This document shows, piece by piece, positions 1-64,000 of a stretch of DNA of 64,000 bases. The position numbers and the translations under genes were made by a program. Numbering within the stretch: the stretch's first letter is position 1; each line of letters starts with the position of its first letter. The notes beneath the pieces are model-generated. The model had not been told where the DNA came from, made no database searches, and saw nothing but the letters and a program-made list of their open reading frames with translations. The DNA is taken from positions 1 to 64,000 of the IMG/VR virus record IMGVR_UViG_3300012931_000759. One strand, 5' to 3'.

Positions 1-165
1 CCGCACGTCGAGGCCTGGGGGTCGAGCCAGCCGCACGTCGAGGCCTGGGGGTCGAGCCAGCCGCACGTCGAGGCCTGGGGGTCGAGCCAGCCGCACGTCG
101 TGGCCCGGGAGTCGAGCCAGCCGCACGTCGAGGCCTGGGGGTCGAACCAGCCGCACGTCGAGGCC
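1..165 (+). repeat. 30-bp in-frame tandem repeat (ccgcacgtcgaggcctgggggtcgagccag), about 5.5 copies visible
   Basis: Three identical copies, two variants and one partial copy; runs off the window start. Confidence 0.95.
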
Positions 166-726
166 AAAGGCACGGTACAGCTGTCGATCCGCGGCGCCGT
201 GTCCGTAGTCGCAGCAGCCACCGTCGCTATCGTCGTAGGTGGCGGGACGCCGACAATCGAAGGCGGTGGATTTGTCCAGCGTGTCGACAGAACAACTCCC
301 GAGACGTGGTGTGCTTACTATGGGGTTGATGTCTGCGACGGGCATGCATTGCTCTATAAAGGAGTCCGACCGGACCTCTGCGCTCCCAGCCATAGTGAGT
401 TCTGCTACCCGATCGCCTCGACCCCAGAGGCTCCGGACTGGGACGGTGGCGAGGCGGAGTGCGGAGGCGGGCTACATTTCTCACCGACGCCACGGCATAC
501 GCATGAATTCATGGATACCAATGCCACGCGATCGGCCAGGTATCTCGCGTGCCCGGTGCGGCTCGATGAGATGGCTGTCCACCCCGATGGGGACTATCCT
601 CAGAAATGTAAGGCAAAGCGCGTAGCGCTGCCGTTGTGGGAGGTCGACATTGATGGCAAGCCGGTGCCGGGCGCCGTTGTCTCCTGGCCGCCGCCATCTG
701 TCGCTACAGCGAGTAAAGAGATGTAG
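1..726 (+). CDS. 5'-truncated phage repeat protein (PHVEAWGSSQ decapeptide repeats) with C-terminal CxxGLH domain (rIIB-like)
   Basis: Frame is open from base 1; decapeptide repeats followed by LLYKGV...ECGGGLHFSP...KCKAKRV. Confidence 0.7.
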   Translation, partial: PHVEAWGSSQPHVEAWGSSQPHVEAWGSSQPHVVARESSQPHVEAWGSNQPHVEAKGTVQLSIRGAVSVVAAATVAIVVGGGTPTIEGGGFVQRVDRTTPETWCAYYGVDVCDGHALLYKGVRPDLCAPSHSEFCYPIASTPEAPDWDGGEAECGGGLHFSPTPRHTHEFMDTNATRSARYLACPVRLDEMAVHPDGDYPQKCKAKRVALPLWEVDIDGKPVPGAVVSWPPPSVATASKEM

Positions 727-871
727 ACAATACCACAAATCGTAGAGCCACTATTGCCAAAGCGTGTGAAGTGCGACAAGTGCGGCGCGACCATGGAGTA
801 TCTGCCCATGACGTCTAACAGTAATATCATGAAAATCATCTATTCGGTGAACTATCCGTGTCTCACAACGT

Positions 872-1324
872 TTGATCCGCTCTGGCGATCGGTTTTTTTT
901 GGCCGGGCCAACGCCAAGGGATTCGAGTGTCCCAAGCTGGCGTCCGGAGGCTATTAGGTTGTTCGAGTCCATGGGACACAGAGGATGGATCTTCGTTCCC
1001 GAGCCAGCGGCCGGTTTGGATGCTTGGGCATGGGGTGGAAAAGAGCAGATGGACTGGGAGCGCCACCATCTGGCGCAGGCCAGCGTCATCCTGTTCTGGA
1101 TCCCTCGCTCTGAGGATAAGTTGCCAGGACTGACAACAAACCTTGAGTTCGGAATGTGGATATGCCGTGATCCGCACAAAGTTGTGTTCGGGGCGCCAAT
1201 AGACGCCTGGAAAATGGATTCTCTGGAGTACTATGGTAGAGTCCACAACGTTGAGAGACATCTCACCCTGTCTGATACGGTTTATGCTACCATGGAGCTT
1301 CTAAGCAAGCGCAAGGAAGTGTGA
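872..1324 (+). CDS. Nucleoside 2-deoxyribosyltransferase-like protein
   Basis: FLAGPTPR...SWR...WERHHL...VILFWIPR...LPGLTTNLEFG. Confidence 0.75.
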   Translation: MIRSGDRFFLAGPTPRDSSVPSWRPEAIRLFESMGHRGWIFVPEPAAGLDAWAWGGKEQMDWERHHLAQASVILFWIPRSEDKLPGLTTNLEFGMWICRDPHKVVFGAPIDAWKMDSLEYYGRVHNVERHLTLSDTVYATMELLSKRKEV

Positions 1325-1614
1325 AAATGAGACGGATTGTTGTGATACTTACATTGCTGTTGTTCTGCGGAACCGATGATTGTAACGAAGCCAACAGGTC
1401 CAAGCAAGCCAGCGCTCCACCTACCTCGATGCGCGTCATTGAGTACAGCGAGATCACTGGAACGGTGCCAGGTCCGACAGTCCATGTGTGGATGGTCGCA
1501 GACGACAAGCGGGATCTTTGTTTTGTTGTGTTCAACAGCGGTGGTTCCAGTGTAGCTCCTGTGAGGATCGACTGCGCGGTAGTGAATTCAAAAACAGAAA
1601 GGGGATACCCATGA
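1321..1614 (+). CDS. Hypothetical secreted protein
   Basis: N-terminal hydrophobic signal-like segment; overlaps the upstream stop (GTGA). Confidence 0.55.
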   Translation: MKMRRIVVILTLLLFCGTDDCNEANRSKQASAPPTSMRVIEYSEITGTVPGPTVHVWMVADDKRDLCFVVFNSGGSSVAPVRIDCAVVNSKTERGYP

Positions 1615-1913
1615 GATTTCCATACGTTCCTGGAGCGAGGGTGCGCGCCATCCAAGTTATCACTGAGTCCGGACCAGGCTGCCCGCCGGATCGCTCCAGG
1701 ACGCTGGAGGATAACGGCGGCCACTTCTTCCCCGGCTATGTCCACGCCGAGGTGGGCGAACTGGGCATAGTGATCGAAGTCGACGACCCCTATGGTGAGA
1801 GGGAGGACCCGGAGACCGGTGAAATCCGCCAGTTGAACCCCATCCCGACGGTGCGTTTCGACCGGACGAGAACGGCCACGATCGTACGCGAAGATGAGAT
1901 CGAGTTAGTGTAG
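1611..1913 (+). CDS. Hypothetical protein
   Basis: ATG overlapping upstream TGA; purine-rich RBS. Confidence 0.55.
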   Translation: MRFPYVPGARVRAIQVITESGPGCPPDRSRTLEDNGGHFFPGYVHAEVGELGIVIEVDDPYGEREDPETGEIRQLNPIPTVRFDRTRTATIVREDEIELV

Positions 1914-1993
1914 CCGCTCACACCCTTCAACAATACATTGCGTGTTGGTCATATTCCAATACGAAATAATTTATAAAACTACAGAAGGCAAAG

Positions 1994-3190
1994 ATGGAAT
2001 TCGACCTCTCTAGCCGGACAATCTTTCTTGTTCTTCACGGAAGTCACTCATACGGAATGGCGCGTCCAGAGTCCGATGTTGACCTTCGTGGCATCGCCAT
2101 TCCCCCAGCAGAGTATTTCCACGGCTACCTAAAACAGTTCGAACAATCCGAGGAAGAGTTTCCACGCAATTTCCAAGTTGAAGGCGGGGAGACTTTCTTA
2201 GAAAAAATCCAACGAATGGTTGGACGGGCAATTCCCGAGGACGAGAAGATCGACTTCGTAGTTTACAATATCAAAAAAATCATATACTTAGCCGCACTTG
2301 GAAATCCAAACATTTTAGATATCTTATGGGCAGATGAGAGTTGTCACATTCTGAAAACCAAATTGGTTGAACCGCTTCTTGAGAACCGTGATCTGTTCCT
2401 GTCCACCAAGGTGCGCTGGAGTTACTCGGGTTACGCAGTGAGTCAACTCAAGCGTCTGAAACTCCACCGGCAGCACCTGCTTCATCCCCCGGCACGCAAG
2501 CCGTTGCGGGCCGACTTCGGCCTGCCGGAGCACACTGTGATGCCCCGCGACCAGTTAATGGCGGCTGAGAGCCTGGTGTCCCGCAAGATCGAGGAGTGGC
2601 TGGGATCGAAAGAGGAGTTACCCAAGGATGTCCTGCTGGAGATGCGCCAACGGACGACGCTAGCGATCAGGGACATCTGGTCCGCCCTTGCGACCGACGG
2701 AAAGGTTACTCCGCCGCTCACGGGGGATGGCGACCTGGACGAGGGACGGATTCGCTGCGCCGCTGGGAAACTGCTGGGATACGACAGCAACTTCCTTGAA
2801 CTGCTCGACCGAGAGAGGGCTTACAGATCCAAAATGACCCAATGGCGGCAATACGAGGACTGGAAAGCGAATCGTAATCCGGCGCGTGCCGAAATGGAGG
2901 CGCGGTTCGGATACGATTCAAAACACGCCTGCCACCTCGTTCGGCTGATGCGTCAGGCCAAGGAGATCCTGGAAACCGGTAAGGTGATCGTGAAGCGTCC
3001 GGATGCCGCCGAACTGCTGGCCATCCGCAACGGAGCCTGGAGTTACGAGAAACTCATCGAGTGGGCCGAGCAGCAGGACAAGGAACTTGGCGAGTTCTAT
3101 GAATCTGGCAAGTCGCCCCTGCCCAAGAAGCCCGACCATGTGAAACTGGACGCCCTGTGCCGCCAGATGGTGGAGGAGTCGATGCGATGA
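1994..3190 (+). CDS. Pol-beta superfamily nucleotidyltransferase (RlaP/YcgL-like)
   Basis: GSHSYGMARPESDVDLRG, GNPNILD, YDSKHACHLVRL, LLAIRNG. Confidence 0.85.
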   Translation: MEFDLSSRTIFLVLHGSHSYGMARPESDVDLRGIAIPPAEYFHGYLKQFEQSEEEFPRNFQVEGGETFLEKIQRMVGRAIPEDEKIDFVVYNIKKIIYLAALGNPNILDILWADESCHILKTKLVEPLLENRDLFLSTKVRWSYSGYAVSQLKRLKLHRQHLLHPPARKPLRADFGLPEHTVMPRDQLMAAESLVSRKIEEWLGSKEELPKDVLLEMRQRTTLAIRDIWSALATDGKVTPPLTGDGDLDEGRIRCAAGKLLGYDSNFLELLDRERAYRSKMTQWRQYEDWKANRNPARAEMEARFGYDSKHACHLVRLMRQAKEILETGKVIVKRPDAAELLAIRNGAWSYEKLIEWAEQQDKELGEFYESGKSPLPKKPDHVKLDALCRQMVEESMR

Positions 3191-3475
3191 TCATTCCAGG
3201 CGAGGTCAAGTTGAGGATCGAGGAACTCACCAAGGAGCAGCTTGTGGTCGAGGTGCTGAAGCTCCAGCACATGCTGGACAGCCGCGTGGACGACCGCGAA
3301 CTGCGCAGAAAACTGGCCACTTTCGAGGACGAATGCTACAAATAGGGCTTTGTCCTGGACAAGATCTGCCAGACCCTGCACCATTTCGGGTACGAGACGC
3401 CCGACCTCCCAAGCATCGCCAAGGCGATCCAGAAGGTTTTCTATGTCGACTGGAAACCACAGAGGAAAACCGACG

Positions 3476-3718
3476 ATGTCGAACAAGGCTGACAGGTACC
3501 AGTACCAGCCGTGGTATGTCAAGCTTTGGCGGCGCAGGCACTACATCCCGATCCCGTTCGTCGCCCTGCGCGCCTACCTGGCGGGCAGGCGGGTGCGGGA
3601 GGACCTGCCATTCAGGGTCTGCTGGAGCATCGCGATCGGCCTTGCCCAGGTCAAGATGGTCTGGCTCCACGACTGGTCCGAGCTGCGGTCGAAGGAGGAG
3701 AGCGAATGGAAAGACTGA
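3476..3718 (+). CDS. Hypothetical protein
   Basis: MSNKADRYQYQPWYVKLWRRR... preceded by GAGGA. Confidence 0.55.
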   Translation: MSNKADRYQYQPWYVKLWRRRHYIPIPFVALRAYLAGRRVREDLPFRVCWSIAIGLAQVKMVWLHDWSELRSKEESEWKD

Positions 3719-4299
3719 TCTTCGCTTCGCACAACCGCAACAAACTCCGCGAGGTGCGCCAGCTGCTCGACTTGCCGAATGTCGAGCTGCTTTGCCTGGA
3801 CGACTTGCCGGGCATGCCGGACATCGAGGAGACCGGCTCGACCTTCGCGGAGAACGCCATCCTGAAGGCGCGCGGCGTGTCGGAATGGAGCGGCCTGCCC
3901 GCGCTGGCCGACGACAGCGGGCTTGAGATCGACGCGCTCGGCGGCGAGCCGGGCGTGCGCTCGGCCCGCTACGGCGGGCCGGGAGCCGACGCGATCGACC
4001 TTCTGCTCCGCAACCTTGAGGATGTCCCAACAGGGAAGCGCACGGCGCGCTTCCGCTGTGTGGTAGCTTTCGTGGATCCCGGCAACCCAGGCAGGGTCAA
4101 ACTGCGCGAGGGAACCTGCGAGGGCATCATAACCGAGGTTCCGCGTGGCTCGAACGGTTTTGGGTTCGATCCTGTCTTCTACATGGATGAGCTTGGCTAC
4201 ACGCTGGCAGAGGCCGCGCCAGAGGACAAGAACCGGATCAGCCACCGTGGCAGGGCCGTGCGCGCCATGGCCGAATTCCTGCACCTTCATTTTGAATAG
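3706..4299 (+). CDS. rdgB: Non-canonical purine NTP pyrophosphatase (Ham1/ITPase)
   Basis: ASHNRNKLRE, EETGSTFAENAILKA, ADDSGLEIDAL, GFGFDPVF, KNRISHR. Confidence 0.95.
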   Translation: MERLIFASHNRNKLREVRQLLDLPNVELLCLDDLPGMPDIEETGSTFAENAILKARGVSEWSGLPALADDSGLEIDALGGEPGVRSARYGGPGADAIDLLLRNLEDVPTGKRTARFRCVVAFVDPGNPGRVKLREGTCEGIITEVPRGSNGFGFDPVFYMDELGYTLAEAAPEDKNRISHRGRAVRAMAEFLHLHFE

Positions 4300-4308
4300 G
4301 GAGGCAAC

Positions 4309-4641
4309 ATGGACGTAAAATCTGTGACAACAGAGGATGTGAGACAGGAGATAGAGGCCGAGGCGGAGGATATCAATCAGTGCGCCAAAGAAGACGGCTG
4401 TCCGCATTGGCTCCTTCCGCTTTTCCAGGCCGGAGAATGGATTGGCCGTAAGGTAAAGAGGGCGGGCGGATCCGAACAGGAGTCCAAGAACCTGAGCTTT
4501 GCGTTCGGGCAGATCATTTGTATGAAGGGTGTCGAACAATCTTTTGAGGTAGCCGCCGAGTGCTTTAACCGTTGGCTCGAAGGGAATCCGGATAAGCCCG
4601 GCGCAGAGCTTGCCAAGGCACTAATCACCGGAAAAAGATGA
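4309..4641 (+). CDS. Hypothetical protein
   Basis: GGAGG RBS, 110-aa ORF. Confidence 0.6.
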   Translation: MDVKSVTTEDVRQEIEAEAEDINQCAKEDGCPHWLLPLFQAGEWIGRKVKRAGGSEQESKNLSFAFGQIICMKGVEQSFEVAAECFNRWLEGNPDKPGAELAKALITGKR

Positions 4642-4828
4642 GTAAATCCGATGGAGTCTTATAAGTACAACCCAAACGCCGCCGGGCATGTCTAGCCGGT
4701 CGACCACGGCGCGCACCGTCTTTGGCGGACTACGGAGGGAGGAAGGGAAAGCTGGATGGGGGGCTGCCATGGGCTACATACAGACCGGCATTGACCTGTA
4801 AGAATACCAAGGAGACTGGGTGGACAAG

Positions 4829-5398
4829 ATGAAGGAGCTACGAGAACTGATTGCCCTGATCGACATGGACGGCACTATTGCCGATTTCGACGGCGCTATG
4901 CTCCGCGAGCTGGAGCGGATCGCGTCGCCAGGCGAGCCCTCCCTCATTGGGCAGGACGGGCAGTCTGTCGACCTGCCGCACATTAGATCTCGCCGTAAAC
5001 TGATCAGGAATCAGCCGGGCTTCTGGCGATGGCTGCCAATCTACCCTCCCGGTTTCGAGATCATGGCGGAACTGAAGGCGCTTGGGTTCCAATGCCATGT
5101 GCTGACCAAGGGTCCGAAGAATGAGCCTGCCGGGTGGATGGAGAAGGTTGAGTGGTGCCGCAGGCACCTGCCTGACACGCCCGTCATCATTTCCGAGGAC
5201 AAGAGCTTGGTGTATGGTCGTGTGCTTGTAGACGACTGGAGTGACTATTTTCTGCCTTGGCTGGAACATCGTCCGCGCGGTCTGGTTGTCGCTCCAGCCC
5301 ATCCGTGGAACAAAGATGTCAAACATCCACAGGTTGTGCGGTATGATGGCAACAATTTGGAAGAGGTTCGGCAACGGCTGACAGAGGCAATAGACTGA
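4829..5398 (+). CDS. 5'(3')-deoxyribonucleotidase (HAD, NT5C family)
   Basis: IDMDGTIADF, EKVEWC, DKSLVYGRVLVDD, HPWN. Confidence 0.85.
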   Translation: MKELRELIALIDMDGTIADFDGAMLRELERIASPGEPSLIGQDGQSVDLPHIRSRRKLIRNQPGFWRWLPIYPPGFEIMAELKALGFQCHVLTKGPKNEPAGWMEKVEWCRRHLPDTPVIISEDKSLVYGRVLVDDWSDYFLPWLEHRPRGLVVAPAHPWNKDVKHPQVVRYDGNNLEEVRQRLTEAID

Positions 5399-5533
5399 TG
5401 TACGGCTGAAAATAGATGCCTTGACAGTTTCGTACATACAGGCCCAAACAAGGTTCTCATCAAATACTTCTTTGTATAGAGCCCTGAAAATGTTTCCACC
5501 TTTATACAAAAAGTATTGATAGAAAGGCTCATT

Positions 5534-5995
5534 ATGAGATTTGTTCTTGGAGATGTTACCAAACCACAAGGCGAAGGACTAAAAATAATAGCCCATGTCT
5601 GTAATGATGCTAATGGCTACGGATCAGGCGTGGCTGGAGCTATAGCCAAATGCTGGCCTGAGGCCAAATTAGCCTATCATAGGTGGCACGCCAAGGCCGA
5701 GAATTTCGCGCTGGGCATGGTCCAGCTGGTCAAGCTTCCGGATGGGATCATCGTCGCAAACATGGTGGCCCAGCACGGGTACGCCTACAAGGGCCATCCG
5801 GCCATCCAGTATCCTGCACTCCACATGTGCCTGTCCAAGGTCGCGAAGCGCGCCAAGGAGTTGGGAGCCTCCATACATTGCCCGCGTATAGGGTGCGGAC
5901 TGGCTGGAGGGACATGGGACAAGGTCGAGCCCATTATCCTCGAGACCATGGACGGTGTCGATGTGACGGTGTACAATTTTCGGGAAGATGTGTAA
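5534..5995 (+). CDS. Macrodomain protein (ADP-ribose hydrolase, TARG1/DarG-like)
   Basis: GDVT, IIAHVCND, GSGVAGAI, IHCPRIGCGLAGGTW. Confidence 0.9.
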   Translation: MRFVLGDVTKPQGEGLKIIAHVCNDANGYGSGVAGAIAKCWPEAKLAYHRWHAKAENFALGMVQLVKLPDGIIVANMVAQHGYAYKGHPAIQYPALHMCLSKVAKRAKELGASIHCPRIGCGLAGGTWDKVEPIILETMDGVDVTVYNFREDV

Positions 5996-6447
5996 TGAGC
6001 GAATTCATAAAGAATGTCAGGATGGCGTGGGCAGGGATGAAACCGCAGGACCAAGTCTGTACTGTCTTGATGATCCCGCTGGGAATTGTGGGCGTGGCCT
6101 TTATCGCACACGGGATACTTGCTGACAGAGGATGCGCCGCACATGTCGGAGTGTGGACTTATGCCACCGACGGGTTAGCGGCCCTCATCCTTGGTATAGT
6201 ACTTGGGACTTATGCCGCCTTTCTGGTGCGCATCGTCATTGGCGTGCCGGAGATTGCCATGGCGGCCAAGAAGAAGGTATACAAGATCCGGGATGAGCGC
6301 GAGTGGCGTAGGACGCACTATCCTAACGACCGTAGTTTCGATTGGGGTCCAATCCTGCGCACGACACTGTTATTCCTGGTAGTCGCAGCGACAGTCATCA
6401 TGATTGGCGGTGGTATCGGGTACATTACCTGGCTTCTGTTCTGCTAA
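5995..6447 (+). CDS. Membrane protein (about 3 TM segments)
   Basis: Three hydrophobic segments; start overlaps the upstream stop. Confidence 0.6.
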   Translation: MSEFIKNVRMAWAGMKPQDQVCTVLMIPLGIVGVAFIAHGILADRGCAAHVGVWTYATDGLAALILGIVLGTYAAFLVRIVIGVPEIAMAAKKKVYKIRDEREWRRTHYPNDRSFDWGPILRTTLLFLVVAATVIMIGGGIGYITWLLFC

Positions 6448-6450
6448 GGA

Positions 6451-6492
6451 ATCGTGCGCGTTGATGCAGCGAAAAAATTTCGCGCCACTTTT
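6451..6492 (+). promoter_or_regulatory. Conserved intergenic motif copy 1 (GCGCGTTGATGYAGCG...TTTCGCG)
   Basis: Similar copies at 16859, 35546 and 56644. Confidence 0.65.
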
Positions 6493-6803
6493 TCGCAAAA
6501 TGAAGGGTAGGATACATAAAAACCATGGTAGAGTTGGAGGCTTACCAACTACGAATATGACGACGTCGGTGGGAATGAGGTAGCCGGATTGTTCACATAG
6601 TCAAGGGAACTCGATTTACCTCTTCTTGTGCGCGGCGTGAACATGAGGCTCGACAACAACACCTATGGCGTGATGCAGGTTGTCGTGGACTAGGACGGCG
6701 CGCAGACGATCACATGTCGCTACAATATTGGCTACGACGGGTTCCGCGAACGCAAGTTCGCCAACCTGATCAAGAGGGGCTGGACCCTGGTCAAGGAATA
6801 CAA

Positions 6804-7382
6804 ATGATGCGAATTTTCGTCATGATGGTTGGGCTCCCCGGAGCAGGAAAGACTTGGCTGCGCCAGAAGGCATTTTTCGACGCCAAGGTCATCTGTCCCG
6901 ATGACAGGATTGGATACACCAAGGACAAACCGTGGACGCCAAGGGTGGCCTCGGCTGCCTGGCGCGACGCCGACGAAAAATTCGATGCCGCGCTCGCGGA
7001 CAAACAGGCGGATCTTGTGGTTTTCGATGCCACGAATGTGGCGGCGAAGCGGCGGCGGAAGTACATGTCGAACGCCATCAAAGCAGGTATGCAGACCGTG
7101 GCCGTCTATTGCCAAGCGGGAAAGAGCGTATGCCTGGAGAGGAATGCCGCTCGGAATGAGCACCGCAGGGTGCCATTGGATGTCATCGATAGGATGTGTG
7201 GGAACCTGGAGCCGCCAAGTCTTAAGGAGGGTTTCCATATGGTGGCACGCATCGATCCGCTCGAAGGTATCCACAGTTTCCACGAGTCCATGGACTGTAG
7301 ATGTGGAGACGCGATCCGCGAACGGTTTAAATTCTTGTGGGGAAACGCGCAGCATCGGTCAGTCACCGTCACGAAGCAATGA
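6804..7382 (+). CDS. AAA_33 P-loop kinase (polynucleotide-kinase-like)
   Basis: MVGLPGAGKT, VVFDATN, RNAAR, RVP. Confidence 0.8.
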   Translation: MMRIFVMMVGLPGAGKTWLRQKAFFDAKVICPDDRIGYTKDKPWTPRVASAAWRDADEKFDAALADKQADLVVFDATNVAAKRRRKYMSNAIKAGMQTVAVYCQAGKSVCLERNAARNEHRRVPLDVIDRMCGNLEPPSLKEGFHMVARIDPLEGIHSFHESMDCRCGDAIRERFKFLWGNAQHRSVTVTKQ

Positions 7383-7547
7383 GGATGGTCATGGCTGAGA
7401 ACATCCTGGGTTTCCTGATTTTCATTTTCGGCGGCGCGATCTTGGAGTTCCTGGAGGTCCGGCGGCAGCAGAAGTGCGCGCACGAGCGGGAGACGGTTAG
7501 GATCAAAACGTCAGTCACAATGGGGCGGTGTGGTAAAGGAAAAAGAA

Positions 7548-8129
7548 ATGACCGACCAGGAACTTCAACTCCGCCTACTCTACGCCGTGATCGTCGCGGG
7601 CAAGTCGGCCAAGTTCGCCGAGCAGGCGATGGCCAGGCTGTTTGTCGGACTCGGAGGCAACCTGCCGTTCGACAGGGTGCGCGCCTGGGTCGCGGAAGGC
7701 GCACTGGAAACCAGGCTGTGGGAAGCGCGGGTCGGGAACTACAGCAAGGTGCTCCGGGCGTTCGCCGCCTTGGCCGAAGCCGGGCTCGACCTGCGCAGCT
7801 GCGGTCCGGCCGACCTGGAGGCGATCCATGGCATCGGCCCGAAGACCGCACGATTTTTCATCATCTGGACGCGCCCTCTCGCGCGGGTAGCCGCGCTGGA
7901 TGTCCATATTTTACGCTGGATGCGCCAGCATGGCTATAATGCGCCGCATCAGACCCCTCCATCCGGTAAGCGGTATGCCGAACTGGAGGCCGCCTTCCTG
8001 GCGGAGGCCGACAGGCGCGAGCTGACGCCGAGGGAACTTGACGAACAGATATGGAGCAGAGGATCAGGATTACGCCAAGACGTCTGTTTCGATTCTGTGT
8101 CAGCTAGTGTCACAACTGTGGACAAATGA
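7548..8129 (+). CDS. HhH-family DNA glycosylase/lyase (Ogg-like)
   Basis: IHGIGPKTARFF, LDVHILRW, KRYAELE. Confidence 0.75.
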   Translation: MTDQELQLRLLYAVIVAGKSAKFAEQAMARLFVGLGGNLPFDRVRAWVAEGALETRLWEARVGNYSKVLRAFAALAEAGLDLRSCGPADLEAIHGIGPKTARFFIIWTRPLARVAALDVHILRWMRQHGYNAPHQTPPSGKRYAELEAAFLAEADRRELTPRELDEQIWSRGSGLRQDVCFDSVSASVTTVDK

Positions 8130-8173
8130 TTCCTGGTGTTTAGATGGTTCCCAATCTTGTGTGGGAGGGGCAT

Positions 8174-8671
8174 ATGGCGACCGAGATCGAACGAAAGTAC
8201 CTGGTCAATAACCGGTGGCAAGACGTGGTTCCTGATGACATGATTAAGATTACGCAGGGATACCTAGCGACTGCCGAGGACACAACGGTCAGGATCCGCA
8301 TGATGGATCGGAAAGGGACGCTGGAGGCCAGACTTGCCGTGAAGGGTCCGACTGTCGGCATCTCGCGCCCGGAGTTTGAATATGCCATTCCCCTTAGTGA
8401 TGCCCAGGAGATGTTATATTTGTGCGGCAGCCGGATCGTCTGGAAGATCAGGTTCTTTGTGCCGTCATCTCGCAAGGGTCTGGTGTGGGAAATTGACGTG
8501 TTCAAGGGTAAGCACGAGGGGCTTGTGCTCGCCGAGATCGAGCTTGTCAGTCCTGAGGACCGCATGGTCCGCCTTCCGAAGTGGATTGACAGAGAGGTCT
8601 CAGGGGATTGTAGATATTCCAACCATAGTCTGGCCATCCACGGGCTGAAGCTTGTCGGGAAAGAAGCATAG
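8174..8671 (+). CDS. CYTH-domain triphosphatase/adenylate cyclase
   Basis: EIERKYLV, QGYL, VRIR, RPEFEY, WEIDVF, LAEIEL, RYSN. Confidence 0.9.
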   Translation: MATEIERKYLVNNRWQDVVPDDMIKITQGYLATAEDTTVRIRMMDRKGTLEARLAVKGPTVGISRPEFEYAIPLSDAQEMLYLCGSRIVWKIRFFVPSSRKGLVWEIDVFKGKHEGLVLAEIELVSPEDRMVRLPKWIDREVSGDCRYSNHSLAIHGLKLVGKEA

Positions 8672-8672
8672 C

Positions 8673-8939
8673 ATGACCGTCTGTAACTGGTGTAAACAAG
8701 AGATGAGGAACAAGGTGTCCTGTAACGGCGAGCCGGTCAAGTTCCCGGACGGGACAGAACTGCTCCCGATCCCGTATGATCCTGAGTATGGCGGATCGGA
8801 GCAGATCTGCCACGATTGTAAAACTCCGAGAGGCGGGTTCCATCATCCTGGGTGTGACATGGAGCGGTGCCCGAAATGTGGCGGCCAGCTCATCGGCTGC
8901 GGATGCCTGAGCGACGGGAACGACTGCGAGGACGAGTAG
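8673..8939 (+). CDS. Cys-rich zinc-finger protein
   Basis: CxxC...CHDC...HHPGCD.ERCPKCGGQLIGCGC. Confidence 0.7.
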   Translation: MTVCNWCKQEMRNKVSCNGEPVKFPDGTELLPIPYDPEYGGSEQICHDCKTPRGGFHHPGCDMERCPKCGGQLIGCGCLSDGNDCEDE

Positions 8940-9287
8940 ATGTATCCCGAGACCAAGGAGGCCGTCCGCAGGGCCATGCGCGTATGCCAAATTTTATGGG
9001 GAATGGATTCTGAGGAATACGTGCGCCTGTTCGAGGTCGCCAGTGCGGTGGAGTTTCCTACCCGAAATATAATCGCCACGCGCCTGCGCGAACGCTTCAG
9101 GGACGAAGTCATAGGTGACGAGGAGTTCGCTTGCCTCGTCGACGCAGAATTGATCGAAGAGTTAAAAACCAGGTACTCAAATGCCGCCGTGGCGGCCGGA
9201 TTCGATGCCGAATACGGCCTGGCGATGCTGGAATACGCCGCAATTCTCCGAGACTTGGAGGATGATGACGGCTACGAGGATCCATGA
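8940..9287 (+). CDS. Hypothetical protein
   Basis: Abuts neighbouring ORFs. Confidence 0.55.
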   Translation: MYPETKEAVRRAMRVCQILWGMDSEEYVRLFEVASAVEFPTRNIIATRLRERFRDEVIGDEEFACLVDAELIEELKTRYSNAAVAAGFDAEYGLAMLEYAAILRDLEDDDGYEDP

Positions 9288-9589
9288 GGATACCGACACC
9301 CGACCAATGGCGATATGAAGGGCTGGCAGAATCCCTTGCCAAGATGATTCGGCAGGATCCGGATTTCCTGACCCAGGAGGAGCGTCTTGAGGAGTTCCTC
9401 CTGGACGCTTTTGACAAGGTCTACAGGATGGGGCAAAATGATCCGGCTGCCGCCCACGAGAATATCACCAAGGGAATCGAAGTCGGCCTCCGCATTGCTC
9501 GCCCGGTGATATCGGTCACTGACCTTTCCGGAATGCCGGAAATACTCGAGCGGATCAAGGAAAGATGGAAAACAGGATCTTGTCATTAA
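9284..9589 (+). CDS. Hypothetical protein
   Basis: ATGA overlap with upstream ORF. Confidence 0.55.
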   Translation: MRIPTPDQWRYEGLAESLAKMIRQDPDFLTQEERLEEFLLDAFDKVYRMGQNDPAAAHENITKGIEVGLRIARPVISVTDLSGMPEILERIKERWKTGSCH

Positions 9590-9891
9590 GGCAGGGAAGG
9601 CTGGCCTGGTTCTCGGCAGCCATGACCATCGTGTTGGCTGTAGCCGACGCCTTGGGCACGCAGATCATCATCGGCATGGGTGGAGAGGAGAAGAATCCCA
9701 TCTGGGCATGGTTCATATCGGTGGCCGGTGTCTGGTGGATTGCTCCGAAGTTGCTCCTAAACGCTGCGGCAAGTCTTTTACTTTTGGCTTGTTGGCGGAT
9801 TACGCTCGCAAGGGTGGCGATGGCTGCCTACATCGTGATATACTTTGCCGTTGTAGTTCTCCATATCTGGCTTATAGCACATAGAGGATGA
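9565..9891 (+). CDS. Small membrane protein (DUF5658-like)
   Basis: Three TM segments; D..T...E.NP motif. Confidence 0.6.
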   Translation: MENRILSLRQGRLAWFSAAMTIVLAVADALGTQIIIGMGGEEKNPIWAWFISVAGVWWIAPKLLLNAAASLLLLACWRITLARVAMAAYIVIYFAVVVLHIWLIAHRG

Positions 9892-9892
9892 C

Positions 9893-10501
9893 GTGGTCAA
9901 GACCTTACTACCCCTGATCGCCCTACTGGTCGCCTGTGAATCGCGTCCCCCGATGATTACCCCAACACCCGCCAAGGTTTGTGACAAATGGATGGATTTG
10001 GAGGTAGACAGTCTTTTCACTATCCTGGAGAGGACTGAAATTCTCAAGGCCATCTCGGACTGGAGAGCCGCATCATCTGATCGGATATGTTTCCAGATTA
10101 CCTGGTGGGACACGTCCAAGGACGAAAGAACATTCCGATTCGACGGCAGATTTGTGATCTACAGCTGGCGCAGATCATGGCAAATCAGGGCCGCCACCTC
10201 GATCGACCGGAGCCCATGCCCGACCAGGAACATTTGCCTAGGGGTCACGATCTGGGAGCACGACGTGCGGGCATCGGACGTGTTCGTGTTCACCAAAAAA
10301 CTAGAATACTTGAGAGCCATCGCGACACATGAGTTGGGCCACGTATTCGGTCTGAAGCACACCGGTGTCTACGACAGCATCATGTACGAAACCGTCCGCC
10401 AGGACAAGACCATCGGCGGGATCGACCGCAAGAACCTCGCCTGTCTCCTGAAGACCAGATGGTTCCTCAATCCCAGAAACGACTGCACGTACACCAGGTG
10501 A
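9893..10501 (+). CDS. Matrixin-like zinc metalloprotease, probable lipoprotein
   Basis: HELGHVFGLKH, SIMY Met-turn, LVAC lipobox. Confidence 0.8.
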   Translation: MVKTLLPLIALLVACESRPPMITPTPAKVCDKWMDLEVDSLFTILERTEILKAISDWRAASSDRICFQITWWDTSKDERTFRFDGRFVIYSWRRSWQIRAATSIDRSPCPTRNICLGVTIWEHDVRASDVFVFTKKLEYLRAIATHELGHVFGLKHTGVYDSIMYETVRQDKTIGGIDRKNLACLLKTRWFLNPRNDCTYTR

Positions 10502-10522
10502 GGGAGCGAACTGAATAAGTCC

Positions 10523-11398
10523 CTATGGACAATGAGAGGAAATTCTATGGACGCGAGACAGAAATCTCTCCTTGCCCAGTTTGCCCTTCATAAGGTTACA
10601 AGTCCAGCAGCAAGGGACTACATTCTCGGGCAGATAGCCCCGCGAATTGTCGAGCCGGTCGACGCCTATCATGTGCCCAGGAATATCTGCTGAATCACCA
10701 CAGTAGTGGCATACCTGTGTAACAAGTGCCTCAAACTGTCCTGCGGTAAGGGTGAAATCAAGTTGCCTCTGTTCGGCTCCCCGTTTGTAGACGGCGTACA
10801 TGGCTTCGGGGGATCGTCGGCGTTGACAGGTTGAGCAACGTATGGATCCGTTGGGAAGACGGACATTGGGCACGCTTTCTTCCCCGCAGTCGGAACAGAT
10901 CTCCAAGTGCCTTTTCTTGGAGCACCACGAGCACAGAGCGGTTCCGTCTGGTAGGCGCCTTTCTACAGGTCGCTTACGACCACATTCTGCGCACGGCTCT
11001 GTTCTGCGTTTTCTGCGACAATCGGCGCAGACGGATCCACCATCTGGAAGCCGCACACAGGTAGGTTTGTCTTTGCCGCAATCAACGCAAAGTTCTTTGT
11101 GCTTGTTGTTCCAGTCCTGAACTTTCTGGTTATTACAGGTTTTGCAACTGTAGCACATACCGTCCGAGTTCCGCTTGTGGGGAGAGAAAAATTCCAAAGT
11201 GGCTGGTTTGTCTTTCCCGCAATCTGCGCACCGCTTTGTGCGAGTCGGATCCTCGGCTGGCTGAAAAGTTCTGGCTTTGTTGTAATTGGACTTACACTTT
11301 TTACACATAGCACAGAGCCCATCTCGGGCTCGGCTGTTTCTGTGAAACTCCGTTTCGGACAATTCGTCCTCACAGGCGCAACAACACTTCATTCTCAA
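10523..11398 (-). CDS. HNH-type endonuclease with CxxC zinc-ribbon repeats
   Basis: CHYCG...GVDRLDNSRGYLPENVVPCCWTCNLMK; repeated CxxC...RLPDG...CxxC; antisense to neighbours. Confidence 0.8.
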   Translation of the reverse strand: MRMKCCCACEDELSETEFHRNSRARDGLCAMCKKCKSNYNKARTFQPAEDPTRTKRCADCGKDKPATLEFFSPHKRNSDGMCYSCKTCNNQKVQDWNNKHKELCVDCGKDKPTCVRLPDGGSVCADCRRKRRTEPCAECGRKRPVERRLPDGTALCSWCSKKRHLEICSDCGEESVPNVRLPNGSIRCSTCQRRRSPEAMYAVYKRGAEQRQLDFTLTAGQFEALVTQVCHYCGDSADIPGHMIGVDRLDNSRGYLPENVVPCCWTCNLMKGKLGKERFLSRVHRISSHCP

Positions 11399-11446
11399 GT
11401 CCCCCTTTACCTTAATAATGAATTATTGATAGGAACGGAGCAAAAA

Positions 11447-12598
11447 ATGTGGAGACGGGGAAACGATAGGACTTTTCTAGACCTGTCGAGAATAGATAGG
11501 TCAGAGTTCAAGGTTGTCTCGGAAAACGGTTTTCATCTAGTATATCCCAAAAAGAACAAATGGGACTGGACCCTCGAAGAGCGATGGTTGAGATCGATCA
11601 TAGTGGGTGACGACGGCGCAGTTCTTTCCTGCTCGTGGCCAAAGTTCGGCAACTTTGGAGAGTTTCTCTCCGATACAGACGCCTTGAAAACAGCCCTTGC
11701 CGATGGATCAACTGTCCGATTTACAGCAAAAGAAGACGGAAGTCTTCTAATTCGCAGCGTCGTCAATGGACAGGTCATCATGCGCACGCGTGGTACCCTT
11801 TTCGGCGGCGAGTCGGACGATGGCAGCGAGACCTATGGCGAAAAGTTCCGCCGGGTCGCGGCCGCCAAGTACCCGAAGCTCCTGGATCCGGCATGGATGC
11901 CAGATGTGTCCCTCCTGTTGGAATACATTGCGCCCGACAACGCGGTAGTGGTGCGGTACAAGGATGAGGACCTGATCTTCCTAGGAGGCGTGGAGCATCG
12001 CGGGCCCTCCATAATCCCGTGGCACGACGCCACTATGATCGCTTTTCTCGGCGGCCTACGGCTCGTCGAACTGAAGGAGCTTCCGTCCGATCCGGTGAAG
12101 TTGCTCGAGGAGGTCAAGGAGTGGCGCACGGAGGGCGTGGTGGCGCGGTGCGACGGCGACCAGGTCTTCGTGAAGGTCAAGAGCGCCTGGTACCTCGCCA
12201 ACCATCGCATGAAGTACTCCATGAAGTACAGAACCATCGTGGAGTTCGTAGCCCTGTCTGGCGTGGCGAGCGAGGACGAGCTGGTCGCCAAACTGCGCGA
12301 ATACGACTACGATTTCGAGGTCGTCGAGGGCGGCAGGGAGTTTTACAGGCGGTATGCGGCGGCCCGCTCCGCAGCGCTAGAGTTGCGCGCCAAAGCAGAA
12401 GAACTGTATGCCGGATCAGGCATCGGCATCATGCTGTTTGATACCGAAGCTGCCAGGCGCAAGTACTTCGCGCAGATTGCCTGTGCTCAACAGCCATCCA
12501 TCAAGAGCATGATGTTCGCGCTCTACGACAACAGGACCGAGCGTCTGGATACCGTGGTGCGCAAACTGATCCTCTCTGAGGGCGAAAAACACAAATGA
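11447..12598 (+). CDS. T4 Rnl1-like RNA ligase
   Basis: WPKFGN, KEDGSL, TRGT, LEY, EGVV, VKVKSAWY. Confidence 0.8.
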   Translation: MWRRGNDRTFLDLSRIDRSEFKVVSENGFHLVYPKKNKWDWTLEERWLRSIIVGDDGAVLSCSWPKFGNFGEFLSDTDALKTALADGSTVRFTAKEDGSLLIRSVVNGQVIMRTRGTLFGGESDDGSETYGEKFRRVAAAKYPKLLDPAWMPDVSLLLEYIAPDNAVVVRYKDEDLIFLGGVEHRGPSIIPWHDATMIAFLGGLRLVELKELPSDPVKLLEEVKEWRTEGVVARCDGDQVFVKVKSAWYLANHRMKYSMKYRTIVEFVALSGVASEDELVAKLREYDYDFEVVEGGREFYRRYAAARSAALELRAKAEELYAGSGIGIMLFDTEAARRKYFAQIACAQQPSIKSMMFALYDNRTERLDTVVRKLILSEGEKHK

Positions 12599-13138
12599 TT
12601 CCAAGGGTCGGACAGAAAGTCCAGGTTTCCTCGGAACTGATAGCCTGGGCCAAAGCGACCAACCGTCTTCGGCTCGCGCATCTCGGGGGCGTTGGGACGT
12701 TGTGAAAGAGGCCAAACCGGATCCTCTCCTCGTGAATTTGACAATAGTGATCACCAATTTCGGCAAAGTCGGCACATCCTTGTCCGTTGGGATCGACAAG
12801 GATGGCTGGTAACGTCGGCGAAGGCCACTGATGCTTTTTGTCTGCGAACTGGTCGGAGATCCGTGTCCGAGATGCGGGAGATTTGGCGCCCGCGCCGATG
12901 GCCTGCGTTTGCCGAAACCCCGAATGTGGACAAGGTGTCATCTGGAGGATCTGATGAAGCAATCCCACCACATGCTCTGCGAGGTTGTTCCGCTCAGTGT
13001 GGTAAATCTGCGTCCAGAGGCCATCCGTGATCGTCTACGCGAAGAGGTCCAACTCTACCTACATGGTGGATGGACACTGCGCGCCCAGGCGGTGTACGGT
13101 GATTTCATTTACCTGACTTTCGTGCGGAAAGAGACGCG

Positions 13139-14530
13139 ATGACGAAAACAATCAGTTTTGATTTCGGGACCTACGTGGAAGACAACCGCGCAACCCTGAA
13201 TCGCCGCCTGAAAGATGACGCCCCGGTGGCCGAAACTAGGCGCGCGCGCCGACAGAAGACCAGGAAGACCATTGCGAAGATCGCTACAGTCGCAAGGGAG
13301 GTGCTCGACATCTACACTGCGGTGAAGCGCAAGGATCCGATCTCCGTGGCGCTTGGTGCGCTCTCAGCATACGGCTGCGTCAGCGAGCTGTTCGAGAAGC
13401 CATCGCCGCAGGCCCAGGAGCACCTCAAGTCCATTGGGGCCACCAAGGTCTTCCCCATGATGTGCTCTTTTATCTTCCACACGCTTCAGCAGATGGATAT
13501 ACCAATCAAGCGCGCCTGGAGCTACTCTGATACCAGCGATGATGGGAACGAAACCAAGGAGGGAATCGAGGAGTTCGACCTTGGCGGCGATGTGAAGGTG
13601 TGGTTCATTAACTCGGGATCCGACGACAAGATGGAGGGTCCCGAGCATGGGCCGTATGTGCTCGATCAGGCCGCCTTCACGGCACGCTTATCGTCCGTTC
13701 TCGAAGAGAAGCTTAGCCGCATCATGGCGGTCAACACAATCGTGAAGGGGTGGGAAGACATGTACTATCTCGGCCCCCTGAGGATACCAACATCCCTTTA
13801 TGTCAGTCACATCGACGAGGACGAGCTGATGCGGCGTGTGTTTGAGCTACAGAAGCTCGGTTTTAATCGTTCGGTGCTTTTTTTCGGCCCGCCAGGCATC
13901 GGTAAGACTACCTTGGCTGCCAAACTAGCCGAGCGAATGGATGGCAGGCTGCTTGTGGCATCCTCTGCGATCCTGGATTCTCCGCGCGGGCGAACCATCT
14001 TGGAAGAGCTGACGGATCTGGTCGATCCGGCTGTCATACTGCTCGATGACCTGGACAAGATGTGGCGGCCAAGCGAGATGCTCGAGAGTATGGAGCGCCT
14101 CAATCGCAAAGTTGGAGTGCGCCGCCGCTTGATTATCGGGACTGTGAACACCCTCTCCGAGATCCCCGAGCCTCTGAGGAGGCCAGGACGTTTCGACGAG
14201 ATCGTGGAGTTCCCCCCGCTGACGCTCGAGCAGCGTCACGCCATCCTCGCCGTCTACACCAAGGAGTTCGGCTCCTCACTGACGGAGATACAGCTTGACA
14301 GGCTCGCGAGGGCCTCGAATGACATGACTGGGGCCTACCTGAAGGAGATTGCTATGCGGACCACGGTCGTTCCGTTCGACCTGATGTGTGAGCACATTGC
14401 ACAGATGAAGAGGATCTGTAACATGGTCGATAAGGTTGAGGAGACAAAGAAGGCAGAGAAGGTTCAGAAGCTGACCGAAAACCGCCGCCGCAAGGGCGGA
14501 TCCAAGACCAGACTGACAACACCAAGGTGA
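13139..14530 (+). CDS. AAA+ ATPase
   Basis: GPPGIGKT, ILLDDLD, RRPGRFD, MTGAYL. Confidence 0.85.
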   Translation: MTKTISFDFGTYVEDNRATLNRRLKDDAPVAETRRARRQKTRKTIAKIATVAREVLDIYTAVKRKDPISVALGALSAYGCVSELFEKPSPQAQEHLKSIGATKVFPMMCSFIFHTLQQMDIPIKRAWSYSDTSDDGNETKEGIEEFDLGGDVKVWFINSGSDDKMEGPEHGPYVLDQAAFTARLSSVLEEKLSRIMAVNTIVKGWEDMYYLGPLRIPTSLYVSHIDEDELMRRVFELQKLGFNRSVLFFGPPGIGKTTLAAKLAERMDGRLLVASSAILDSPRGRTILEELTDLVDPAVILLDDLDKMWRPSEMLESMERLNRKVGVRRRLIIGTVNTLSEIPEPLRRPGRFDEIVEFPPLTLEQRHAILAVYTKEFGSSLTEIQLDRLARASNDMTGAYLKEIAMRTTVVPFDLMCEHIAQMKRICNMVDKVEETKKAEKVQKLTENRRRKGGSKTRLTTPR

Positions 14531-14533
14531 ACG

Positions 14534-16852
14534 ATGGAAGTGATTCGACTACCTTTCCTGCCTTTGCGAGGGCAGAACCTCATCATGTTCCCGACGCTGG
14601 GATATCACGTCGACCTCACGCGCCCAGGCTCGCTGTCAACCGTCAGAAAGGCCATCGACACAGGAAAACGCATCGTCATCGGGTTCCATAAAGCTCTCCA
14701 GAAAGGATCCTCCACGAGAAGTACCGTCTCCGACTTCTGGGAGACGGGCTGCGAAGCGGTGATCAAGGACATTTCCGATCAGGGCGACGCTAAGTGCGTT
14801 TTCGTAGAGGGCGTACGACGCGTCAGGATCTGCGCAATCAGGGCCGACAAGGGCCTGTACTCCTGCGATTTCGAGCCAATTGGCGAACTTGAGTTCGAAA
14901 TGACCGACCATCTTGGCGAACTCGCTATGTATCTCCAGAGCTTGGCGCTCGGTCTTGAGAGTACGGCTGCTTTTTCGCCAATGGTTAAACCTAGGACAAG
15001 CGGCGATCTTGGCCGGTTCGTCGACACGATAGCCTTCAAGATCGCATCAACCAGCAAGGAGAGGATCAGACTGCTTCGCGCCACTGATACACGAAAGCGG
15101 ATCGAGATGTTACACATGATCCTAACCCACTTGGTAGAGCGCGAGAACGAGCGTATTGCTGAACAAACTGTCAAGGAGATGGCTGGGCAACAGAGTGGAG
15201 GATCTACGGCCACCATTACTACGAACAGGCCAGAAGCTCCGGTGGATGTTAAGGATTCCGAAGTTAAACGTCTGACTGACCTCGTAGCAGCCGCCGGGAT
15301 GAGCGACGAGGCCAAAGCTATTGCATCGGGTGAACTTCAGCGCCTACAGTTGATGTCCACCAGTTCGTCCGAATACAACGTCACGGTTACTTACCTCGAC
15401 ATCCTGGCCGGGCTGCCATGGTCCAAGATGAGCGAGGACCGGGTCGACATCGAGGAGGCCCGCCGGGTACTCGATGAGGATCATTACGGTCTACAAGAGC
15501 CGAAAGAGCGGATCTTGGAATTCCTGGCCGTGCGAAAGCTGACCGCAAAAAACGGCGGAGCAATCCTGTGCTTCACTGGTCCTCCGGGCGTGGGCAAAAC
15601 CAGCCTCGGGCGGAGCATCGCTAAGGCCACGGGTAGGGTCTTCATCCGCACATCCCTTGGTGGGGTGCGCGACGAGGCTGAGATTCGTGGTCACCGCCGG
15701 ACCTACATCAGCGCGCTGCCTGGACGGATCCTACAGGAGCTGCGCAAGGCCGATGTCAGGAATCCCGTGTTCATGCTGGACGAGATCGACAAGCTTAGCA
15801 AAGATGTCCATGGCGATCCGGCGTCCGCCCTCTTGGAGGCGCTCGACTCCGAACAGAATTTTGCTTTCAAGGATAACTACCTCGGGGCCGGGTTCGACCT
15901 CTCGCAGACCTTCTTTATCGGCACGGCGAACGATGTGTATGGCATGCCACCTGCGCTGCGAGATCGGCTTGAGATCGTGGAGATCCCAGGCTATTCTGCC
16001 ATGGCCAAGTCCCACATCGCTAGGAAGTACCTGATTCCCAAGCAAAAGGAAAAAAACGGCCTGGCGGATCGGGACATTGTCATCCTGGACGAGGCCATCG
16101 ATCACATTATTGGATCCTACACGAGCGAGGCCGGCGTCCGCGTGCTTGAGCGATGCTGCGGATCTATCTTCAGGAAGCTGGCTGTGTATGCCGCCGCAGA
16201 ACGCGATGTACCAAGCACCGTGGACACCAGGATGGTAAAGGAGCTACTTGGACCGCCCAAGCTATTTGTACAGAAAATGGCCGACAAGCCATTGGTTGGA
16301 ACCAGTACCGGCTTGGCATGGTCGGCAGCAGGCGGATCTATCCTATTCGTGGAATCGGCGTTGATTCCAGGCTCTGGCGGCTTAGAGATGACTGGGAACC
16401 TTGGGCAGATCTTACAGGAGTCAGCTCAGGTGGCACACACCTGGATCCTGACCAACGCAAAACGGTTCGGTATGGATACTGGGTCATTGGAGAAGAAGAC
16501 TATCCGTATTCATCTTCCCGCAGGAGCTATCCCGAAGGATGGTCCAAGTGCGGGTCTGGCCATGGTGGTTTCGGTCTTCTCGCTGTTGTTCAATATTCCA
16601 GCAAGGAACGATATCGCTATGACCGGCGAGATTTCCCTACGCGGCAAGGTCATGCCGGTCGGCGGGATCGTGGAAAAACTTCTGGCGGCGCATAGGGCTG
16701 GGATCAGAGAAATTATTCTGCCGAAGGACAATACAGACTCACTGACCGAGGTTCCCGAAGAGGTGGCGCGGGAGATGAGAATTCATCTGGTCGACCAGCT
16801 AGATGAGGTTCTAGATATCGCACTGGTCGAACGCAAGGAAATAGCGACTTGA
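14534..16852 (+). CDS. lon: Lon protease
   Basis: LON N-domain, GPPGVGKTS, GHRRTY, LDEIDK, PKDGPSAG, GGIVEKLLAAHRAG. Confidence 0.97.
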   Translation: MEVIRLPFLPLRGQNLIMFPTLGYHVDLTRPGSLSTVRKAIDTGKRIVIGFHKALQKGSSTRSTVSDFWETGCEAVIKDISDQGDAKCVFVEGVRRVRICAIRADKGLYSCDFEPIGELEFEMTDHLGELAMYLQSLALGLESTAAFSPMVKPRTSGDLGRFVDTIAFKIASTSKERIRLLRATDTRKRIEMLHMILTHLVERENERIAEQTVKEMAGQQSGGSTATITTNRPEAPVDVKDSEVKRLTDLVAAAGMSDEAKAIASGELQRLQLMSTSSSEYNVTVTYLDILAGLPWSKMSEDRVDIEEARRVLDEDHYGLQEPKERILEFLAVRKLTAKNGGAILCFTGPPGVGKTSLGRSIAKATGRVFIRTSLGGVRDEAEIRGHRRTYISALPGRILQELRKADVRNPVFMLDEIDKLSKDVHGDPASALLEALDSEQNFAFKDNYLGAGFDLSQTFFIGTANDVYGMPPALRDRLEIVEIPGYSAMAKSHIARKYLIPKQKEKNGLADRDIVILDEAIDHIIGSYTSEAGVRVLERCCGSIFRKLAVYAAAERDVPSTVDTRMVKELLGPPKLFVQKMADKPLVGTSTGLAWSAAGGSILFVESALIPGSGGLEMTGNLGQILQESAQVAHTWILTNAKRFGMDTGSLEKKTIRIHLPAGAIPKDGPSAGLAMVVSVFSLLFNIPARNDIAMTGEISLRGKVMPVGGIVEKLLAAHRAGIREIILPKDNTDSLTEVPEEVAREMRIHLVDQLDEVLDIALVERKEIAT

Positions 16853-16858
16853 TATTGG

Positions 16859-16900
16859 ATCGCGCGCGTTGATGCAGCGGTTCGATTTCGCGTCGCTTTT
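16859..16900 (+). promoter_or_regulatory. Conserved intergenic motif copy 2
   Basis: ATCGCGCGCGTTGATGCAGCGG...TTTCGCGTCGCTTTT. Confidence 0.65.
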
Positions 16901-16904
16901 ATAC

Positions 16905-17615
16905 ATGGAATCCAATAGTGTTGCCGAAATGCTGAAGCTAATAATGGATTCATCCCCGGCACTGCCGTGTGAATATCCGGATGGCGAAGCGGGGGAATTC
17001 CTCAGGAATCCCACAACACAACCGATGGCGCTGTTATTGGGCACCATAAGCTTGTACGGTTCGGAGGATCCTTGGGCGCTTCCACACGGTATGGCGATCC
17101 GGCTGAATATGAATCGCTTTGATGCCAAGACAGTCGCCGCAGTGGGAGAGCAAAACCTGCGGTTCGCAATCAGTACTAAACCGGCACTACATATCGATCC
17201 ACATAGGATGGGCCGGTGGGCCTGGCAGGCAGCCAGCGTCGTAGTAGGACAGTATGGTGGGGCCAACTGGATATGGAACGATTACCGCACGATTGATGTG
17301 GATCGCCTTATTAGGCGTCTGATAGGGGTGCCAGGGGTAGGTTTTGTCAAGGCCATTATGCTTACGTTCCTACTCCACCGGGACTGGAAGGCTGACATCG
17401 TAGGTTGGGAAAGATTCGAGCCACCGATGGACGCCGGGATGATGTTGGCCGCCAGCCGACTCGGGGTGGTCGGAACCATTGGAGCACCAGATCCGGAGCG
17501 GGTTGTCAGGGCGTATGAGGGTTTACGGTCTGTATCGAAATCATTTTGCGTGAGGAATATGCCGCTTTGCGGCAGATGTCCCCTTTCTGAAAAGTGCCCA
17601 AGACAAGGAGTATAA
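16905..17615 (+). CDS. HhH-GPD / endonuclease III-like protein with 4Fe-4S motif
   Basis: VPGVGFVKA HhH motif; C-x6-C-x2-C-x5-C at the C-terminus. Confidence 0.7.
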   Translation: MESNSVAEMLKLIMDSSPALPCEYPDGEAGEFLRNPTTQPMALLLGTISLYGSEDPWALPHGMAIRLNMNRFDAKTVAAVGEQNLRFAISTKPALHIDPHRMGRWAWQAASVVVGQYGGANWIWNDYRTIDVDRLIRRLIGVPGVGFVKAIMLTFLLHRDWKADIVGWERFEPPMDAGMMLAASRLGVVGTIGAPDPERVVRAYEGLRSVSKSFCVRNMPLCGRCPLSEKCPRQGV

Positions 17616-17621
17616 CTAGAA

Positions 17622-17945
17622 ATGGACAATAGAAACAACAAGCGGCAGGACAGGTATCGTCATGGCCGCAAAAACGAGTTTGGAACGCTTCGGGACGCGC
17701 AGCGCCAGAAGCGCGACCGGCGCGAGCAGGTGAAGCAGCCGCAGCCGCCAAAGGCAGGCGGCGGAGGCGAGAGAACGCGATGTGAACATTGTGGAGGGTC
17801 ACTTAGGACGCGTGGTGCGGTCGGCCATGCTGGCCATTTGCGGTGGAAGTGTCGTAAATGTGGACGCACCATGTGGGTGCGCCCGAATTTTAAGCCCCCT
17901 GTGCCCATCGTTTTAGTGAGCAGGACGGGGCACTTCGGAGGATGA
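17622..17945 (+). CDS. Basic zinc-ribbon protein
   Basis: CEHC...CRKC; Arg/Lys-rich. Confidence 0.55.
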   Translation: MDNRNNKRQDRYRHGRKNEFGTLRDAQRQKRDRREQVKQPQPPKAGGGGERTRCEHCGGSLRTRGAVGHAGHLRWKCRKCGRTMWVRPNFKPPVPIVLVSRTGHFGG

Positions 17946-18138
17946 ATGTTCATCTGTGATGGATGTGGCCACACATCGCGGCCCGGTCAGGAGAGTTGGG
18001 CATGGGTGTCGCGAAGAAGACCGATGTCTTATGGGCTTCTGGACAGAGAGGGTAGGCGGATCGGGACGTCGTCCGGATGGGAAATCGTGCGCGAACTCAG
18101 ACTCTGCGAGAACTGCTACAAAGAAGTTATAAAAAACG

Positions 18139-18507
18139 ATGAACATGGAAGTGAAACAGACAAGACAGATGTGCGACAAACCTAAGCCGGACGAGACGGA
18201 GATTACATGTCGACTGCGAAACCAGGTTTCCGACCTGGAGGCAGCCGTCACTGTAGCTAAGAGGGAAGCTGTACAGCTCTTTCGGGAGCTGGACGCACGA
18301 GCCCGCAAAGCCAAGAACCTGGCTTCGACACTGGATGGCAGTGGAGACGACTGGGCCAGGCGTGTATCGAAACTCATGGATATCCTGGGGTATTGCCGGG
18401 AAACGATGGAGGGCATGAGCGCCATCGGCCTTCTGCGCGAAGCAGGATTCTCCTGGGGTGTCGAGAAGGTCTTCGATGGACCTGAAAACGATCGCGTTCC
18501 TGACTAA
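18139..18507 (+). CDS. Hypothetical coiled-coil protein
   Basis: 122-aa ORF. Confidence 0.5.
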   Translation: MNMEVKQTRQMCDKPKPDETEITCRLRNQVSDLEAAVTVAKREAVQLFRELDARARKAKNLASTLDGSGDDWARRVSKLMDILGYCRETMEGMSAIGLLREAGFSWGVEKVFDGPENDRVPD

Positions 18508-18671
18508 GCTATACATTGTCTTGGCCGTGGCTTTCGGGCTCCTGTCCATCTTTGCTGTGGTAGTTTCCTGGGCAAGGCCTGCCCTGAACATAGCGCTGGC
18601 AAACCTCGTCCTCACTGCCGCAATGGCTGTGATGAACAGTATTTTGCTGGACAGGCTGAAAGGGAAATGAT

Positions 18672-19706
18672 TCAGTGTCTCTTGCGCCATTCTTTTGCGT
18701 AGTGGTTGGCGCACAGTCTGCTCCCACGGGATCTTGCTTGATGTGAGCAGCCAGCGACGGAGCATCTGTTCCAGGCTCTCTCTGGAATTTCGGTCTGCCC
18801 CGTGCGAAGAAGCCTGCCATAGTGTAGAGCACATAGCCCTCGACATCGTTGCGGCGAGGAACAACCTGGAACAGAACAAGGTCGCTTCTGTGTAATCTGG
18901 CGAACAGGCTTCTCTGTTGACCCATGGCGGCGAAGACGCTCGTAGTGCTTCTCGCACCACTGATGGCTTAGGCAGGTAGCCAGGTGGTTACATCCGTCGG
19001 CCTGGCATACGGGTTCGTTTTCGCAGTCGACAACGATGTGCGGGGCAGAGAGAGCAGCCGATTTAAGTGCGCACACCAAGGTGTCTGGTATCTCGCCGAT
19101 CTCCTGGTAGAGGACAAGCCTTGCTCGTCGTTCGACTCGGTATCGCATCATGGGCACATTGTGCTCGGCGCACCACCTGTCCTTTGTGGCGGCGTTCTCC
19201 TGTGTCTTCTCGAAAATCTCGCCGCCATATATAGGTTGGAAGTGGGATGGGCCGTCCACCTCTATGGCACAGATCGGCTCTTGATTATTCCTGACAAGGA
19301 TGTCGATCTCCAGGCGTCCAGGAATGGTTCTCCTGTCGTTGTACAGGACATCCAGGTTTGCTGCTTTCAGGGCCAGATATAGGCGCCTTTGGATACAAGG
19401 CTCGTATTGCTTCTCCGCCTTGTCCTTTCTTGTGCGTTCGGGCACGGGATGGTTCCTTCTGCGTTCTTGAAGACGAGCCCGCAGATAGTGCTTGTGGCAC
19501 AGTCTCTTTGCCTCGACAATCCCATCGCAGGATGGAGAGGAGCATATGTTGTATCCATCGACGACCCTGTTTTCGACCCACCATTTTTTGTAATGCTTCT
19601 TACACATACCCCTTGAGATGGGTTTGCTGTCGCATCCGTGGGTTGAACACTTTGCGACGGTGGACGAGTAGGTGTTTTTCGAGGCGTGGTTTTTGGGGTA
19701 ATTCAT
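18672..19706 (-). CDS. PD-(D/E)xK endonuclease flanked by CxxxxC...CxxHY zinc repeats
   Basis: LEIDILV...IEVDGPSHF...KDRWC; five CxxxxC...CxxHY repeats. Confidence 0.7.
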   Translation of the reverse strand: MNYPKNHASKNTYSSTVAKCSTHGCDSKPISRGMCKKHYKKWWVENRVVDGYNICSSPSCDGIVEAKRLCHKHYLRARLQERRRNHPVPERTRKDKAEKQYEPCIQRRLYLALKAANLDVLYNDRRTIPGRLEIDILVRNNQEPICAIEVDGPSHFQPIYGGEIFEKTQENAATKDRWCAEHNVPMMRYRVERRARLVLYQEIGEIPDTLVCALKSAALSAPHIVVDCENEPVCQADGCNHLATCLSHQWCEKHYERLRRHGSTEKPVRQITQKRPCSVPGCSSPQRCRGLCALHYGRLLRTGQTEIPERAWNRCSVAGCSHQARSRGSRLCANHYAKEWRKRH

Positions 19707-19730
19707 ACTTTTAATGGAGAATATTGATAG

Positions 19731-20516
19731 ATGGATCAGGCAATCGATCTGGCAAAAAGGACGGCGGCAATTTTTTCCTCGTATTCCGAAATGCTTGGAA
19801 CAAAAGAGGAAATCTGTAGCCACAACACCAAGACGGGATTCTCCTTGAATTTCCCGTTGGGCAGGTTTGGGGGATTTGGCACCTGCCTTGGATCCACTGA
19901 GGTTTGTCGGCAGGCATGCTACGGGGCAAGGAAAGGGCGACCGATAACCTGGGAGAACTCGCTCAGGAAACAGATCCGAGTCTACAGATATTTCCTGTCT
20001 GTCCCAGCGGAAGAGATTGCGAACCGCATCCATACGGAATACCAGAAGCACAAGATGACCTTCTTGCGCTGGAACGGAGTCGGTGACCTGTTCCCCGAGT
20101 CAGCAGCCGTGGTGAGAGAACTGACCAGGAAATTTTCCGAAGACATCCTGCTGGTGGTCACAAGGATCCCAGAGATGGTTTCCTTGATCCCGAGGGACGC
20201 CGAAAACCTCTACCTGATGTTCAGCCTTGACGGATCGTCGAGCAGCAGAGTGAAGAAGACGGCTGTCCTCCGGCGCAGGCATCCCCGCCTGTACTTCAGT
20301 TTCCTGCGCCGGTTCGCGGACGAGGACACCCTTGGGGCCAGGATCGTGTTCAACGCGCAGCAGTCCAAGAAGGTGCTGCCGTTCGACGATCCGGTGACGG
20401 TGTGCCCGGTCGACGCCGACAGGATCCCCGTGAAGGGGGCCTGCGCCAGCTGCCGGAAGTGCTTCAACCCCCATGTGCTGGATGGCAGGACGCATCCGGG
20501 GCCGAAGGAGATCTGA
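19731..20516 (+). CDS. Gp88-like (radical-SAM-related) phage protein
   Basis: CLGSTEVCRQACYG, LRWNGVGD, VCP, CASCRKC. Confidence 0.65.
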   Translation: MDQAIDLAKRTAAIFSSYSEMLGTKEEICSHNTKTGFSLNFPLGRFGGFGTCLGSTEVCRQACYGARKGRPITWENSLRKQIRVYRYFLSVPAEEIANRIHTEYQKHKMTFLRWNGVGDLFPESAAVVRELTRKFSEDILLVVTRIPEMVSLIPRDAENLYLMFSLDGSSSSRVKKTAVLRRRHPRLYFSFLRRFADEDTLGARIVFNAQQSKKVLPFDDPVTVCPVDADRIPVKGACASCRKCFNPHVLDGRTHPGPKEI

Positions 20517-20517
20517 C

Positions 20518-20943
20518 ATGGTCGAGGGTCTAGAGGAGTTCATCCAAAACCGCAACATCAAGACGCGCGACGGCAAGCTCGTGCTCTACAAGGCAGTTTC
20601 CAAGGAATGGAGGTCCCTCTACATCCGGATGATAACGGGCGGAGACTCCAGGGCACATGGGGCCGTCGGCGCATATCGCCCTGGGACGGTCGTTAAGGCG
20701 AGCGTATGGAGCACCAACTCCAACAACGATTGTGGAGAAGGGTTACATGTTTGTACCCTGCGGCGCGCTTTGAAGTATCGTGATCTGACCTATTTTGACA
20801 ACAATGACTGGAAACGTCGACTGGTGGAAGTGCTTGTCAATCCAAAGGACGTGGTCTACGTGCCGCGCTATAACAGTAGCAAAATCCGTTGTAAGAGACT
20901 GTTTGTCGTTGCGGAGGTCAACAGCTATGGGCGGCCCTGCTAG
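20518..20943 (+). CDS. rIIB-like CxxGLH-domain protein
   Basis: LYKAV...CGEGLHV...VNPKDVV...KIRC. Confidence 0.65.
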   Translation: MVEGLEEFIQNRNIKTRDGKLVLYKAVSKEWRSLYIRMITGGDSRAHGAVGAYRPGTVVKASVWSTNSNNDCGEGLHVCTLRRALKYRDLTYFDNNDWKRRLVEVLVNPKDVVYVPRYNSSKIRCKRLFVVAEVNSYGRPC

Positions 20944-20964
20944 GGCCGCGACGAAAGGGAATGA

Positions 20965-21342
20965 ATGAAAATGTATTTCGATGCGAACGAGAAGCGGGAA
21001 CAGCAGGATCATAACGTGACCAAGAGTGCGCACACCTACCTGGTGTACGCTAAGCGTAATACCTCACAGTTCGGACAGAAACTTCAGGAAATTCGGTGCC
21101 GCGTGCTGGATGCTCGCACGGGCTATCTCTTGGTTGAGTCGCTCAAGCGGTGGAATAAAAAGTACGCCGTGGCATCCAAGACCAAGAGTGGGATCTATGA
21201 GGGGCTTCCGGTGCGGCGCATCAACAAGGATCAGGTTCTCAAGATCATCGACGAGAACACCGGCAAGGAAGTGAAGTACAACACGGTTCGCAGGCGCGAG
21301 GGCAGCCAGCAGACGCCTGGCCGAGCGCGAGGAGGCAAGTGA
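20965..21342 (+). CDS. Hypothetical protein
   Basis: 125-aa basic ORF. Confidence 0.5.
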   Translation: MKMYFDANEKREQQDHNVTKSAHTYLVYAKRNTSQFGQKLQEIRCRVLDARTGYLLVESLKRWNKKYAVASKTKSGIYEGLPVRRINKDQVLKIIDENTGKEVKYNTVRRREGSQQTPGRARGGK

Positions 21343-21765
21343 TGAGACTGCGACCGACTTCCGAGTACATCGAGGCCATCCGGACGATCCTGCCGGGTTC
21401 GGAGGCCGATGCCATGAACTACGGGACGCTCGTCCAGCAGACGGCCGGGCGGCTCCGGCCTCACCCAGGACAACTTGCGCGAGGTGCGCCCAAACGGCAC
21501 TGGGCGCGTCAAGAATCAACATCGATCCTCCGTGTCGTTCGCGATTTTCCGCATGGTGAGCGGAGGCGAAGTGCTCCACGCTGGATCGCGCCATCAGCGG
21601 CGCTATTGGACAGTTCCGCGCGCAAGATATGCTGGCGCGATCCGAACTACGACCCACGAGGAGATTGCTAAGAGGGCGTTCGAGATCTACGCTAGCCGTG
21701 GCTATGTCCACGGTAACCATGAGCAGGACTGGCTCCAAGCCGAGCACGAGCTGCGCGAGGAATAG
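21339..21765 (+). CDS. Frameshifted protein with C-terminal DUF2934-like motif
   Basis: Frame switch near 21455; EEIAKRAFEIYASRG...DWLQAEHEL. Confidence 0.55.
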
Positions 21766-21969
21766 CGATGCCCAGGTTCAGGGTCGGAGTCGACATCGAA
21801 CGGACACAGTCCACCACGATCATAGTCGAGGTCGAGGCGGCTACGCTGGAAGAGGCCGAGCGCAAAGCCGTTTCGGAAGCCCAGCAGAGATGCTGCCGGG
21901 CAACCGGGATGGAGCATCTTGGCATCGGCCCGTTCCACGAGTGGGGAGAACCCGATCTCAAGGTGTGAC

Positions 21970-22893
21970 ATGGACCGGACATTCTACGACGCCTTCGCCG
22001 GGATGGGTGGGATCAGGCTCGGCATGGAGCGTGCCGGGTTCCGCTGCGCGGGCTCGTGCGAGATCGACAGGGCCGCGCGTGCGACGTACGCGGCCAACTT
22101 CGGCGCGGAGCCGAAGCACGCGGACATTCGGGATGTGGAGTCTCTGCCGCGCGGAACGACCGTGCTGTGCGGAGGTTTCCCGTGCCAGGCGTTCTCCCAC
22201 CTTGGGCAGCGGCGCGGATTCAAGGATCCGAATGGCAACCTCTTTTTCGAGTTGGCGCGCCTAATGGACGCGTCGCGCCCAAGGGCCTGCCTATTCGAGA
22301 ACGTGAAGGGCCTGGTGAGCCACGACGGTGGCCGGACGCTCGGTACGGTTCTCGGTACGCTCGGGGAACTGGGGTACCACACGTCCTGGCAGGTTCTCGG
22401 GGCGCAGGACTTCGGGCTGCCGCAGCGGCGCGAGCGGGTCTTCATAGCCGGCTTCCGTCACCGGAAACATTGGGAAAGCTTCAGGTTTCCGGAGGGTTGG
22501 CCGATGGGGCCCAAGAAACCGTTGTCCGCGATCATGCAGAAGGGGGTCGGCAGGAACTTCGACGCCTCGTCCGCCGTCCTGGTGGGCTACCTGCGCAAGC
22601 TGCGCGAGAGGGGACCGAACAGGGGCGGCCGTTTCCTGCCCGCGCTCCACACGCCGAACGAGGTGGGGAACACCCTGGTCACGGACGGTGACAGGATCCT
22701 CGTGTTCGACGGCAACATAATCAGGCGTCTGACGCCGCGCGAGTGGGCGCGGATGCAGGGTTTTCCGGACAACTTCAGACTATCGGATGTGAAAACACAG
22801 GCATATCGGCAGATTGGGAACTCCGTGCCGGTGCCAGTTGTGGCTGCCGTTGCCAAGGCGATAGCCGCAGCCATGAATACAAGGAGGAAATGA
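21970..22893 (+). CDS. DNA (cytosine-5) methyltransferase
   Basis: FAGMGG, GFPCQAFS, ENVKGL, PQRRER, RRLTPRE, QIGNSV. Confidence 0.95.
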   Translation: MDRTFYDAFAGMGGIRLGMERAGFRCAGSCEIDRAARATYAANFGAEPKHADIRDVESLPRGTTVLCGGFPCQAFSHLGQRRGFKDPNGNLFFELARLMDASRPRACLFENVKGLVSHDGGRTLGTVLGTLGELGYHTSWQVLGAQDFGLPQRRERVFIAGFRHRKHWESFRFPEGWPMGPKKPLSAIMQKGVGRNFDASSAVLVGYLRKLRERGPNRGGRFLPALHTPNEVGNTLVTDGDRILVFDGNIIRRLTPREWARMQGFPDNFRLSDVKTQAYRQIGNSVPVPVVAAVAKAIAAAMNTRRK

Positions 22894-23249
22894 GAATGGT
22901 AGACATTGGTGAGATTCTGAAGGAAATAGCGCGTCTCCACCCAACCTTCACCCTGAAGATCGGGCAGGCCAATGGATCGCTCGTAGCCGAGATGCGTATC
23001 GCGAACCACAAGTCAGCTACGACCATGGGAACCAACTTGATCTCCATCTTGAATCAGGTACACGGTTTGGCCGTGAAGAATCTGGCCGACAGCCTCTTGG
23101 CAGAGAGCCGCCTAAGTGAGGCGGTGTTCGACAACAAGGTGACTGAGCTGGAGAGCGACTGCGGTGGGTGTGGATGTTCGTGCGCTGGGTGTAGTCTACA
23201 AGACGACAACGATGAGTACTCGGACGATTTCGACGACGACAACAACTGA
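22890..23249 (+). CDS. Hypothetical protein with Cys/acidic tail
   Basis: AGGAGG RBS; CGGCGCSCAGC tail. Confidence 0.5.
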   Translation: MRMVDIGEILKEIARLHPTFTLKIGQANGSLVAEMRIANHKSATTMGTNLISILNQVHGLAVKNLADSLLAESRLSEAVFDNKVTELESDCGGCGCSCAGCSLQDDNDEYSDDFDDDNN

Positions 23250-23281
23250 TCGTCGCGACAAGGAAAAAAGGAGACAAAAAA

Positions 23282-23461
23282 ATGGAGAAGCGTAAGTACG
23301 TATATGGCGACCTCGAAGTTATGATCGACGCCAGTCTGACCCCAGCCCAAGTGAAGGAGAACTGGGCCACGATCTACCCGGAACTAGGACACGCGGCCAT
23401 CGTGAACCGCGACGACGGCTCGGTGGAGTTCGTGGAGCAGCAAGCCACCAAGGGGCAGTAA
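23282..23461 (+). CDS. Prokaryotic ubiquitin-like protein (PRTRC protein C-like), 59 aa, absent from the ORF track
   Basis: MEKRKYVYGD...LTPAQVKENWATIYPELGHAAI...ATKGQ*; AAGGAG RBS. Confidence 0.8.
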   Translation: MEKRKYVYGDLEVMIDASLTPAQVKENWATIYPELGHAAIVNRDDGSVEFVEQQATKGQ

Positions 23462-23709
23462 TGGATGTCAAACGGATCTTCGACAGCCTTCCACAATGGT
23501 CGCGCACTCTTGGAGAAGAGCAGGCAGCCTTCCTCGATCAGCTGATGGCGGCCATGGATACGAAGGGTTTCTCGGGGATTCCGGTCGAGGAAATGCGCCG
23601 AATCCAAGAGCAACTGTTGCGCGCTAGCGAGGACGAGGGCCGCCAGGGGGGCATAAAGCGCGCGGCGGAAAACTTGGTTCCGGTCGTCTCCGGAACCAAT
23701 TTCATATGA
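23461..23709 (+). CDS. Hypothetical protein in the Ubl cassette
   Basis: TAATG coupling to the Ubl gene. Confidence 0.55.
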   Translation: MDVKRIFDSLPQWSRTLGEEQAAFLDQLMAAMDTKGFSGIPVEEMRRIQEQLLRASEDEGRQGGIKRAAENLVPVVSGTNFI

Positions 23710-23716
23710 GGGTGCC

Positions 23717-24337
23717 ATGAACAGGGCAACCGTCCTGAAACTCCAACAAATTGAGTTTTTCCTGCTGTATAGCCTGGTCGTGGACGAGCTGCAGCTAATC
23801 AAGCGGTCGAAGCGCATGACTCCGGCGTACCGTGCGAGAGCCTCTGCGCAGCAGCGCGAAGTCCTCATAGGGAGGTTGTTTCGCTCGTTCCTGGAGAAGG
23901 TATTTCGGCGCAATATTAGGATCTCGAAACGCCCATATTTCCAGGAATTCACAGTTGAGTTCGATGCGGACACGTGCGACCGGCTGCGGAACGCACAGGC
24001 TACGCACCATGACCTGTGCCGCACACTACAACCGACGGTTGAGGAGATTGGGTTTCTTCGCTTTAACTCCCCACAGTCACTGACCGTCACCATCATGACC
24101 GGCAACAAGCATAGGTACAACTACCGATATGGCTATGAGATAGGGGTGGCTGACATGGGAATCGGACGCTATTGCCCAGCGGTAAAGGCTGTCATGGCCT
24201 GGAGGGATCGTCTGGATACCGCGCTGGCCGCCTTGGACGCGGCCGAGATGGTCGGTCCACCAGAACCGAAACGTAACCAGGCGCAAGAACAGCTCGATGC
24301 CGTCCTCAAGGACGCTGCGAAGACTGGAAGGTTATGA
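23717..24337 (+). CDS. Hypothetical protein in the Ubl cassette
   Basis: GAGG RBS; ATGA-coupled to the E2 gene. Confidence 0.55.
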   Translation: MNRATVLKLQQIEFFLLYSLVVDELQLIKRSKRMTPAYRARASAQQREVLIGRLFRSFLEKVFRRNIRISKRPYFQEFTVEFDADTCDRLRNAQATHHDLCRTLQPTVEEIGFLRFNSPQSLTVTIMTGNKHRYNYRYGYEIGVADMGIGRYCPAVKAVMAWRDRLDTALAALDAAEMVGPPEPKRNQAQEQLDAVLKDAAKTGRL

Positions 24338-25026
24338 GGAGTATCAACATCAGCAAGGCCACACTCACCGTGGAAATCGGCGACGGATCCAGCGAAGCCG
24401 TGGCCAAGTTTAAAACCAAGGAAGGCGTCGTCGCGAAGACGATCTCTGTGGCCGACCTCCTGATAGAGCTTTCGCGCGATATGGAGATCACGACCGGCAT
24501 TCTGCCCGTGGGAACCAAATTCTATGCTGGAACGAAGAACTCATATCGGATCGGCGTCCAGGTTCCAGCCAAGGTGCGCTCGGCTGACTTTATGCTCCAC
24601 GAGGTCGGGACACGCAAGATGACGGTGCCGTTTCCCGAGATTCTGTTTGTGTTCAACATCAAGGATAAGCGGATCATAGAGTCGTCCCTGTACACGTGTA
24701 TCCCGCCAGTTGGCAGGCCGTACGATAGACTTTATTGCTTCCCGTTCGGGAATGTGTACGAGAACGGCAATATCTGCTGGGGAAATGCCGTCCATCCGGT
24801 GATCGGCGAGCCGATTGTCCTCGACAGCGTGGTGTCCCGCTTCTTCACCTCCGTGTTTAGTGGGCACATTGTCCACGGCACCAACATGTTCAACGCGCCC
24901 GAGGGCGTGGTGAATCTGAGGACTCTTCTCGAGCACCTGTCTGGACAGGAGCATTTTCCGGACAGGCTCCTGAAGCCCTCGGATGTAACAGTCGGTACGG
25001 CGATGGCCTCGCGCGACAGGAGATGA
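24334..25026 (+). CDS. Prokaryotic E2 family D protein (PRTRC protein B-like)
   Basis: VPFPEILF...LYCFPFGNVYENGNICWG...FFTSVF. Confidence 0.85.
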   Translation: MRSINISKATLTVEIGDGSSEAVAKFKTKEGVVAKTISVADLLIELSRDMEITTGILPVGTKFYAGTKNSYRIGVQVPAKVRSADFMLHEVGTRKMTVPFPEILFVFNIKDKRIIESSLYTCIPPVGRPYDRLYCFPFGNVYENGNICWGNAVHPVIGEPIVLDSVVSRFFTSVFSGHIVHGTNMFNAPEGVVNLRTLLEHLSGQEHFPDRLLKPSDVTVGTAMASRDRR

Positions 25027-25904
25027 CCGTGATGGAAAAAAACGCGGCGTTCGAAGACATGGTTGGGCATTTCATCGGCGTCCCGACAAAGTGCGACAAG
25101 CCCGTGTCATGGGCCATGTGCGGAGACGGTCTTTGGGAAATCCGTAGGAATTCCCTCGGGATCTTCCGTAGGCACGTGGCCGAGGCGGCAATTCCTGGCC
25201 TCCCATCGGGACTCGAGGAGGGGTTTGACCTCGCGCTGCCGAAGGTGCCGGTCTCCCTCTTGTGGCAGACTGTATCTTTTTTCCGACACGTGTACTCGCT
25301 TCATCAGAGCGAGGCAGCTGTGCGCGTAGTGTGGAACCGCAAAACCAGGAAATACCTGCTCGACTGTCCGTCGCAGGACGTGAGCGCAGCCCGGTGTAAT
25401 TTCGACAGGCACAAGACCATCGAGAATTCCGTGGTGGTGGCGGAGATCCATAGTCACGGTCAGATGACCGCCGGGTTCTCCGGAACAGACGACAAGGACG
25501 AACTTGCCGACCGATTCTACGGCGTTGTCGGGAAAGTGCTCGACTTTTTCCCCCAGATGACCTTCCGCCTGGCCATCGGCGGCAACCACCTGGACGTTGA
25601 TATCTGCGATCTGTTCGACACGGCAAACGACCCGATGCTGGGTGCCAAGTTCCCGCTTGGCTGGATCGACCTAGTAAGGAAGCGGGAAGTGAAACCTCTC
25701 CGGTTTTCCAAAGGGCTGCGGAGGTTTCTCGATGATCCGGATGACCCGGAAAACGAAAGATCCCTGAGCTGTGATTCCGTGTTTGGGTCCGATGCGAATG
25801 GCGACAACCCCACCGATGAAGAGATGTGGGACGCCATGGATGTCATCGAAGCCGAGGAGGACGAGGAGCAGGAACAATGGCGAAAATATCAAAGAAGGCG
25901 GTAG
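25023..25904 (+). CDS. JAB/MPN metallo-isopeptidase (PRTRC protein A-like)
   Basis: LPKVP, SEAAV, EIHSHGQMTAGFSGTDDKDE, YGVVG. Confidence 0.9.
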   Translation: MTVMEKNAAFEDMVGHFIGVPTKCDKPVSWAMCGDGLWEIRRNSLGIFRRHVAEAAIPGLPSGLEEGFDLALPKVPVSLLWQTVSFFRHVYSLHQSEAAVRVVWNRKTRKYLLDCPSQDVSAARCNFDRHKTIENSVVVAEIHSHGQMTAGFSGTDDKDELADRFYGVVGKVLDFFPQMTFRLAIGGNHLDVDICDLFDTANDPMLGAKFPLGWIDLVRKREVKPLRFSKGLRRFLDDPDDPENERSLSCDSVFGSDANGDNPTDEEMWDAMDVIEAEEDEEQEQWRKYQRRR

Positions 25905-26770
25905 AGGCGCCAGTCTTGCCGGATATCAAGGCCATGAGCGGGTTCCAGCGGCCGCAAACTATCCTGGTGGTGGGATGCGGTGGAACAGGTGCCTACGTAG
26001 TCGGCCATCTGGCTCGTCTGGTGGCCGTCCTGAACCAGGCGCCAAGCGCGCCATACCAAGGATTTCACATCGTCCTGGCCGACGGGGACAAGGTGGAGCG
26101 CAAAAACCTGGAACGACAGCATTTCATCCAGAACGACCTCGACCTAAACAAGGCGGAAGTCCTGGCCACCAGGTACTCCGGGGCGTTTGGTATTGAGATC
26201 CGCGCTATCACATCTTACATCGAGGATATCTACATCATTGAGAGCGTTGCTCCACAGCTGGTGATCGGCTGCGTGGATAACAACGCATCAAGACGTGTAA
26301 TCCACGAATGGATGCTCTACAATCGCGAATACTGCCCAGACCGATTCTGGATCGACTCTGGCAACGAGGAAAATTCTGGACAGGTCGTGTGCGGGTTTGG
26401 TCCTAACTACTCTCAGGGTTCACAGAGCGATGACGAGGATAGCGGCTACAAGTTCAGCCTGCCGATGGTGACGGAGGTATACCCCAATCTGATGAAGGCC
26501 GGAGAGGACGAGAAGTTTGCCTCGCAGATGAGCTGCGCCGAGCTGGCCCAGGCAGCGCCCCAGAACATGATGACCAACATTACTGCGGCCACGATCATCC
26601 TGAATTTCGCGCAGAAGATTCTGCGCGGCAAGGCCCTGCGGACCCATGGGGCCATTTTCTCGGTGGACAATTCCTTCCGGACGCTTCTCAACACGCCGGA
26701 GAACCTGGACAAGGTCAACTCCAAGCGGCGGAGAAGCTGGGAGCAGACAGTACTAGTACAGACGATCTGA
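25877..26770 (+). CDS. ThiF/E1-like activating enzyme (PRTRC type)
   Basis: GCGGTG, DGDKVERKNLERQ, NKAE, GCVDN, WIDSGNE, SCAE. Confidence 0.9.
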   Translation: MAKISKKAVEAPVLPDIKAMSGFQRPQTILVVGCGGTGAYVVGHLARLVAVLNQAPSAPYQGFHIVLADGDKVERKNLERQHFIQNDLDLNKAEVLATRYSGAFGIEIRAITSYIEDIYIIESVAPQLVIGCVDNNASRRVIHEWMLYNREYCPDRFWIDSGNEENSGQVVCGFGPNYSQGSQSDDEDSGYKFSLPMVTEVYPNLMKAGEDEKFASQMSCAELAQAAPQNMMTNITAATIILNFAQKILRGKALRTHGAIFSVDNSFRTLLNTPENLDKVNSKRRRSWEQTVLVQTI

Positions 26771-26789
26771 TAAGGCAGGAGACGAGCTA

Positions 26790-27146
26790 ATGAATAATAC
26801 CACAAAGAACCAGAACCTCCCCTTCGCAACTGACGAGGAGTGTGAACAGCTCAGGCAGCGACTGGTACGCGCGGGCAAGATCGTTCCGGCCAAGCGCGTT
26901 GTAACTGCGACCGCAACAATCAAGCAGATTGCCGATGATTCTGACCTAGAGTTTGGGTCGCCCAGGCGCAGACGCAACGCGGCTGACGTTCCCGAGGAGG
27001 GCGTATACAGGATCCGCAAGATCACAAGTGACAAGGAGTACGAGAGCCGCAAGCGCAGTTATTTCGAAATGCTCCAGTCCGTACTTAGGTCAAGGATCGA
27101 GCTTGACCTTGAGTTTGGAGAGCATGAGGAGTTGGAGGGGACATAG
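26790..27146 (+). CDS. Hypothetical protein
   Basis: AGGAG RBS, 118-aa ORF. Confidence 0.5.
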   Translation: MNNTTKNQNLPFATDEECEQLRQRLVRAGKIVPAKRVVTATATIKQIADDSDLEFGSPRRRRNAADVPEEGVYRIRKITSDKEYESRKRSYFEMLQSVLRSRIELDLEFGEHEELEGT

Positions 27147-27206
27147 AGCAATTCTACCAGCTCATCGTACACTCTGTACAGATTGCTTAAACCGGAGCAG
27201 GATATA

Positions 27207-28556
27207 ATGTATTCCCTGAAAACAGACCTCTACCAGATAGCCATGATGGCCGGGTACTTTCATGGCGGAATGGCCGATAAGGTTGTGACCTGCGAGGCCT
27301 TCGCCCGCAAGCTGCCATCAAAACGCCGGTTCCTGGTCATGGCCGGCACCGAGGAGATCCGCGAGACGCTCGTCGGTCTGTGCTTCATGGGCACGGACAT
27401 CGAGTTTCTGCGGAGCATTCCGGCGCTGCGCAAGGTCATGACGCCAGCTTTCGAAGAGTGGCTGCTCAATTTCCGATTCACCGGTGACATGTGGGCCATG
27501 GCCGAGGGCGAGATCGTCTTCCCAGGCGAGCCGCTGGTTAGGATCACGGCGCCGGTCGCGCAGGCCCAACTTGCCGAGACCATGGTCCTGTCAGTCCTCA
27601 ATCACGACATGAGAGTTGCCTCGAAGGCGGCCAGGATCGTCCTGGCTGCGCGCGGCAAGCCGCTCATGGAGTTCGGCACGCGCCGGACGCACCACGAGGC
27701 TGCTCTCTACTCTGCGAGAGCTGCCTATCTGGCTGGATTCTCGGGGACATCCAACGTGGAGGCTGGCCTGCGATTCGGAATCCCGGTCATGGGCACCGTA
27801 GCTCACATGTGGACCATGGTCCATCAATCAGAGGCGGACGCTTTCAAGAAGTGGTCGGAACTGTGGGACAATCCGACTTTTCTGATCGACACCTACGACA
27901 CACTGCGCGGAGCTAGGCTGGTGGCTGGGATCAGGAACGCCTCCATGGTGAGGATCGATTCCGGGGACCTCTTGTCTCAATCGAAACTCGTAAGGTACAT
28001 TCTCGATGAAGGCGGATGTAAGGCAGGCATCGTTGTCTCCGGGGACCTAGACGAATACGCGGTCCATGAGCTTGTCTCATCAGACGCGCCAATCGACAGC
28101 TTCGGGATCGGCACTAAACTGGTCGCTCCGGACGACGCGCCATCTCTTGGGATCGTGTACAAGGCTGTCTACGACGAGACGGAGGCCAGGCCGCTCATGA
28201 AAACCTCGGGCGGCAAAGCAACCATGCCTGGCAGGAAACAGGTTTTCCTCGACCAACGCGAGGGCGGCTGGACCCATCTAGTCGCCTTGGACGGGGAGCT
28301 GGAGTCATCCGAGCTGCTCAGCCCACTGCTCGACAGGCATATCGCTGGCGGATTCATCGTGGACGGAGTGCGCGATGTGACCCTAGAGGTGTCGAGACGG
28401 TACTGTAACGCGGCGCTCGGATCGCTTTCGGCCCTTCCGGTCGGATACGACCTTTCGTCTATACTAGAGCCGAGCGTCGGCGTCCCGGTCAAGGCACACG
28501 ACAGCCTTACCAAAATGTTCGTGTCGGCGCGTTGCGCCATGGAGTCCGACGAATGA
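27207..28556 (+). CDS. pncB: Nicotinate phosphoribosyltransferase
   Basis: TDLYQIAM, EFGTRR, GTSNV, GTVAH, LIDTYD, VRIDSGD, FGIGT, GIVYK. Confidence 0.92.
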   Translation: MYSLKTDLYQIAMMAGYFHGGMADKVVTCEAFARKLPSKRRFLVMAGTEEIRETLVGLCFMGTDIEFLRSIPALRKVMTPAFEEWLLNFRFTGDMWAMAEGEIVFPGEPLVRITAPVAQAQLAETMVLSVLNHDMRVASKAARIVLAARGKPLMEFGTRRTHHEAALYSARAAYLAGFSGTSNVEAGLRFGIPVMGTVAHMWTMVHQSEADAFKKWSELWDNPTFLIDTYDTLRGARLVAGIRNASMVRIDSGDLLSQSKLVRYILDEGGCKAGIVVSGDLDEYAVHELVSSDAPIDSFGIGTKLVAPDDAPSLGIVYKAVYDETEARPLMKTSGGKATMPGRKQVFLDQREGGWTHLVALDGELESSELLSPLLDRHIAGGFIVDGVRDVTLEVSRRYCNAALGSLSALPVGYDLSSILEPSVGVPVKAHDSLTKMFVSARCAMESDE

Positions 28557-29461
28557 TGGAGCTGCTTTGGGGACGAGGAGGTGGACACACGATGTTCGAT
28601 CCCTATTCCCTCCAGCATGTGGTGTGGTTCTTCGCGATTACGGTCGCGCTGGCTGCACTGCGGTTCAGGCACTTGTGGGCATGGGTCCTCGGATTGGCGG
28701 CCCTGTGGGAAGTTGCCGAGTGGTGGATCGTCGACAACCTACCAGGGTTCCCCTTCGTCGGTCGTGAGGATATGTTGAACAAGGCGATAGGCGACCCGAT
28801 CAGCGACCTCGCCGGGTTCGCGCTTGGCCTGGTTGCCATGCGCGCCGTCCACCTGGTCATGAGCCGAAAGCCAGATTCGTTTGTCATGCTCCTGGAGCGG
28901 GCGAAGCGTTTGGCTGAGAAGGCGCACAGTGGGCAGAGATATGGCAGTTTTCCGTACACGCATCACCTTTTTGGAACCTGGGATGTGCTCGAGAAGTTCT
29001 GTTTCACCGGCAGAGAGCATGACAAGCCAAGGAGAGAGCGTAGTCGACGCCTGATCCTGGCTGCCATTCTACATGATACGCTGGAGGATACTGACCTGAC
29101 ATATGGAGAACTTGAAGACAACTTCGGGCGTGAGGTTGCTGATTTGGTTTTTGCCGTGACCAACGAGCCGGGAGCGAACCGCAAGGAGCGCTTCCTTAAG
29201 ACATACCCGAAGATCAAGGCTCACCCAGATGCTACAATATTAAAGCTGGCCGACAGGATCGCGAACATAATTCATGCCCTACAGTCAAACTGGGACATCC
29301 TGGTAATGTACAGGAAGGAATGGCCCATTTTCGAGCGCGAACTCCGGCGTCCGGGGGAGTGCGACCCAATGTGGGCGTATCTGGAGTCCATTTTGATACC
29401 CACGGATTCCGCTGGACAACAAGGTGCCAAAGCACCCTTTTTGGAGAACAAACATGGATGA
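28553..29461 (+). CDS. HD-domain (p)ppGpp hydrolase-like protein (Mesh1/SAH) with N-terminal membrane segment
   Basis: HSGQRYG..PY..H, AILHDTLEDT, LKLADRIAN; hydrophobic first ~100 aa. Confidence 0.8.
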   Translation: MMELLWGRGGGHTMFDPYSLQHVVWFFAITVALAALRFRHLWAWVLGLAALWEVAEWWIVDNLPGFPFVGREDMLNKAIGDPISDLAGFALGLVAMRAVHLVMSRKPDSFVMLLERAKRLAEKAHSGQRYGSFPYTHHLFGTWDVLEKFCFTGREHDKPRRERSRRLILAAILHDTLEDTDLTYGELEDNFGREVADLVFAVTNEPGANRKERFLKTYPKIKAHPDATILKLADRIANIIHALQSNWDILVMYRKEWPIFERELRRPGECDPMWAYLESILIPTDSAGQQGAKAPFLENKHG

Positions 29462-29906
29462 GAAAAGGCCACAGCCCGCCTGGCGGCGGGACAGTCAGCA
29501 GGGGCGGAGGGATGATCGCGGACAGCGTCGCGACCAGCGCGACAGACGTCGGCAAGACAGCCCTCCGCCAGAGAGACGCGCCCCGGTGGTGGGGCCGCTT
29601 GAGGTCGAGGTCTACAACAACGATGTCGGACAGGCTCTGAAAGTTCTCAAAAACAAATTGGCAAAAGATGGGATCCTAGCAGAACTCAAGGCGCGCCGCC
29701 ATGCGGAAAAGCCTTCCGAAAAGAAAAGGCGCAAACATCGGGAAGCCCTGAAGCGTTTGCGGAAATCAAAAGGTAAACGTCGTCAGGGAGGTTGGAGACC
29801 TGATAGACCAAAGGCTTCCGAGTCCAGACCAATTCGGGAATCGGCCACGCCTGTTGACCAAATCGCAAATGCGCCAGCAGCATCGGATATAAAGGATCCA
29901 AAGTAG
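29454..29906 (+). CDS. rpsU: Ribosomal protein bS21 with low-complexity extensions
   Basis: VEVYNNDVGQALKVLK...GILAELKARRHAEKPSEKKRRK. Confidence 0.85.
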   Translation: MDEKRPQPAWRRDSQQGRRDDRGQRRDQRDRRRQDSPPPERRAPVVGPLEVEVYNNDVGQALKVLKNKLAKDGILAELKARRHAEKPSEKKRRKHREALKRLRKSKGKRRQGGWRPDRPKASESRPIRESATPVDQIANAPAASDIKDPK

Positions 29907-30048
29907 GCAATTATCTTCTTTGGATAAGTTGTTTTACGGTAGTATTCCTTATTGGGGAAGAATGATCTTGGTTCATTTTGATACCTCTTTTCCCCAATGC
30001 CGAAAATTGATAGGCTTTCAAACTGCTGTCAGAAAGTGAAATATCATA

Positions 30049-31467
30049 TTGAAAACATTGAGGGAGTTCCGTAAAACAACAGGTCGTGGGAATAGAGACC
30101 AGGTCTGGTTTATTGGCATCAACCCTGCTGACGCTACTAGGATAATAATCAAGTGGGGCGTTTTGAATGGCACGCTCCAGGAGACACAGGATTGTCCTGG
30201 AGATTGCGGCACTATCGGTCATTCCGATTACCAGACACCAGAGCAGTATGCCAAGACTTGTCTTGAAAGGGAAACGAGACTAAAAAAAGAACAAGGGTAT
30301 GTCGAATGGGTGGATGGAAAACCTGTTTCCACGGTGGCGACCGCTATCGACTTCACAAAACCTTTGCCCAAAAACTTGTCTTTCTACAAACCACAAACCA
30401 AGATCGAGGACAAGAAACTGGCGAAGTTACATCTGGCTGGTCGGGCGATCTGGACCTTAAAGCGTGATGGGATGATGCATATTGCGGTGCGCAGTCGTGA
30501 CGCATGGCAGATCTACTCGCGCCGCATGGATCTGGCAACGGAGCGTTTCCCACATGTCGTGGAAGCACTTGGCAAGCTTCGACTGCCGGATGGCACCATA
30601 CTGCTTGGTGAGATGGTATTACTGAAGGATGATGGGCGCGACGATTTCAAGGGCGTCAGCCGTATCTGCCGGAGTGACACAGATCTTGCACTGGCTTACC
30701 AGGGGCTAGGGACTTTTCCGAAAGACCATGATGACAAGGTCATTCTGGGCAAGACCTCGTACTATGTTTTTGACATTGCGTTTTTAAATGGCAAAGATGG
30801 CATCATGGAGAAGGAGATCCACAAGCGTCTGCGTATTCTCCGGAATGTTTTCTTGGAGTTCGATCCCGACTTGTCGGAAAACGCAACAGGACAGGGGACT
30901 TCCATACGGGAACTGATGGCCGAAAGCAAGCGGCGTGAGCGCATGCTGCGCACCTACTATGTAGCACCCCTAAAGATCTTCCACGCCTCTCCTGAGACAG
31001 ATCTGGACATCGCGAAGAAACTCAAAATTGAAGGGTTTGTGGTCTTAGATGCAGACGCAATCTATGGAGACAAGGGGTATTCGTTCGACGGCAAAGCTCA
31101 GCGCCCAGAAGGCATCTGGAAACGGAAACCAAAATGCGAGGACGAATTCATCGTGGTAGGTGTGTACGAGGGCACTGGTAGAAATATGGGCAAGTTGGGT
31201 GGATTCTACCTGGAGCAGATCCATCCTGGAACCGGCAAGAGGATCGATTGTGGTAAATGCGGCGGAGGATTTACTGACGAACAGAGGGAGGAATTCTGGC
31301 AGGATCAAGACAGCCTGATTAACACAACGGTCAGGATTGAGTTTGACTCTCGGCAACCTGCCAAAAACGGCTCGTATGCGCTGCGTTTTCCAGTTTATCT
31401 GGGAGCTTCAGATAAAACTCCTAATGAATGTGTATCTCAAGGCCTGTCCGAAAACGATTCGGAGTGA
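30049..31467 (+). CDS. ATP-dependent DNA ligase
   Basis: KRDG, LGEM, YVFDI, EGFV, WKRKP, GGGFTD, LRFP. Confidence 0.9.
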   Translation: MKTLREFRKTTGRGNRDQVWFIGINPADATRIIIKWGVLNGTLQETQDCPGDCGTIGHSDYQTPEQYAKTCLERETRLKKEQGYVEWVDGKPVSTVATAIDFTKPLPKNLSFYKPQTKIEDKKLAKLHLAGRAIWTLKRDGMMHIAVRSRDAWQIYSRRMDLATERFPHVVEALGKLRLPDGTILLGEMVLLKDDGRDDFKGVSRICRSDTDLALAYQGLGTFPKDHDDKVILGKTSYYVFDIAFLNGKDGIMEKEIHKRLRILRNVFLEFDPDLSENATGQGTSIRELMAESKRRERMLRTYYVAPLKIFHASPETDLDIAKKLKIEGFVVLDADAIYGDKGYSFDGKAQRPEGIWKRKPKCEDEFIVVGVYEGTGRNMGKLGGFYLEQIHPGTGKRIDCGKCGGGFTDEQREEFWQDQDSLINTTVRIEFDSRQPAKNGSYALRFPVYLGASDKTPNECVSQGLSENDSE

Positions 31468-31515
31468 CTCTGTTCTGGCATTGTGTCGTTTTTTGACAAG
31501 ATTTGGAAGAGGACG

Positions 31516-32562
31516 ATGCGAACAGTTAGCAGCCTAGTGGCTCTAGTTTTCCTTGTTGCTACCTTTGCGGCTTGCGACGACGAATCATCCCTGCCTTATG
31601 TGCATGTCGACAGCGGAGTGACCGATGTGGGAATGCCTAGCGTTCCGAATACGACATCCTACCCGCGCTATCTGTCCTGGGCCAACATCGACACGGACGG
31701 AGATGGGATCGGTGAGAACTACATCACCTCTGTAAAGAGACAGTCCTGCTCTGATTGCTATATGTATGTAGCAACGGCACTTGTAGAGGCTAGATGGCAG
31801 ATCGACCACAAGGCTGCCGTGTCCCTCGACCTATCCGAGCAGAACATTCACAACTGTATGAAAATACCATGCGATGGCGTAGGGGATCTGTGGTGGATGT
31901 TCGACTATATACGGAATTACGGTGTGATGCCCGAGGAGAATATGCCGTCTGGCATGTGGCTTCCTTCCTGCGAGAACTGCCTTGGGATCGCATGGAGCGG
32001 AATCGGACCCCTTTCGATACGTAATGTACCGTTCTACCGCATCACAAAGTACGACACACTTCCATTCCAGAAAGAATACGCGAAGCGCAAGGATGCGCTG
32101 GTTGCCGCGCTCCAGGAGGGGCCTGTAGGAATAGGGATTAACTCCTGGTATGGATACACAAACTACAACGGCGTTCTATATTGCGATGATCCTAAACCTG
32201 TAGGATCCGGGCATGTTGTCCTCGTAGTCGGCTACCTCGAAAGCGGGATGGCTTTTCTGGTGAAAAACAGCCATGGCGAAGGAAAGCTGATCACTATGGT
32301 CTTCGCGGGCGGTGACAAGTGTGGATTTGCCTCCGAGATGATCAAGCTCTCGCCCGGCAGCGTCTATATCTCGTGGGGATGGGGCGAGACGTTTTGCTAC
32401 TCCACGCTTGACAGCGACGGAGATGGTGTCCCCAATTCGCATGACAATTGTCCATGGAATTCAAATGCTGATCAGATGGACTCCGACCTGGACGGATGGG
32501 GAGACGCATGCGACCGTTGTCCAAAGGACAAAGGCCCTACAGGGTACTACTGTTCCCCTTAA
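31516..32562 (+). CDS. Papain-like (C1) cysteine peptidase lipoprotein with thrombospondin type-3 repeats
   Basis: FAAC lipobox, [40 protein letters not shown]...DGWGDACD. Confidence 0.8.
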
Positions 32563-32628
32563 TCAGCTGAGTTCTCCTACTTTTTGTCCAGATTGTACCC
32601 AAGAAACATTGACCGGAAGGTGTGTGAC

Positions 32629-33687
32629 ATGTCGGACGCGAACCAGCCGCAGGTGATCTACCTACCGGCCCAAAGCAAGTGGCGGACTATAGTGACAGTG
32701 GTAGGTGTGGTAATGGCCATCCTTCTCATCTTGGCAATTGGCGGACTGCTGAAAAAGTTGTTCGACGAGAACGCCAAGCTGCGGACCGAAATAATCGAGT
32801 TCAAGCAGCTCACTGACGGCCTCGTGCACGCCAGCACAAAGTGGGCAACCAAGGCAGACCTTGAGGAGAAGTTGAAGGACATGCTCACAAAGGAGGATCG
32901 CAAGGCCCTCCAAAAGGATCTGGGGGAGCTTCGTGCCACTCTGGTGGCCGTGGGCAAGACTGTGGGATCACTTGGCCGGAAGATTTCTGATCTCGAGAAA
33001 AGTACCTCGGAAGGTCCTCCAAACCCAGACGTGGAGAGGTGTCCGGACGGCCGTGTGATCGATACGTACGGGTACACCAAGGCTCCGCAGAACAAGGAGC
33101 TGACGGACGTCAATACAGCTCCATTGGCTTTCGTGACGTTCGACGCGGCCAAGGATAAGCCTTGGAAGTACAGCGTGTATGAGCGTCAGTTCTACTTGTC
33201 TACGGCCGTGGCACGACAGGACAACGGGCAGTTCATCTTCTACCATACACTTAACTACAGCGTGCCGGAGAAGTCGAATGAGAAGCATCGGATCAAGTTG
33301 ACGTCGTCCGAGTATCTCCAGGTGCCGGAGTCGCGGAAGATGTTTTGGTGGAATCCGCTGCTCGACGTGGGTGCATTCGTTGGCGCGAACATCCATTCGT
33401 TTACCATCGGCCCCGGTCGGTCGGATGGGGTGTTCTCGTTTGGAGCGGAACTGGGTATCTCGTTCTCGTCGTATGGATACACAAAGGCGGACAATCTGTG
33501 GCGGTTATTCCGCGTTGGTCTCGGCTACGACGCGGAACGCCGAGCCGGACATCTCTCGTTCAGCCCGGCCGCGTTCAACATCGGTGATCCTCTTCCGCTC
33601 CTAACCAACCTCTGGGTGTATCCATATGTAGGCATCGACAGTGGAGGCGGAGTCTTGCTCGGCGGAGGCATCGGGTTCCAACTGTAG
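32629..33687 (+). CDS. Membrane-anchored coiled-coil protein with beta-rich C-terminus
   Basis: N-terminal TM segment, heptad region, Gly/aromatic strands ending GIGFQL. Confidence 0.6.
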   Translation: MSDANQPQVIYLPAQSKWRTIVTVVGVVMAILLILAIGGLLKKLFDENAKLRTEIIEFKQLTDGLVHASTKWATKADLEEKLKDMLTKEDRKALQKDLGELRATLVAVGKTVGSLGRKISDLEKSTSEGPPNPDVERCPDGRVIDTYGYTKAPQNKELTDVNTAPLAFVTFDAAKDKPWKYSVYERQFYLSTAVARQDNGQFIFYHTLNYSVPEKSNEKHRIKLTSSEYLQVPESRKMFWWNPLLDVGAFVGANIHSFTIGPGRSDGVFSFGAELGISFSSYGYTKADNLWRLFRVGLGYDAERRAGHLSFSPAAFNIGDPLPLLTNLWVYPYVGIDSGGGVLLGGGIGFQL

Positions 33688-33697
33688 GAGGGAGAAG

Positions 33698-34162
33698 ATG
33701 AAAGTAATCGAACGCCTGCGCAATGAACTACTGGATCGGGTTGAGGAACTCGTGGTGCGATCCAAAAGGTGGAACGAGAGGAGTGTCCAGGACCTGTCCA
33801 GCAAGGCCAAGAAAATTAAGGCCTTTATCGAGGAGGAATTCGACGAGTCCGAGCAGGGGAAGTTCCTTGGCCTGTGCTCACTCCTCATTGGCGAGGAGAT
33901 TTCTACTAGCGACGTGGAATACAAACCCGGCCTTTTCCTGGTTGATGAGAATACGGTCCTCTTCACCTGTGGAGGCCTGGTCAACAGCGAGGGCGACACT
34001 TTGGGGAATAACTGTGCCTTGGACTCCGAGGACGATGTGTACTACGACATTGTATTCAGTGACGCCGCCACGGCAGACGAAATCAAGGAGTTCCTCGAGA
34101 AAGCAAACAAGGGCGCGCTTCTGGACATGGACGAGATTCTGAACAAGGGAGATGAAGAATGA
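33698..34162 (+). CDS. Hypothetical acidic protein
   Basis: GGAGG RBS. Confidence 0.55.
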   Translation: MKVIERLRNELLDRVEELVVRSKRWNERSVQDLSSKAKKIKAFIEEEFDESEQGKFLGLCSLLIGEEISTSDVEYKPGLFLVDENTVLFTCGGLVNSEGDTLGNNCALDSEDDVYYDIVFSDAATADEIKEFLEKANKGALLDMDEILNKGDEE

Positions 34163-34581
34163 AATTTTACCATGTGATCGACAACAGGCGGAGACGGAGT
34201 TCGGGCATCACCATCGCAGTGGAAATCGTTCCCGCGCCCGACCATCCGGGGAAACAGCGCGTGTTTTGCGGCCTCTCGTATTGTGCTCCGGTGGAGCGTC
34301 AATTTTCCCGGCCGCGAGGGCGCGTCATCGCGCAGTCGCGCCTGTCCAGCAATAAAGAACTCCCATTCTTCAAGAGGTTCGGTTTCGTGACCGAGAACAC
34401 GGACGGACTGAAGACCCAGATCCTGGGATTTCTCAGGGATCACCTGAGCATATACTGGGCACAGGCGCTAGTCAATAAAGAGCTGGCGCGCCTGGAGGAA
34501 ATCCAGTGCCTGAAAGCTATCTCTTCCAGGGTAATCGGGCAGGACGATGGTGGTCAGGAGTTGACAACGGCCAAGGAGTGA
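34159..34581 (+). CDS. Hypothetical protein
   Basis: ATGA overlap with upstream ORF. Confidence 0.55.
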   Translation: MKFYHVIDNRRRRSSGITIAVEIVPAPDHPGKQRVFCGLSYCAPVERQFSRPRGRVIAQSRLSSNKELPFFKRFGFVTENTDGLKTQILGFLRDHLSIYWAQALVNKELARLEEIQCLKAISSRVIGQDDGGQELTTAKE

Positions 34582-34629
34582 TTATCTTCTGTTTGCGCGG
34601 ACAGATTCGCGCAGGCAAGGAGGTGCCAA

Positions 34630-34992
34630 ATGCTGGAAAGAAAAGATTGGTTCGACAGCCTTTTCCATGATTTTCTTGGTCTCAGGGATGTGCCGATGGA
34701 TGTGAGGGAGAACGACAATGGGTTCGAGGTCGAGGTAGACCTGCCCGGGGTCGAACCGGCCGACATCGACATCCAGGTATTAGATGGTAAATTGTACATT
34801 AAAGCTGAGCGTAAGTGGGCGAAATCGGGCGTAAAAGCGGCGTTCAGTCGTTCGTTTCACGAAACATTCGTCCTGCCGACGAGCGTTGATTCCTCAGGAA
34901 TCACAGCCACATATACACAAGGCGTGCTCAAGGTGGCCATCCCTAAACGAACCGATTCGTCGGCAAGGAAGGTGGAGGTGAAGGCGGTCTGA
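34630..34992 (+). CDS. Small heat-shock protein (Hsp20)
   Basis: MDVRE...DLPGV...FSRSF...LP...A.YTQGVLKVAIPK. Confidence 0.92.
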   Translation: MLERKDWFDSLFHDFLGLRDVPMDVRENDNGFEVEVDLPGVEPADIDIQVLDGKLYIKAERKWAKSGVKAAFSRSFHETFVLPTSVDSSGITATYTQGVLKVAIPKRTDSSARKVEVKAV

Positions 34993-35092
34993 CTTTTCCA
35001 TAAGATCCGCTTAGATGGAGCCTGTGGCTGAATGGCTCTATCAATTTTTGGGCATTATTGGCAGAAGGTAAGCCTCGATTTTGGAGGTACCT

Positions 35093-35521
35093 ATGACTGC
35101 CACTGTTCAAGAAAGTGTTGGAAAAGTCCAAAAGATCTTGAGGGTTTGGGAGAAGATCACAAAGCGTTTGCCGCGCACATACCCTAGGGCTTCCTTAGTT
35201 TTCCATGCGGACGAAAAGCGGCTCATGGAGTACTTCTTCGTCTTCTATGAATGTTCAGACGAAGAACGCAACAACCCGCCATATGCATTCTGCGACGCAA
35301 ACACGAACACGGTTCATGTACATACCACGATGGCTGAGTGTCCTATCAGAGAGATCGCCGGTTATCTACTACATGAAATAGGCCATCTTCGAGCTTTCCA
35401 GAAATATGGCGACAATGATCCTAGAGCGCATGACCCCAACGAGAAGGTTGATGAAGCGTATGCCTGTCGATTTTCTTCCCGATGGGTTTCCCGTCTTTGT
35501 AAAGAGGGATCCTTAAGATGA
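35093..35521 (+). CDS. Zincin-like metallopeptidase domain protein
   Basis: LLHEIGH...E..A; GGAGGT RBS. Confidence 0.6.
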   Translation: MTATVQESVGKVQKILRVWEKITKRLPRTYPRASLVFHADEKRLMEYFFVFYECSDEERNNPPYAFCDANTNTVHVHTTMAECPIREIAGYLLHEIGHLRAFQKYGDNDPRAHDPNEKVDEAYACRFSSRWVSRLCKEGSLR

Positions 35522-35545
35522 CATCTGATCATCAACGCTTTCGGA

Positions 35546-35570
35546 ATCGTTGCGCGCGTTGATGTAGCGG
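35546..35570 (+). promoter_or_regulatory. Conserved intergenic motif copy 3
   Basis: GCGCGCGTTGATGTAGCGG upstream of the PARP gene. Confidence 0.6.
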
Positions 35571-35584
35571 AGCCATTTTAATAC

Positions 35585-35616
35585 GGGGCGCGCCGTTAGG
35601 GCGCGCCCTTTCTTTT
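35585..35616 (+). terminator. GC hairpin with T-rich tail upstream of the PARP gene
   Basis: GGGCGCGCC gttag GGCGCGCCC TTTCTTTT. Confidence 0.55.
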
Positions 35617-35643
35617 GGAAAACACCGGGGAAAAGGACAGCAA

Positions 35644-37122
35644 ATGGGCGCATCGATGAAGGTCAAAGCCTGGACGGACGGGGAAAAAGGCCAACCATCT
35701 TTCCCATCTAATTTCTCTGTCACTAAACGTTGGGAGGGTAGCTGTACCAGCTTGGCAAAAAATAGCAATAAATTCTTCCACATAGAGGTACAGGTTGCCC
35801 TAAACGGGCAAGCTCGCATTTACACGGTGTATGGTCGTGTAGGAAACAGCGGCGCACGAGAGTTTCGGTATTACTCTTCGGAGGCTGCTTGTTTGTCGGA
35901 CTATGAAGCACTGATCCACAAAAAACGCGATCGGAAAAAGGAGCCTTATACGGAGATCGACCTGGCCATCACGTCCGTTGGCTCCGAGGGTGCAAAGGCA
36001 ATCACCAAGCCGATGACTGGCATCTCGGCCTCGTCCGCTCCGGAGCAGAAAAGCACGCTCCATGCCGAGATACAACGGTTGGTGCGCCGATGGTTCGGGG
36101 ATACAGGACACTTCGTCGAAATGAACCTCAAATGCCCACTGGGCCAGCTGAGTGTCGAGCAAATCGACAAGGGGCGCGCCGTCCTGGATGAGTGTCGCAA
36201 CCGGATCAACACAAAAAGGAAAACCGATGAGGCCGAGTGGGATATGCTGACGTCCCAATTCTACAGCCTTGTACCTCATGTTCTCCCACGAAAAATCGAC
36301 GCTAGTGCCCTGCGGCTCGATGCCATAGACCGTATTATGGCAAGATCGGATATTCTTGACACTTTCCTTGACGCCAAGAATGTAGCCTCGGTTCTGGCTA
36401 AAGGCACGTCGGCGGATGCGCAGTATGCCAAACTACAGGCAAAGATGGAGTGGATGGATCCGCAGGATCCTGTTCGCCAATGGATAGAAAAACTTGTCCA
36501 CGAAACAAGGGCAAAGAACCACGCAGGTCTAGGCAGGCTCAAGGTGTTCAATGTATTCAGACTTTTGCGCAATGGGGAACTGGATCATTTTTCCGCCTCG
36601 CTCGAACGGATAGGCAGAGAAGTCAAAGGCAAAGGCCAGAAGCCAAGGTTTACCACCTTAGAACGCCCTGATTTGAGCAAAGACGAGCAGCAGGCTTTCG
36701 TGAATGCTAATGTCTGGCCCTTGTGGCACGGGACGCAGCCACAGAACATGGTCGGCATCATCTCGGCTGGACTGAAGATCAGACCTTCCGGATCGGTTTA
36801 CTCTGGCAGTATGTTTGGTGATGGAGCTTACTTTGCCGAGTCTTTTAGTAAGAGCGCAAACTATTCTGGTTGTAGGGGATCTTACTGGAGTAGAGATAGC
36901 GGGGAAGACAGAGCATTCGTGTTCTTGAACGATGTAATCATAGGCAATCCGCATATCGTATACACCTCCCAGTTTTTCCATGAGCCACCGTTCGGCACGC
37001 ATAGTGTGTATGCTCTGCCAGGACGGGGACTTTACAACTCGGAGAACATCACCTACAAACAATCTGGAGCTGGACAGCAGAACAGACTGCGCTATATCGT
37101 GGAGTTTCAATCGAACCAGTAG
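35644..37122 (+). CDS. PARP-like ADP-ribosyltransferase (WGR + helical regulatory + catalytic domains)
   Basis: NSNKFF...YGRVG (WGR), LTSQFYSLVPH, LWHGT, GSMFGDGAYFA, KSANY, NSE (H-Y-E triad). Confidence 0.9.
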   Translation: MGASMKVKAWTDGEKGQPSFPSNFSVTKRWEGSCTSLAKNSNKFFHIEVQVALNGQARIYTVYGRVGNSGAREFRYYSSEAACLSDYEALIHKKRDRKKEPYTEIDLAITSVGSEGAKAITKPMTGISASSAPEQKSTLHAEIQRLVRRWFGDTGHFVEMNLKCPLGQLSVEQIDKGRAVLDECRNRINTKRKTDEAEWDMLTSQFYSLVPHVLPRKIDASALRLDAIDRIMARSDILDTFLDAKNVASVLAKGTSADAQYAKLQAKMEWMDPQDPVRQWIEKLVHETRAKNHAGLGRLKVFNVFRLLRNGELDHFSASLERIGREVKGKGQKPRFTTLERPDLSKDEQQAFVNANVWPLWHGTQPQNMVGIISAGLKIRPSGSVYSGSMFGDGAYFAESFSKSANYSGCRGSYWSRDSGEDRAFVFLNDVIIGNPHIVYTSQFFHEPPFGTHSVYALPGRGLYNSENITYKQSGAGQQNRLRYIVEFQSNQ

Positions 37123-37131
37123 GAGGAAGAG

Positions 37132-37503
37132 GTGAATCCAACCGAGATATTCGTAGACAAGACTCGCAGGCTCGTTCTTCCGGGCGACTACATCGTCTAT
37201 GGGCACGCCCTTGGGAGATGCGCCGGGCTCCAATACGGTCGGGTGATCGCCGTCCTGCCCCCGGTTCGGGACCCGTACGGTGGAGTCTGTGCGAAGATCA
37301 GGGTACAGGGAGTCGACGCCCACGACAACTGGCTCGGCTACTCGAAGAAGAACAAGGGATACAAGGCCGGCAAGGTCGAACTCCTGAGACCAGGGACGCT
37401 GTGCTACCCGTCCCGCGTCCTGAAGGTCGAGCCGCACCAGATCCCCGAGCAAGTGCTGGCGCTGCTCGAGCAGGTCAAAATCCCGGACGCGGCGCAGCAA
37501 TGA
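37132..37503 (+). CDS. Hypothetical protein
   Basis: AGGAGG RBS. Confidence 0.55.
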   Translation: MNPTEIFVDKTRRLVLPGDYIVYGHALGRCAGLQYGRVIAVLPPVRDPYGGVCAKIRVQGVDAHDNWLGYSKKNKGYKAGKVELLRPGTLCYPSRVLKVEPHQIPEQVLALLEQVKIPDAAQQ

Positions 37504-39065
37504 TCTGGAGAAAGCTGATGAATTACCTGAGGAAAACGGCTACTTTGGTGGATGCCGCCAAACAGATGCTCGAGGACGCCGGGTTCGGAGACCATGAGTC
37601 GTTTTTCGCGCGACGCGTCAAAGACGGGGTCCTCAACCTGGCCAACCAGTTCCAGCAGGAGAACTATTCGACGGTGGTGGGCAGGCTGGTCGTGGCCCTG
37701 TTTTCCAGGGTCGCGCGCGGCTCTCCGCCGACGCCGGATTTCCTGAAGGAGGTCTGGCGGGAGATCGAGGCGTTCGCCAAGGACGAGCCGTACAACGAGA
37801 AGGAGGAGAGGGGGCACTGGATACAGAAGCGGTACCCCATGCTCAATTGGGTCGGAGATCTCCACAAGCACATCAGCGATGAGGTGCTCCAGCGGCCGAA
37901 GGCGCAGACGTTCTCCGGCGCGCCGCTCGTCAGGGATGACCAGGAGCCTGCTCCTGTTCTTGTGGATGACGAGGTCTCCAAGCCGTCGCGCCAAGTGCGC
38001 GTGTCGGAACTCAGGGCCATGGCCAAGGACGGGAAGGTAATCGCGGCAATCAAGCTGTACCGCGATGCCACCGGAAAAGGTCTAAAGGAATCCAAGGATT
38101 TCGTGTTGGCATTGCGCGACGAACCGACCGAACTCGTGGACGACAGGCTGCCGCCTCTCGACCATTACGGATTCGGGGCTCCAGTGGTTCCGTTCGTAAA
38201 GCTCGACAGCTACGGCTCAGAATCCATGGCCCTGGCGCCCGGCAAGGCGTCCGGGACGATCGGCGCCAAAAACGTCACAGTCGACCTGGCCGCGAAGAAG
38301 GAAATCGAGGGGAAAATGGACGCAAAGAGCAAGATCGTCGGGGTCATCAGGGAGTTCTGCAGGAACATGGAGTCGTTCACCAGCCTGGACGTCAGCAACA
38401 AGGCCAAATCCGAAGGTCTGGTGGCCAGGCACCGCGAGGTTGCCGAGCTGGTGCGCGGCGCCCACGCGGATGGCGTGATGGACACCTACGGGTACGTCCG
38501 CGACCTGATCGACGTCACCCTGCCTGGCGGGGGAAGCGCGCAGGCGTACCTCTACCGGCACACTACCGTTCCGGCGGACGACTACAGGAACCGCGCCCAG
38601 GTGGCGCTCAAGCCGCAGCTCCAATCGGCTCCGCAGGCGTACGACGATGACGGTCTACCGCCCCTGCCGACGCCGATCATCCCGCAGAATCTCGTCAACC
38701 TACCGCAGCCCCCGACCTTCGCCGCGCCCCCGGCTCCGCCGACCGTCGGCAGGCTCACCCGCGTGCTGAACACCTCGTCCGTGACCCGCACTCAGAAGGG
38801 CGACGGGCGCCTCGAGGTTCCGCACGTCTGGCTGGCCAGGCTCGGCTGGCAGGTCGGCGACACTGTGTCGGCGGTCGTAGATGGAAATGGCCTTGTCCTG
38901 AAAACCACAGTCCAGCTAGGCGAACAGGTTGTGCGGCAATTCACCGTCGACAGGTGGAACCGCATCAGGATCACTACCAAAGCTCTCAGCGAAGTTGGCA
39001 TCCATTTTGGCACCGGTGGACAGCATATCATGACGCTCCGCACGGGCGACATCAGGATCGACTGA
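37500..39065 (+). CDS. Multidomain protein with L7/L12 C-terminal-like domain, Pro-rich linker and AbrB-like C-terminus
   Basis: KVIAAIKLYRDATGKGLKESKDFV; GRLEVP...LGWQVGD. Confidence 0.6.
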   Translation: MIWRKLMNYLRKTATLVDAAKQMLEDAGFGDHESFFARRVKDGVLNLANQFQQENYSTVVGRLVVALFSRVARGSPPTPDFLKEVWREIEAFAKDEPYNEKEERGHWIQKRYPMLNWVGDLHKHISDEVLQRPKAQTFSGAPLVRDDQEPAPVLVDDEVSKPSRQVRVSELRAMAKDGKVIAAIKLYRDATGKGLKESKDFVLALRDEPTELVDDRLPPLDHYGFGAPVVPFVKLDSYGSESMALAPGKASGTIGAKNVTVDLAAKKEIEGKMDAKSKIVGVIREFCRNMESFTSLDVSNKAKSEGLVARHREVAELVRGAHADGVMDTYGYVRDLIDVTLPGGGSAQAYLYRHTTVPADDYRNRAQVALKPQLQSAPQAYDDDGLPPLPTPIIPQNLVNLPQPPTFAAPPAPPTVGRLTRVLNTSSVTRTQKGDGRLEVPHVWLARLGWQVGDTVSAVVDGNGLVLKTTVQLGEQVVRQFTVDRWNRIRITTKALSEVGIHFGTGGQHIMTLRTGDIRID

Positions 39066-39072
39066 GGTACAT

Positions 39073-39414
39073 ATGATGGAAGAGAAGAAAGTTGAGTCGC
39101 ACGAGAACGACTATGGACATGTTCACAACCATCCGGTTGCTAAACGCCCCATGAATGAGCGATTCACCGCGCTGCTTCTCCAGTGGGCCAGCAGTAAGAG
39201 GCCGAAAACTGTCAAGCCCTACGAAGAGATGACCGAAGAGGAACGGAAAGTAGAGAAAATCGAGCGGAACCACAGACGCAAGTATAAGGCTAAGGCAGCT
39301 AAGGCCGCAAAGGCGGCTACTAAGAGACTGGGCAACAAGCCGCCGAAACCGAATCAATGTCGCCGACGTAGGCTGGCAGCGAAGCACCCTGATCGCAAAG
39401 GGAGGAGGAAGTGA
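39073..39414 (+). CDS. Basic hypothetical protein
   Basis: GAGGT RBS; Lys/Arg-rich. Confidence 0.55.
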   Translation: MMEEKKVESHENDYGHVHNHPVAKRPMNERFTALLLQWASSKRPKTVKPYEEMTEEERKVEKIERNHRRKYKAKAAKAAKAATKRLGNKPPKPNQCRRRRLAAKHPDRKGRRK

Positions 39415-40062
39415 GGCCGGTTCGTTGTGGAAACAGCAGGCCAACCCCGTACCTACGCAGGAATCTGCCAGGCATTCCTTTGGTTGGGACCTGGCCGCGT
39501 GCGCTGGATCTCGGTGCGGGCAACCTGCGGAACACTGTGTTCGCAGAATCGCTGGGCTGGACAGTCACACCAATTGATGTAGCCGGAGATAATGGAAACC
39601 CATCCCTGGGTGTTCAAGAGGAGGATACGATGGACGCCACGGAGAAGACTGATTTCGTGAGGATGTCGCTCAAGATACCAAGGGCGGAATACGATCTTCT
39701 TCGCAAATATGCGGACGATAAGAACATTTCCATAACTGATGGAATTCGGCGGGCAATAGGGTTGCTGACCTTCATAGAAGGCCTTCTGGACAAACACAGC
39801 CTCTTGCTCGAGAACAAGGACACCGAGAGAATCAGAGAAGTTGTTTTCCCTTGGTGACTCTGCGTCGTGGCGGTATCCTAGCCAACGCATCGGCAATTCG
39901 GTTCCCCTATTCCTATGTAACTATGTGATATGCTTTATGAATAAAGGACAGCGCACCCATCTCTTCTCGGAGATCCGACGAGCCGCGCGTCCGGGGGCAC
40001 ATATAGTCGCCGAAATGTACCAGGCCAAAAACTCATCCCGATACGTCGAAAAGTACAGGTAG
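39411..40062 (+). pseudogene. Class I SAM methyltransferase split by a 244-bp insertion
   Basis: ALDLGAGNLRN in the 5' part; NYVICF...EIRRAARPGAHIV in the 3' part; halves rejoin in frame if the insert is removed. Confidence 0.65.
39630..39857 (+). CDS. Ribbon-helix-helix (CopG-like) protein inserted in the methyltransferase gene
   Basis: VRMSLKIP...LLRKYAD...SITDGIRRAIGL...REVVF; own GAGGA RBS. Confidence 0.7.
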   Translation: MDATEKTDFVRMSLKIPRAEYDLLRKYADDKNISITDGIRRAIGLLTFIEGLLDKHSLLLENKDTERIREVVFPW

Positions 40063-40064
40063 CC

Positions 40065-40508
40065 ATGGGAAGATCAACAGCTATAACGCGTTTCACGAAA
40101 CTGTCCCCGGATGGGCGGCAGCCGCAATACGCAACCAACGAGTCGGCCGGGGTCGATCTTGTCAGCGTAGAAGAGATAACCCTTCTTCCCGGCGAGCGCA
40201 AGCTGGTCGGCACTGGAATAGCCGTGGAGTTCCATGGGGGCTTTGCGCTCCTGATTTGTCCGCGCTCGGGATTGGCGCTACAGCACGGTGTGACAGTTCT
40301 GAATGCTCCAGGGGTTGTCGACTCGGATTATAGGGGCGAAGTTAAGGTCCTGCTTATCAATCTTGGCAACTCGCCATATGTGATCAAGTCAGGCGACAGA
40401 GTCGCCCAGGGGGTCCTGGTCCAGATAGCCAAGGGCACCTGGAAAGAGGAGGATCTTCTCAGCGACACCGGACGCGGATCCGGAGGTTTTGGATGTACGG
40501 GGAGATAA
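40065..40508 (+). CDS. dut: dUTPase
   Basis: SAGVDL, PRSGLA, GVVDSDYRGEV, GDRVAQ, RGSGGFG. Confidence 0.96.
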   Translation: MGRSTAITRFTKLSPDGRQPQYATNESAGVDLVSVEEITLLPGERKLVGTGIAVEFHGGFALLICPRSGLALQHGVTVLNAPGVVDSDYRGEVKVLLINLGNSPYVIKSGDRVAQGVLVQIAKGTWKEEDLLSDTGRGSGGFGCTGR

Positions 40509-40512
40509 GCTA

Positions 40513-40908
40513 ATGAACAGAAAGGCATCTATTGTCCTGGGTATCATAGGATTGGTGGCATTTAGCATTGCGATCGTACTGGGTATGTCGTCCTGCTACT
40601 CGGAAGAGAAGCTCGAGAGACAGGAAATCCTGCTCTCATTTCCGGAGATTTCGTCAATGACCGTGGGTCAGACGCATCCATTCTCTGTGGGTTTGAACCT
40701 GCCAGCGGAGGGCATTGAATCGATGTCCGCGCAGAGCGTGTCCGGCAACTTTATGGTTCGGCCAGAATCACAGTTGCTGTCGAAAGGCCAGGATAATCTC
40801 GTTTTCAATCTCAAAGCCCTTCGGCCGGGCGACGACAAGATTATGTTCTGTCTAGACCAGCTGCTGTGCGAGACTCTGCCGGTCAGGGTGTTCACCCAAC
40901 CAGAGTAA
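40513..40908 (+). CDS. Putative lipoprotein/secreted protein
   Basis: N-terminal hydrophobic segment ending MSSC. Confidence 0.55.
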   Translation: MNRKASIVLGIIGLVAFSIAIVLGMSSCYSEEKLERQEILLSFPEISSMTVGQTHPFSVGLNLPAEGIESMSAQSVSGNFMVRPESQLLSKGQDNLVFNLKALRPGDDKIMFCLDQLLCETLPVRVFTQPE

Positions 40909-40917
40909 GAGAGCCAT

Positions 40918-41154
40918 GTGGCTATTTATTCCATCAATGTCCTGTTCCTCTGCTCCGGAATCGGAGGGCTCAAATTCGGGATCAGGCTTGCCGAGTCAGC
41001 ATGCGCCGCAGATCATAAACCCAGATCTAACGGCCTGCCTTTGGAGTTCATCGTGTACAAAATTGTAGAGGTTGAGGCCTGCGCAAGAAGTTTGGACTTG
41101 ATCGGAAAGTACAAGTTTTCCTCAACATACACGTATTGTACTAACAATGCCTGA
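40918..41154 (+). pseudogene. Remnant of a DNA cytosine methyltransferase N-terminus
   Basis: INVLFLCSGIGGLKFGIRLA (motif I) with no downstream motifs. Confidence 0.45.
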
Positions 41155-43075
41155 CTACATTGACGACATCTTCGGCCCACATGGGGTGATGTCCAAGGCG
41201 TTCGAGGGATATGAGCCACGTCCAGGCCAGATGGTTCTAGCACGAGCAGTAGACCGGGTTTTCGTAGATGGCCGACATCTTATGATTGAGGGACCAACAG
41301 GCATTGGTAAAAGTTTAGCCTATTGTGTTCCTGCTATCTACCACGCTGTCGCGAATGGTCGGCGTGTTGCCGTCGTCACGGCTAATATCGCCCTTCAAGA
41401 GCAGCTACACACCAAAGATCTCCCGATGCTGGAAAAGCTGCTTCCGTGGCGGTTCAAGCATTCCCTGATCAAGGGGCGCAGTAACTACCTCTGTATCGAC
41501 AGGTGGCAGAACGAATCCGCCGGTAGCGGCCTGAAGAACCGCAGGGCGAAGAAGGACAGGGACCAGTACCGAGCCATTATGTCCTGGGCGCGACGCACCG
41601 GGAGTGGCGACATGTCGGAACTCAGTTTCGTTCCCCAGCCAGCCGTATGGCATCTGTTCTCATCCACCAGCGACGAATGTAAAGGCCAAGACTGCCGGAG
41701 TCATTTCGACTGCTTCGCCGAACGGGCCCACAAGGAGGCGGCCGGTTCCCACGTGTTCGTCACGAATTACCATCTTCTGTTCGCGCACCTACAGGTCCGA
41801 ATGAGAACCGGAAAGGACCTGATCCTGCCGGAGTTCGACACAGTAGTGTGCGACGAGGCCCACAAGGCTGCGGACATAGCGAGGGATTTCTTCGGATTCA
41901 GGATCGTGGAAGGAAGTATCCGCTTTGTCTCTCGACTCCTTGGCAAGCTGGGGATGAATAGCGAATACGACGCCATCGATTCCTTGTCCATCGAGTTCTT
42001 CGGCGACCTCAAGAGGTTCAGGAGATCCGGAGGGTATCGCATCCGATTCAGGAGTTCGCCGCCAATCCAGTCGTGGCAGCCCCTCCGGGACGCCATGCTC
42101 GACATCAGATCCAAGTTCATCTCGCAGGCTTTCGGGATCACGGACACAGGCAAGGCGGACGAGAAGGCTGCCCTGATGCGCGCAGCCGCCACAGCTGGCA
42201 AACTGGCGGAGAACCTCGAATCCGCCATGACGATGGCTGACCCGGAAATGGTGTACTATATCGAGGAGAACACCGATGGTTCCATTGCCCTGATGGGCAA
42301 GCCGGTGTTTGTGGCACCGCTTCTCGCGTCCGAGCTGTTCGCAAAAACCCGAAGCGTGGTGGCTACCTCTGCAACTTTGGCGGTCGGGGGCAGATTCTCG
42401 CATACCATTAGCGAACTTGGGATGCCAGATCCGATGACGCTCGCTGTGGATAGTCCGTTCGATTTCAAGAAGCAGGCGATTCTGGTGATCCCAGAGGGCA
42501 TGCCGGGTGCGACAGACTCCGGATTTCCCAAAGCAGTGGCCAAGGCTGTCGAGCAGACGATCAACCTGGCAGATGGGCGGACCCTGTGCCTATTCACATC
42601 CTACAAAAATCTTGAGGAGGCCTGGAGACATGTGTTGTCGGATCCGAAGCATAAGATCTTAAAGCAAGGGGACAAGCCGCGCACCACGCTGATTGAGGAG
42701 TTCAAGAACGATATCCATTCCGTCCTACTAGGGACAGAATCATTCTGGGCCGGGGTCGATGTGCCTGGTGAGGCTCTGTCGTGCGTTATCATGGACAGAT
42801 TGCCGTTCCAGACCCCGGATGATCCGGTGCTCAACGCCATATCGGATAGGGACGAGGACTGGTTTATGAACTACAGCGTCCCGAAGGCCGTCATAGCATT
42901 TAAGCAGGGATTCGGACGACTCATTAGACGCGTCACGGATCGCGGAGTTGTGGTTCTGCTCGACCGTAGAATTGTCACCAAGAACTACGGGCGCAGTTTC
43001 CTTCTTAGCATACCAGATGTGCGCCGAAGCAAAAAATTGGAAAGTATCAAGGTTTTCCTGGATAAGGAAACCTAG
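41147..43075 (+). CDS. DinG/YoaA-family ATP-dependent helicase
   Basis: RPGQ, GPTGIGKS, KGRSNYLC, DEAH, TSATL, SPF, FWAGVDVPG, KQGFGRLIR. Confidence 0.95.
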   Translation: MPDYIDDIFGPHGVMSKAFEGYEPRPGQMVLARAVDRVFVDGRHLMIEGPTGIGKSLAYCVPAIYHAVANGRRVAVVTANIALQEQLHTKDLPMLEKLLPWRFKHSLIKGRSNYLCIDRWQNESAGSGLKNRRAKKDRDQYRAIMSWARRTGSGDMSELSFVPQPAVWHLFSSTSDECKGQDCRSHFDCFAERAHKEAAGSHVFVTNYHLLFAHLQVRMRTGKDLILPEFDTVVCDEAHKAADIARDFFGFRIVEGSIRFVSRLLGKLGMNSEYDAIDSLSIEFFGDLKRFRRSGGYRIRFRSSPPIQSWQPLRDAMLDIRSKFISQAFGITDTGKADEKAALMRAAATAGKLAENLESAMTMADPEMVYYIEENTDGSIALMGKPVFVAPLLASELFAKTRSVVATSATLAVGGRFSHTISELGMPDPMTLAVDSPFDFKKQAILVIPEGMPGATDSGFPKAVAKAVEQTINLADGRTLCLFTSYKNLEEAWRHVLSDPKHKILKQGDKPRTTLIEEFKNDIHSVLLGTESFWAGVDVPGEALSCVIMDRLPFQTPDDPVLNAISDRDEDWFMNYSVPKAVIAFKQGFGRLIRRVTDRGVVVLLDRRIVTKNYGRSFLLSIPDVRRSKKLESIKVFLDKET

Positions 43076-43122
43076 ACAGGTGTGGACGAACGCAATAAGT
43101 TTACACCGGAAGGTTTTGCCAA

Positions 43123-44742
43123 ATGTCGAAAATTGTCAAGTACGACGATGAAGCACGCCAACTGATCAAGAGCGGCGTGGACAAGCTCGCAAACGCCGTG
43201 AAGGTTACGCTCGGCCCAAAGGGCCGAAATGTCCTGCTACGCAGGGAATACGGCATGTCACACGTCACAAAGGATGGGGTGACCATTGCCAAGGAGATCA
43301 CTCTACGCGACCAGTTCGAGGACATGGGTGCACAGATGGTGAAGCACGCAGCCCAGACCACATGCGACGAGGCTGGGGACGGCACGACCACCGCAGCTCT
43401 GCTGAGCCAGGCCATCTACGCCAGCGGGTTGAAGCTGATGGCGGCTGGACACAATCCAATGGATCTGAAGCGCGGCATCGACAAAGCTGTCACCAAGGTG
43501 GTCGAAACTCTCGGCGGCCTCGCGCAAGAGACCAGGGATCCGAAATTGATTGCGCAGGTTGGCACAATCAGTGCCAACGGCGACACTACGATCGGCGGCC
43601 TTATCGCACAGGCGATGGAGAAGGTGGGGCGCGACGGCGTCGTCACCATCGAAGAGGCCAAGGGGCTCGATACGACGCTCGAAGTGACCGAGGGCATGCG
43701 GTTCGACCGCGGCTATCTGTCCTCCTATTTCGTCAATGTGCCCGAACGCGCCGAAGCTGTGCTCGACAACTGCCTGGTCCTGATCAGCGCGAACCGGATC
43801 GACAACGTACAGGATCTGGTGGAGCTGCTCAACACCGTGGCGAACGCGCAGGCACCGCTGCTAATCCTGGCGGATGACGTGGGCGGCACCGCCCTGCCAG
43901 CCCTGGTGATCAACAAGATGCGCGGCCTGTTGAAGGTTTGCGCGGTGAAGGCACCCGGATTCGGAGACAGGCGGCTCGACATGCTGAAGGATATTGCCGT
44001 CCTCACCGGAGCCACTCTGTTCTCTGAGGAAACCGGGGTCAAAATTCCGACAGCTACCGTCGGCATGCTTGGAAGGGCTGAGAAGGTCGTGATTACCAGG
44101 AACCACACGACCATCATCGGCGGCATGGGCACCAAGGAGGCCATCCGGGAGAGGATCGAGCAGGTGAAGCTCGACATCGAGCAGGCCACGAGCGAGTGGG
44201 ACAAGGGCAAGGCCCGCGAGCGCCTGGCCAAGCTGCTTGGGGGAGTGGCCGTGGTGCGTGTCGGAGCGCCGACCGAGGCCGAGATGAAGGAGAAGAAGGA
44301 CCGGGTCGAGGACGCCATGAACGCCACCAAGGCGGCCGTCGAGGAGGGTATCGTCCCTGGCGGCGGCGTGGCCCTGCTCCGCTGCTCCAAGTCCGTGGCC
44401 GACTTCATCGGGTCGCTGCCGGAAGTCGAACAGGCGGGAGCCCGCGTCATCCTGGAGGCCCTGCGGGCCCCGCTGAGGCAGATCGCGGCCAATGCCGGCG
44501 AGAGCCCCGACATGGTTGTCGCCACGGTTGATGGCGAGGTTCCGAACTATGGTTGGAACGCCGCCACCGGAGAGTATGTGGACATGATGGAGGTCGGCAT
44601 CATCGACCCGAAGAAGGTCGTGCGCTGTGCGCTCCAGAACGCCGCCAGTGTGGCGGGCCTGCTGCTGACCACCGAAGCGATGGTTGCGGACGATCCGGAC
44701 GAGGAGAAGCCGAAAGGCGGCCCCCCGCAGATGGGGATGTAG
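43123..44742 (+). CDS. groL: Chaperonin GroEL
   Basis: VTLGPKGRNV, GDGTTTA, GMRFDRGY, KAPGFGDRR, EGIVPGGG. Confidence 0.98.
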   Translation: MSKIVKYDDEARQLIKSGVDKLANAVKVTLGPKGRNVLLRREYGMSHVTKDGVTIAKEITLRDQFEDMGAQMVKHAAQTTCDEAGDGTTTAALLSQAIYASGLKLMAAGHNPMDLKRGIDKAVTKVVETLGGLAQETRDPKLIAQVGTISANGDTTIGGLIAQAMEKVGRDGVVTIEEAKGLDTTLEVTEGMRFDRGYLSSYFVNVPERAEAVLDNCLVLISANRIDNVQDLVELLNTVANAQAPLLILADDVGGTALPALVINKMRGLLKVCAVKAPGFGDRRLDMLKDIAVLTGATLFSEETGVKIPTATVGMLGRAEKVVITRNHTTIIGGMGTKEAIRERIEQVKLDIEQATSEWDKGKARERLAKLLGGVAVVRVGAPTEAEMKEKKDRVEDAMNATKAAVEEGIVPGGGVALLRCSKSVADFIGSLPEVEQAGARVILEALRAPLRQIAANAGESPDMVVATVDGEVPNYGWNAATGEYVDMMEVGIIDPKKVVRCALQNAASVAGLLLTTEAMVADDPDEEKPKGGPPQMGM

Positions 44743-44819
44743 GAAAATTCCCGTAATGTTGCGTACTGGTGTCCTTCATTTCTATCAATCTGGCATAATG
44801 ATTGACGGAGGTGAAGCAC

Positions 44820-45762
44820 ATGGAAAGGACAGAAAAAGGAAAGTTCTCCAAACAGTTTGAGATCAATAGGGAGTTGTTGATGTCATACTGTGTAGAAGGT
44901 CTATCTCAGAACAGAATTGCGCAACTTTTGGGGTGTTCGCAAGCGCTCATAAGCAAACTTTTCAAGAAGTTTGTGATCCTGACCAGAAGGAATTTCAAAC
45001 CTCACGATGCCGTGGTTCTAACCGATGCTCAGAACGACATCCTGTTTGGCATCCTTCTTGGCGATGGGCATCTGACTGCTAGGAAAAGTGGGAACAGTCA
45101 ACTGTCGTACCTGTCGCATCTTGAGGCGCACTCCAAATACGTCGGGAGTTTTTTTTGAGGACATCTTGACGCCAGAAACAAGATGGGCACCCAAACACTC
45201 TTGCGTTTTTGACCAGAGGACAGGTCGGGCGTACCACCAATACCGCATACGGACACAGAACAATCCGACTTTTTCTGCGCTTCGCCAGAAATGGTACCGC
45301 AATGGCAGGAAAATCGTGCCAGCAGATCTTGTGTTGAACAGCCGTATCTGTTTATTCTGGTACATGGACGATGGCGGTCTTGTGAACACAAACGGCGGAC
45401 AGGAGATCAAACTGTCAACTCATGGTTTTCTGCGGGAAGAGTTGGAAAAAGTGTTGGCGCCTCAACTGGTCGCTTTCTCTCCGCGACTACAGAAAGAGAC
45501 GACCACGACCGGCTCGGAACAGTTCTCAATCAGGATCCCGAGGGGCAAAATATCGAAGTTCCTGTTGTTTGTTGGGGATTGTCCGGTTGAGGAACTCCGC
45601 TACAAATGGCGGTTCAAACCATACAAAAGACCGTCGCTGGCTGATCCCAATTTTGCCAGAACGATTAAGACCTTGTATGCCAACGGGCTCTCGAAAACAG
45701 ATATTGCCGCACAGTTTGGCGTGTCTCGTGGATGTGTCTCGTACCATCTGAACGCACGGTGA
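44820..45762 (+). CDS. LAGLIDADG homing endonuclease with terminal HTH domains (frameshift at T8, 45149-45156)
   Basis: GILLGDGHL in the first frame, WYMDDGG in the second. Confidence 0.8.
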
Positions 45763-45767
45763 AGCAA

Positions 45768-46575
45768 ATGAAAGACTCTTTAGGCAACCGCATGAAACAG
45801 TATGAGTCGTTGAGCGATATCTCCCTTATGCGTCGCACTCCCGTTTTGGTGCGTCTTTGATGGCAAGGGCTTCTCCAGGCTGACCAAGCGGCTCAAGCTC
45901 GACAAGCCGTTCGACATGTGGTTTCTGGACGCCATGGCCGACACGATGTTGGCCGTGGCGTCCCAGGTTCAGGGGTGCGTGGTTGGATACACGCAGTCAG
46001 ACGAGATCAGCCTCGTGCTGGTCAACCACCAGTCCATCGACACCGAGCCGTACTTCGGCAACCGCGTGCTGAAGATCGCAAGTGTCACAGCAAGCATGGC
46101 AACCGCCAGGTTTAACCGCTGGCTGCGCGTGCGCGACGAAAAGGCAGAGGCTTGCTTCGACTCCAGGGTGTTCACGGTGCCATCCGCCATGGAGGCTACG
46201 AATGCCCTGGTCTGGCGTCAACAGGACTGCGTGAGGAATTCGATCCAGTCGGCTGCATACTACGAGATCGGCGCATCAAAGGGACGCAAGACAACCCAAG
46301 GTATGATACATGGACTGGATACCTCGAAACTCCAAGAACTCCTGTTCCAGGAGGTCGGAATAAACTGGAGCACGAAATATCCGGCGGAGCTGAAAAGGGG
46401 AACTGTGGCGTACCGCAAACCGGTGGAGGTCGAGACACCAAACGGCAAAGCCGTCAGGATGTGCTGGATCAGGGAGGCGGCTCCAGTGTTCCAGTCGAAG
46501 GATGGAAGGGCCTGGCTGCTGTCTCTGATGGAGACCGCGCCCAAAGACGGCAAGGAGCCGACCGATGGCGAGTGA
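45768..46575 (+). CDS. tRNA-His guanylyltransferase Thg1-like protein (frameshift near 45857)
   Basis: LGNRMKQYE...VRL[+t]DGKGFSRLT...YTQSDEISL...FDSRVF...WRQQDC.RNS. Confidence 0.88.
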
Positions 46576-47629
46576 GATGATCCAAAGGTTGGCGAGGCTG
46601 GTCGCCCATAGGGACGGGACCCTCCTGTACCCGAAAGGCGACGGCCGTGTCGAGATACCACACGGCATAGTCCGGTTCATGGGATGGAGTGATAAGTCCA
46701 CGGTGTGGATAGGCAGGAGTCCTGGGTGCCTCGTCCTCTCAAACGAAAGGCAGGACGATACCGTTGGGCGGGTGGCAGTGAGCATGGAACGGGTCAGGGT
46801 GCCGATGTCCATCCTGAAGTCCGCCGCGATGGGCGACGGTCCTGTGGTGGTGTCCATAGACCTATCTGGAATCATCGTGGTGCGCAGGCATCTGGAGGGA
46901 TCGGCCGATCTGGCGGATCTCGAGGGTGCGTTCGGGGAGGCCGGGGAGCCGGTCTGCCAACGGCTTCTCGGCATTCTGGGCAGCTACAGGCAGGCCATAG
47001 ATGCTGAAGAACAGCCCATCGCTACCGTGGTGACGCCAAAGCCAATCGGTGTCCCGCAATCCTTGACCGAGTGGAAGTACGATATCATCAACAACGGGAA
47101 ACCCAAGCTTTTCTTGATGAACATGAACAAGCCCACGATCATCAGAGTTGTCGGCATGCCGTTCGCGTTCCAAGCCCATTGGGTTCCAGCCCAAGACCAC
47201 ACAGCGGGCAGGATCGTGCCACATTCCGACGGATGTTCGCTGTGCAGCATAAGGGCCCCCGAACGCATGTCGCTTGTTCCCGTCATCAAGAAATCTGATG
47301 GGCGTTCCGAGCACGGTTTCCTCCTGGCGCAGGAGGACCTGCGTTCGAAGATAGCCAGTCGGTTGGCTGGTAGGAACCCAACAGATTTTGATCTTGTTCT
47401 GTACTTTGCGCCCTTTCAGGATGGGATGTGCTCGGTGTACATAGTCCCTCCGGAAGTGCTGCCGGACGATCTTGTCAAGCTGGCGCAAGCAGCTTGCGCC
47501 GATCCAGATGGGTTCGTGGCGGAGACGTTTGGAAGCGATCCGCCGGAGGGGCGCCCGGCAAGGGCGCCAATGTTCATTGTCGAGGGGCATTTTGCCGAAG
47601 ACGCTAAACCCCGCAACCTTGCGAAGTGA
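46565..47629 (+). CDS. Hypothetical protein
   Basis: 354-aa ORF; AHW...CSLC. Confidence 0.6.
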   Translation: MASEMIQRLARLVAHRDGTLLYPKGDGRVEIPHGIVRFMGWSDKSTVWIGRSPGCLVLSNERQDDTVGRVAVSMERVRVPMSILKSAAMGDGPVVVSIDLSGIIVVRRHLEGSADLADLEGAFGEAGEPVCQRLLGILGSYRQAIDAEEQPIATVVTPKPIGVPQSLTEWKYDIINNGKPKLFLMNMNKPTIIRVVGMPFAFQAHWVPAQDHTAGRIVPHSDGCSLCSIRAPERMSLVPVIKKSDGRSEHGFLLAQEDLRSKIASRLAGRNPTDFDLVLYFAPFQDGMCSVYIVPPEVLPDDLVKLAQAACADPDGFVAETFGSDPPEGRPARAPMFIVEGHFAEDAKPRNLAK

Positions 47630-48159
47630 GCATGCGCGATTTCAAAAACCAGAATTATCCGCCTGAGAGGGCGATCAGGACGAGGACAGTACTACTGATC
47701 GATGCTAAGGGAAAGAACCTTGGTATTGTGGACACACGAGATGCGTATCGCATGGCAGAGTCCGCTGAGCTGGATCTGGTCCAGATCGGCGACGGAAAAA
47801 ACGGTGTCCCGGTCTGTAAGATAATGGACCACGGCAAGTGGAAATACGAGCAGTCCAAAAAGCGTAAAGCGACAAAAGCAGTCCAGCAATTGACCAAAGA
47901 ACTGAAGATTAGGCCGAACACCAGCGAGCACGATCTCAAGTACCGCGCTGAGCAGGCCGCGTCGTTCCTTACGGATGGAGACCGGGTCAAGGTCTTGGTA
48001 AGGTTCAAGGGTAGGGAGCGAACCCACATGACTAACACCGGCAAGCAGGTCATGGAGAAATTCCTGGCGATGCTCGACCCAACTAAGTACAAGGTTGAAA
48101 AGCCGGTAGAGATCGGGGAGAGAGACATATCCTTGACCCTAATTCCGGTGAAACAATGA
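47626..48159 (+). CDS. infC: Translation initiation factor IF-3
   Basis: LDLVQI, PVCKIMDHGKWKYE, KELKIRP, GDRVKV.VRFKGRE. Confidence 0.93.
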   Translation: MSMRDFKNQNYPPERAIRTRTVLLIDAKGKNLGIVDTRDAYRMAESAELDLVQIGDGKNGVPVCKIMDHGKWKYEQSKKRKATKAVQQLTKELKIRPNTSEHDLKYRAEQAASFLTDGDRVKVLVRFKGRERTHMTNTGKQVMEKFLAMLDPTKYKVEKPVEIGERDISLTLIPVKQ

Positions 48160-48662
48160 TTGTCACAGACCAGGCAGAACTCAGGAAGCCGAACGAGCTA
48201 GCTTCGTCCGACGAGGCAATCGGCATCATTACCAAACTTGAGCATGAACTTGCCACGTCCTCTCGGCTTGGTATTGGACTGGCAGCTCCACAAATTGGTG
48301 TACACAAGCGCGTTGCCATCATACGCACAAAGGAACATTTAATCGACCTCGTAAATCCCATCATATTCGACATGGAGCATGGAATACTCGTCAAGAATGA
48401 GGGATGCCTAAGTATGCCTGGGATGTCGGTCGATACGTGGAGATTCAGTGAGATCCTCTTCAGGTGCGATGGAAATCCAGCTGGCGTCGTGGCAACTGGG
48501 CTTGAAGCTGTTGCTATACAGCATGAGATAGATCATCTAGATTGTATGTTAATGGTTGATCGGGCCATCCGAGGTGGCGTTGGGAGAAATGACCCATGCC
48601 CTTGTGGTAAACATACAGATACTGGAAAACCGGTCAAGTTCAAAAAATGTCACGGACGTTGA
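48156..48662 (+). CDS. def: Peptide deformylase with C-terminal SEC-C motif
   Basis: GIGLAAPQIG, EGCLS, QHEIDHL; GRNDPCPCG...KFKKCHG. Confidence 0.93.
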   Translation: MIVTDQAELRKPNELASSDEAIGIITKLEHELATSSRLGIGLAAPQIGVHKRVAIIRTKEHLIDLVNPIIFDMEHGILVKNEGCLSMPGMSVDTWRFSEILFRCDGNPAGVVATGLEAVAIQHEIDHLDCMLMVDRAIRGGVGRNDPCPCGKHTDTGKPVKFKKCHGR

Positions 48663-49097
48663 TTTTTATCAATAACCTGGCACAGATAGCAAAACTGGTG
48701 GGTTTACCGTGACAAAAAATGGAATGAATATTTGGAAGTAGCGACCAGCAAACAACTTTTTGTGGAGTTCTTCAAGGAGTCTCGATGAGGGAAAACACAC
48801 ATTCAAAAAAACAAGGGTTTAGTTGTCCGGTGTCCCTATATGTCCCGTGGTACTGGGGCTTAATCTACCAGGATTGCCCGGTTGTCCCGCATGAGCGAGA
48901 CAGCGACGAATGTAGGAACTGTCCGCTGAGGGGAATTACCGAGCATCGACGCAACAAAGACAGACCAAAGCGAGAGGATCACGATAGGGATCGAGACAAG
49001 AAACCTCATGGCCTACGGAAACAAGGTACGCACGGTGGCGAAAAGAAGGTCTTCGCGGGCTAAGATTGTGAGAAGAAAGTAAAACAGGAGTAGAAAA

Positions 49098-49337
49098 ATG
49101 AAAATTACCAATACCGTTCCGGGCCAGGTTGTGAAATTCACCGTCAAGGTGGAGCGGTCCAGCAAGGGCCAGTCGATTCAAGAGGTTGTACTGCGCGTAA
49201 CCGAGGTTGACGCGGCGTACATCAGAGGTGTAAATGTAAACAGGATTTTGGATGGAACCCAGGATACATTACCCTATCGCACCTACAAGGTGGCAAATAT
49301 TGTTGACGGAACCGTCTGGCTGAAGTTAGACGACTAA
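49098..49337 (+). CDS. Hypothetical protein
   Basis: AGGAG RBS. Confidence 0.6.
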   Translation: MKITNTVPGQVVKFTVKVERSSKGQSIQEVVLRVTEVDAAYIRGVNVNRILDGTQDTLPYRTYKVANIVDGTVWLKLDD

Positions 49338-49373
49338 ACTATCAATAATCGGACATACCCATTGGGCTTGGAG

Positions 49374-49403
49374 AGCGGCATCCAAAGGGGGCCGCTTTTT
49401 TTT
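49374..49403 (+). terminator. Rho-independent terminator
   Basis: AGCGGC...GCCGCT stem followed by a T-tract. Confidence 0.6.
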
Positions 49404-49430
49404 GCCCGATTCCACATCGGAGGTTTGCGG

Positions 49431-49712
49431 ATGTCTTCACTGCCAACAAACGGTCTCGTGCTGCTAAAATTCTGGGCTCCATGGTGCGGCCCCTGTAAAA
49501 CCATGGCTCCAGTCTTGGAATCGGCCCTAGAGAAGTTTGGGGATGTCCGGTTCGAGAGCGTCAATGTGGATGCCGATCCCACCCAAGCGGCCGAGATGAA
49601 CATCCGTTCTATCCCGACGCTTGTTCTGCTGAAAGATGGCGCCCCGGCCGGGAGGCTGGTTGGCGCCCACTCGCAGGAAGAGATCGAAACCTTCCTATCC
49701 AGCCACCGCTGA
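49431..49712 (+). CDS. trxA: Thioredoxin
   Basis: FWAPWCGPCK, IRSIPTL. Confidence 0.93.
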   Translation: MSSLPTNGLVLLKFWAPWCGPCKTMAPVLESALEKFGDVRFESVNVDADPTQAAEMNIRSIPTLVLLKDGAPAGRLVGAHSQEEIETFLSSHR

Positions 49713-49731
49713 GAGAAGCAAGGGGAAAAGC

Positions 49732-50691
49732 ATGTCCAGGTACCAGATCCCAGTCCTGGATTCGCTGGTTGTCGGCCATGTGAATCCTGATGGGGATTCC
49801 CTATCTTCTATCAAGGCCGTACTCAACCACCTTAGGGCCTGCGGGAAGACCGCCAAGGCCAAGGTCATCGGAAAGGTGCCGGATCACCTTGGTTGGATCC
49901 TGCCCGAGGAGGATTTGGCTGACGAGGGTTTTGCGGGAGAGCAGACGATTGTTCTGGATTGCGAGCCCACCAATGAACGCGTCGGTTTCCAGTTGTCTGG
50001 AAGCGTGGTAAACATAGACCACCATGAGACAAGAGAGGGCGACCACAATCCGAAGAACGGCACATATGTTCTCGACAGATGTTCCACAGCGGCCGCGCTC
50101 ATCATGGATTTCGGTGTGCTTGATGAGATTCTTCTGGTGGGGCTGTACACGGACACGCTGTTTATCCGTGGATGGAACGAACTCCAGAAGTGTTTCCGCA
50201 AAGTCAAGGTCTCTGACGAGCGCGCACACACTATCCTATCGGCATGTAGGCCAACTAGGGACAAGAAAGCGCTCCATGTCGTTCAGACCGCCAAACTACA
50301 CAGATGTCGCAATGGGTTCATCCTAGCGGAGACAGAGGAGAAGGACCAAGGGGTCATCTCTGAGGTGATGGAGACTCTGTTCAGGTACGCCGAAGGTGTG
50401 TGCCTGATAGATGGGAGCGGCAAGGCTAGGCTTCGCACATCCAACGAGAGCATAGACGTTGGGGCGATAGCGAAGATGTTCGGCGGCGGAGGCCACGCGT
50501 TCGCGTCGGGATGTGACGCAAACGGCAAACGCACAGCGCTGATGGCTGTAATCAAGCAACTCGAGGTCCCGCCAATGAGGCTCGACCACGAAGGCGAAGC
50601 CGACGACGAGCCCGACCAGAAACGCGCAAGCCATGCGCAGAAAGAAAGCAAGGAAGGCAAGACATGCGTGGAACCTGGAACACAGGACTGA
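49732..50691 (+). CDS. DHH/DHHA1 phosphoesterase (NrnA-like)
   Basis: GHVNPDGDS, VLDC, NIDHH, TDT, GGGGHAFASG. Confidence 0.9.
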   Translation: MSRYQIPVLDSLVVGHVNPDGDSLSSIKAVLNHLRACGKTAKAKVIGKVPDHLGWILPEEDLADEGFAGEQTIVLDCEPTNERVGFQLSGSVVNIDHHETREGDHNPKNGTYVLDRCSTAAALIMDFGVLDEILLVGLYTDTLFIRGWNELQKCFRKVKVSDERAHTILSACRPTRDKKALHVVQTAKLHRCRNGFILAETEEKDQGVISEVMETLFRYAEGVCLIDGSGKARLRTSNESIDVGAIAKMFGGGGHAFASGCDANGKRTALMAVIKQLEVPPMRLDHEGEADDEPDQKRASHAQKESKEGKTCVEPGTQD

Positions 50692-51407
50692 AGCCGTTCG
50701 GCGTTCCCTTGAGAGTCAACTGGACGTTCCTTCTGTGGCCGCTCATGGTGTGGTCCCTTGGATGGCTGATGGGCTACAGGTCCTGGTGATACTGACGCTC
50801 TCCCTTCTGATACACGAGTATTCGCACGTCATGGCAGCAAGGAGCGTGGGCTCTGAGGCAACCGACGTGACCGTGTTCATCTTTGGAGGGCGGCTAGGAT
50901 ACCGGACCTGATTCTCATGAGTCCCGGCAAGGAAGCCTTTGTGGCCGCCGCTGGCCCAATCTCCTCCTTCATTCTGGCAGCAATCGCCTTCATGGTCAGC
51001 GCCGCACTTACTGTGCTGGGCGTGTCGACGCCATGGATGCTATCGTACTCGGTGTTGATCAACATCGTGCTCGGCGTGTTCAACACGCTTCCGCTGTACC
51101 CCATGGATGGCGGCAGGATCTTGAGAGCCTTCTGCTCCAATAGGATGGGTCACGAACGCGGGACAAAGGTTGCCGTCTGGACGACGGCCATACTAGGAGG
51201 CATCCTGTGCGTTGCCTCCATCACATTCAAACTGTGGAGCGTCGCAGTCATCATGCCGCTCATCATCCTCGAGGCCTTGCTGAACTCAAGATGCTCAAGC
51301 ACAAGGCGTTCCTAGAGGAGATGTGCGTCCGACTGAGGAAAGCTGGCTACGAGGATGCCTGTGTTGAGATGGTAGACGGGCAATGGCAGATCAACTATCG
51401 AGAGTAG
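50664..51407 (+). CDS. M50 site-2 protease (three apparent frameshifts)
   Basis: GVPLRVNWTF / IHEYSH / AAAGP...NTLPLYPMDGGRI split across frames. Confidence 0.8.
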
Positions 51408-51562
51408 AATACCTGAGGCGGGTTGTATAAGTATTAGACAAGGAGAGTCTCTCATCAGTAGTGGTTGGTATACTCTCCTTCTTTTTTCCAACAGCCCCCT
51501 TTTCCGGACGCGCCCTGAAAAGTATCGATGCGCCCCCGGATTGTCAAGTGGAAAATTCGAAC

Positions 51563-51916
51563 ATGCCGGATGAAAAGGAAGATTTCGACGGCGAAGCGAA
51601 GGATGGCGAGGAGGGTATTTCCTGCCCGCTGTGCCGGAGGTTGATCGAGGATACAAACCTGCTCTCCGACCATCACCTTGTGCCGAGAAGCAGGGGTGGC
51701 AGAGCTACTCAGATCCCGATCTGCCTGGATTGCCATAAGCAGATACATGCAATGTACAGCAATAAGCGGCTAGAGGAGGAGTTAAATTCTGTGGAGGCAC
51801 TTTTTGCCGATCCGAAATTTGCCAGGTTTGCGGCCTGGGTGGCTAAAAGGCCACTTGGGGCATTGGTCAGAGCAAGACGTTCAAAGGACAGTCGCAGACG
51901 TGGAAGGAGTGGATGA
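51563..51916 (+). CDS. Small HNH endonuclease
   Basis: CPLC...HHLVPRSRGG...CLDCHKQIH. Confidence 0.85.
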   Translation: MPDEKEDFDGEAKDGEEGISCPLCRRLIEDTNLLSDHHLVPRSRGGRATQIPICLDCHKQIHAMYSNKRLEEELNSVEALFADPKFARFAAWVAKRPLGALVRARRSKDSRRRGRSG

Positions 51917-52149
51917 ATGAAGACGTTGAACATCAAGTCGTGCGAGGATTGCCCGTTCGCAAAATGGCAAGGGTATTACTATCCTGTGGAAATGGCTTGT
52001 GAGTGTCCCGGAGCTCCAAAGGAAGACACCAGTGCGTTTGTATTTTCGCGCGCCAGCGGATGGTGGTACAAGACGCCTCCGGCCTTCTGTCCGCTGAGGA
52101 CCGATGGAGGGGTGCGATTCAAAGTGGAGGAATCAGTGGAGATAGGTAA

Positions 52150-53049
52150 ATGATCAAGGATGGTCTCAAACTTATTGATATGCTGGTCGGTGCCATGCGT
52201 CAGCAGGCTTCTGAGGCAAGGACATCGAAGGCCGAGGTTGATATATCCGGAGGTGTGGATAGCGCAGTTGTCGCGGCCTTGGCATGTCGTGCATTCGGTA
52301 AAGACAATGTCATCGGTGTGTACAGTTCGATTAATTCTTCAGCAGAGTCTTGTCAATTGGCTGGGCTGGTGGCCGATAAGTTCGGTTTCAAACTCCTGAA
52401 ACTCGACCTGTCTGACGCGTATCGCCAAATAGTCATGGCCATTGCCACCGAGTTTGGACGTCTTGGTATCCCGTTTCCGGACCAGAATGACCCTCGACAA
52501 CGCACGGCGTTCGGGGGGTTGAGAAGCTGTCTGCGCGCCCCAGTGGGGCGCTTTGTGAACAGGGCGTTTGGTGGTATCCGCGAGGGTACTGGCAATAGGG
52601 ACGAGGATGAGTTGATCAGATTTTTCCAGAAGGGCGGCGATGGCGAGGTGGACAGTAACTGGATCGAGGGTCTGTTCAAGGGCGAGGTGTGGGAGTTGGC
52701 CGCATATCTTGGAGTTCCGCAGGAGATTATCGACGTAGCCCCGACGCCCGACCTGTGGGGAGGAACTGTACATACTGATGAGGGCGAATTGAAGGAGCTT
52801 ACTGGTGTGTCCCTGACCTACACCCGTCCAGGCGGACCAATGGGTACAATAGAGTGGGCCAGTAGAGAGAACGCGAGGAACGGCTGTGTCACGCGGAGCG
52901 GCTCGAATCCTGGCTGTATGGGATACAACGAGGCCCAGTCGACCATTATCCTGGCGATGCGAAAGTTGGAGCGATCCAGTAGGCACAAGACTTGTATGCC
53001 ACCATGTCTTCCGCGCGAGCGACTTCTCAAGGCGGGCGTGGTCGAATAG
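52150..53049 (+). CDS. nadE: NH3-dependent NAD+ synthetase
   Basis: ISGGVDSAV, GTGNRDE, GDG, KGEVWELA, PTPDLW, TDE. Confidence 0.88.
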   Translation: MIKDGLKLIDMLVGAMRQQASEARTSKAEVDISGGVDSAVVAALACRAFGKDNVIGVYSSINSSAESCQLAGLVADKFGFKLLKLDLSDAYRQIVMAIATEFGRLGIPFPDQNDPRQRTAFGGLRSCLRAPVGRFVNRAFGGIREGTGNRDEDELIRFFQKGGDGEVDSNWIEGLFKGEVWELAAYLGVPQEIIDVAPTPDLWGGTVHTDEGELKELTGVSLTYTRPGGPMGTIEWASRENARNGCVTRSGSNPGCMGYNEAQSTIILAMRKLERSSRHKTCMPPCLPRERLLKAGVVE

Positions 53050-53051
53050 GC

Positions 53052-53080
53052 TTGACAGAAGCGGCTGAAGTCGCTATATT
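53052..53080 (+). promoter_or_regulatory. Sigma70-like promoter
   Basis: TTGACA-17 nt-TATATT. Confidence 0.6.
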
Positions 53081-53582
53081 ACAATCAGGAGGACATGAAC
53101 ATGACGAGTTTTCTCATTGGTCTGGGGATCGGCCTCACCGGGGGACCGGTGCTGGTGTATTTTGTGAAATTGGGCTATAAGAAGCTCAAGGAGAAGTTTG
53201 GTTCGGTCGAGTAGGCCGATAATGGCGGGCGACGGTTTTGCGACCCCCACCCACCACTGCGGTGGTGATCATGCCGTGCTATTAGATCAAATGGTGCGAA
53301 GCGTATGAGATGAAAACTAGGGTCGTAATGCCTTCGCTTGATCTTTTTGAGGAATGGAAAGGCGACGAGGCAGTCATATATACGGAGATCGGTTTTACCA
53401 AGGTGAAAACGGAGCTGGTGGACAAATAGGGTTTCTGTTGCTTGCCCACCGATCTTGAGCGCCTCGAGGACAAAAGCGACAAAAAAGACACAAACGATTC
53501 CGATAAGTTGTGAAATAGTTGGCTTTGGGAAGTCGACATCCGGAGAAAAAGCGTATATAGTAAGACACGACGAAAGAAATGT

Positions 53583-53699
53583 GGGGATGTTGCCAAACAG
53601 GAAAAGGCACCTGCTTCAGCATTCGGTTCTCGGGACCAAAACATCCGAAGCACACGCTGGGGCGCAAGCCCATTGTTGGTTCGATTCCAACCATCTCCA
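53583..53699 (+). ncRNA. tRNA-like RNA with the conserved module replacing the anticodon arm (family copy B1)
   Basis: GGGGATG/CATCTCC acceptor, D arm, TTCGATT T loop; module tgcttc..TCG-gttc/ggac-CAAA..gaagCACACGC. Confidence 0.75.
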
Positions 53700-53701
53700 C
53701 T

Positions 53702-53824
53702 GAAGACGCGCAAAGGAACGGAACTCACACGCGAAGATCAAATGGTTGATCATCTGTATTTGGAACAGAATGTTGCGGGTTCGAATCCCGTCGCACAAAT
53801 TAGTTCCCTCGCTCGCGCGTTTTC
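53702..53824 (+). ncRNA. Y-RNA-like RNA: terminal stem enclosing a tRNA-like body (family copy A1)
   Basis: GAAGACGCG/CGCGTTTTC ends, CAAA, GGAACT/AGTTCC, CACACGC; internal D, anticodon-like and T arms. Confidence 0.75.
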
Positions 53825-53831
53825 ATTTTTT

Positions 53832-53961
53832 GGGGAGTAGAGGCACCTGGGGTGCCAACTAGCCGTAAACTAGTACAACCTGTTACGTTACTCGGACGAC
53901 GAGAGTCGACCCAATCTACGGAAACGCACAAGCATTTGCCGTTCGAATCGGTAACTCCCCA
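53832..53961 (+). ncRNA. tRNA-Tyr(GTA)-like RNA with the module in the variable region (family copy B2)
   Basis: GGGGAGT/ACTCCCC; ACTAG ccGTAaa CTAGT; TCG..CAAT..CACAAGC; TTCGAAT. Confidence 0.75.
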
Positions 53962-54173
53962 CTGAAGACGCGCAAAGGATCAGCTGTCGATAATTGCTGT
54001 GAATTCTAATAGGAAACTGGAGCCGCATCTTGTCGGCTCCAATGACGTGCCAGGCAGAACGGGCTATTGTGGGGATAACGTGTCGTGTTAACCTGAAATT
54101 GTCCTTATGCCCCCCACCGGACGAGGCGGGGTCAATTATGCTAATACATCGCGATGGAAGGAAGGGTTGCTTA

Positions 54174-54470
54174 ATGAGTTTTTCGAGCTACCTAAACGAC
54201 TCATACATGGAATGGGCCAAAGCCCTGGCGTCGTCACCGTCGCCCGACACGGAGGAGGTGCAGACTGACGATGTTTGCGGCCAGCTGAGGGGCCTGCTCG
54301 TGAATGGCGAGCTGACAGACAAGGGGAGTTCCGAGGCAGAGGACGTCATCTGGAAGTTTGTTCTGAAGCAGAAGCCACGGCTAAGCATGCGAGCGTTCGG
54401 GCAACTTCGCAAGTCTTTGCCACCGGTTTTTCATCCTGCTATCGAGCGGGTGTTCCTGCGCTGTCTCTAG
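54174..54470 (+). CDS. Hypothetical protein
   Basis: ORF following a 35-bp repeat. Confidence 0.45.
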   Translation: MSFSSYLNDSYMEWAKALASSPSPDTEEVQTDDVCGQLRGLLVNGELTDKGSSEAEDVIWKFVLKQKPRLSMRAFGQLRKSLPPVFHPAIERVFLRCL

Positions 54471-54485
54471 GAATTTCTCTGCATC

Positions 54486-54758
54486 ATGCTAACTACATCG
54501 CGCTGGAAGGAAGGGTTGCTTGCGGCATCTGGCCGACACGCAGGGGAGAGCGAAACTGAAGCGGAGCGCTTCCAGTACCTGGCAATGCGAGTGGAACAGA
54601 GCGCTGGTTACCCAAATCGAATGCGGGACCTGGTCTTGAATTACTTGTGCCACATCAGTGCAACCGATCGGCCAGCGGTCCTCGATCGGCTCGCGAAGGA
54701 GGTCCCCCAGCCGTCGGTACTAGCCGTCGTGGAAGAAATTCGTCAACGCATTGCCTGA
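54486..54758 (+). CDS. Hypothetical protein
   Basis: 90-aa ORF. Confidence 0.45.
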   Translation: MLTTSRWKEGLLAASGRHAGESETEAERFQYLAMRVEQSAGYPNRMRDLVLNYLCHISATDRPAVLDRLAKEVPQPSVLAVVEEIRQRIA

Positions 54759-54784
54759 TTCTTTAGCATCTGGAATATTTCGAT

Positions 54785-54981
54785 GTCGGCGATGATACAC
54801 TTAACACGCAAACCAGGATCCCAAACGGCGCGCGAAAGCGGGCATTGGGACACCTGCGTGTTGAAGTCGGCCTTCGCCGTCGTCCTGCCCGAGCGCCCGT
54901 ATACCTTCGCGGGCAATAGCACCCTCGGTCAGGACTCCATCGGAGGCACAGGCGCATAGGATCGAGGGACTGTATACCGAC
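54785..54981. ncRNA. Candidate multi-helix structured RNA
   Basis: GTCGG/CCGAC closing stem; TTAACACGCA/TGCGTGTTGA; CGC-GAAA-GCG; TGCCCG/CGGGCA; CCCTCGGTC/GATCGAGGG. Confidence 0.5.
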
Positions 54982-55037
54982 CTTCCAACGCGCCTGGGCC
55001 CACAAGCCCGGGCGTTTTGGGTTTATGGGGAGAAAGA

Positions 55038-55625
55038 GTGCTAGATAAGACGCAAAGACCTGATAAACCAGAGAAACTCCATTGTAGGGAATGTAAACAG
55101 GAATTCCCATTTACTCCGGAGTTTTTCTATCGGGATCGAAAGCGCAAATATGGTCTCGATACCGTATGTAAGTTCTGTAGCAGACTTGGCACCAGGCGAC
55201 GCTATGCTGAAAACCCAGAATTGTGGCATCAAAGCAATCGTAAATATCGCCAAACCCATCTAGAAGAGACGAACAATAAAAAGAGAAAATGGGCAAAGAG
55301 GAATCCTGATAAGGAGCGGAACGCAAGGCTGAAATACACATACGGAATTACGCTGGACGAATTCAATCACATTTTGATGCTCCAAGAAAACTGTTGTGCT
55401 ATCTGCGGTTATTCTTTTGGGGGCAAGAAACCTAGCGTAGACCACGACCACACGACAGGTGTGGTTAGAGGGCTGTTGTGCGACAGGTGTAATTTCGGTA
55501 TAGGATGTTTCGAGGATGACGCCGCGCGACTTGAGAAAGCAGCCATTTACCTCAATAAGTGGAAGGAAAGCATCAAGAAGGTCGTAGGCGTCGAATCTCC
55601 CAACGAGATTGGTCTGGACATTTGA
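55038..55625 (+). CDS. Endonuclease VII-domain homing endonuclease
   Basis: YGITLDEF...CAICG...VDHDHTTGVVRGLLCDRCNFGIG. Confidence 0.9.
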   Translation: MLDKTQRPDKPEKLHCRECKQEFPFTPEFFYRDRKRKYGLDTVCKFCSRLGTRRRYAENPELWHQSNRKYRQTHLEETNNKKRKWAKRNPDKERNARLKYTYGITLDEFNHILMLQENCCAICGYSFGGKKPSVDHDHTTGVVRGLLCDRCNFGIGCFEDDAARLEKAAIYLNKWKESIKKVVGVESPNEIGLDI

Positions 55626-55849
55626 AAGGAAAAGATGATGAAATCCAAGAGAGAGAACACTGTCCCGAGTTGTGTGAGTTTGTGGAGAATGTCAAAGATA
55701 TGGTGAATGCTGACAAGCAGCAGGATGAGGAGATTCCAAAGTTTAAGGTGCCTCTTTCTAGTTGGCTGGGACTCGGCGCTGTGATTTTAGGAATCGTGGG
55801 TTTCGTCGTTGTAATGTTCCGCATCTGGATATAGGTTTCGTGAATAGTT

Positions 55850-55936
55850 GGGGTCGTTGACGATAAGGTCATCGAGCTGGGCCGTAACCCCAGCGCTGTA
55901 ATAGCCAATCCGATTCGAGTTCGGACGACCCCACCA
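55850..55936 (+). tRNA. tRNA-Tyr(GTA)
   Basis: GGGGTCG/CGACCCC, ccGTAac loop, long variable arm, encoded CCA. Confidence 0.8.
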
Positions 55937-56023
55937 AGGAGTAGCAGATGGATATACAATACTTTGTATTTCTTGACAGGTTGAAACGGATGCGCCGCGA
56001 CGGCGATTCCAATTGTGACGCGC

Positions 56024-56139
56024 GCATCCTTAGTGAAATGGAATCACAGCAGGCTTTTGTTGATGAAAGGAAATTAGTTGGTTCGATTCCAACCATCAGC
56101 GCAACCTGCACATTGGGGGTTCGAGTCCCTCAGGATGCA
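56024..56139 (+). tRNA. tRNA with an acceptor/T-arm minihelix nested in its anticodon loop
   Basis: Outer GCATCCT/AGGATGC and GCAGG/CCTGC; inner GTTGATG/CATCAGC plus GTTGG-TTCGATT-CCAAC. Confidence 0.7.
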
Positions 56140-56142
56140 AAT

Positions 56143-56214
56143 GAGGCTGAAGCTTTGACGGCGAAGCCGTAGGCTCTTAACCTATAGAACCGAGTTCGAC
56201 TCTCGGCAGCCTCA
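56143..56214 (+). tRNA. tRNA-Lys(CTT)
   Basis: GAGGCTG/CAGCCTC; GTAGG ctCTTaa CCTAT; TTCGACT. Confidence 0.85.
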
Positions 56215-56215
56215 C

Positions 56216-56286
56216 TTCGGAGTCGTCCAATAGGAAGGACGGCGGTCTTTGACACCGCATATCCCAGTCCGAGTCTGGCTCTGGAT
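56216..56286 (+). tRNA. tRNA-Gln(TTG)
   Basis: GCGGT ctTTGac ACCGC; atypical T loop TCCGAGT and short T stem. Confidence 0.7.
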
Positions 56287-56294
56287 TTAATATT

Positions 56295-56367
56295 GATCTC
56301 GTCGTCTAGGGGCAGTGGATAGGACACTCTCACTGTCCAGACGCCAGTTCAATTCTGGTCGAGGTCA
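56295..56367 (+). tRNA. tRNA-Glu(CTC)
   Basis: GATCTCG/CGAGGTC; GGACA ctCTCac TGTCC; TTCAATT. Confidence 0.75.
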
Positions 56368-56377
56368 CGAAAACTCC

Positions 56378-56531
56378 GATGCCCTTGGTATCGGCACCGT
56401 CGAATGCGCATTCCACGGTGGAGATGAGGCGATCGCCATCTTTTGGGATGGCGTGAGGTTTCAACATTGACAACTGAATAGTGGTAATTGACTGCGGTGA
56501 GCTGAGAATGTAGGCTCTCCGCCGGGGCATC
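56378..56531. ncRNA. Candidate structured RNA inside the tRNA cluster
   Basis: GATGCCC/GGGCATC closing stem; CGCCATC/GATGGCG; GCGGtGAGC/GCTCtCCGC. Confidence 0.45.
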
Positions 56532-56565
56532 GACGGCGCGAGCGTGCTGGGCGGTGTCCCATCGA

Positions 56566-56637
56566 GGGATCATAGCTCAATGGGCAGAGCGCGAGACCGA
56601 AAATTTCGTTACCCCCGTCCGAATCGGGGTGATCCCA
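56566..56637 (+). tRNA. tRNA-Phe(GAA)
   Basis: GGGATCA/TGATCCC; CGAGA ccGAAaa TTTCG; T loop TCCGAAT. Confidence 0.75.
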
Positions 56638-56643
56638 CAATAG

Positions 56644-56685
56644 ATCGCGCGCGTTGATGTAGCGGAAAAGTTTCGCGTCGCTTTT
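56644..56685 (+). promoter_or_regulatory. Conserved intergenic motif copy 4
   Basis: ATCGCGCGCGTTGATGTAGCGG...TTTCGCGTCGCTTTT. Confidence 0.65.
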
Positions 56686-56703
56686 GAATGAAAGGACGGC
56701 AGC

Positions 56704-57000
56704 ATGGGCAAGAGCATCGACCTGCGCGCCCAGTTCGGGCGCAAGTTCACCGAGGATGAGGAGGCTTTCGAGATGGCCCAGTGCGAGGAATGGATGGCCG
56801 ACGAGATGCGCTCCTACTGGAGAAGGATACAGCGCTCCTCGTGGCCGACTGAGGATCCAGGCGGGCGTTGCGCGAATTGCGGGCTTGAGGCGCGTTTTGC
56901 CAAAGCCTGTGTTGTTGGGGCCGCCTGCTACGATGGCGAGTGGTGTTGCTCTACCGAATGCGACGCGCAACTGACACGGGAAGGATGCCCGCTGGAATAA
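56704..57000 (+). CDS. Hypothetical Cys-rich protein
   Basis: AAGGA RBS; CANC...CCSTEC. Confidence 0.55.
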   Translation: MGKSIDLRAQFGRKFTEDEEAFEMAQCEEWMADEMRSYWRRIQRSSWPTEDPGGRCANCGLEARFAKACVVGAACYDGEWCCSTECDAQLTREGCPLE

Positions 57001-57206
57001 TAGACTAGGAAAGGGAAAGCGATGAAGCTGAGGAAGCTACGCAGGATACTGAGGCAGGCGGCGTTTAACGCCGATGGTCTCAACCCTCAGGTTGAGGTCT
57101 GTCTGGGCGACAAAATATTGCGCATCAAGCACATTGGGCAGTTTGGGGTTGTACCGGATGTCGTTATCGAACTTGAGGATCCCGAGAAAGAAACGGGTTG
57201 TTAATC

Positions 57207-57527
57207 ATGCCGCGCAAGAAGAAAGAGGCTCCTTCGGAGCCGAAGCCGACCAGGGTCGAAATCGAGACTTTTAGGGAACCTGATTCCTACTGGCTGGGCC
57301 AGCTCAGGAAAGACAATCCGTCCTGTTTCAACGGTGACATCCAGGTACACAGATATCGCGTGACGGTTGAACTGATCGAGGAGTCGCCAGAAGTGATCGG
57401 TGCGAGAATCCAGGAACTCTGGAACAATTGTGACAACTGGCATCATCACGATCCACTTAGATTCGCAGCCAAGAAAATTGGATGGGAGTTGAAAGGCGAC
57501 TTTGGGAACAAGAAGAAGGAGGCTTGA
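57207..57527 (+). CDS. Hypothetical phage protein
   Basis: PSCFNG...YRVTVELIEE. Confidence 0.6.
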   Translation: MPRKKKEAPSEPKPTRVEIETFREPDSYWLGQLRKDNPSCFNGDIQVHRYRVTVELIEESPEVIGARIQELWNNCDNWHHHDPLRFAAKKIGWELKGDFGNKKKEA

Positions 57528-57599
57528 CAATTGCTTTCGACATTATATAAATCGTCGGAAGCTGGAATTCAACTTTTGGGACACATTAAAGGAACAAAT

Positions 57600-57818
57600 A
57601 TGGCTGCCACAATCACGGTTCTCAAAAATAAGTTGAGTAAAGTGCGCAAACAGATAGAACTATTGAATTCACAAGAATCAGAATTATACAAACAGTTGGC
57701 CCTATTATGTGGGCGCACAGGTCACCAGTGGGAAGAGGAGTGGGCTGCGGTGGGTATTCATAAATACTCTCGAAAAATAGGATGTTTCCGTTGCGCGATT
57801 TGCGGTACACTGTCCTAG
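57600..57818 (+). CDS. Small coiled-coil/zinc-ribbon protein
   Basis: AAGGA RBS; C...GH.W...CAICG. Confidence 0.5.
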   Translation: MAATITVLKNKLSKVRKQIELLNSQESELYKQLALLCGRTGHQWEEEWAAVGIHKYSRKIGCFRCAICGTLS

Positions 57819-57830
57819 TGGAAAGGAGGC

Positions 57831-57858
57831 TTGACAATCGCCTCTAGGATGATAAATT
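57831..57858 (+). promoter_or_regulatory. Sigma70-like promoter upstream of the second ncRNA cluster
   Basis: TTGACA...TAAATT; AAGGAGGCTTGACAAT is also present at about 57516. Confidence 0.5.
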
Positions 57859-57871
57859 GATTGTTGTAAAT

Positions 57872-57978
57872 GGGGAGGTCGCCCAATTGGTAGGGCAACA
57901 GACCTGCTTCGCCTCTCGGTTTTTTGGAACCATTTGATGAAGCCTACAAGCATGCTCGTTCGAATCGAGCCCTCCCCA
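57872..57978 (+). ncRNA. tRNA-like RNA with the module replacing the anticodon arm (family copy B3)
   Basis: GGGGAGG/CCTCCCC; gcttc..TCG-gttt/gaac-CATT..gaagc-cTACAAGC; TTCGAAT. Confidence 0.75.
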
Positions 57979-57982
57979 CAAT

Positions 57983-58115
57983 GGGTCAGTAGCCGAATGG
58001 TATAGGCAAAAGCATTTTGGAGCTTTCAAACAGCAACAAGCTTTACCGCTCGGCTCCTCACGGAGCCATAAGGTAAAGCTCACAAGCATTGGAGGTTCGA
58101 TTCCTCCCTGGCCCA
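57983..58115 (+). ncRNA. tRNA-like RNA with the module in the variable region (family copy B4)
   Basis: GGGTCAG/CTGGCCC; GCTTTACC-gcTCG-GCTCC/GGAGC-CATAa-GGTAAAGC-tCACAAGC; TTCGATT. Confidence 0.75.
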
Positions 58116-58117
58116 AC

Positions 58118-58248
58118 AGGACGCGCAAAGGGGAAAAGTCTACAAGCGAATTAGCTCAGTCGGTTTGAGCGTCTGACTATGGATCAGAAGGTCAAGGGTT
58201 CAAATCCCTTATCCGCGACAAAATCCGACTTGCTCACTCGCGCGTCCT
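58118..58248 (+). ncRNA. Y-RNA-like RNA: terminal stem enclosing an Arg-like tRNA body with ATG anticodon (family copy A3)
   Basis: AGGACGCG/CGCGTCCT, CAAA, AAGTC/GACTT, TACAAGC, cacTCG; TCTGA ctATGga TCAGA. Confidence 0.75.
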
Positions 58249-58875
58249 AATTTTCTGTTCTACGATGCCGACAATGATATCTAGAAACCGTTGCCCTTTG
58301 GTTGGTTTGAAGTTTTTCATTGTCGACACGTCGATGATACAGAGAGCAATGCCCCTCTCGGCGCAGGCAGCGAATTTCCGATGGTCATTGGTTTGGATGG
58401 AGGCAAGTTTCTCCGTCCCGTGGATCGGCTCGTAATGGTAGATCCCGTTGAGTTCGAACGCTAAATTGAGGCTTGGAAAATGGATGTCGAGTTCGGAGTT
58501 GATCGCCTCTTTGGCGTTGAACATAATCTCCAGGTCGGGATAGAGTTTCCGCAGTTGCTCCTCCAGCCAGACCTCAAGTTTAGAGCGGCGGGTGCCATGG
58601 GTTTTGTGGAGATTGTTGTAGGTGGCGGCACATGATTTGGAACAGAAAAGATTGTTGCTTTTGCTGTGTTTCCTATTTTGAAGCAGGGTGCTTTTTCTGC
58701 GACCGAAAAGTGTACCGCATTGTTGGCAAGGGATCAATTTGGGAAGTCGTTTTCCACTCTGGTTGAATGCTTGGGCACACTTGTTGGAACAGAATTTGTA
58801 CTTGCGCGAGTCACGAATGAACCACGACCTGCGTCGTTTGAAGGTGGTACCACAGTTATCGCATTGAAGTTCCAT
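58234..58875 (-). CDS. PD-(D/E)xK endonuclease with N-terminal zinc fingers, inserted in the RNA array
   Basis: CxxC...FCSxxC repeats; SKLE...ELDI...LAFELNGIYHY. Confidence 0.75.
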   Translation of the reverse strand: MELQCDNCGTTFKRRRSWFIRDSRKYKFCSNKCAQAFNQSGKRLPKLIPCQQCGTLFGRRKSTLLQNRKHSKSNNLFCSKSCAATYNNLHKTHGTRRSKLEVWLEEQLRKLYPDLEIMFNAKEAINSELDIHFPSLNLAFELNGIYHYEPIHGTEKLASIQTNDHRKFAACAERGIALCIIDVSTMKNFKPTKGQRFLDIIVGIVEQKIRTRE

Positions 58876-58987
58876 AGATTTTCCTTGTTTTAATGCGAAA
58901 CAATTGATAGATTTCGACCCAAAATATCCACACGGCTCCACCCGCATTGCGCGGACAGAGCAATGAAGCCAATACAGGCTTCATCAC

Positions 58988-59125
58988 GCCCCCGTCGACC
59001 AATTGGAAGGTCAACAGTTTATTCAGACTGTCAAATCAGCACATCTGCTTCCGCACTCGGTTCTTTGAACCAATTGTTGAAGCCCACACGCGAAATTAGT
59101 CCAGGTTCGAATCCTGGCGGGGGCA
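58988..59125 (+). ncRNA. tRNA-like RNA with the module in the variable region (family copy B5)
   Basis: GCCCCCG/CGGGGGC; gcttc-cgcacTCG-GTTC/GAAC-CAAT..gaagc-cCACACGC; TTCGAAT. Confidence 0.75.
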
Positions 59126-59223
59126 CGCCGGGGACGACTGAAAACACCAGCCTTGTCCGGAAGGGGACAAGGGGTCATCCCCAATTTATTCCAAACAGCG
59201 GGAAAGACAGCAAGGAACCAGCG

Positions 59224-59538
59224 ATGATCGATTTTGACAATGCCTCGGCGAATCTGGTCGAGTACTTGAGGAGATGCGGTTCCCGCAACGAGGCCAACAT
59301 CTCCATGGACAGGGAAGATCACTACAAACCGATGTACAGGGCGGTGGCTCTGCTGGTTGCCCCAACGCATCCGTTCATCGACGAAATGCTCGGCGGCGAG
59401 AGACCCACAAGAGAACAGGCACTCGCTATTCTTTGGCATGCGCATCCGTATTTCGCGCATGTGCTGGATACGGAACCGGAGTTGTTTGAACAGATGTGGG
59501 AACACCACACCAGTGCGTGGGATTGGGACAAGAAGTAG
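59224..59538 (+). CDS. Hypothetical protein
   Basis: AAGGA RBS. Confidence 0.55.
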   Translation: MIDFDNASANLVEYLRRCGSRNEANISMDREDHYKPMYRAVALLVAPTHPFIDEMLGGERPTREQALAILWHAHPYFAHVLDTEPELFEQMWEHHTSAWDWDKK

Positions 59539-59585
59539 TTCAACTCGGGTCCTTGCGGACCCAAATATGGAAGGAGAATGACAAA

Positions 59586-61481
59586 ATGGTAGCCAGACAG
59601 AATGAAATTGACAGGCAGCGTGTCGAGGCTCTCGGTCCAGCCGAACGAATTATTCAGTCCCTTACAACCTATGTTGACCACGCTGTACATAATCGTCCAG
59701 GTTGTATAGTAGCAGATGGTCGAACCAAGGTTGGCGTGAGGTGGGATCCAGTGACCTGGAAGGAAGAGAACGGTCACAAGGTAGTCTACCGCCTCGATAA
59801 GGTGGGAACCAAGCAGAATAAGGTCAAGATCGGCGTCCTGGATGGCACCAAGGTTATGGATGGCGTTAGGCAGGTAGGCGAGTACCGTAAGCCGGGGATC
59901 TTCCCGGAGGTTGCGATTTGGCTATATCGGCAGATTGCTGAAGTGTACAAGCTGGATAATGAATTCGCAGCTCGTTGGGCATCTTGGGCTTTCACCAAGG
60001 AGCATCGTGATCTGAAGGTCGTGCTTGCGGCTTTCTTGCTTGTACAGAACCGCTGCGGCGAGCCGGTTGTCGAGGATGGTAAGGTTCTATTCCACGACGA
60101 GGACTTCAGGGATGTGGGCGAGGCAATGTGCCTTATTCGCGCCAAGAACGACCTCAACCCGAAACTCCTGCTCAGGATTGGCGACATTTTGAGTTTGCCG
60201 GGAGTTGCGGCGATCAACAGAGAACTCGGGTTTGGCAAGTCGGCTAGAACTCCAGCGAAGGGAAGGTACTACAAGGCGGTCGAGAAGTGGCTCCAGTACC
60301 GCGAAGATAACCCGAAGATGCTTGAAGGTCTCGTGGCAGCCGGTTTTCGCACCTCTGTGATGGAGCTTGCGCGCCGGGTCGGCTACAAGCCATCCACTCC
60401 AAAGTTTTTCGAGGTTTTGCGGTGGAAGCAGGTACAGGCTAAGGACGGCAGGCGTGAGTTGGCTATCGGAACCGAAGTCAAGAAGGCTGAGACTTGGAAG
60501 GGTCTTTCGGAGAAGAAAATCTGCGAGCGCATTGTAGCGACGAAGCCAAATTACAAGCGCATTGTTGGTTTACTTCCTTCGGAGGTTGGTCTAACCAGAG
60601 CTGTTATGATGGCAGCTATCGAGGCCGGATCGGTGTCGGACGCCGACCTGATCATTCTCACGCCGACGCTTGAGGAGTTAGGTCTCCTGACGGTGAAGGA
60701 AGTCTCCGAGCGTTGGAAGAAGGCGACCTCGGTGGCCGAGAATCAAAGGGCGGCGAACATCGCCAGGCGAGTGAAATCACAGGCGACCAAGGAGGCTCTC
60801 GCAGATGCGGCCGACAGCGTGGCGAAGAAGGCCATGGAAGAGGTCACAAAGGATCTGAGGATCTACGCGATTGTCGACAGGTCTGGCTCTATGCAGAGTG
60901 CGATCGACCGGGCCAAGGAGTACCTTGCCAAGCTGCTTGTGGGGTTTCCATTCGATAGGTTACATGTCAGCGTGTTCAATACTGTGGGTAGCGAGGTAGT
61001 GATTAAGCACCCGTCGGCCAAGGGCGTCGAGGCGGCCTTCAGGGGCTATTTTGCGGGTGGTGGCACGAGCTATGCCGAGGGTGTTAAGGCACTAGCTAAG
61101 CGCCGTCCGAAGGATGGTGAGGACGCCATCATGATCTTCGTCGGCGACCAGCTCGACTACGGTACACCGCAGCTGGTGGCGGCTGTCCAGGCCTCGGGTC
61201 TTAGGCCGGTGGCTTTCGGACTCCTAGAAGTCATAAGCCAGCAGTACGGGCGCGGCTCGATCGTCAGGGATGCCGCGCGGCAGCTGAATATTCCGTGCTT
61301 TGACATCGAAGAGTCAATCTTCGCTGACCCGTACGCCGTGACCAGGGTGCTCCGCAATCTGATCGCGAACACGCCGGTCGTGGCCGAGGCCCGCAGGGCC
61401 GTTGCCAGACAGACGCTGGTCGAAGAGATCCTCAAAACTCCGCTTTTACAGCTGCCTTTGTTTGCGCGATGCGGCAAATAA
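59586..61481 (+). CDS. VWA (MIDAS) domain protein with large N-terminal helical region; candidate divergent Ro60/TROVE
   Basis: IVDRSGSM, GGGTSY, FVGD; AAGGAG RBS; 631 aa. The VWA call is well supported; the Ro60 call is inference. Confidence 0.75.
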   Translation: MVARQNEIDRQRVEALGPAERIIQSLTTYVDHAVHNRPGCIVADGRTKVGVRWDPVTWKEENGHKVVYRLDKVGTKQNKVKIGVLDGTKVMDGVRQVGEYRKPGIFPEVAIWLYRQIAEVYKLDNEFAARWASWAFTKEHRDLKVVLAAFLLVQNRCGEPVVEDGKVLFHDEDFRDVGEAMCLIRAKNDLNPKLLLRIGDILSLPGVAAINRELGFGKSARTPAKGRYYKAVEKWLQYREDNPKMLEGLVAAGFRTSVMELARRVGYKPSTPKFFEVLRWKQVQAKDGRRELAIGTEVKKAETWKGLSEKKICERIVATKPNYKRIVGLLPSEVGLTRAVMMAAIEAGSVSDADLIILTPTLEELGLLTVKEVSERWKKATSVAENQRAANIARRVKSQATKEALADAADSVAKKAMEEVTKDLRIYAIVDRSGSMQSAIDRAKEYLAKLLVGFPFDRLHVSVFNTVGSEVVIKHPSAKGVEAAFRGYFAGGGTSYAEGVKALAKRRPKDGEDAIMIFVGDQLDYGTPQLVAAVQASGLRPVAFGLLEVISQQYGRGSIVRDAARQLNIPCFDIEESIFADPYAVTRVLRNLIANTPVVAEARRAVARQTLVEEILKTPLLQLPLFARCGK

Positions 61482-61718
61482 ATGAGCACAGCCATCCGGC
61501 TCGAGGCCACCGTGACTCCGAAGTCCTCCAAAGGCAGGATCGAGAGGCTTGAGGATGGCACACTGAAGATCTTCGTCCAGGCTCCAGCTGTCAATGGCCG
61601 GGCCAACGAGGCCGCTATAAGGCTTGTTGCCAAGTGGCTGCGTGTGCCTCCTCGTGCCGTGTCGATCATCGTGGGGCACCGTAACCGTAGGAAAGTGTTC
61701 CAGATCGAAGTGAATTAG
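61482..61718 (+). CDS. DUF167/YggU-family protein
   Basis: VTPKSS...APAVNGRANEA...V.I..G...R.K. Confidence 0.85.
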   Translation: MSTAIRLEATVTPKSSKGRIERLEDGTLKIFVQAPAVNGRANEAAIRLVAKWLRVPPRAVSIIVGHRNRRKVFQIEVN

Positions 61719-61976
61719 CGACATTGGATGTTGGCTATTAAGTAAACCCGGATCCTGTATTAGTTCAACTGGACAGAACCCGGTATATACTCGTAATTCT
61801 TAGTTTTACTCTAGGATACACGCCAATAGATCATGAGGAGGTGCTTCTAGGCAAACTATTCACAGAACTGAAAAGAGATTTAACAGTAATCAAACATGTA
61901 ACTGGATACTACAGGAATTGTATAATTCCAATAGCGTATGAACTTGTAGTATCCAAGAAGTAAGGAGACAACAAAA

Positions 61977-62147
61977 ATGTCACGTAGAATGGCAGAATTA
62001 GAAAAACATACCTATGGAGAATCAACTGAAGAGCGCGAACGAATTGATAGAGTGAACAGAGAAGCAGAAAAGATTAACGAAGAACGCGAAAACCTGAATC
62101 GCGAAGATCGTTTCAATAATGGCTACCATTGGCCAGACTTAGATTAA
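61977..62147 (+). CDS. Small charged hypothetical protein (56 aa)
   Basis: TAAGGAG RBS; MSRRMAELEKH... Confidence 0.5.
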   Translation: MSRRMAELEKHTYGESTEERERIDRVNREAEKINEERENLNREDRFNNGYHWPDLD

Positions 62148-62175
62148 AAATGTAAGAAGCAGAAAACAAAACGGT

Positions 62176-62247
62176 CGCGCGATAGCTCAATTGGTAGAGC
62201 AAGCCCTTGACCGGGCGGGATCCGGGTTTCGAGGCTCGGTCGCGCAC
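62176..62247 (+). tRNA. Degenerate tRNA (anticodon ambiguous)
   Basis: GCGCGA/TCGCGC stem and canonical TAGCTCAATTGGTAGAGC D arm; 6-nt anticodon loop, 8-nt T loop. Confidence 0.5.
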
Positions 62248-62260
62248 TAGGAGAAAGACA

Positions 62261-63241
62261 ATGGGTTGGCAGGACCTGCTCGCATCGGACGACGACAAGA
62301 AGACGCTTCCGTGGACGGGCGGCAGGCAGATCCACGATAGGGAGCGCACCTGGACGATCGAGGGGAGGCTCCCGGACGAGCACGGCTGGTACTCGTTCCG
62401 CGTGTCTGGCGGTCGCAAGGCCGAGCTGGAGGGTCCTATGGACCCCGATTCCGATTTCGAGAACGGCCACAAGCTCGCCAAGGGGTACCTGGTGGGAGAC
62501 CGGCTGATCCAGGACGACGCGAGGGTCGATCCCGACCCGGTCAGGCTGGTCGACCAGACGACGCCCGTGTTTCTGGTGGAGCCGGGTCTAGATCGGTTCG
62601 TGAGGGCGGTGGTAGCTAGGACAAGAGGCGGTCTAGTGTATATCAGACAGGAGTTCCCGCAGGGTTCCGAGGCGGCCGTTCAGATGGCCTACCAGGACCG
62701 CAAGGACTCGGTGGTACACGTGGCCGGGGTCACCCCGGCGCTCGACTTGGCGTTCCGCTGGCTCTCCGGCCAGAGGCTGGCGGCCGAGGAGCGCGAACGC
62801 GAGATGGCGCGTATCAGGGCCGAGGAGGAGCGCAAGTGGGCGGAAGCTGAGCGATTTAAGCAGGCGATGAAGGATTCTGGAACCGGAGCAGGCAGAAGGG
62901 CGCTGGCACAGCGCGATTTCAACACAGCTGCCAAGGCGGCTTTGAAACTCACTGGAGCGGAATTACTGGATGCTAGACCGTCATACAACCGACGTGAAAT
63001 GGTAGTTCAGTATCGGTTTCAGAACAGGCGACTTGAGTGTGTGGTTGATAAAGACACACTACGCGTGGTTGACTCTGGTATCTGTTTGACCGACCACCAC
63101 ACTGGCGTGAAAGGTGATATGCGTTTTACGCTTGAATCGCTTCCCACCGTTGTTGGTCAGGCGATACGGGAAAACAAACTTGTGGTGTACCGGCATGTTG
63201 ACGGAGATCGGGATTATGCCGACGACAATTGGGACGATTGA
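62261..63241 (+). CDS. Hypothetical protein
   Basis: AGGAG RBS; 326-aa ORF. Confidence 0.65.
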   Translation: MGWQDLLASDDDKKTLPWTGGRQIHDRERTWTIEGRLPDEHGWYSFRVSGGRKAELEGPMDPDSDFENGHKLAKGYLVGDRLIQDDARVDPDPVRLVDQTTPVFLVEPGLDRFVRAVVARTRGGLVYIRQEFPQGSEAAVQMAYQDRKDSVVHVAGVTPALDLAFRWLSGQRLAAEEREREMARIRAEEERKWAEAERFKQAMKDSGTGAGRRALAQRDFNTAAKAALKLTGAELLDARPSYNRREMVVQYRFQNRRLECVVDKDTLRVVDSGICLTDHHTGVKGDMRFTLESLPTVVGQAIRENKLVVYRHVDGDRDYADDNWDD

Positions 63242-64000
63242 TGTCATTTGTGCGAAAAACTGCCGCCAGAAACAGGCGCACCAATCATATGGTGACGGCG
63301 TTTGGGCGGACTCAATGTATTGCCGCCTGGGTCGAAGAGAGCGGTTTGCCTTATCATACTGTCCGTGTTCGTTTGAAACTAGGCTGGAATACGGAAGATG
63401 CGGTATCATTGCCCGTTGGTGCCAACAGGTTTGGACGCACTGTAATTTTGCCTCTTACTTTTGCGGATCTGGTGTCGGATCCAACAGTATTGAAACAATT
63501 TAGGGCCAGAGAACGAGTACCGCTGTTATGTTCAACTTGTGGGATACCTTTCGATAAGTTGAGAGAAGCGCTGACACCCAGTGATCTGAAGAGAAGCGGC
63601 GTTTTCTGTTCCCGTAGTTGTGCAGGTAAGTTCGGTCGGCAGTCACAACTAGAAACAGTGGACTCGGTCGTTGGTCGACATTGTATTAATTGTGGCATTT
63701 GGAAACCTCTTATTAAATTTGGTGAGAGCCGAGTATGCTATACATGTCGCAACAGCATGCCGAAGGTTCGATATCACGAATATATAAGGCACGATAAACA
63801 TGGTTTTGGTTTAACATTTGATGAATTTATGAAATTCTGGCAACAGCCTTGTTGGTATTGTGGTTGTTCGATTACAACCATTGGCATCGATCGTATAGAT
63901 AATGCCCAAGGCCATGTGATGGGAAACTGTGTTTCCTGCTGTGCTCGATGTAACCGTATGAAAAGTAAATTCTCTCAGGAGGATTTTTTAGATCAATGTC
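63241..64000 (+). CDS. HNH-type endonuclease (3'-truncated by the window end)
   Basis: Open frame to the end; CWYCG...GIDRIDNAQGHVMGNCVSCCARCNRMK. Confidence 0.75.
   Translation, partial: MSFVRKTAARNRRTNHMVTAFGRTQCIAAWVEESGLPYHTVRVRLKLGWNTEDAVSLPVGANRFGRTVILPLTFADLVSDPTVLKQFRARERVPLLCSTCGIPFDKLREALTPSDLKRSGVFCSRSCAGKFGRQSQLETVDSVVGRHCINCGIWKPLIKFGESRVCYTCRNSMPKVRYHEYIRHDKHGFGLTFDEFMKFWQQPCWYCGCSITTIGIDRIDNAQGHVMGNCVSCCARCNRMKSKFSQEDFLDQC

What the first reader, a model, noticed from the sequence alone, without database searches (positions are those of the whole stretch)
53583..59125. The shared RNA module occurs in circularly permuted topologies on three positions of the tRNA scaffold
Seen: in class A (53702, 58118) stem B forms the RNA 5'/3' ends and the tRNA body hangs from stem A through a weakened acceptor stem. 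In class B the acceptor stem forms the ends and stem B is capped by a 3-4 nt loop. Within class B the module either replaces the anticodon arm (53583, 57872) or sits in the variable region after a retained anticodon-like hairpin (53832, 57983, 58988). Strand order is exactly permuted: class A reads stemB-CAAA-stemA-YACAMGC...stemA'-TCG-stemB', while class B reads stemA'-TCG-stemB'-loop-stemB-CAWW-stemA-YACAMGC. Known: YrlA RNAs attach through the anticodon stem with a closed acceptor stem. Inference: class B RNAs keep a free 7-bp acceptor end and could be RNase P-processed, CCA-tailed and perhaps aminoacylated while protein-bound.
Basis: partly seen in the sequence, partly recalled or inferred. 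Interest (0 to 1): 0.85.

Follow-up and report, generated by a model that had tools for sequence, protein, structure and literature searches.

The report
Handle-tagged tRNA-like RNAs of huge phages
A 340-kb phage encodes seven tRNA-derived RNAs that all carry one conserved two-helix "handle", attached at different places on the tRNA. The same handle recurs in dozens of related huge phages, sometimes in truly circularly permuted tRNA genes, so this is a widespread RNA family that the literature searches here did not find described.

Summary
Seven + strand elements (53583-59125) are tRNA-like RNAs that share a ~45-52 nt module: stem A, an internal loop (CUC-G / C-A), stem B, then an invariant YACAMGC.

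In five elements the module is closed by a loop and sits inside a tRNA with a perfect 7-bp acceptor stem. Three of these keep an anticodon-like hairpin and two have lost it. In the other two elements the module is open, its halves flank a tRNA body, and the acceptor stem is weakened.

A covariance model built from other phages finds about 90 copies with strong compensatory change. A descriptor for the open form gives 39 hits on the + strand, 0 on the - strand and 0 in shuffled sequence.

Relatives add a fourth form absent from this window. It is a true circular permutation (T arm, acceptor 3' strand, often NCCA, spacer, acceptor 5' strand, D arm, anticodon arm). A third of the closed forms encode CCA.

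The RNAs lie within 10 kb of a conserved cassette in 29 of 44 loci. The cassette is a vWA protein, a ~330-aa partner, a JAB peptidase, a small Ubl-like protein and a ThiF/E1-like enzyme, and it sits among large canonical tRNA arrays. The vWA protein's resemblance to Ro60 is weak.

Best reading: Y-RNA-like tRNA mimics in which the module is a protein-binding handle. Function is unproven.

The parts
53533..53561 (+). Sigma-70-like promoter candidate (TCGACA-17-TATAGT), 21 nt upstream of E1
   Evidence: The number of such sites in the region is not above shuffles; only the position is suggestive.
53583..53699 (+). E1: closed-module tRNA-like RNA without an anticodon arm. Module 53613-53657, extra GCAA hairpin before the T arm, 7/7 acceptor stem.
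   Evidence: (Rfam tRNA 36.7 bits with insert)
53701..53825 (+). E2: open-module form (A1). 5' half-module 53701-53732, tRNA-like body (anticodon loop AUUUGGA), 3' half-module 53802-53825, then a U run. Acceptor helix only 4 bp.
   Evidence: (Rfam tRNA 53731-53794, model positions 5-66)
53832..53961 (+). E3: closed-module tRNA-like RNA with the module (53882-53933) in the variable region. 6-bp D stem with a tiny loop. Anticodon-like loop CCGUAAA (GUA, but C33).
   Evidence: (orthologue L047:3509 with compensatory changes)
53962..53979 (+). Orphan copy of the first 18 nt of E2's 5' half-module (stem B 5' strand + AAAGGA), with no matching 3' half downstream
   Evidence: read directly from the sequence
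57831..57858 (+). Sigma-70-like promoter candidate (TTGACA-16-TAAATT, TG-extended), 13 nt upstream of E4
57872..57978 (+). E4: closed-module tRNA-like RNA without an anticodon arm; module 57906-57951
   Evidence: Rfam tRNA 41.2 bits; model R1 28.6 bits
57983..58115 (+). E5: closed-module tRNA-like RNA. Module 58040-58087 in the variable region. 8-nt anticodon-like loop AUUUUGGA; the orthologue L047:3234 has a 7-nt UUG loop.
   Evidence: Rfam tRNA 42.7 bits; z = -5.9
58118..58248 (+). E6: open-module form (A1). 5' half 58118-58147, tRNA body 58145-58219 (anticodon AUG), 3' half 58227-58248. Acceptor stem 5 of 7 pairs.
   Evidence: (61.6 bits)
58988..59125 (+). E7: closed-module tRNA-like RNA. 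Module 59047-59091 in the variable region. Non-canonical anticodon hairpin.
   Evidence: 26.4 bits; z = -4.5
59586..61481 (+). 631-aa protein: N-terminal beta domain, a ~300-aa helical region, and a C-terminal vWA domain with an invariant MIDAS motif. Head of the conserved cassette and candidate (unproven) partner of the module.
62207..63241 (+). ~330-aa protein of unknown fold (likely start 62261). Follows the vWA gene in 40 of 44 loci.

Best explanation
The seven elements belong to a large family of tRNA-derived non-coding RNAs of huge phages. Each is built from two units: a tRNA body and an autonomous two-helix module.

Shown:
- The module folds as stem A, internal loop, stem B. Its invariant nucleotides sit in the unpaired parts: CC before stem A', CUC-G / C-A between the stems, and YACAMGC after stem A.
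- It can be joined to the tRNA body in the variable region, in the variable region after loss of the anticodon arm, or across the acceptor end. In relatives it can also be opened, with the acceptor end closed instead.

Inferred:
- The clusters E1-E2-E3 and E4-E5-E6 are transcribed from promoters just upstream.
- Closed forms are cut out by the tRNA-processing enzymes and receive CCA.
- The cut after their discriminator base creates the 5' end of the open form, which starts 1-2 nt downstream and ends at stem B plus a U run.
- The module serves as a protein-binding handle, and the tRNA body engages tRNA-binding enzymes or is itself protected or presented. This would make the RNAs work like bacterial YrlA-type Y RNAs bound to Ro60.
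- The most likely partner is the syntenic cassette headed by the vWA protein, but this last step is the weakest.
For: - Module structure: 92% of cells paired against 28-48% when slid, all 11 pairs covary, 281 double-sided changes on 90 copies.
- Sequence invariants lie in unpaired positions.
- The open-form descriptor gives 39 / 0 / 0 hits for + strand / - strand / shuffled.
- tRNA-type ends: 7/7 acceptor stems in nearly all closed forms. NCCA is encoded in 21 of 64, against 1.8% background, and in 6 of 14 permuted forms inside the acceptor-closing spacer.
- Signs of mimicry rather than decoding:
  - 5 closed forms lack the anticodon arm.
  - Only 20 of the 33 strict 5-bp/7-nt arms have T33.
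  - Anticodon loops differ between orthologues in the window and L047.
  - The same phages carry 20-40 canonical tRNAs nearby.
  - A1 acceptor stems are weakened or truncated.
- Synteny:
  - Module RNAs lie within 10 kb of the vWA gene in 29 of 44 non-redundant loci and almost always on its strand.
  - Typically they come directly after the cassette vWA-partner-JAB-Ubl-ThiF.
  - 15 of 23 module-positive contigs from an independent pattern scan are known to carry the gene.
- Ro60-like hints for the vWA protein: the five best full-length Foldseek hits are Ro60/TROVE structures with 529-563 aligned columns. Language-model features of residues 1-422 alone point to TROVE/DUF2828 clusters. The MIDAS motif is invariant.
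- Precedent: YrlA RNAs are tRNA-like, are encoded beside Ro60 in bacteria and phages, and M. smegmatis YrlA is cut by RNase P and CCA-tailed (PMC4201824).
Against: - No experiment or transcript data; RNA ends and protein binding are inferred.
- The N-terminal 422 residues modelled alone give no TROVE match (best E = 0.15).
- Pfam, PDB-sequence and exhaustive HMM searches find only the vWA domain.
- The full-length Ro60 hits have TM-scores of 0.28-0.41 and rmsd of 10.7-11.8 A. The Atlas score of 0.77 is 'a lead only'.
- The cassette sits inside tRNA arrays in general. A sister-family locus and phage Rctr197k have the gene pair and tRNA arrays but no detectable module within ~10 kb. Synteny may therefore reflect lineage-wide genome order.
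- The JAB/Ubl/E1 genes suggest a different biochemistry (sulfur transfer or Ubl conjugation) that may be unrelated to RNA binding.
- The bacterial Y RNA motif GNCGAAN0-1G is not conserved in the module.
- Many relatives look like competent tRNAs: canonical loops, CCA, diverse anticodons.
Confidence: 0.5

Rival explanations
1. They are working, chargeable tRNAs with an oversized variable arm. On this reading they form a special class of phage tRNAs, for example versions that escape host anticodon nucleases. The module would stabilise them or mark them as phage-made. The permuted genes would give two-piece tRNAs held together by the module.
For: - 7-bp acceptor stems and encoded CCA in 21 of 64 closed and 6 of 14 permuted forms.
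- Anticodon-like triplets cover more than 15 amino acids and include TTA suppressor-like loops.
- The tRNAs inside A1 elements are called as ordinary tRNAs by ARAGORN. They often read A/U-rich codons (taa, tat) or carry A34 in His/Asp/Asn/Tyr.
Against: - About 40% of strict anticodon arms lack T33. 26 of 64 have non-5/7 geometry and 5 have no arm.
- In the window itself E3 has C33, E5 and E7 have 8-nt loops, and E1 and E4 have none.
- Orthologous elements change 'anticodon' between close relatives.
- The same phages already carry canonical tRNAs for the same anticodons.
- A1 acceptor stems are weak or cut down to 3-4 bp.
Confidence: 0.22
2. The module is a processing signal, a bacterial-virus counterpart of the archaeal bulge-helix-bulge motif. 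It would be cut out of the variable region, used as a leader-trailer processing stem in A1, and used to circularise permuted precursors in A2. Phage RNA ligase would reseal the product, giving ordinary tRNAs.
For: - The module occurs in the same three gene contexts as BHB motifs in archaea and algae: internal insert, leader-trailer, permuted gene (PMC3978253).
- The phage encodes an Rnl1-type RNA ligase and an RlaP nucleotidyltransferase.
Against: - The geometry is not BHB-like.
- Excision at the base of stem A would leave an unpaired variable region of 13-19 nt.
- Members without an anticodon arm could never become tRNAs.
- Conservation of internal-loop nucleotides and of both stems across more than 100 copies goes beyond what a cut site needs.
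- The ligase genes are 40-50 kb away in the window and are not found in the related loci.
Confidence: 0.1
3. The elements are decaying tRNA genes hit by a small mobile insertion, or the shared pattern is a chance resemblance.
For: Homing-endonuclease genes are interspersed: HNH at 58234-58947 on the - strand and Endo VII at 55017-55625. An orphan half-module lies at 53962-53979 and a tRNA with a T-arm insert lies at 56024-56139.
Against: - Compensatory changes maintain both stems across phages whose vWA proteins are only 51-63% identical in most related loci.
- Strict strand bias and zero hits in shuffles.
- Acceptor stems remain perfect.
- No terminal repeats or target duplications were seen.
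Confidence: 0.03

Closest known systems
YrlA-type bacterial and phage Y RNAs bound by Ro60/Rsr (Chen et al. 2014, PMC4201824; Thermus phage phiLo Ro60 with Yrl1/Yrl2, PMC12135203)
   Same: - Both are tRNA-derived non-coding RNAs with T and D arms plus a protein-binding stem.
- Several copies are clustered near a ring-protein-like vWA gene in phage genomes.
- The A2 relatives have the YrlA order: stem 5' strand, T arm, closed acceptor, D arm, stem 3' strand.
- M. smegmatis YrlA, like the forms here, has a 7-bp acceptor and receives CCA.
   Different: - No match to Rfam YrlA or Y_RNA, and no conserved GNCGAAN0-1G motif.
- The stem joins at the variable region or the acceptor end, not at the anticodon stem.
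- Most members keep an anticodon arm, and most have an open acceptor end.
- The neighbouring protein is not recognisable as TROVE by sequence.
Circularly permuted tRNA genes (Cyanidioschyzon merolae, prasinophyte algae, Thermofilum; PMC3978253)
   Same: A2 relatives encode the 3' half (T arm, acceptor 3' strand, often CCA), a spacer, then the 5' half. The gene ends pair with each other.
   Different: - Those genes use a BHB motif, splicing endonuclease and ligase, and break at intron positions.
- Here the break lies in a conserved variable-region module with no BHB.
- The host is a bacterial virus.
- No permuted copy lies in this window.
Two-piece tmRNA from circularly permuted ssrA genes of alphaproteobacteria and cyanobacteria (my own knowledge, not checked here)
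   Same: A bacterial tRNA-like RNA whose permuted gene gives a molecule held together by base pairing after processing at the acceptor end.
   Different: tmRNA carries a tag reading frame and pseudoknots. It has no shared module and comes as a single gene.
Class II tRNAs and tRNA-Sec (long variable arm, extended D stem; my own knowledge)
   Same: The extra arm emerges from the variable region. Many relatives have a 5-6 bp D stem with a 3-4 nt loop, as in tRNA-Sec.
   Different: Natural variable arms are at most about 20 nt and are specific to certain amino acids. Here a 45-65 nt arm of one conserved design sits on bodies of many anticodon types.

Membership tests
YrlA / bacterial Y RNA | Match to the curated covariance models (Rfam YrlA, Y_RNA) | tested here: not met
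   cmscan of the region at E <= 10 returns only tRNA and chance hits
YrlA / bacterial Y RNA | Conserved GNCGAAN0-1G motif in the Ro60-binding strand (PMC4201824) | tested here: not met
   Only E1 (UCCGAAG) and a few copies resemble it. The strand is variable across about 90 copies, and the invariant positions are CUCG and YACAMGC.
YrlA / bacterial Y RNA | tRNA-like domain with T and D arms | tested here: met
   Rfam tRNA hits to E1, E2, E4, E5 and E6. All seven have a GGTTCGAnTCC-type T arm and a D arm.
YrlA / bacterial Y RNA | Encoded next to a Ro60 (TROVE + vWA) gene | tested here: inconclusive
   A vWA gene lies 460 nt after E7, and within 10 kb in 29 of 44 loci. TROVE is supported only by full-length Foldseek hits and Atlas features. 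It is not supported by Pfam, PDB sequence search or the N-terminal model.
YrlA / bacterial Y RNA | Bound by Ro60 in vivo | not testable with these tools
   Needs immunoprecipitation or EMSA
Canonical elongator tRNA | 7-bp acceptor stem, 5-bp T stem, discriminator base and CCA end | tested here: met
   Met for the closed forms: 7/7 acceptor stems. CCA is not encoded in the window but is encoded in 21 of 64 relatives. Not met for E2 and E6 (4 bp and 5 of 7).
Canonical elongator tRNA | 5-bp anticodon stem with a 7-nt loop, U33 and purine 37 | tested here: not met
   Window: E1 and E4 have none, E3 has C33, E5 and E7 have 8-nt loops. E2 and E6 have canonical loops. Family: 33 of 64 have strict geometry and 20 of those have T33.
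Canonical elongator tRNA | Variable region of 4-5 nt, or a class II arm of about 20 nt or less | tested here: not met
   The variable region is 55-80 nt in the closed forms
Circularly permuted tRNA gene | 3' half encoded upstream of the 5' half, with acceptor strands joined by a removable spacer | tested here: not met
   Not met in the window: E2 and E6 have normal 5'-to-3' tRNA order. Met in 14 elements of related phages.
Circularly permuted tRNA gene | BHB motif at the paired termini | tested here: not met
   The termini form stem B and stem A with a UC/AWW loop. There are no 3-nt bulges separated by 4 bp.
Ro60 / TROVE protein (for ORF 59586-61481) | TROVE HEAT-repeat ring detectable by profile or by fold | tested here: inconclusive
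   Pfam and PDB sequence searches give none. Full-length fold search puts Ro60 first, at E = 7e-8 to 8e-6 but TM 0.28-0.41. The N-terminal region alone gives none. Atlas features score 0.77 for TROVE.
Ro60 / TROVE protein (for ORF 59586-61481) | C-terminal vWA domain with a MIDAS motif | tested here: met
   VWA_2 at residues 428-521. D431, S433, S435, T494 and D521 are invariant in 28 sequences.

The most novel reading that the evidence does not exclude
Huge phages may build a whole class of tRNAs as modular, re-wirable molecules. One protein-binding arm is inserted in the variable region. The gene can then be left continuous, stripped of its anticodon arm, clamped at the acceptor end, or circularly permuted so that RNase P and CCA addition yield two-piece, possibly chargeable tRNAs held together by the arm. 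This would be the first report of permuted tRNA genes in a virus of bacteria. It would also supply a living series of intermediates showing how YrlA-type Y RNAs arose from tRNAs, and the arm would recruit a divergent Ro60-like/Ubl cassette to tRNAs during infection.
Probability: 0.25. Interest if true: 0.92.

Novelty: new variant of a known kind. Interest (0 to 1): 0.78.

Why it matters
- tRNA mimicry by Y RNAs is known from a few bacteria, but its origin and purpose remain open. This family offers more than 100 natural variants in which one module is wired to tRNA bodies in four topologies, including AC-arm-less and permuted forms that bridge ordinary tRNAs and YrlA.
- It gives a concrete RNA motif (CUCG / YACAMGC) and a short list of candidate partners to test.
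- It flags RNA genes that standard tRNA finders miss or mis-call in huge-phage genomes.
- If the RNAs are decoys, shields or repair platforms for tRNAs, they bear on the arms race between phages and tRNA-cleaving host defences.
- If they are chargeable, they widen the known limits of tRNA architecture.

Tried and rejected
- **Rfam.** Gathering and E <= 10 thresholds gave only tRNA hits. No YrlA, Y_RNA, ribozyme or r-protein leader matched.
- **GenBank phages.** The region has no close DNA relative. One protein homologue exists, in Virus Rctr197k, annotated only as a hypothetical; no module lies within 9 kb of it.
- **TROVE by sequence.** All of the following were negative beyond the vWA domain:
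  - Pfam on the protein, on 28 homologues and on distant relatives.
  - PDB sequence search with phmmer and with a profile.
  - An exhaustive HMM search of 1.8 billion proteins.
  - A search seeded from the 525-aa sister family.
- **TROVE by fold.** The N-terminal 422 residues alone gave no hit.
- **Partner protein.** Pfam, PHROGs and the ESM Atlas gave nothing for the ~330-aa protein.
- **MAFFT alignment of modules.** It mis-aligned the hairpin. I seeded the model from length-matched copies instead.
- **Motifs considered from memory and rejected.** Neither a kink-turn nor a BHB reading fits: there are no tandem G·A pairs and no paired 3-nt bulges.
- **Genome-collection pattern scan.** Not run, because the allowed pattern complexity would return mostly chance matches.
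- **Literature.** Searches for Ro60/Y RNA in phages, permuted tRNA in phages, and huge-phage tRNA inserts found no description of this family.

Full report
**Source and setting.** The window is the first 64 kb of IMG/VR contig IMGVR_UViG_3300012931_000759, a 340-kb huge-phage contig. It encodes RNA-repair and NAD-related functions typical of such phages: RlaP, an Rnl1-type ligase, Lon, a PARP-like protein, NAPRTase, NAD synthase-like, Cpn60 and a DHH phosphoesterase. ARAGORN calls seven tRNA genes in 55850-58219: six lie in 55850-56640 and the seventh, tRNA-His(atg) at 58145-58219, is the body of E6.

**Check of the observation.** Reading and folding 53300-59400 confirms seven + strand elements at the coordinates given.
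- Five are 'closed-module' RNAs (E1, E3, E4, E5, E7). Each has a perfect 7-bp acceptor stem, a D arm and a GGTTCGAnTCC-type T arm. Between D arm and T arm lies a 45-52 nt insert with the order stem A' strand, UC, stem B hairpin (3-4 nt loop), AWW(W), stem A strand, YACAMGC.
- E3, E5 and E7 keep a hairpin in the anticodon position. E1 and E4 do not.
- Two are 'open-module' RNAs (E2, E6). Stem B (11 and 9 bp) is formed by sequences about 105 nt apart. Its 5' strand is followed by AAA, stem A and YACAMGC, then a tRNA body in normal order, then stem A', UC and the stem B 3' strand, then a U run.
- Rfam's tRNA model hits E1, E2, E4, E5 and E6, with large inserts where the module sits. ARAGORN calls the body of E6 tRNA-His(atg).
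- The acceptor helix is 4 bp in E2 and 5 of 7 in E6.

**Is the module real?** I looked for relatives through the 631-aa protein encoded just downstream (59586-61481). That protein has more than 1,500 homologues at about 60% identity, mostly on contigs of 100-540 kb. 51 loci with 10-kb flanks were fetched.
- A simple regular expression, and then a covariance model (R1) built from six length-matched copies of which five come from other phages, found about 90 modules. Nearly all lie on the strand of the protein gene.
- On that alignment both stems covary strongly. 92% of cells are paired, against 28-48% when partners are slid. All 11 pairs change on both sides, with 281 double-sided cells. The alignment is fitted to the model, but the slide control and the sheer variety of stem sequences make the structure secure.
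- Sequence invariants sit in the unpaired parts: CUCG at the stem A'/stem B junction, an A after stem B, CC before stem A', and ACA-GC after stem A.
- E4 and E7, which were not used for the model, score E = 2e-6 and 7e-6. E1 and E3 are weak with this small model but parse structurally, and E3 has a clear orthologue in the closest relative with compensatory changes.

**What the module sits on.** For 64 closed modules a script recovered a complete tRNA frame around the module: 7/7 acceptor in almost all, then D arm, anticodon arm and T arm.
- The module lies in the variable region, after an A/C-rich linker ending in CC.
- 21 of the 64 encode NCCA immediately after the acceptor stem, against a 1.8% background. 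The closed forms are thus under selection for a tRNA-type 3' end.
- Anticodon-like loops cover more than 15 amino-acid types, including TTA suppressor-like loops.
- However, only 33 of 64 have strict 5-bp/7-nt geometry and only 20 of those have T33. Five lack the arm altogether.
- In the window E3 has C33 and E5 and E7 have 8-nt loops. Orthologues in the closest relative (L047) have different loops.
- The same phages carry 20-40 canonical tRNAs in the same region.
- E1 and E4 align with E7 and L047:2408 with one clean gap that removes exactly the anticodon hairpin and linker. They are therefore deletion derivatives of the variable-region type.

**The open forms.** A descriptor was written for stem B 5' strand, connector, stem A, YACAMG, then 50-170 nt, stem A', TC, stem B 3' strand. 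With stem B of at least 8 bp and stem A of at least 5 bp it gives 39 hits on the + strand, none on the - strand and none in shuffled sequence. The hits fall into two kinds.
- A1 (21 cases, including E2 and E6): the module halves flank a normal-order tRNA. Its acceptor helix is 5-6 of 7 pairs or is truncated to 3-4 bp. The GC of YACAMGC forms the first acceptor pairs.
- A2 (14 cases, none in the window): YACAMGC is followed by the T arm, the acceptor 3' strand, a 4-25 nt spacer, the acceptor 5' strand, the D arm, the anticodon arm and then stem A'. This is the exact circular permutation of the closed form.
- Six of the 14 A2 elements have NCCA right after the acceptor 3' strand, inside the spacer. 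That is what a permuted tRNA gene looks like, and it suggests maturation to a two-piece RNA held together by the module.
- Open forms often start 1-2 nt after the discriminator of a closed form (N-CUGAAG...) and end in a U run.

**Genomic company.** The vWA gene is followed in 40 of 44 loci by a ~330-aa protein of unknown fold. In 36-39 loci three further genes follow:
- a JAB peptidase;
- an 85-aa protein ending in FG followed by S or A;
- a ThiF/E1-like enzyme.

In the window's contig these three lie just beyond the window end. In many phages the module RNAs follow this cassette directly; in the window they precede it. Module RNAs occur within 10 kb in 29 of 44 non-redundant loci. An independent pattern scan of IMG/VR found further module-positive contigs, of which 15 of 23 are known to carry the gene.

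The cassette is, however, embedded in tRNA arrays generally. Phage Rctr197k has the gene pair and arrays but no detectable module nearby. So does a locus of a 525-aa sister family, which has a gene of that sister family, a 332-aa gene of partner size directly after it, and arrays. Synteny is thus suggestive, not decisive.

**Is the protein a Ro60?**
- Architecture fits: a helical region followed by a vWA domain with an invariant MIDAS motif.
- With the full-length AlphaFold model, the five best PDB matches are Ro60/TROVE structures with 529-563 aligned columns, ahead of all vWA-only hits. The TM-scores are only 0.28-0.41.
- The N-terminal 422 residues modelled alone give no significant match.
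- Sequence and profile searches find no TROVE.
- Language-model features of residues 1-422 do put TROVE and DUF2828 clusters first, at a score the tool calls a lead only.

I treat 'Ro60-like' as a hypothesis with roughly even odds.

**Mechanism.**
- Shown: a conserved, covarying two-helix module; tRNA-type frames; four wiring topologies; enrichment of encoded CCA; synteny with the cassette.
- Inferred: transcription from the promoter-like sites at 53533-53561 and 57831-57858; release by tRNA-processing enzymes; a role of the module as a protein-binding handle; a role of the tRNA body as mimic or cargo.

This is how YrlA-type Y RNAs are thought to work with Ro60 (PMC4201824, PMC12135203). The A2 topology is the YrlA topology with an anticodon arm still attached. 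Membership in the YrlA family fails on the model match and on the conserved motif, so I file the elements as a new variant that works like, but is not, YrlA.

Rivals are working tRNAs with a giant variable arm (0.22), a splicing or processing signal (0.10), and decay or chance (0.03).

**Novelty.** No paper in the searched library describes tRNA-like RNAs with this module, permuted tRNA genes in phages, or this cassette. The family is large, structurally well supported and unusual. Its function is open.

Noticed in passing
window 56024-56139: A tRNA (Rfam 50.8 bits) whose anticodon loop holds a 47-nt insert. The insert contains a T-arm minihelix (GTTGGTTCGATTCCAACCATC) nearly identical to E1's T arm and acceptor 3' strand. 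ARAGORN instead calls an overlapping tRNA-Ser(cga) at 56053-56139.
   Followed up: partly
window 53962-53979: An 18-nt orphan copy of the start of E2 (stem B 5' strand + AAAGGA) lies directly after E3, repeating the E1-to-E2 junction. No matching 3' half follows.
   Followed up: partly
L001 14458-15730 (contig 64043-65315, just past the window end); L010 13390-14869: A conserved trio follows the vWA gene and its partner: a JAB peptidase, an 85-aa protein ending ...KTPFG[S/A], and a 217-aa ThiF/E1-like enzyme. This looks like a Ubl or sulfur-carrier system, possibly for tRNA thiolation. It is present in 36-39 of 44 loci.
   Followed up: partly
window 58145-58219 (E6); L038 4488, L023 19535, L030 15466, L024 8534, L034 4724: tRNA bodies associated with the module often carry A34 where G34/queuosine is normal: His ATG, Asp ATC, Asn ATT, Tyr ATA. 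Ile AAT and Val AAC also occur. A34 is very rare in bacterial tRNAs other than Arg-ACG.
   Followed up: no
L013 8280-8412; L047 2408-2543: Closed-module RNAs whose anticodon-like loop reads TTA, complementary to the UAA stop codon. These are suppressor-like.
   Followed up: no
window 52150-53049: A PP-loop ATPase (NAD synthase family, with a weak MnmA-type tRNA thiolase hit) lies 530 nt upstream of E1. It could be a tRNA-modifying enzyme rather than an NAD synthase.
   Followed up: no
window 58234-58947 (-), 55017-55625 (+): Homing-type nuclease genes (an HNH/zinc-finger protein and an endonuclease VII) are interspersed among the RNA genes. A homologue of the vWA protein elsewhere (P0007, 1043 aa) carries an intein.
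   Followed up: no
window 1994-3190, 11099-12598, 27183-28556, 35644-37122: RlaP nucleotidyltransferase, an Rnl1-type RNA ligase, NAPRTase and a PARP-like protein with WGR and regulatory domains. These are RNA-repair and NAD-related genes that may act in counter-defence.
   Followed up: no
L166 (Logan SRR22868766_19795) 10001-12582: A 525-aa sister family of the vWA protein, followed by a 332-aa gene of the partner's size, again lies right after a 29-tRNA array. Band_7, MoxR-type AAA, DUF2201 and ThiF genes lie downstream. No module RNA was detected there.
   Followed up: partly
related loci, e.g. L038 4656-4781, L041 14796-14922, window 53842-53856: Many closed-module RNAs have a D arm with a 5-6 bp stem and a 3-4 nt loop (GTGG/TGG). 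This geometry is otherwise typical of tRNA-Sec.
   Followed up: no

Follow-up and report, generated by a model that had tools for sequence, protein, structure and literature searches.

The window analysed here, a stretch of 64,000 nt, covers the opening 64 kb of an IMG/VR virus record of wetland origin. The record measures 340,392 bp and has a GC content of about 55% and an estimated completeness of 84%. Proteins encoded in the record match phage families, including clamp-loader-like ATPases, a helicase, GroEL (a phage GroEL lies at 43123–44742 of the window) and endonuclease VII/HNH enzymes. Elsewhere in the window, positions 35644–37122 encode a phage protein that combines a WGR domain with a regulatory and a catalytic domain of PARP (Pfam E values of 1.5e-11, 1.5e-12 and 1.2e-23, respectively), and positions 14534–16852 encode a Lon-protease-like protein of 772 aa (phrog_15585, 723 bits) that shares 35–39% identity, over nearly the full length, with proteins of Moraxella and Acinetobacter phages. 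Between 53.5 and 59.2 kb, ARAGORN and Rfam detect a dense tRNA cluster, and we focus on a locus within it where the gene order is Tyr, interrupted Lys(UUU), Lys(CUU), Glu and Phe, with a gap of only 3 nt between the two lysine isoacceptors. The tRNA-Tyr gene next to the interrupted gene has an encoded CCA, and a sigma-70-like promoter, TTGACA-16-TAAATT, is present in the cluster; on these two features of the sequence the host is probably bacterial. A promoter and terminator scan around 56024–56139 returned nothing convincing immediately upstream. Two further features of the cluster are recorded here for their own sake. The repeat GGCTTGACAAT, a −35-like box, occurs exactly at 57521–57531 and 57828–57838, the second copy lying about 35 nt upstream of a tRNA-like gene at 57872, and with at most one mismatch it has 4 matches in the window, against 1.1 expected. 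Genes resembling endonuclease VII/HNH homing endonucleases lie among the tRNA genes at 55017–55625 (plus strand) and 58234–58947 (minus strand), and could drive gene conversion or protect interrupted alleles.

The features on which the argument rests are listed below; coordinates are those of the window unless stated otherwise, and R1 is the covariance model introduced further on.

53583–53699, plus strand: tRNA-like gene sharing 21 nt with the insert, at 53675–53695 (BLAST within the genome, sequence).
56024–56058, plus strand: exon 1 of tRNA-Lys(UUU) (Rfam alignment, MFE fold; insert-free Lys(UUU) genes align up to CUUUU).
56059–56102, plus strand: tRNA-like intervening sequence of 44 nt, made up of a minihelix and a 2-nt tail (the positions deleted in alignments of insert-free Lys(UUU) genes).
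56059–56065, plus strand: 5' strand of the inner acceptor-like stem, GUUGAUG (folds; pairing in the four-gene alignment).
56066–56076, plus strand: single-stranded linker of 11 nt, AAAGGAAAUUA (folds).
56077–56093, plus strand: inner T arm, GUUGG-UUCGAUU-CCAAC, with a consensus T loop (folds; part of the shared 21-mer).
56094–56100, plus strand: 3' strand of the inner acceptor-like stem, CAUCAGC (folds; four-gene alignment).
56101–56102, plus strand: putative 2-nt tail, GC, a 'discriminator' G plus one base, running from the inner helix to exon 2 (placed by the requirement for a 7-nt loop and by the alignments).
56103–56139, plus strand: exon 2 of tRNA-Lys(UUU) (Rfam alignment, MFE fold, alignments of insert-free genes).
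56143–56215, plus strand: tRNA-Lys(CUU), uninterrupted (ARAGORN and Rfam).
Genome positions 70885–71004 (L139:6885–7004), outside the window: the phage's own tRNA-His(GUG), with a 49-nt insert of the same helix-linker-hairpin form (47.6 bits against R1, over the whole nested model).

The outer tRNA is complete. Rfam model RF00005 covers 56024–56139 over all of its positions (1–71/71) at 50.8 bits, against a gathering score of 29, and the alignment skips 47 nt, all of them in the anticodon loop. Exon 1 contains the acceptor 5' strand GCAUCCU, U8 and A9, the D arm GUGA-AAUGGAA-UCAC, the anticodon stem 5' strand GCAGG and loop residues C32, U33, U34, U35 and U36. Exon 2 consists of A37 and A38, the anticodon stem 3' strand CCUGC, the variable loop ACAUU, the T arm GGGGG-UUCGAGU-CCCUC, the acceptor 3' strand AGGAUGC and the discriminator A73, with no CCA encoded at its 3' end. 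All 21 stem pairs of this cloverleaf are standard, and U8, G18 and G19, U33 and the T loop are all there. For the full 116 nt, the MFE fold and the centroid fold are identical and give the nested structure, in which four outer stems enclose a 7-bp stem, the 11-nt linker and a 5-bp stem with a UUCGAUU loop; the fold has a free energy of −41.4 kcal/mol (z = −3.3), and none of 200 shuffled sequences was as stable. Folded alone, the insert forms the minihelix (−11.6 kcal/mol, z = −2.4), a stability matched by 5 of 200 shuffled sequences. Within the 116-nt fold, a near-continuous rod holds the anticodon bases, each of them either paired or stacked. The initial annotation of this DNA had described an outer cloverleaf carrying a minihelix in its anticodon loop, and the sequence read-out, the Rfam match and the MFE fold agree that this anatomy is right. 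The default ARAGORN call at the locus, tRNA-Ser(cga) at 56053–56139, was rejected: pairing in its acceptor stem is poor, and the call takes no account of the outer cloverleaf, which is perfect.

The identity of the tRNA depends on how the loop is closed across the insert, which is flanked by CUUUU on the 5' side of the minihelix and GCAA on the 3' side. Residues C32, U33, U34, U35 and U36 and the discriminator A73 can be read directly in the DNA, while A37 and A38 would adjoin U36 only once 56059–56102 has been removed, a removal that we infer. Boundaries at 56058|56059 and 56102|56103 restore a canonical loop, and excision between them gives a 72-nt gene with the loop CUUUUAA, which ARAGORN calls tRNA-Lys(ttt). 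Relatives point the same way. Among 228 tRNAs of the phage and its relatives, the best match to the exons is the uninterrupted Lys(ttt) gene of relative L002, which shares its D arm pattern and T stem with the interrupted gene and differs from it by paired changes in the acceptor and D stems. We built a covariance model, R1, from 56024–56139 with its nested structure, and three insert-free tRNA-Lys(UUU) genes (L080:84–155, L014:6102–6173 and L031:6001–6073) align to it with exactly 44 positions deleted, between CUUUU and AA; the L002 gene (L002:1888–1959), also insert-free, aligns with 46 positions deleted. The top insert-free matches to R1 are mostly Lys(UUU) genes.

An alanine identity had also been proposed, as the initial annotation removed the insert plus two T residues to leave the loop CTTGCAA, that of tRNA-Ala(UGC). 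That excision is unsupported; a canonical loop is restored by removal of the 44 nt at 56059–56102. Furthermore, pair 3:70 of the outer acceptor stem is A3-U70, so that the G3:U70 pair of alanine identity is absent, and the homologous Lys(UUU) genes give CUUUUAA. With G3:U70 missing and tRNA-Lys(UUU) as the closest insert-free genes, alanine identity is unlikely. For the same reasons an Ala(cgc) call, made by ARAGORN with the -i option, was rejected. Read from its sequence, 56024–56139 is a tRNA-Lys(UUU) gene with an interruption that falls between U36 and A37. In long ORFs, about 36% of the lysine codons are AAA, and a spliced tRNA-Lys(UUU) would thus be useful to the phage.

The insert itself has the shape of a tRNA top half. 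The first base of its inner helix, G+1, directly follows U36, giving a U-1/G+1 junction, and the linker AAAGGAAAUUA stands where a full tRNA would have its D arm, its anticodon arm and its variable region; the counterpart of the 2-nt tail is 1–3 nt long in other nested genes. A 21-mer, comprising the inner T arm and the first 4 nt of the inner 3' strand, recurs at 53675–53695 and, in at least 48 IMG/VR contigs, forms the 3' portion of ordinary tRNAs; the insert is thus tRNA-derived rather than a chance hairpin, and by its sequence it derives from a normal tRNA of a common type minus the D, anticodon and variable regions. Because the 21-mer is such a common tRNA 3' part, direct descent of the insert from the gene at 53583–53699 is weakened and not proven; the acceptor stem of that gene (GGGGAUG/CAUCUCC) differs from that of the insert at pairs 2 and 3, on both strands.

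The phage clade also contains a tRNA gene family with a giant, structured variable-region arm of about 45–65 nt, represented in the window at 57983–58115 and 58988–59126 and in relatives at L002:9511–9656, L003:14240–14380, 14586–14715 and 15332–15459, L004:2408–2545 and 3234–3371, and L005:4489–4620 and 5081–5222. The genes at 53583–53699 and 57872–57978 probably belong to it as well, although in these two the giant arm seems to replace the whole anticodon arm. Two motifs of the arm are invariant, CTCG and an ACA(A/C)G immediately 5' of the T stem, and its two helices are backed by two-sided changes (15 of 17 predicted pairs). Rfam labels these genes only as 'tRNA', and we know of no described equivalent. 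Apparent 8-nt anticodon loops occur in 57983–58115 (AUUUUGGA) and 58988–59126 (UUAUUCAG), and L004:3234–3371, the orthologue of the former, has a 7-nt loop, AUUUGGA. The tRNA at 58145–58219 (61.6 bits) has the loop CUAUGGA, with AUG given as its anticodon by ARAGORN (His with A34), and its counterpart at L004:3400–3471 is called Ile(tat). A 191-aa ORF at 58963–59538 overlaps the tRNA-like gene at 58988–59126 and is probably spurious or has a later start.

The nested design is found well beyond this gene. We scanned IMG/VR for two T loops 15–45 nt apart and passed the hits through a strict structural parser. Most of the matches listed were a full tRNA followed by a duplicated 3' fragment rather than nested genes; among the matches listed, the same design was found in L110 and L085, which are phages unrelated to the source phage. 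The L110 gene is a tRNA-His(GUG) in a 116-kb record of 39% GC and scores 62.6 bits against R1, and the L085 gene, from a record of 32% GC, is a tRNA-Thr(UGU) or tRNA-Ile(UAU) scoring 50.5 bits. The phage's own tRNA-His(GUG) provides a further case, its insert having the inner stem GGGCGUU/GAUGCCC, the hairpin GGUGG-GUCGGCA-CCGCC, whose loop is not a T loop, and the tail CU, followed by AA. Common to these genes is an acceptor-like stem with a T-like arm placed in the anticodon loop, followed by 1–3 nt and by an exon 2 that begins with AA. In alignment A3 of the four nested genes, the structure is 99.2% paired and the inner 7-bp helix 100% paired, although these counts come from four sequences only and are biased towards the nested structure because the alignment was fitted to R1, which was built from one of them. 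In the same alignment, five of the seven inner pairs have changed on both sides and the first pair is always G-C. A MAFFT alignment of three nested genes (A1) was left out because its D loop was misaligned. Copies of the type known from Lak megaphages were also found in L031 (tRNA-Leu UAA, in a 345-kb record) and L115, and besides Lys, the nested architecture spans His, Thr/Ile, Tyr, Phe, Gly and Leu tRNA genes. Two details of these other genomes may be added. The L085 nested gene lies 5 nt after an ordinary tRNA-Thr(UGU) (L085:4140–4336), and its inner helix is followed by U-CCA; cuts at the 5' end of the helix and after the CCA would give the loop CUUAUAA, that of Ile(UAU) and not of Thr. 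At L098:7827–7979, a tRNA with a long variable arm carries an insert that begins alike (CUU|GUCG).

The closest published parallel comes from Lak megaphages, whose tRNA introns were described as 'enigmatic' and their position as 'offset by one nucleotide' from the canonical site; one of these introns 'may encode a tRNA' (Devoto et al. 2019, Nat Microbiol, PMC6784885). According to the same paper, Lak introns are identical across cohorts and intron-less alleles exist. When we re-parsed Table S6 of that paper, all of the introns (Tyr, Phe, Thr and Gly; 79–114 nt) were found to end in an acceptor-like stem on a T arm, the Thr intron being a whole tRNA by Rfam; the inner strand is followed by c or ct and then by the AA of exon 2, with the junction shifted by one base, a shift that the intron-less alleles require. 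Both Lak introns and the insert described here thus occupy the anticodon loop of a phage tRNA, combine an acceptor-like stem (7–8 bp in Lak) with a T arm, and reach the AA of exon 2 after 1–2 nt. In both, the position lies one base 5' of the canonical 37/38 site, the 36|37 boundary here giving CUUUUAA. They differ in length, 79–114 nt against 44 nt, and in the 5' leader of Lak introns, where a conserved hairpin and an A-rich spacer together take up about 27 nt; this leader has no counterpart here, as the inner helix starts right after U36. Since the leader precedes the tRNA-like part, the Lak 5' junction does not coincide with the 5' end of the inner helix. The insert in question, on the other hand, lies in the tRNA-Lys of an unrelated, GC-rich (~55%) wetland phage, and only insert-bearing copies of this gene were found, whereas Lak has known intron-less alleles. 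A literature search found no mechanism for Lak introns published since 2019. Because the same design occurs in the phage's own tRNA-His, in L110, in L085 and in Lak-type introns, the insert at 56059–56102 is, on sequence comparison, a minimal, leader-less variant of a recurrent phage tRNA intervening sequence.

Insert-free orthologues in related phages, which the initial annotation had suggested looking for, were not found in IMG/VR patterns, metagenome contigs or relatives L001–L008. Exact-pattern scans of IMG/VR for 56024–56139, with the insert as well as without it, turned up nothing. A scan of metagenome contigs anchored on a neighbouring 98-aa protein recovered only the source contig and one near-identical, error-rich contig, both with the insert. 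Relatives L001–L008, found via a neighbouring 661-aa protein, with whole-record tRNA scans of three of them, have many tRNAs and no orthologue; the closest compared relative, L004 (78% identity in the 661-aa protein), is without the gene. Scans for intron-less alleles of the L110 and L085 nested genes likewise found none. As for copies of the locus itself, positions 55000–58500 occur in two Logan assemblies, which belong to separate studies (2018 and 2022) and to different wetland samples, as single long contigs with 0 differences and no joints, at depths of 10.5 and 29.3. A third contig, L137, from another metagenome project, has the same Tyr-Lys(UUU)-Lys(CUU)-Glu-Phe cluster and the same insert, and is riddled with homopolymer errors, which indicates that it was made from other data.

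We consider the best reading to be that 56059–56102 is a tRNA-like intervening sequence that is spliced out, with RNase P and RNase Z-type enzymes as the possible nucleases; to this reading we assign a probability of about 0.5. Among mechanisms, a route through these two enzymes and a ligase ranks first in our model. First of all, the 116-nt precursor would fold with the anticodon buried in a rod that prolongs the anticodon stem, and the minihelix would be taken as a substrate for tRNA end processing. Second, the 5' cut would fall after U36, at an RNase P-type site with U-1/G+1, and the 3' cut 1–2 nt beyond the inner 3' strand, at an RNase Z-type site. RNase P and RNase Z both leave 3'-OH and 5'-P ends. 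Third, the two halves would be held together by the acceptor and anticodon stems, and the 3'-OH/5'-P ends in the nicked anticodon loop would be sealed by an ATP-dependent ligase to yield a 72-nt tRNA with the loop CUUUUAA.

There are precedents for parts of this route. Elements of tRNA shape are cut out by RNase P and RNase Z in MALAT1 mascRNA and in mitochondrial 'tRNA punctuation', where a tRNA-shaped module in a longer transcript recruits end-processing enzymes, as the present one could; from its sequence and fold, the minihelix offers a 12-bp coaxial acceptor/T stack, a T loop, G+1 and U-1. In those systems, however, the flanks are released and not rejoined, so that the ligation step would be new, and the inner helix here is followed by GCAA rather than by a 3' RCCA. 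Resealing is known from phage T4, in which Pnkp and Rnl1 repair tRNA-Lys after PrrC, a host defence nuclease, has cut in the anticodon loop 5' of U34. As in T4, a phage-related activity would reseal the broken anticodon loop of a tRNA-Lys(UUU) whose ends are kept together by the tRNA body. The two cases differ in that no Rnl1 or Pnkp homologue was found in the record and that the other nested genes are not tRNAs for lysine. The phage record, 84% complete, has no match above cut-off to RtcB, T4 Rnl1 or a splicing endonuclease. Two ligase-like phage proteins, encoded at 30049–31467 of the window and at genome positions 170084–173980, match the ATP-dependent DNA ligase family, and a weak match to the Rnl2 family was rejected as the nucleotidyltransferase domain of a DNA-ligase-family protein. 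A phage RNA ligase, to which resealing had initially been attributed, was thus not found, the ligases of the record being of the DNA-ligase family only. Presence of RNA ligases is inconsistent in other intron-bearing phage records, with four in one and none in another.

The view of the insert as a tRNA-like intron, which the initial annotation had offered together with removal by RNase P and 3'-processing nucleases, agrees with the findings in its first part, as the design recurs in the phage's own tRNA-His, L110, L085 and Lak, and the 5' end of the inner helix coincides with the end of exon 1. Strict RNase P and RNase Z cuts, on the other hand, do not fit throughout. With RNase Z cutting directly behind the discriminator, the resulting loop would have 8 nt (CUUUUCAA). 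G36 and G37 form part of the inner helix in the tRNA-His copy, and RNase P cutting at the end of that helix would thus clip the anticodon. The leader of about 27 nt that precedes the tRNA-like part in Lak is a further weakness of this mechanism. The 36/37 members are equally compatible with another rule, by which a nuclease would measure its distance along the coaxial rod, starting at the anticodon stem.

Of the competing explanations, the one that survives best is that the gene is disrupted, a tRNA fragment or selfish tRNA-derived element having entered an accessory tRNA-Lys(UUU) whose RNA is never repaired, which would make it a young pseudogene; it would be tolerated because the host tRNA-Lys suffices. 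We regard this as rather unlikely, with several observations on each side. No splicing enzymes were recognised in the phage record, the closest compared relative lacks the gene and no insert-free allele turned up. The T arm of the insert is a common tRNA sequence with a copy 2.4 kb upstream, and recombination is plausible among tRNA and homing-endonuclease-like genes. Furthermore, the known copies are all near-identical, which leaves no divergence from which selection might be read. However, the exons are without any decay, and the insertion point is one that exactly restores the canonical 7-nt loop. A second tRNA of this phage shows the same architecture at the same loop position, as do unrelated phages, and two-sided changes preserve the inner helix; the identity of Lak introns across cohorts (PMC6784885) also speaks against loss of function.

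A second alternative, which we judge improbable, is that the RNA works unspliced, so that either the 116-nt RNA or its RNase P/RNase Z products, a free minihelix and two halves, act as a decoy, sponge or regulator. The RNA would be a tRNA-Lys look-alike whose anticodon is hidden from host anticodon nucleases, or a competitor for tRNA-binding defence or processing proteins; this is the 'double-elbow' mimic of the initial annotation. The paired or stacked anticodon in the MFE and centroid folds is consistent with such a role, as is the presence of several other non-standard tRNA-like genes in the same phage, and the anticodon nuclease PrrC has tRNA-Lys(UUU) as its classical target. The sharing of the architecture by His, Thr/Ile, Tyr, Phe, Gly and Leu genes, on the other hand, means that it is not specific to Lys-directed defence. 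A decoy also leaves unexplained why removal of the insert restores the canonical loop exactly, and its binding partner is purely hypothetical.

It is very improbable that the insert belongs to a known intron type, either group I or a bulge-type (BHB) intron removed by a splicing endonuclease with RtcB, the latter implying an archaeal host. The anticodon loop is a frequent position for both, and ARAGORN reports the gene when introns are allowed. Group I introns interrupt bacterial and phage genes, including tRNAs at the anticodon loop, with cyanobacterial tRNA-Leu UAA as an example (review: PMC3984707). The interrupted gene here is likewise a bacterial-type tRNA gene broken in the anticodon loop, but group I introns exceed 200 nt and have a conserved catalytic core. 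At 44 nt the insert is far too short for this core, and no Rfam intron or ribozyme family matches within 55000–59000 at E<=1; given this length and the fact that tRNA is the only Rfam family to match, a group I intron is excluded. Archaeal and eukaryal BHB introns (EndA/Sen, with RtcB or Trl1) are similarly short, sit in the anticodon loop, depend on proteins and pair the precursor anticodon with intron bases. No BHB motif is present here, however, as the MFE and centroid folds show, instead of paired 3-nt bulges 4 bp apart, a continuous helix whose only irregularities are a single mismatch and a 1-nt bulge. The position that we propose is 36/37; the 37/38 position would give G37. Neither tRNA_int_endo (PF01974) nor RtcB (PF01139) was found in the phage record, and the sigma-70-like promoter and the CCA encoded on tRNA-Tyr indicate a bacterial host.

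That the insert is an assembly chimera or sequencing artefact, a concern of the initial annotation in keeping with a metagenome-derived record and repeat-rich tRNA clusters, is hardly credible, given that the 3.5 kb is identical, without joints or variants, in two other assemblies at 10.5x and 29.3x and that L137 carries the same insert in different data, with the proviso that one of the matching assemblies may be the source sample and that contigs cannot reveal rare insert-free variants.

To our knowledge, the self-splicing group I type is the only kind of tRNA intron recognised in bacteria and phages, and short tRNA introns that need proteins for their removal are characteristic of archaea and eukaryotes. 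Against this background, the recurrence of the nested design in huge phages hints at a still undescribed route of tRNA splicing in bacteria. The locus described here extends the phenomenon of the Lak introns to an unrelated wetland phage, and in it the element is pared down to 44 nt between clear landmarks, G+1 immediately after U36 and a 2-nt tail before A37, in a helix-linker-hairpin design that is conserved across different tRNAs and phages. As a tentative and somewhat doubtful extension of our preferred reading, huge phages may possess a third kind of tRNA splicing, distinct from self-splicing and from the BHB-dependent type, in which a miniature tRNA top half directs RNase P and RNase Z-type cuts, so that end-processing enzymes of the cell itself would act as splicing endonucleases, followed by an ATP-dependent ligase, with the 44-nt insert as its minimal natural substrate. 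The 44-nt case makes tRNA mimicry as a splicing signal directly testable at the bench, and if the RNA is not spliced, it would represent a new kind of tRNA-shaped decoy.
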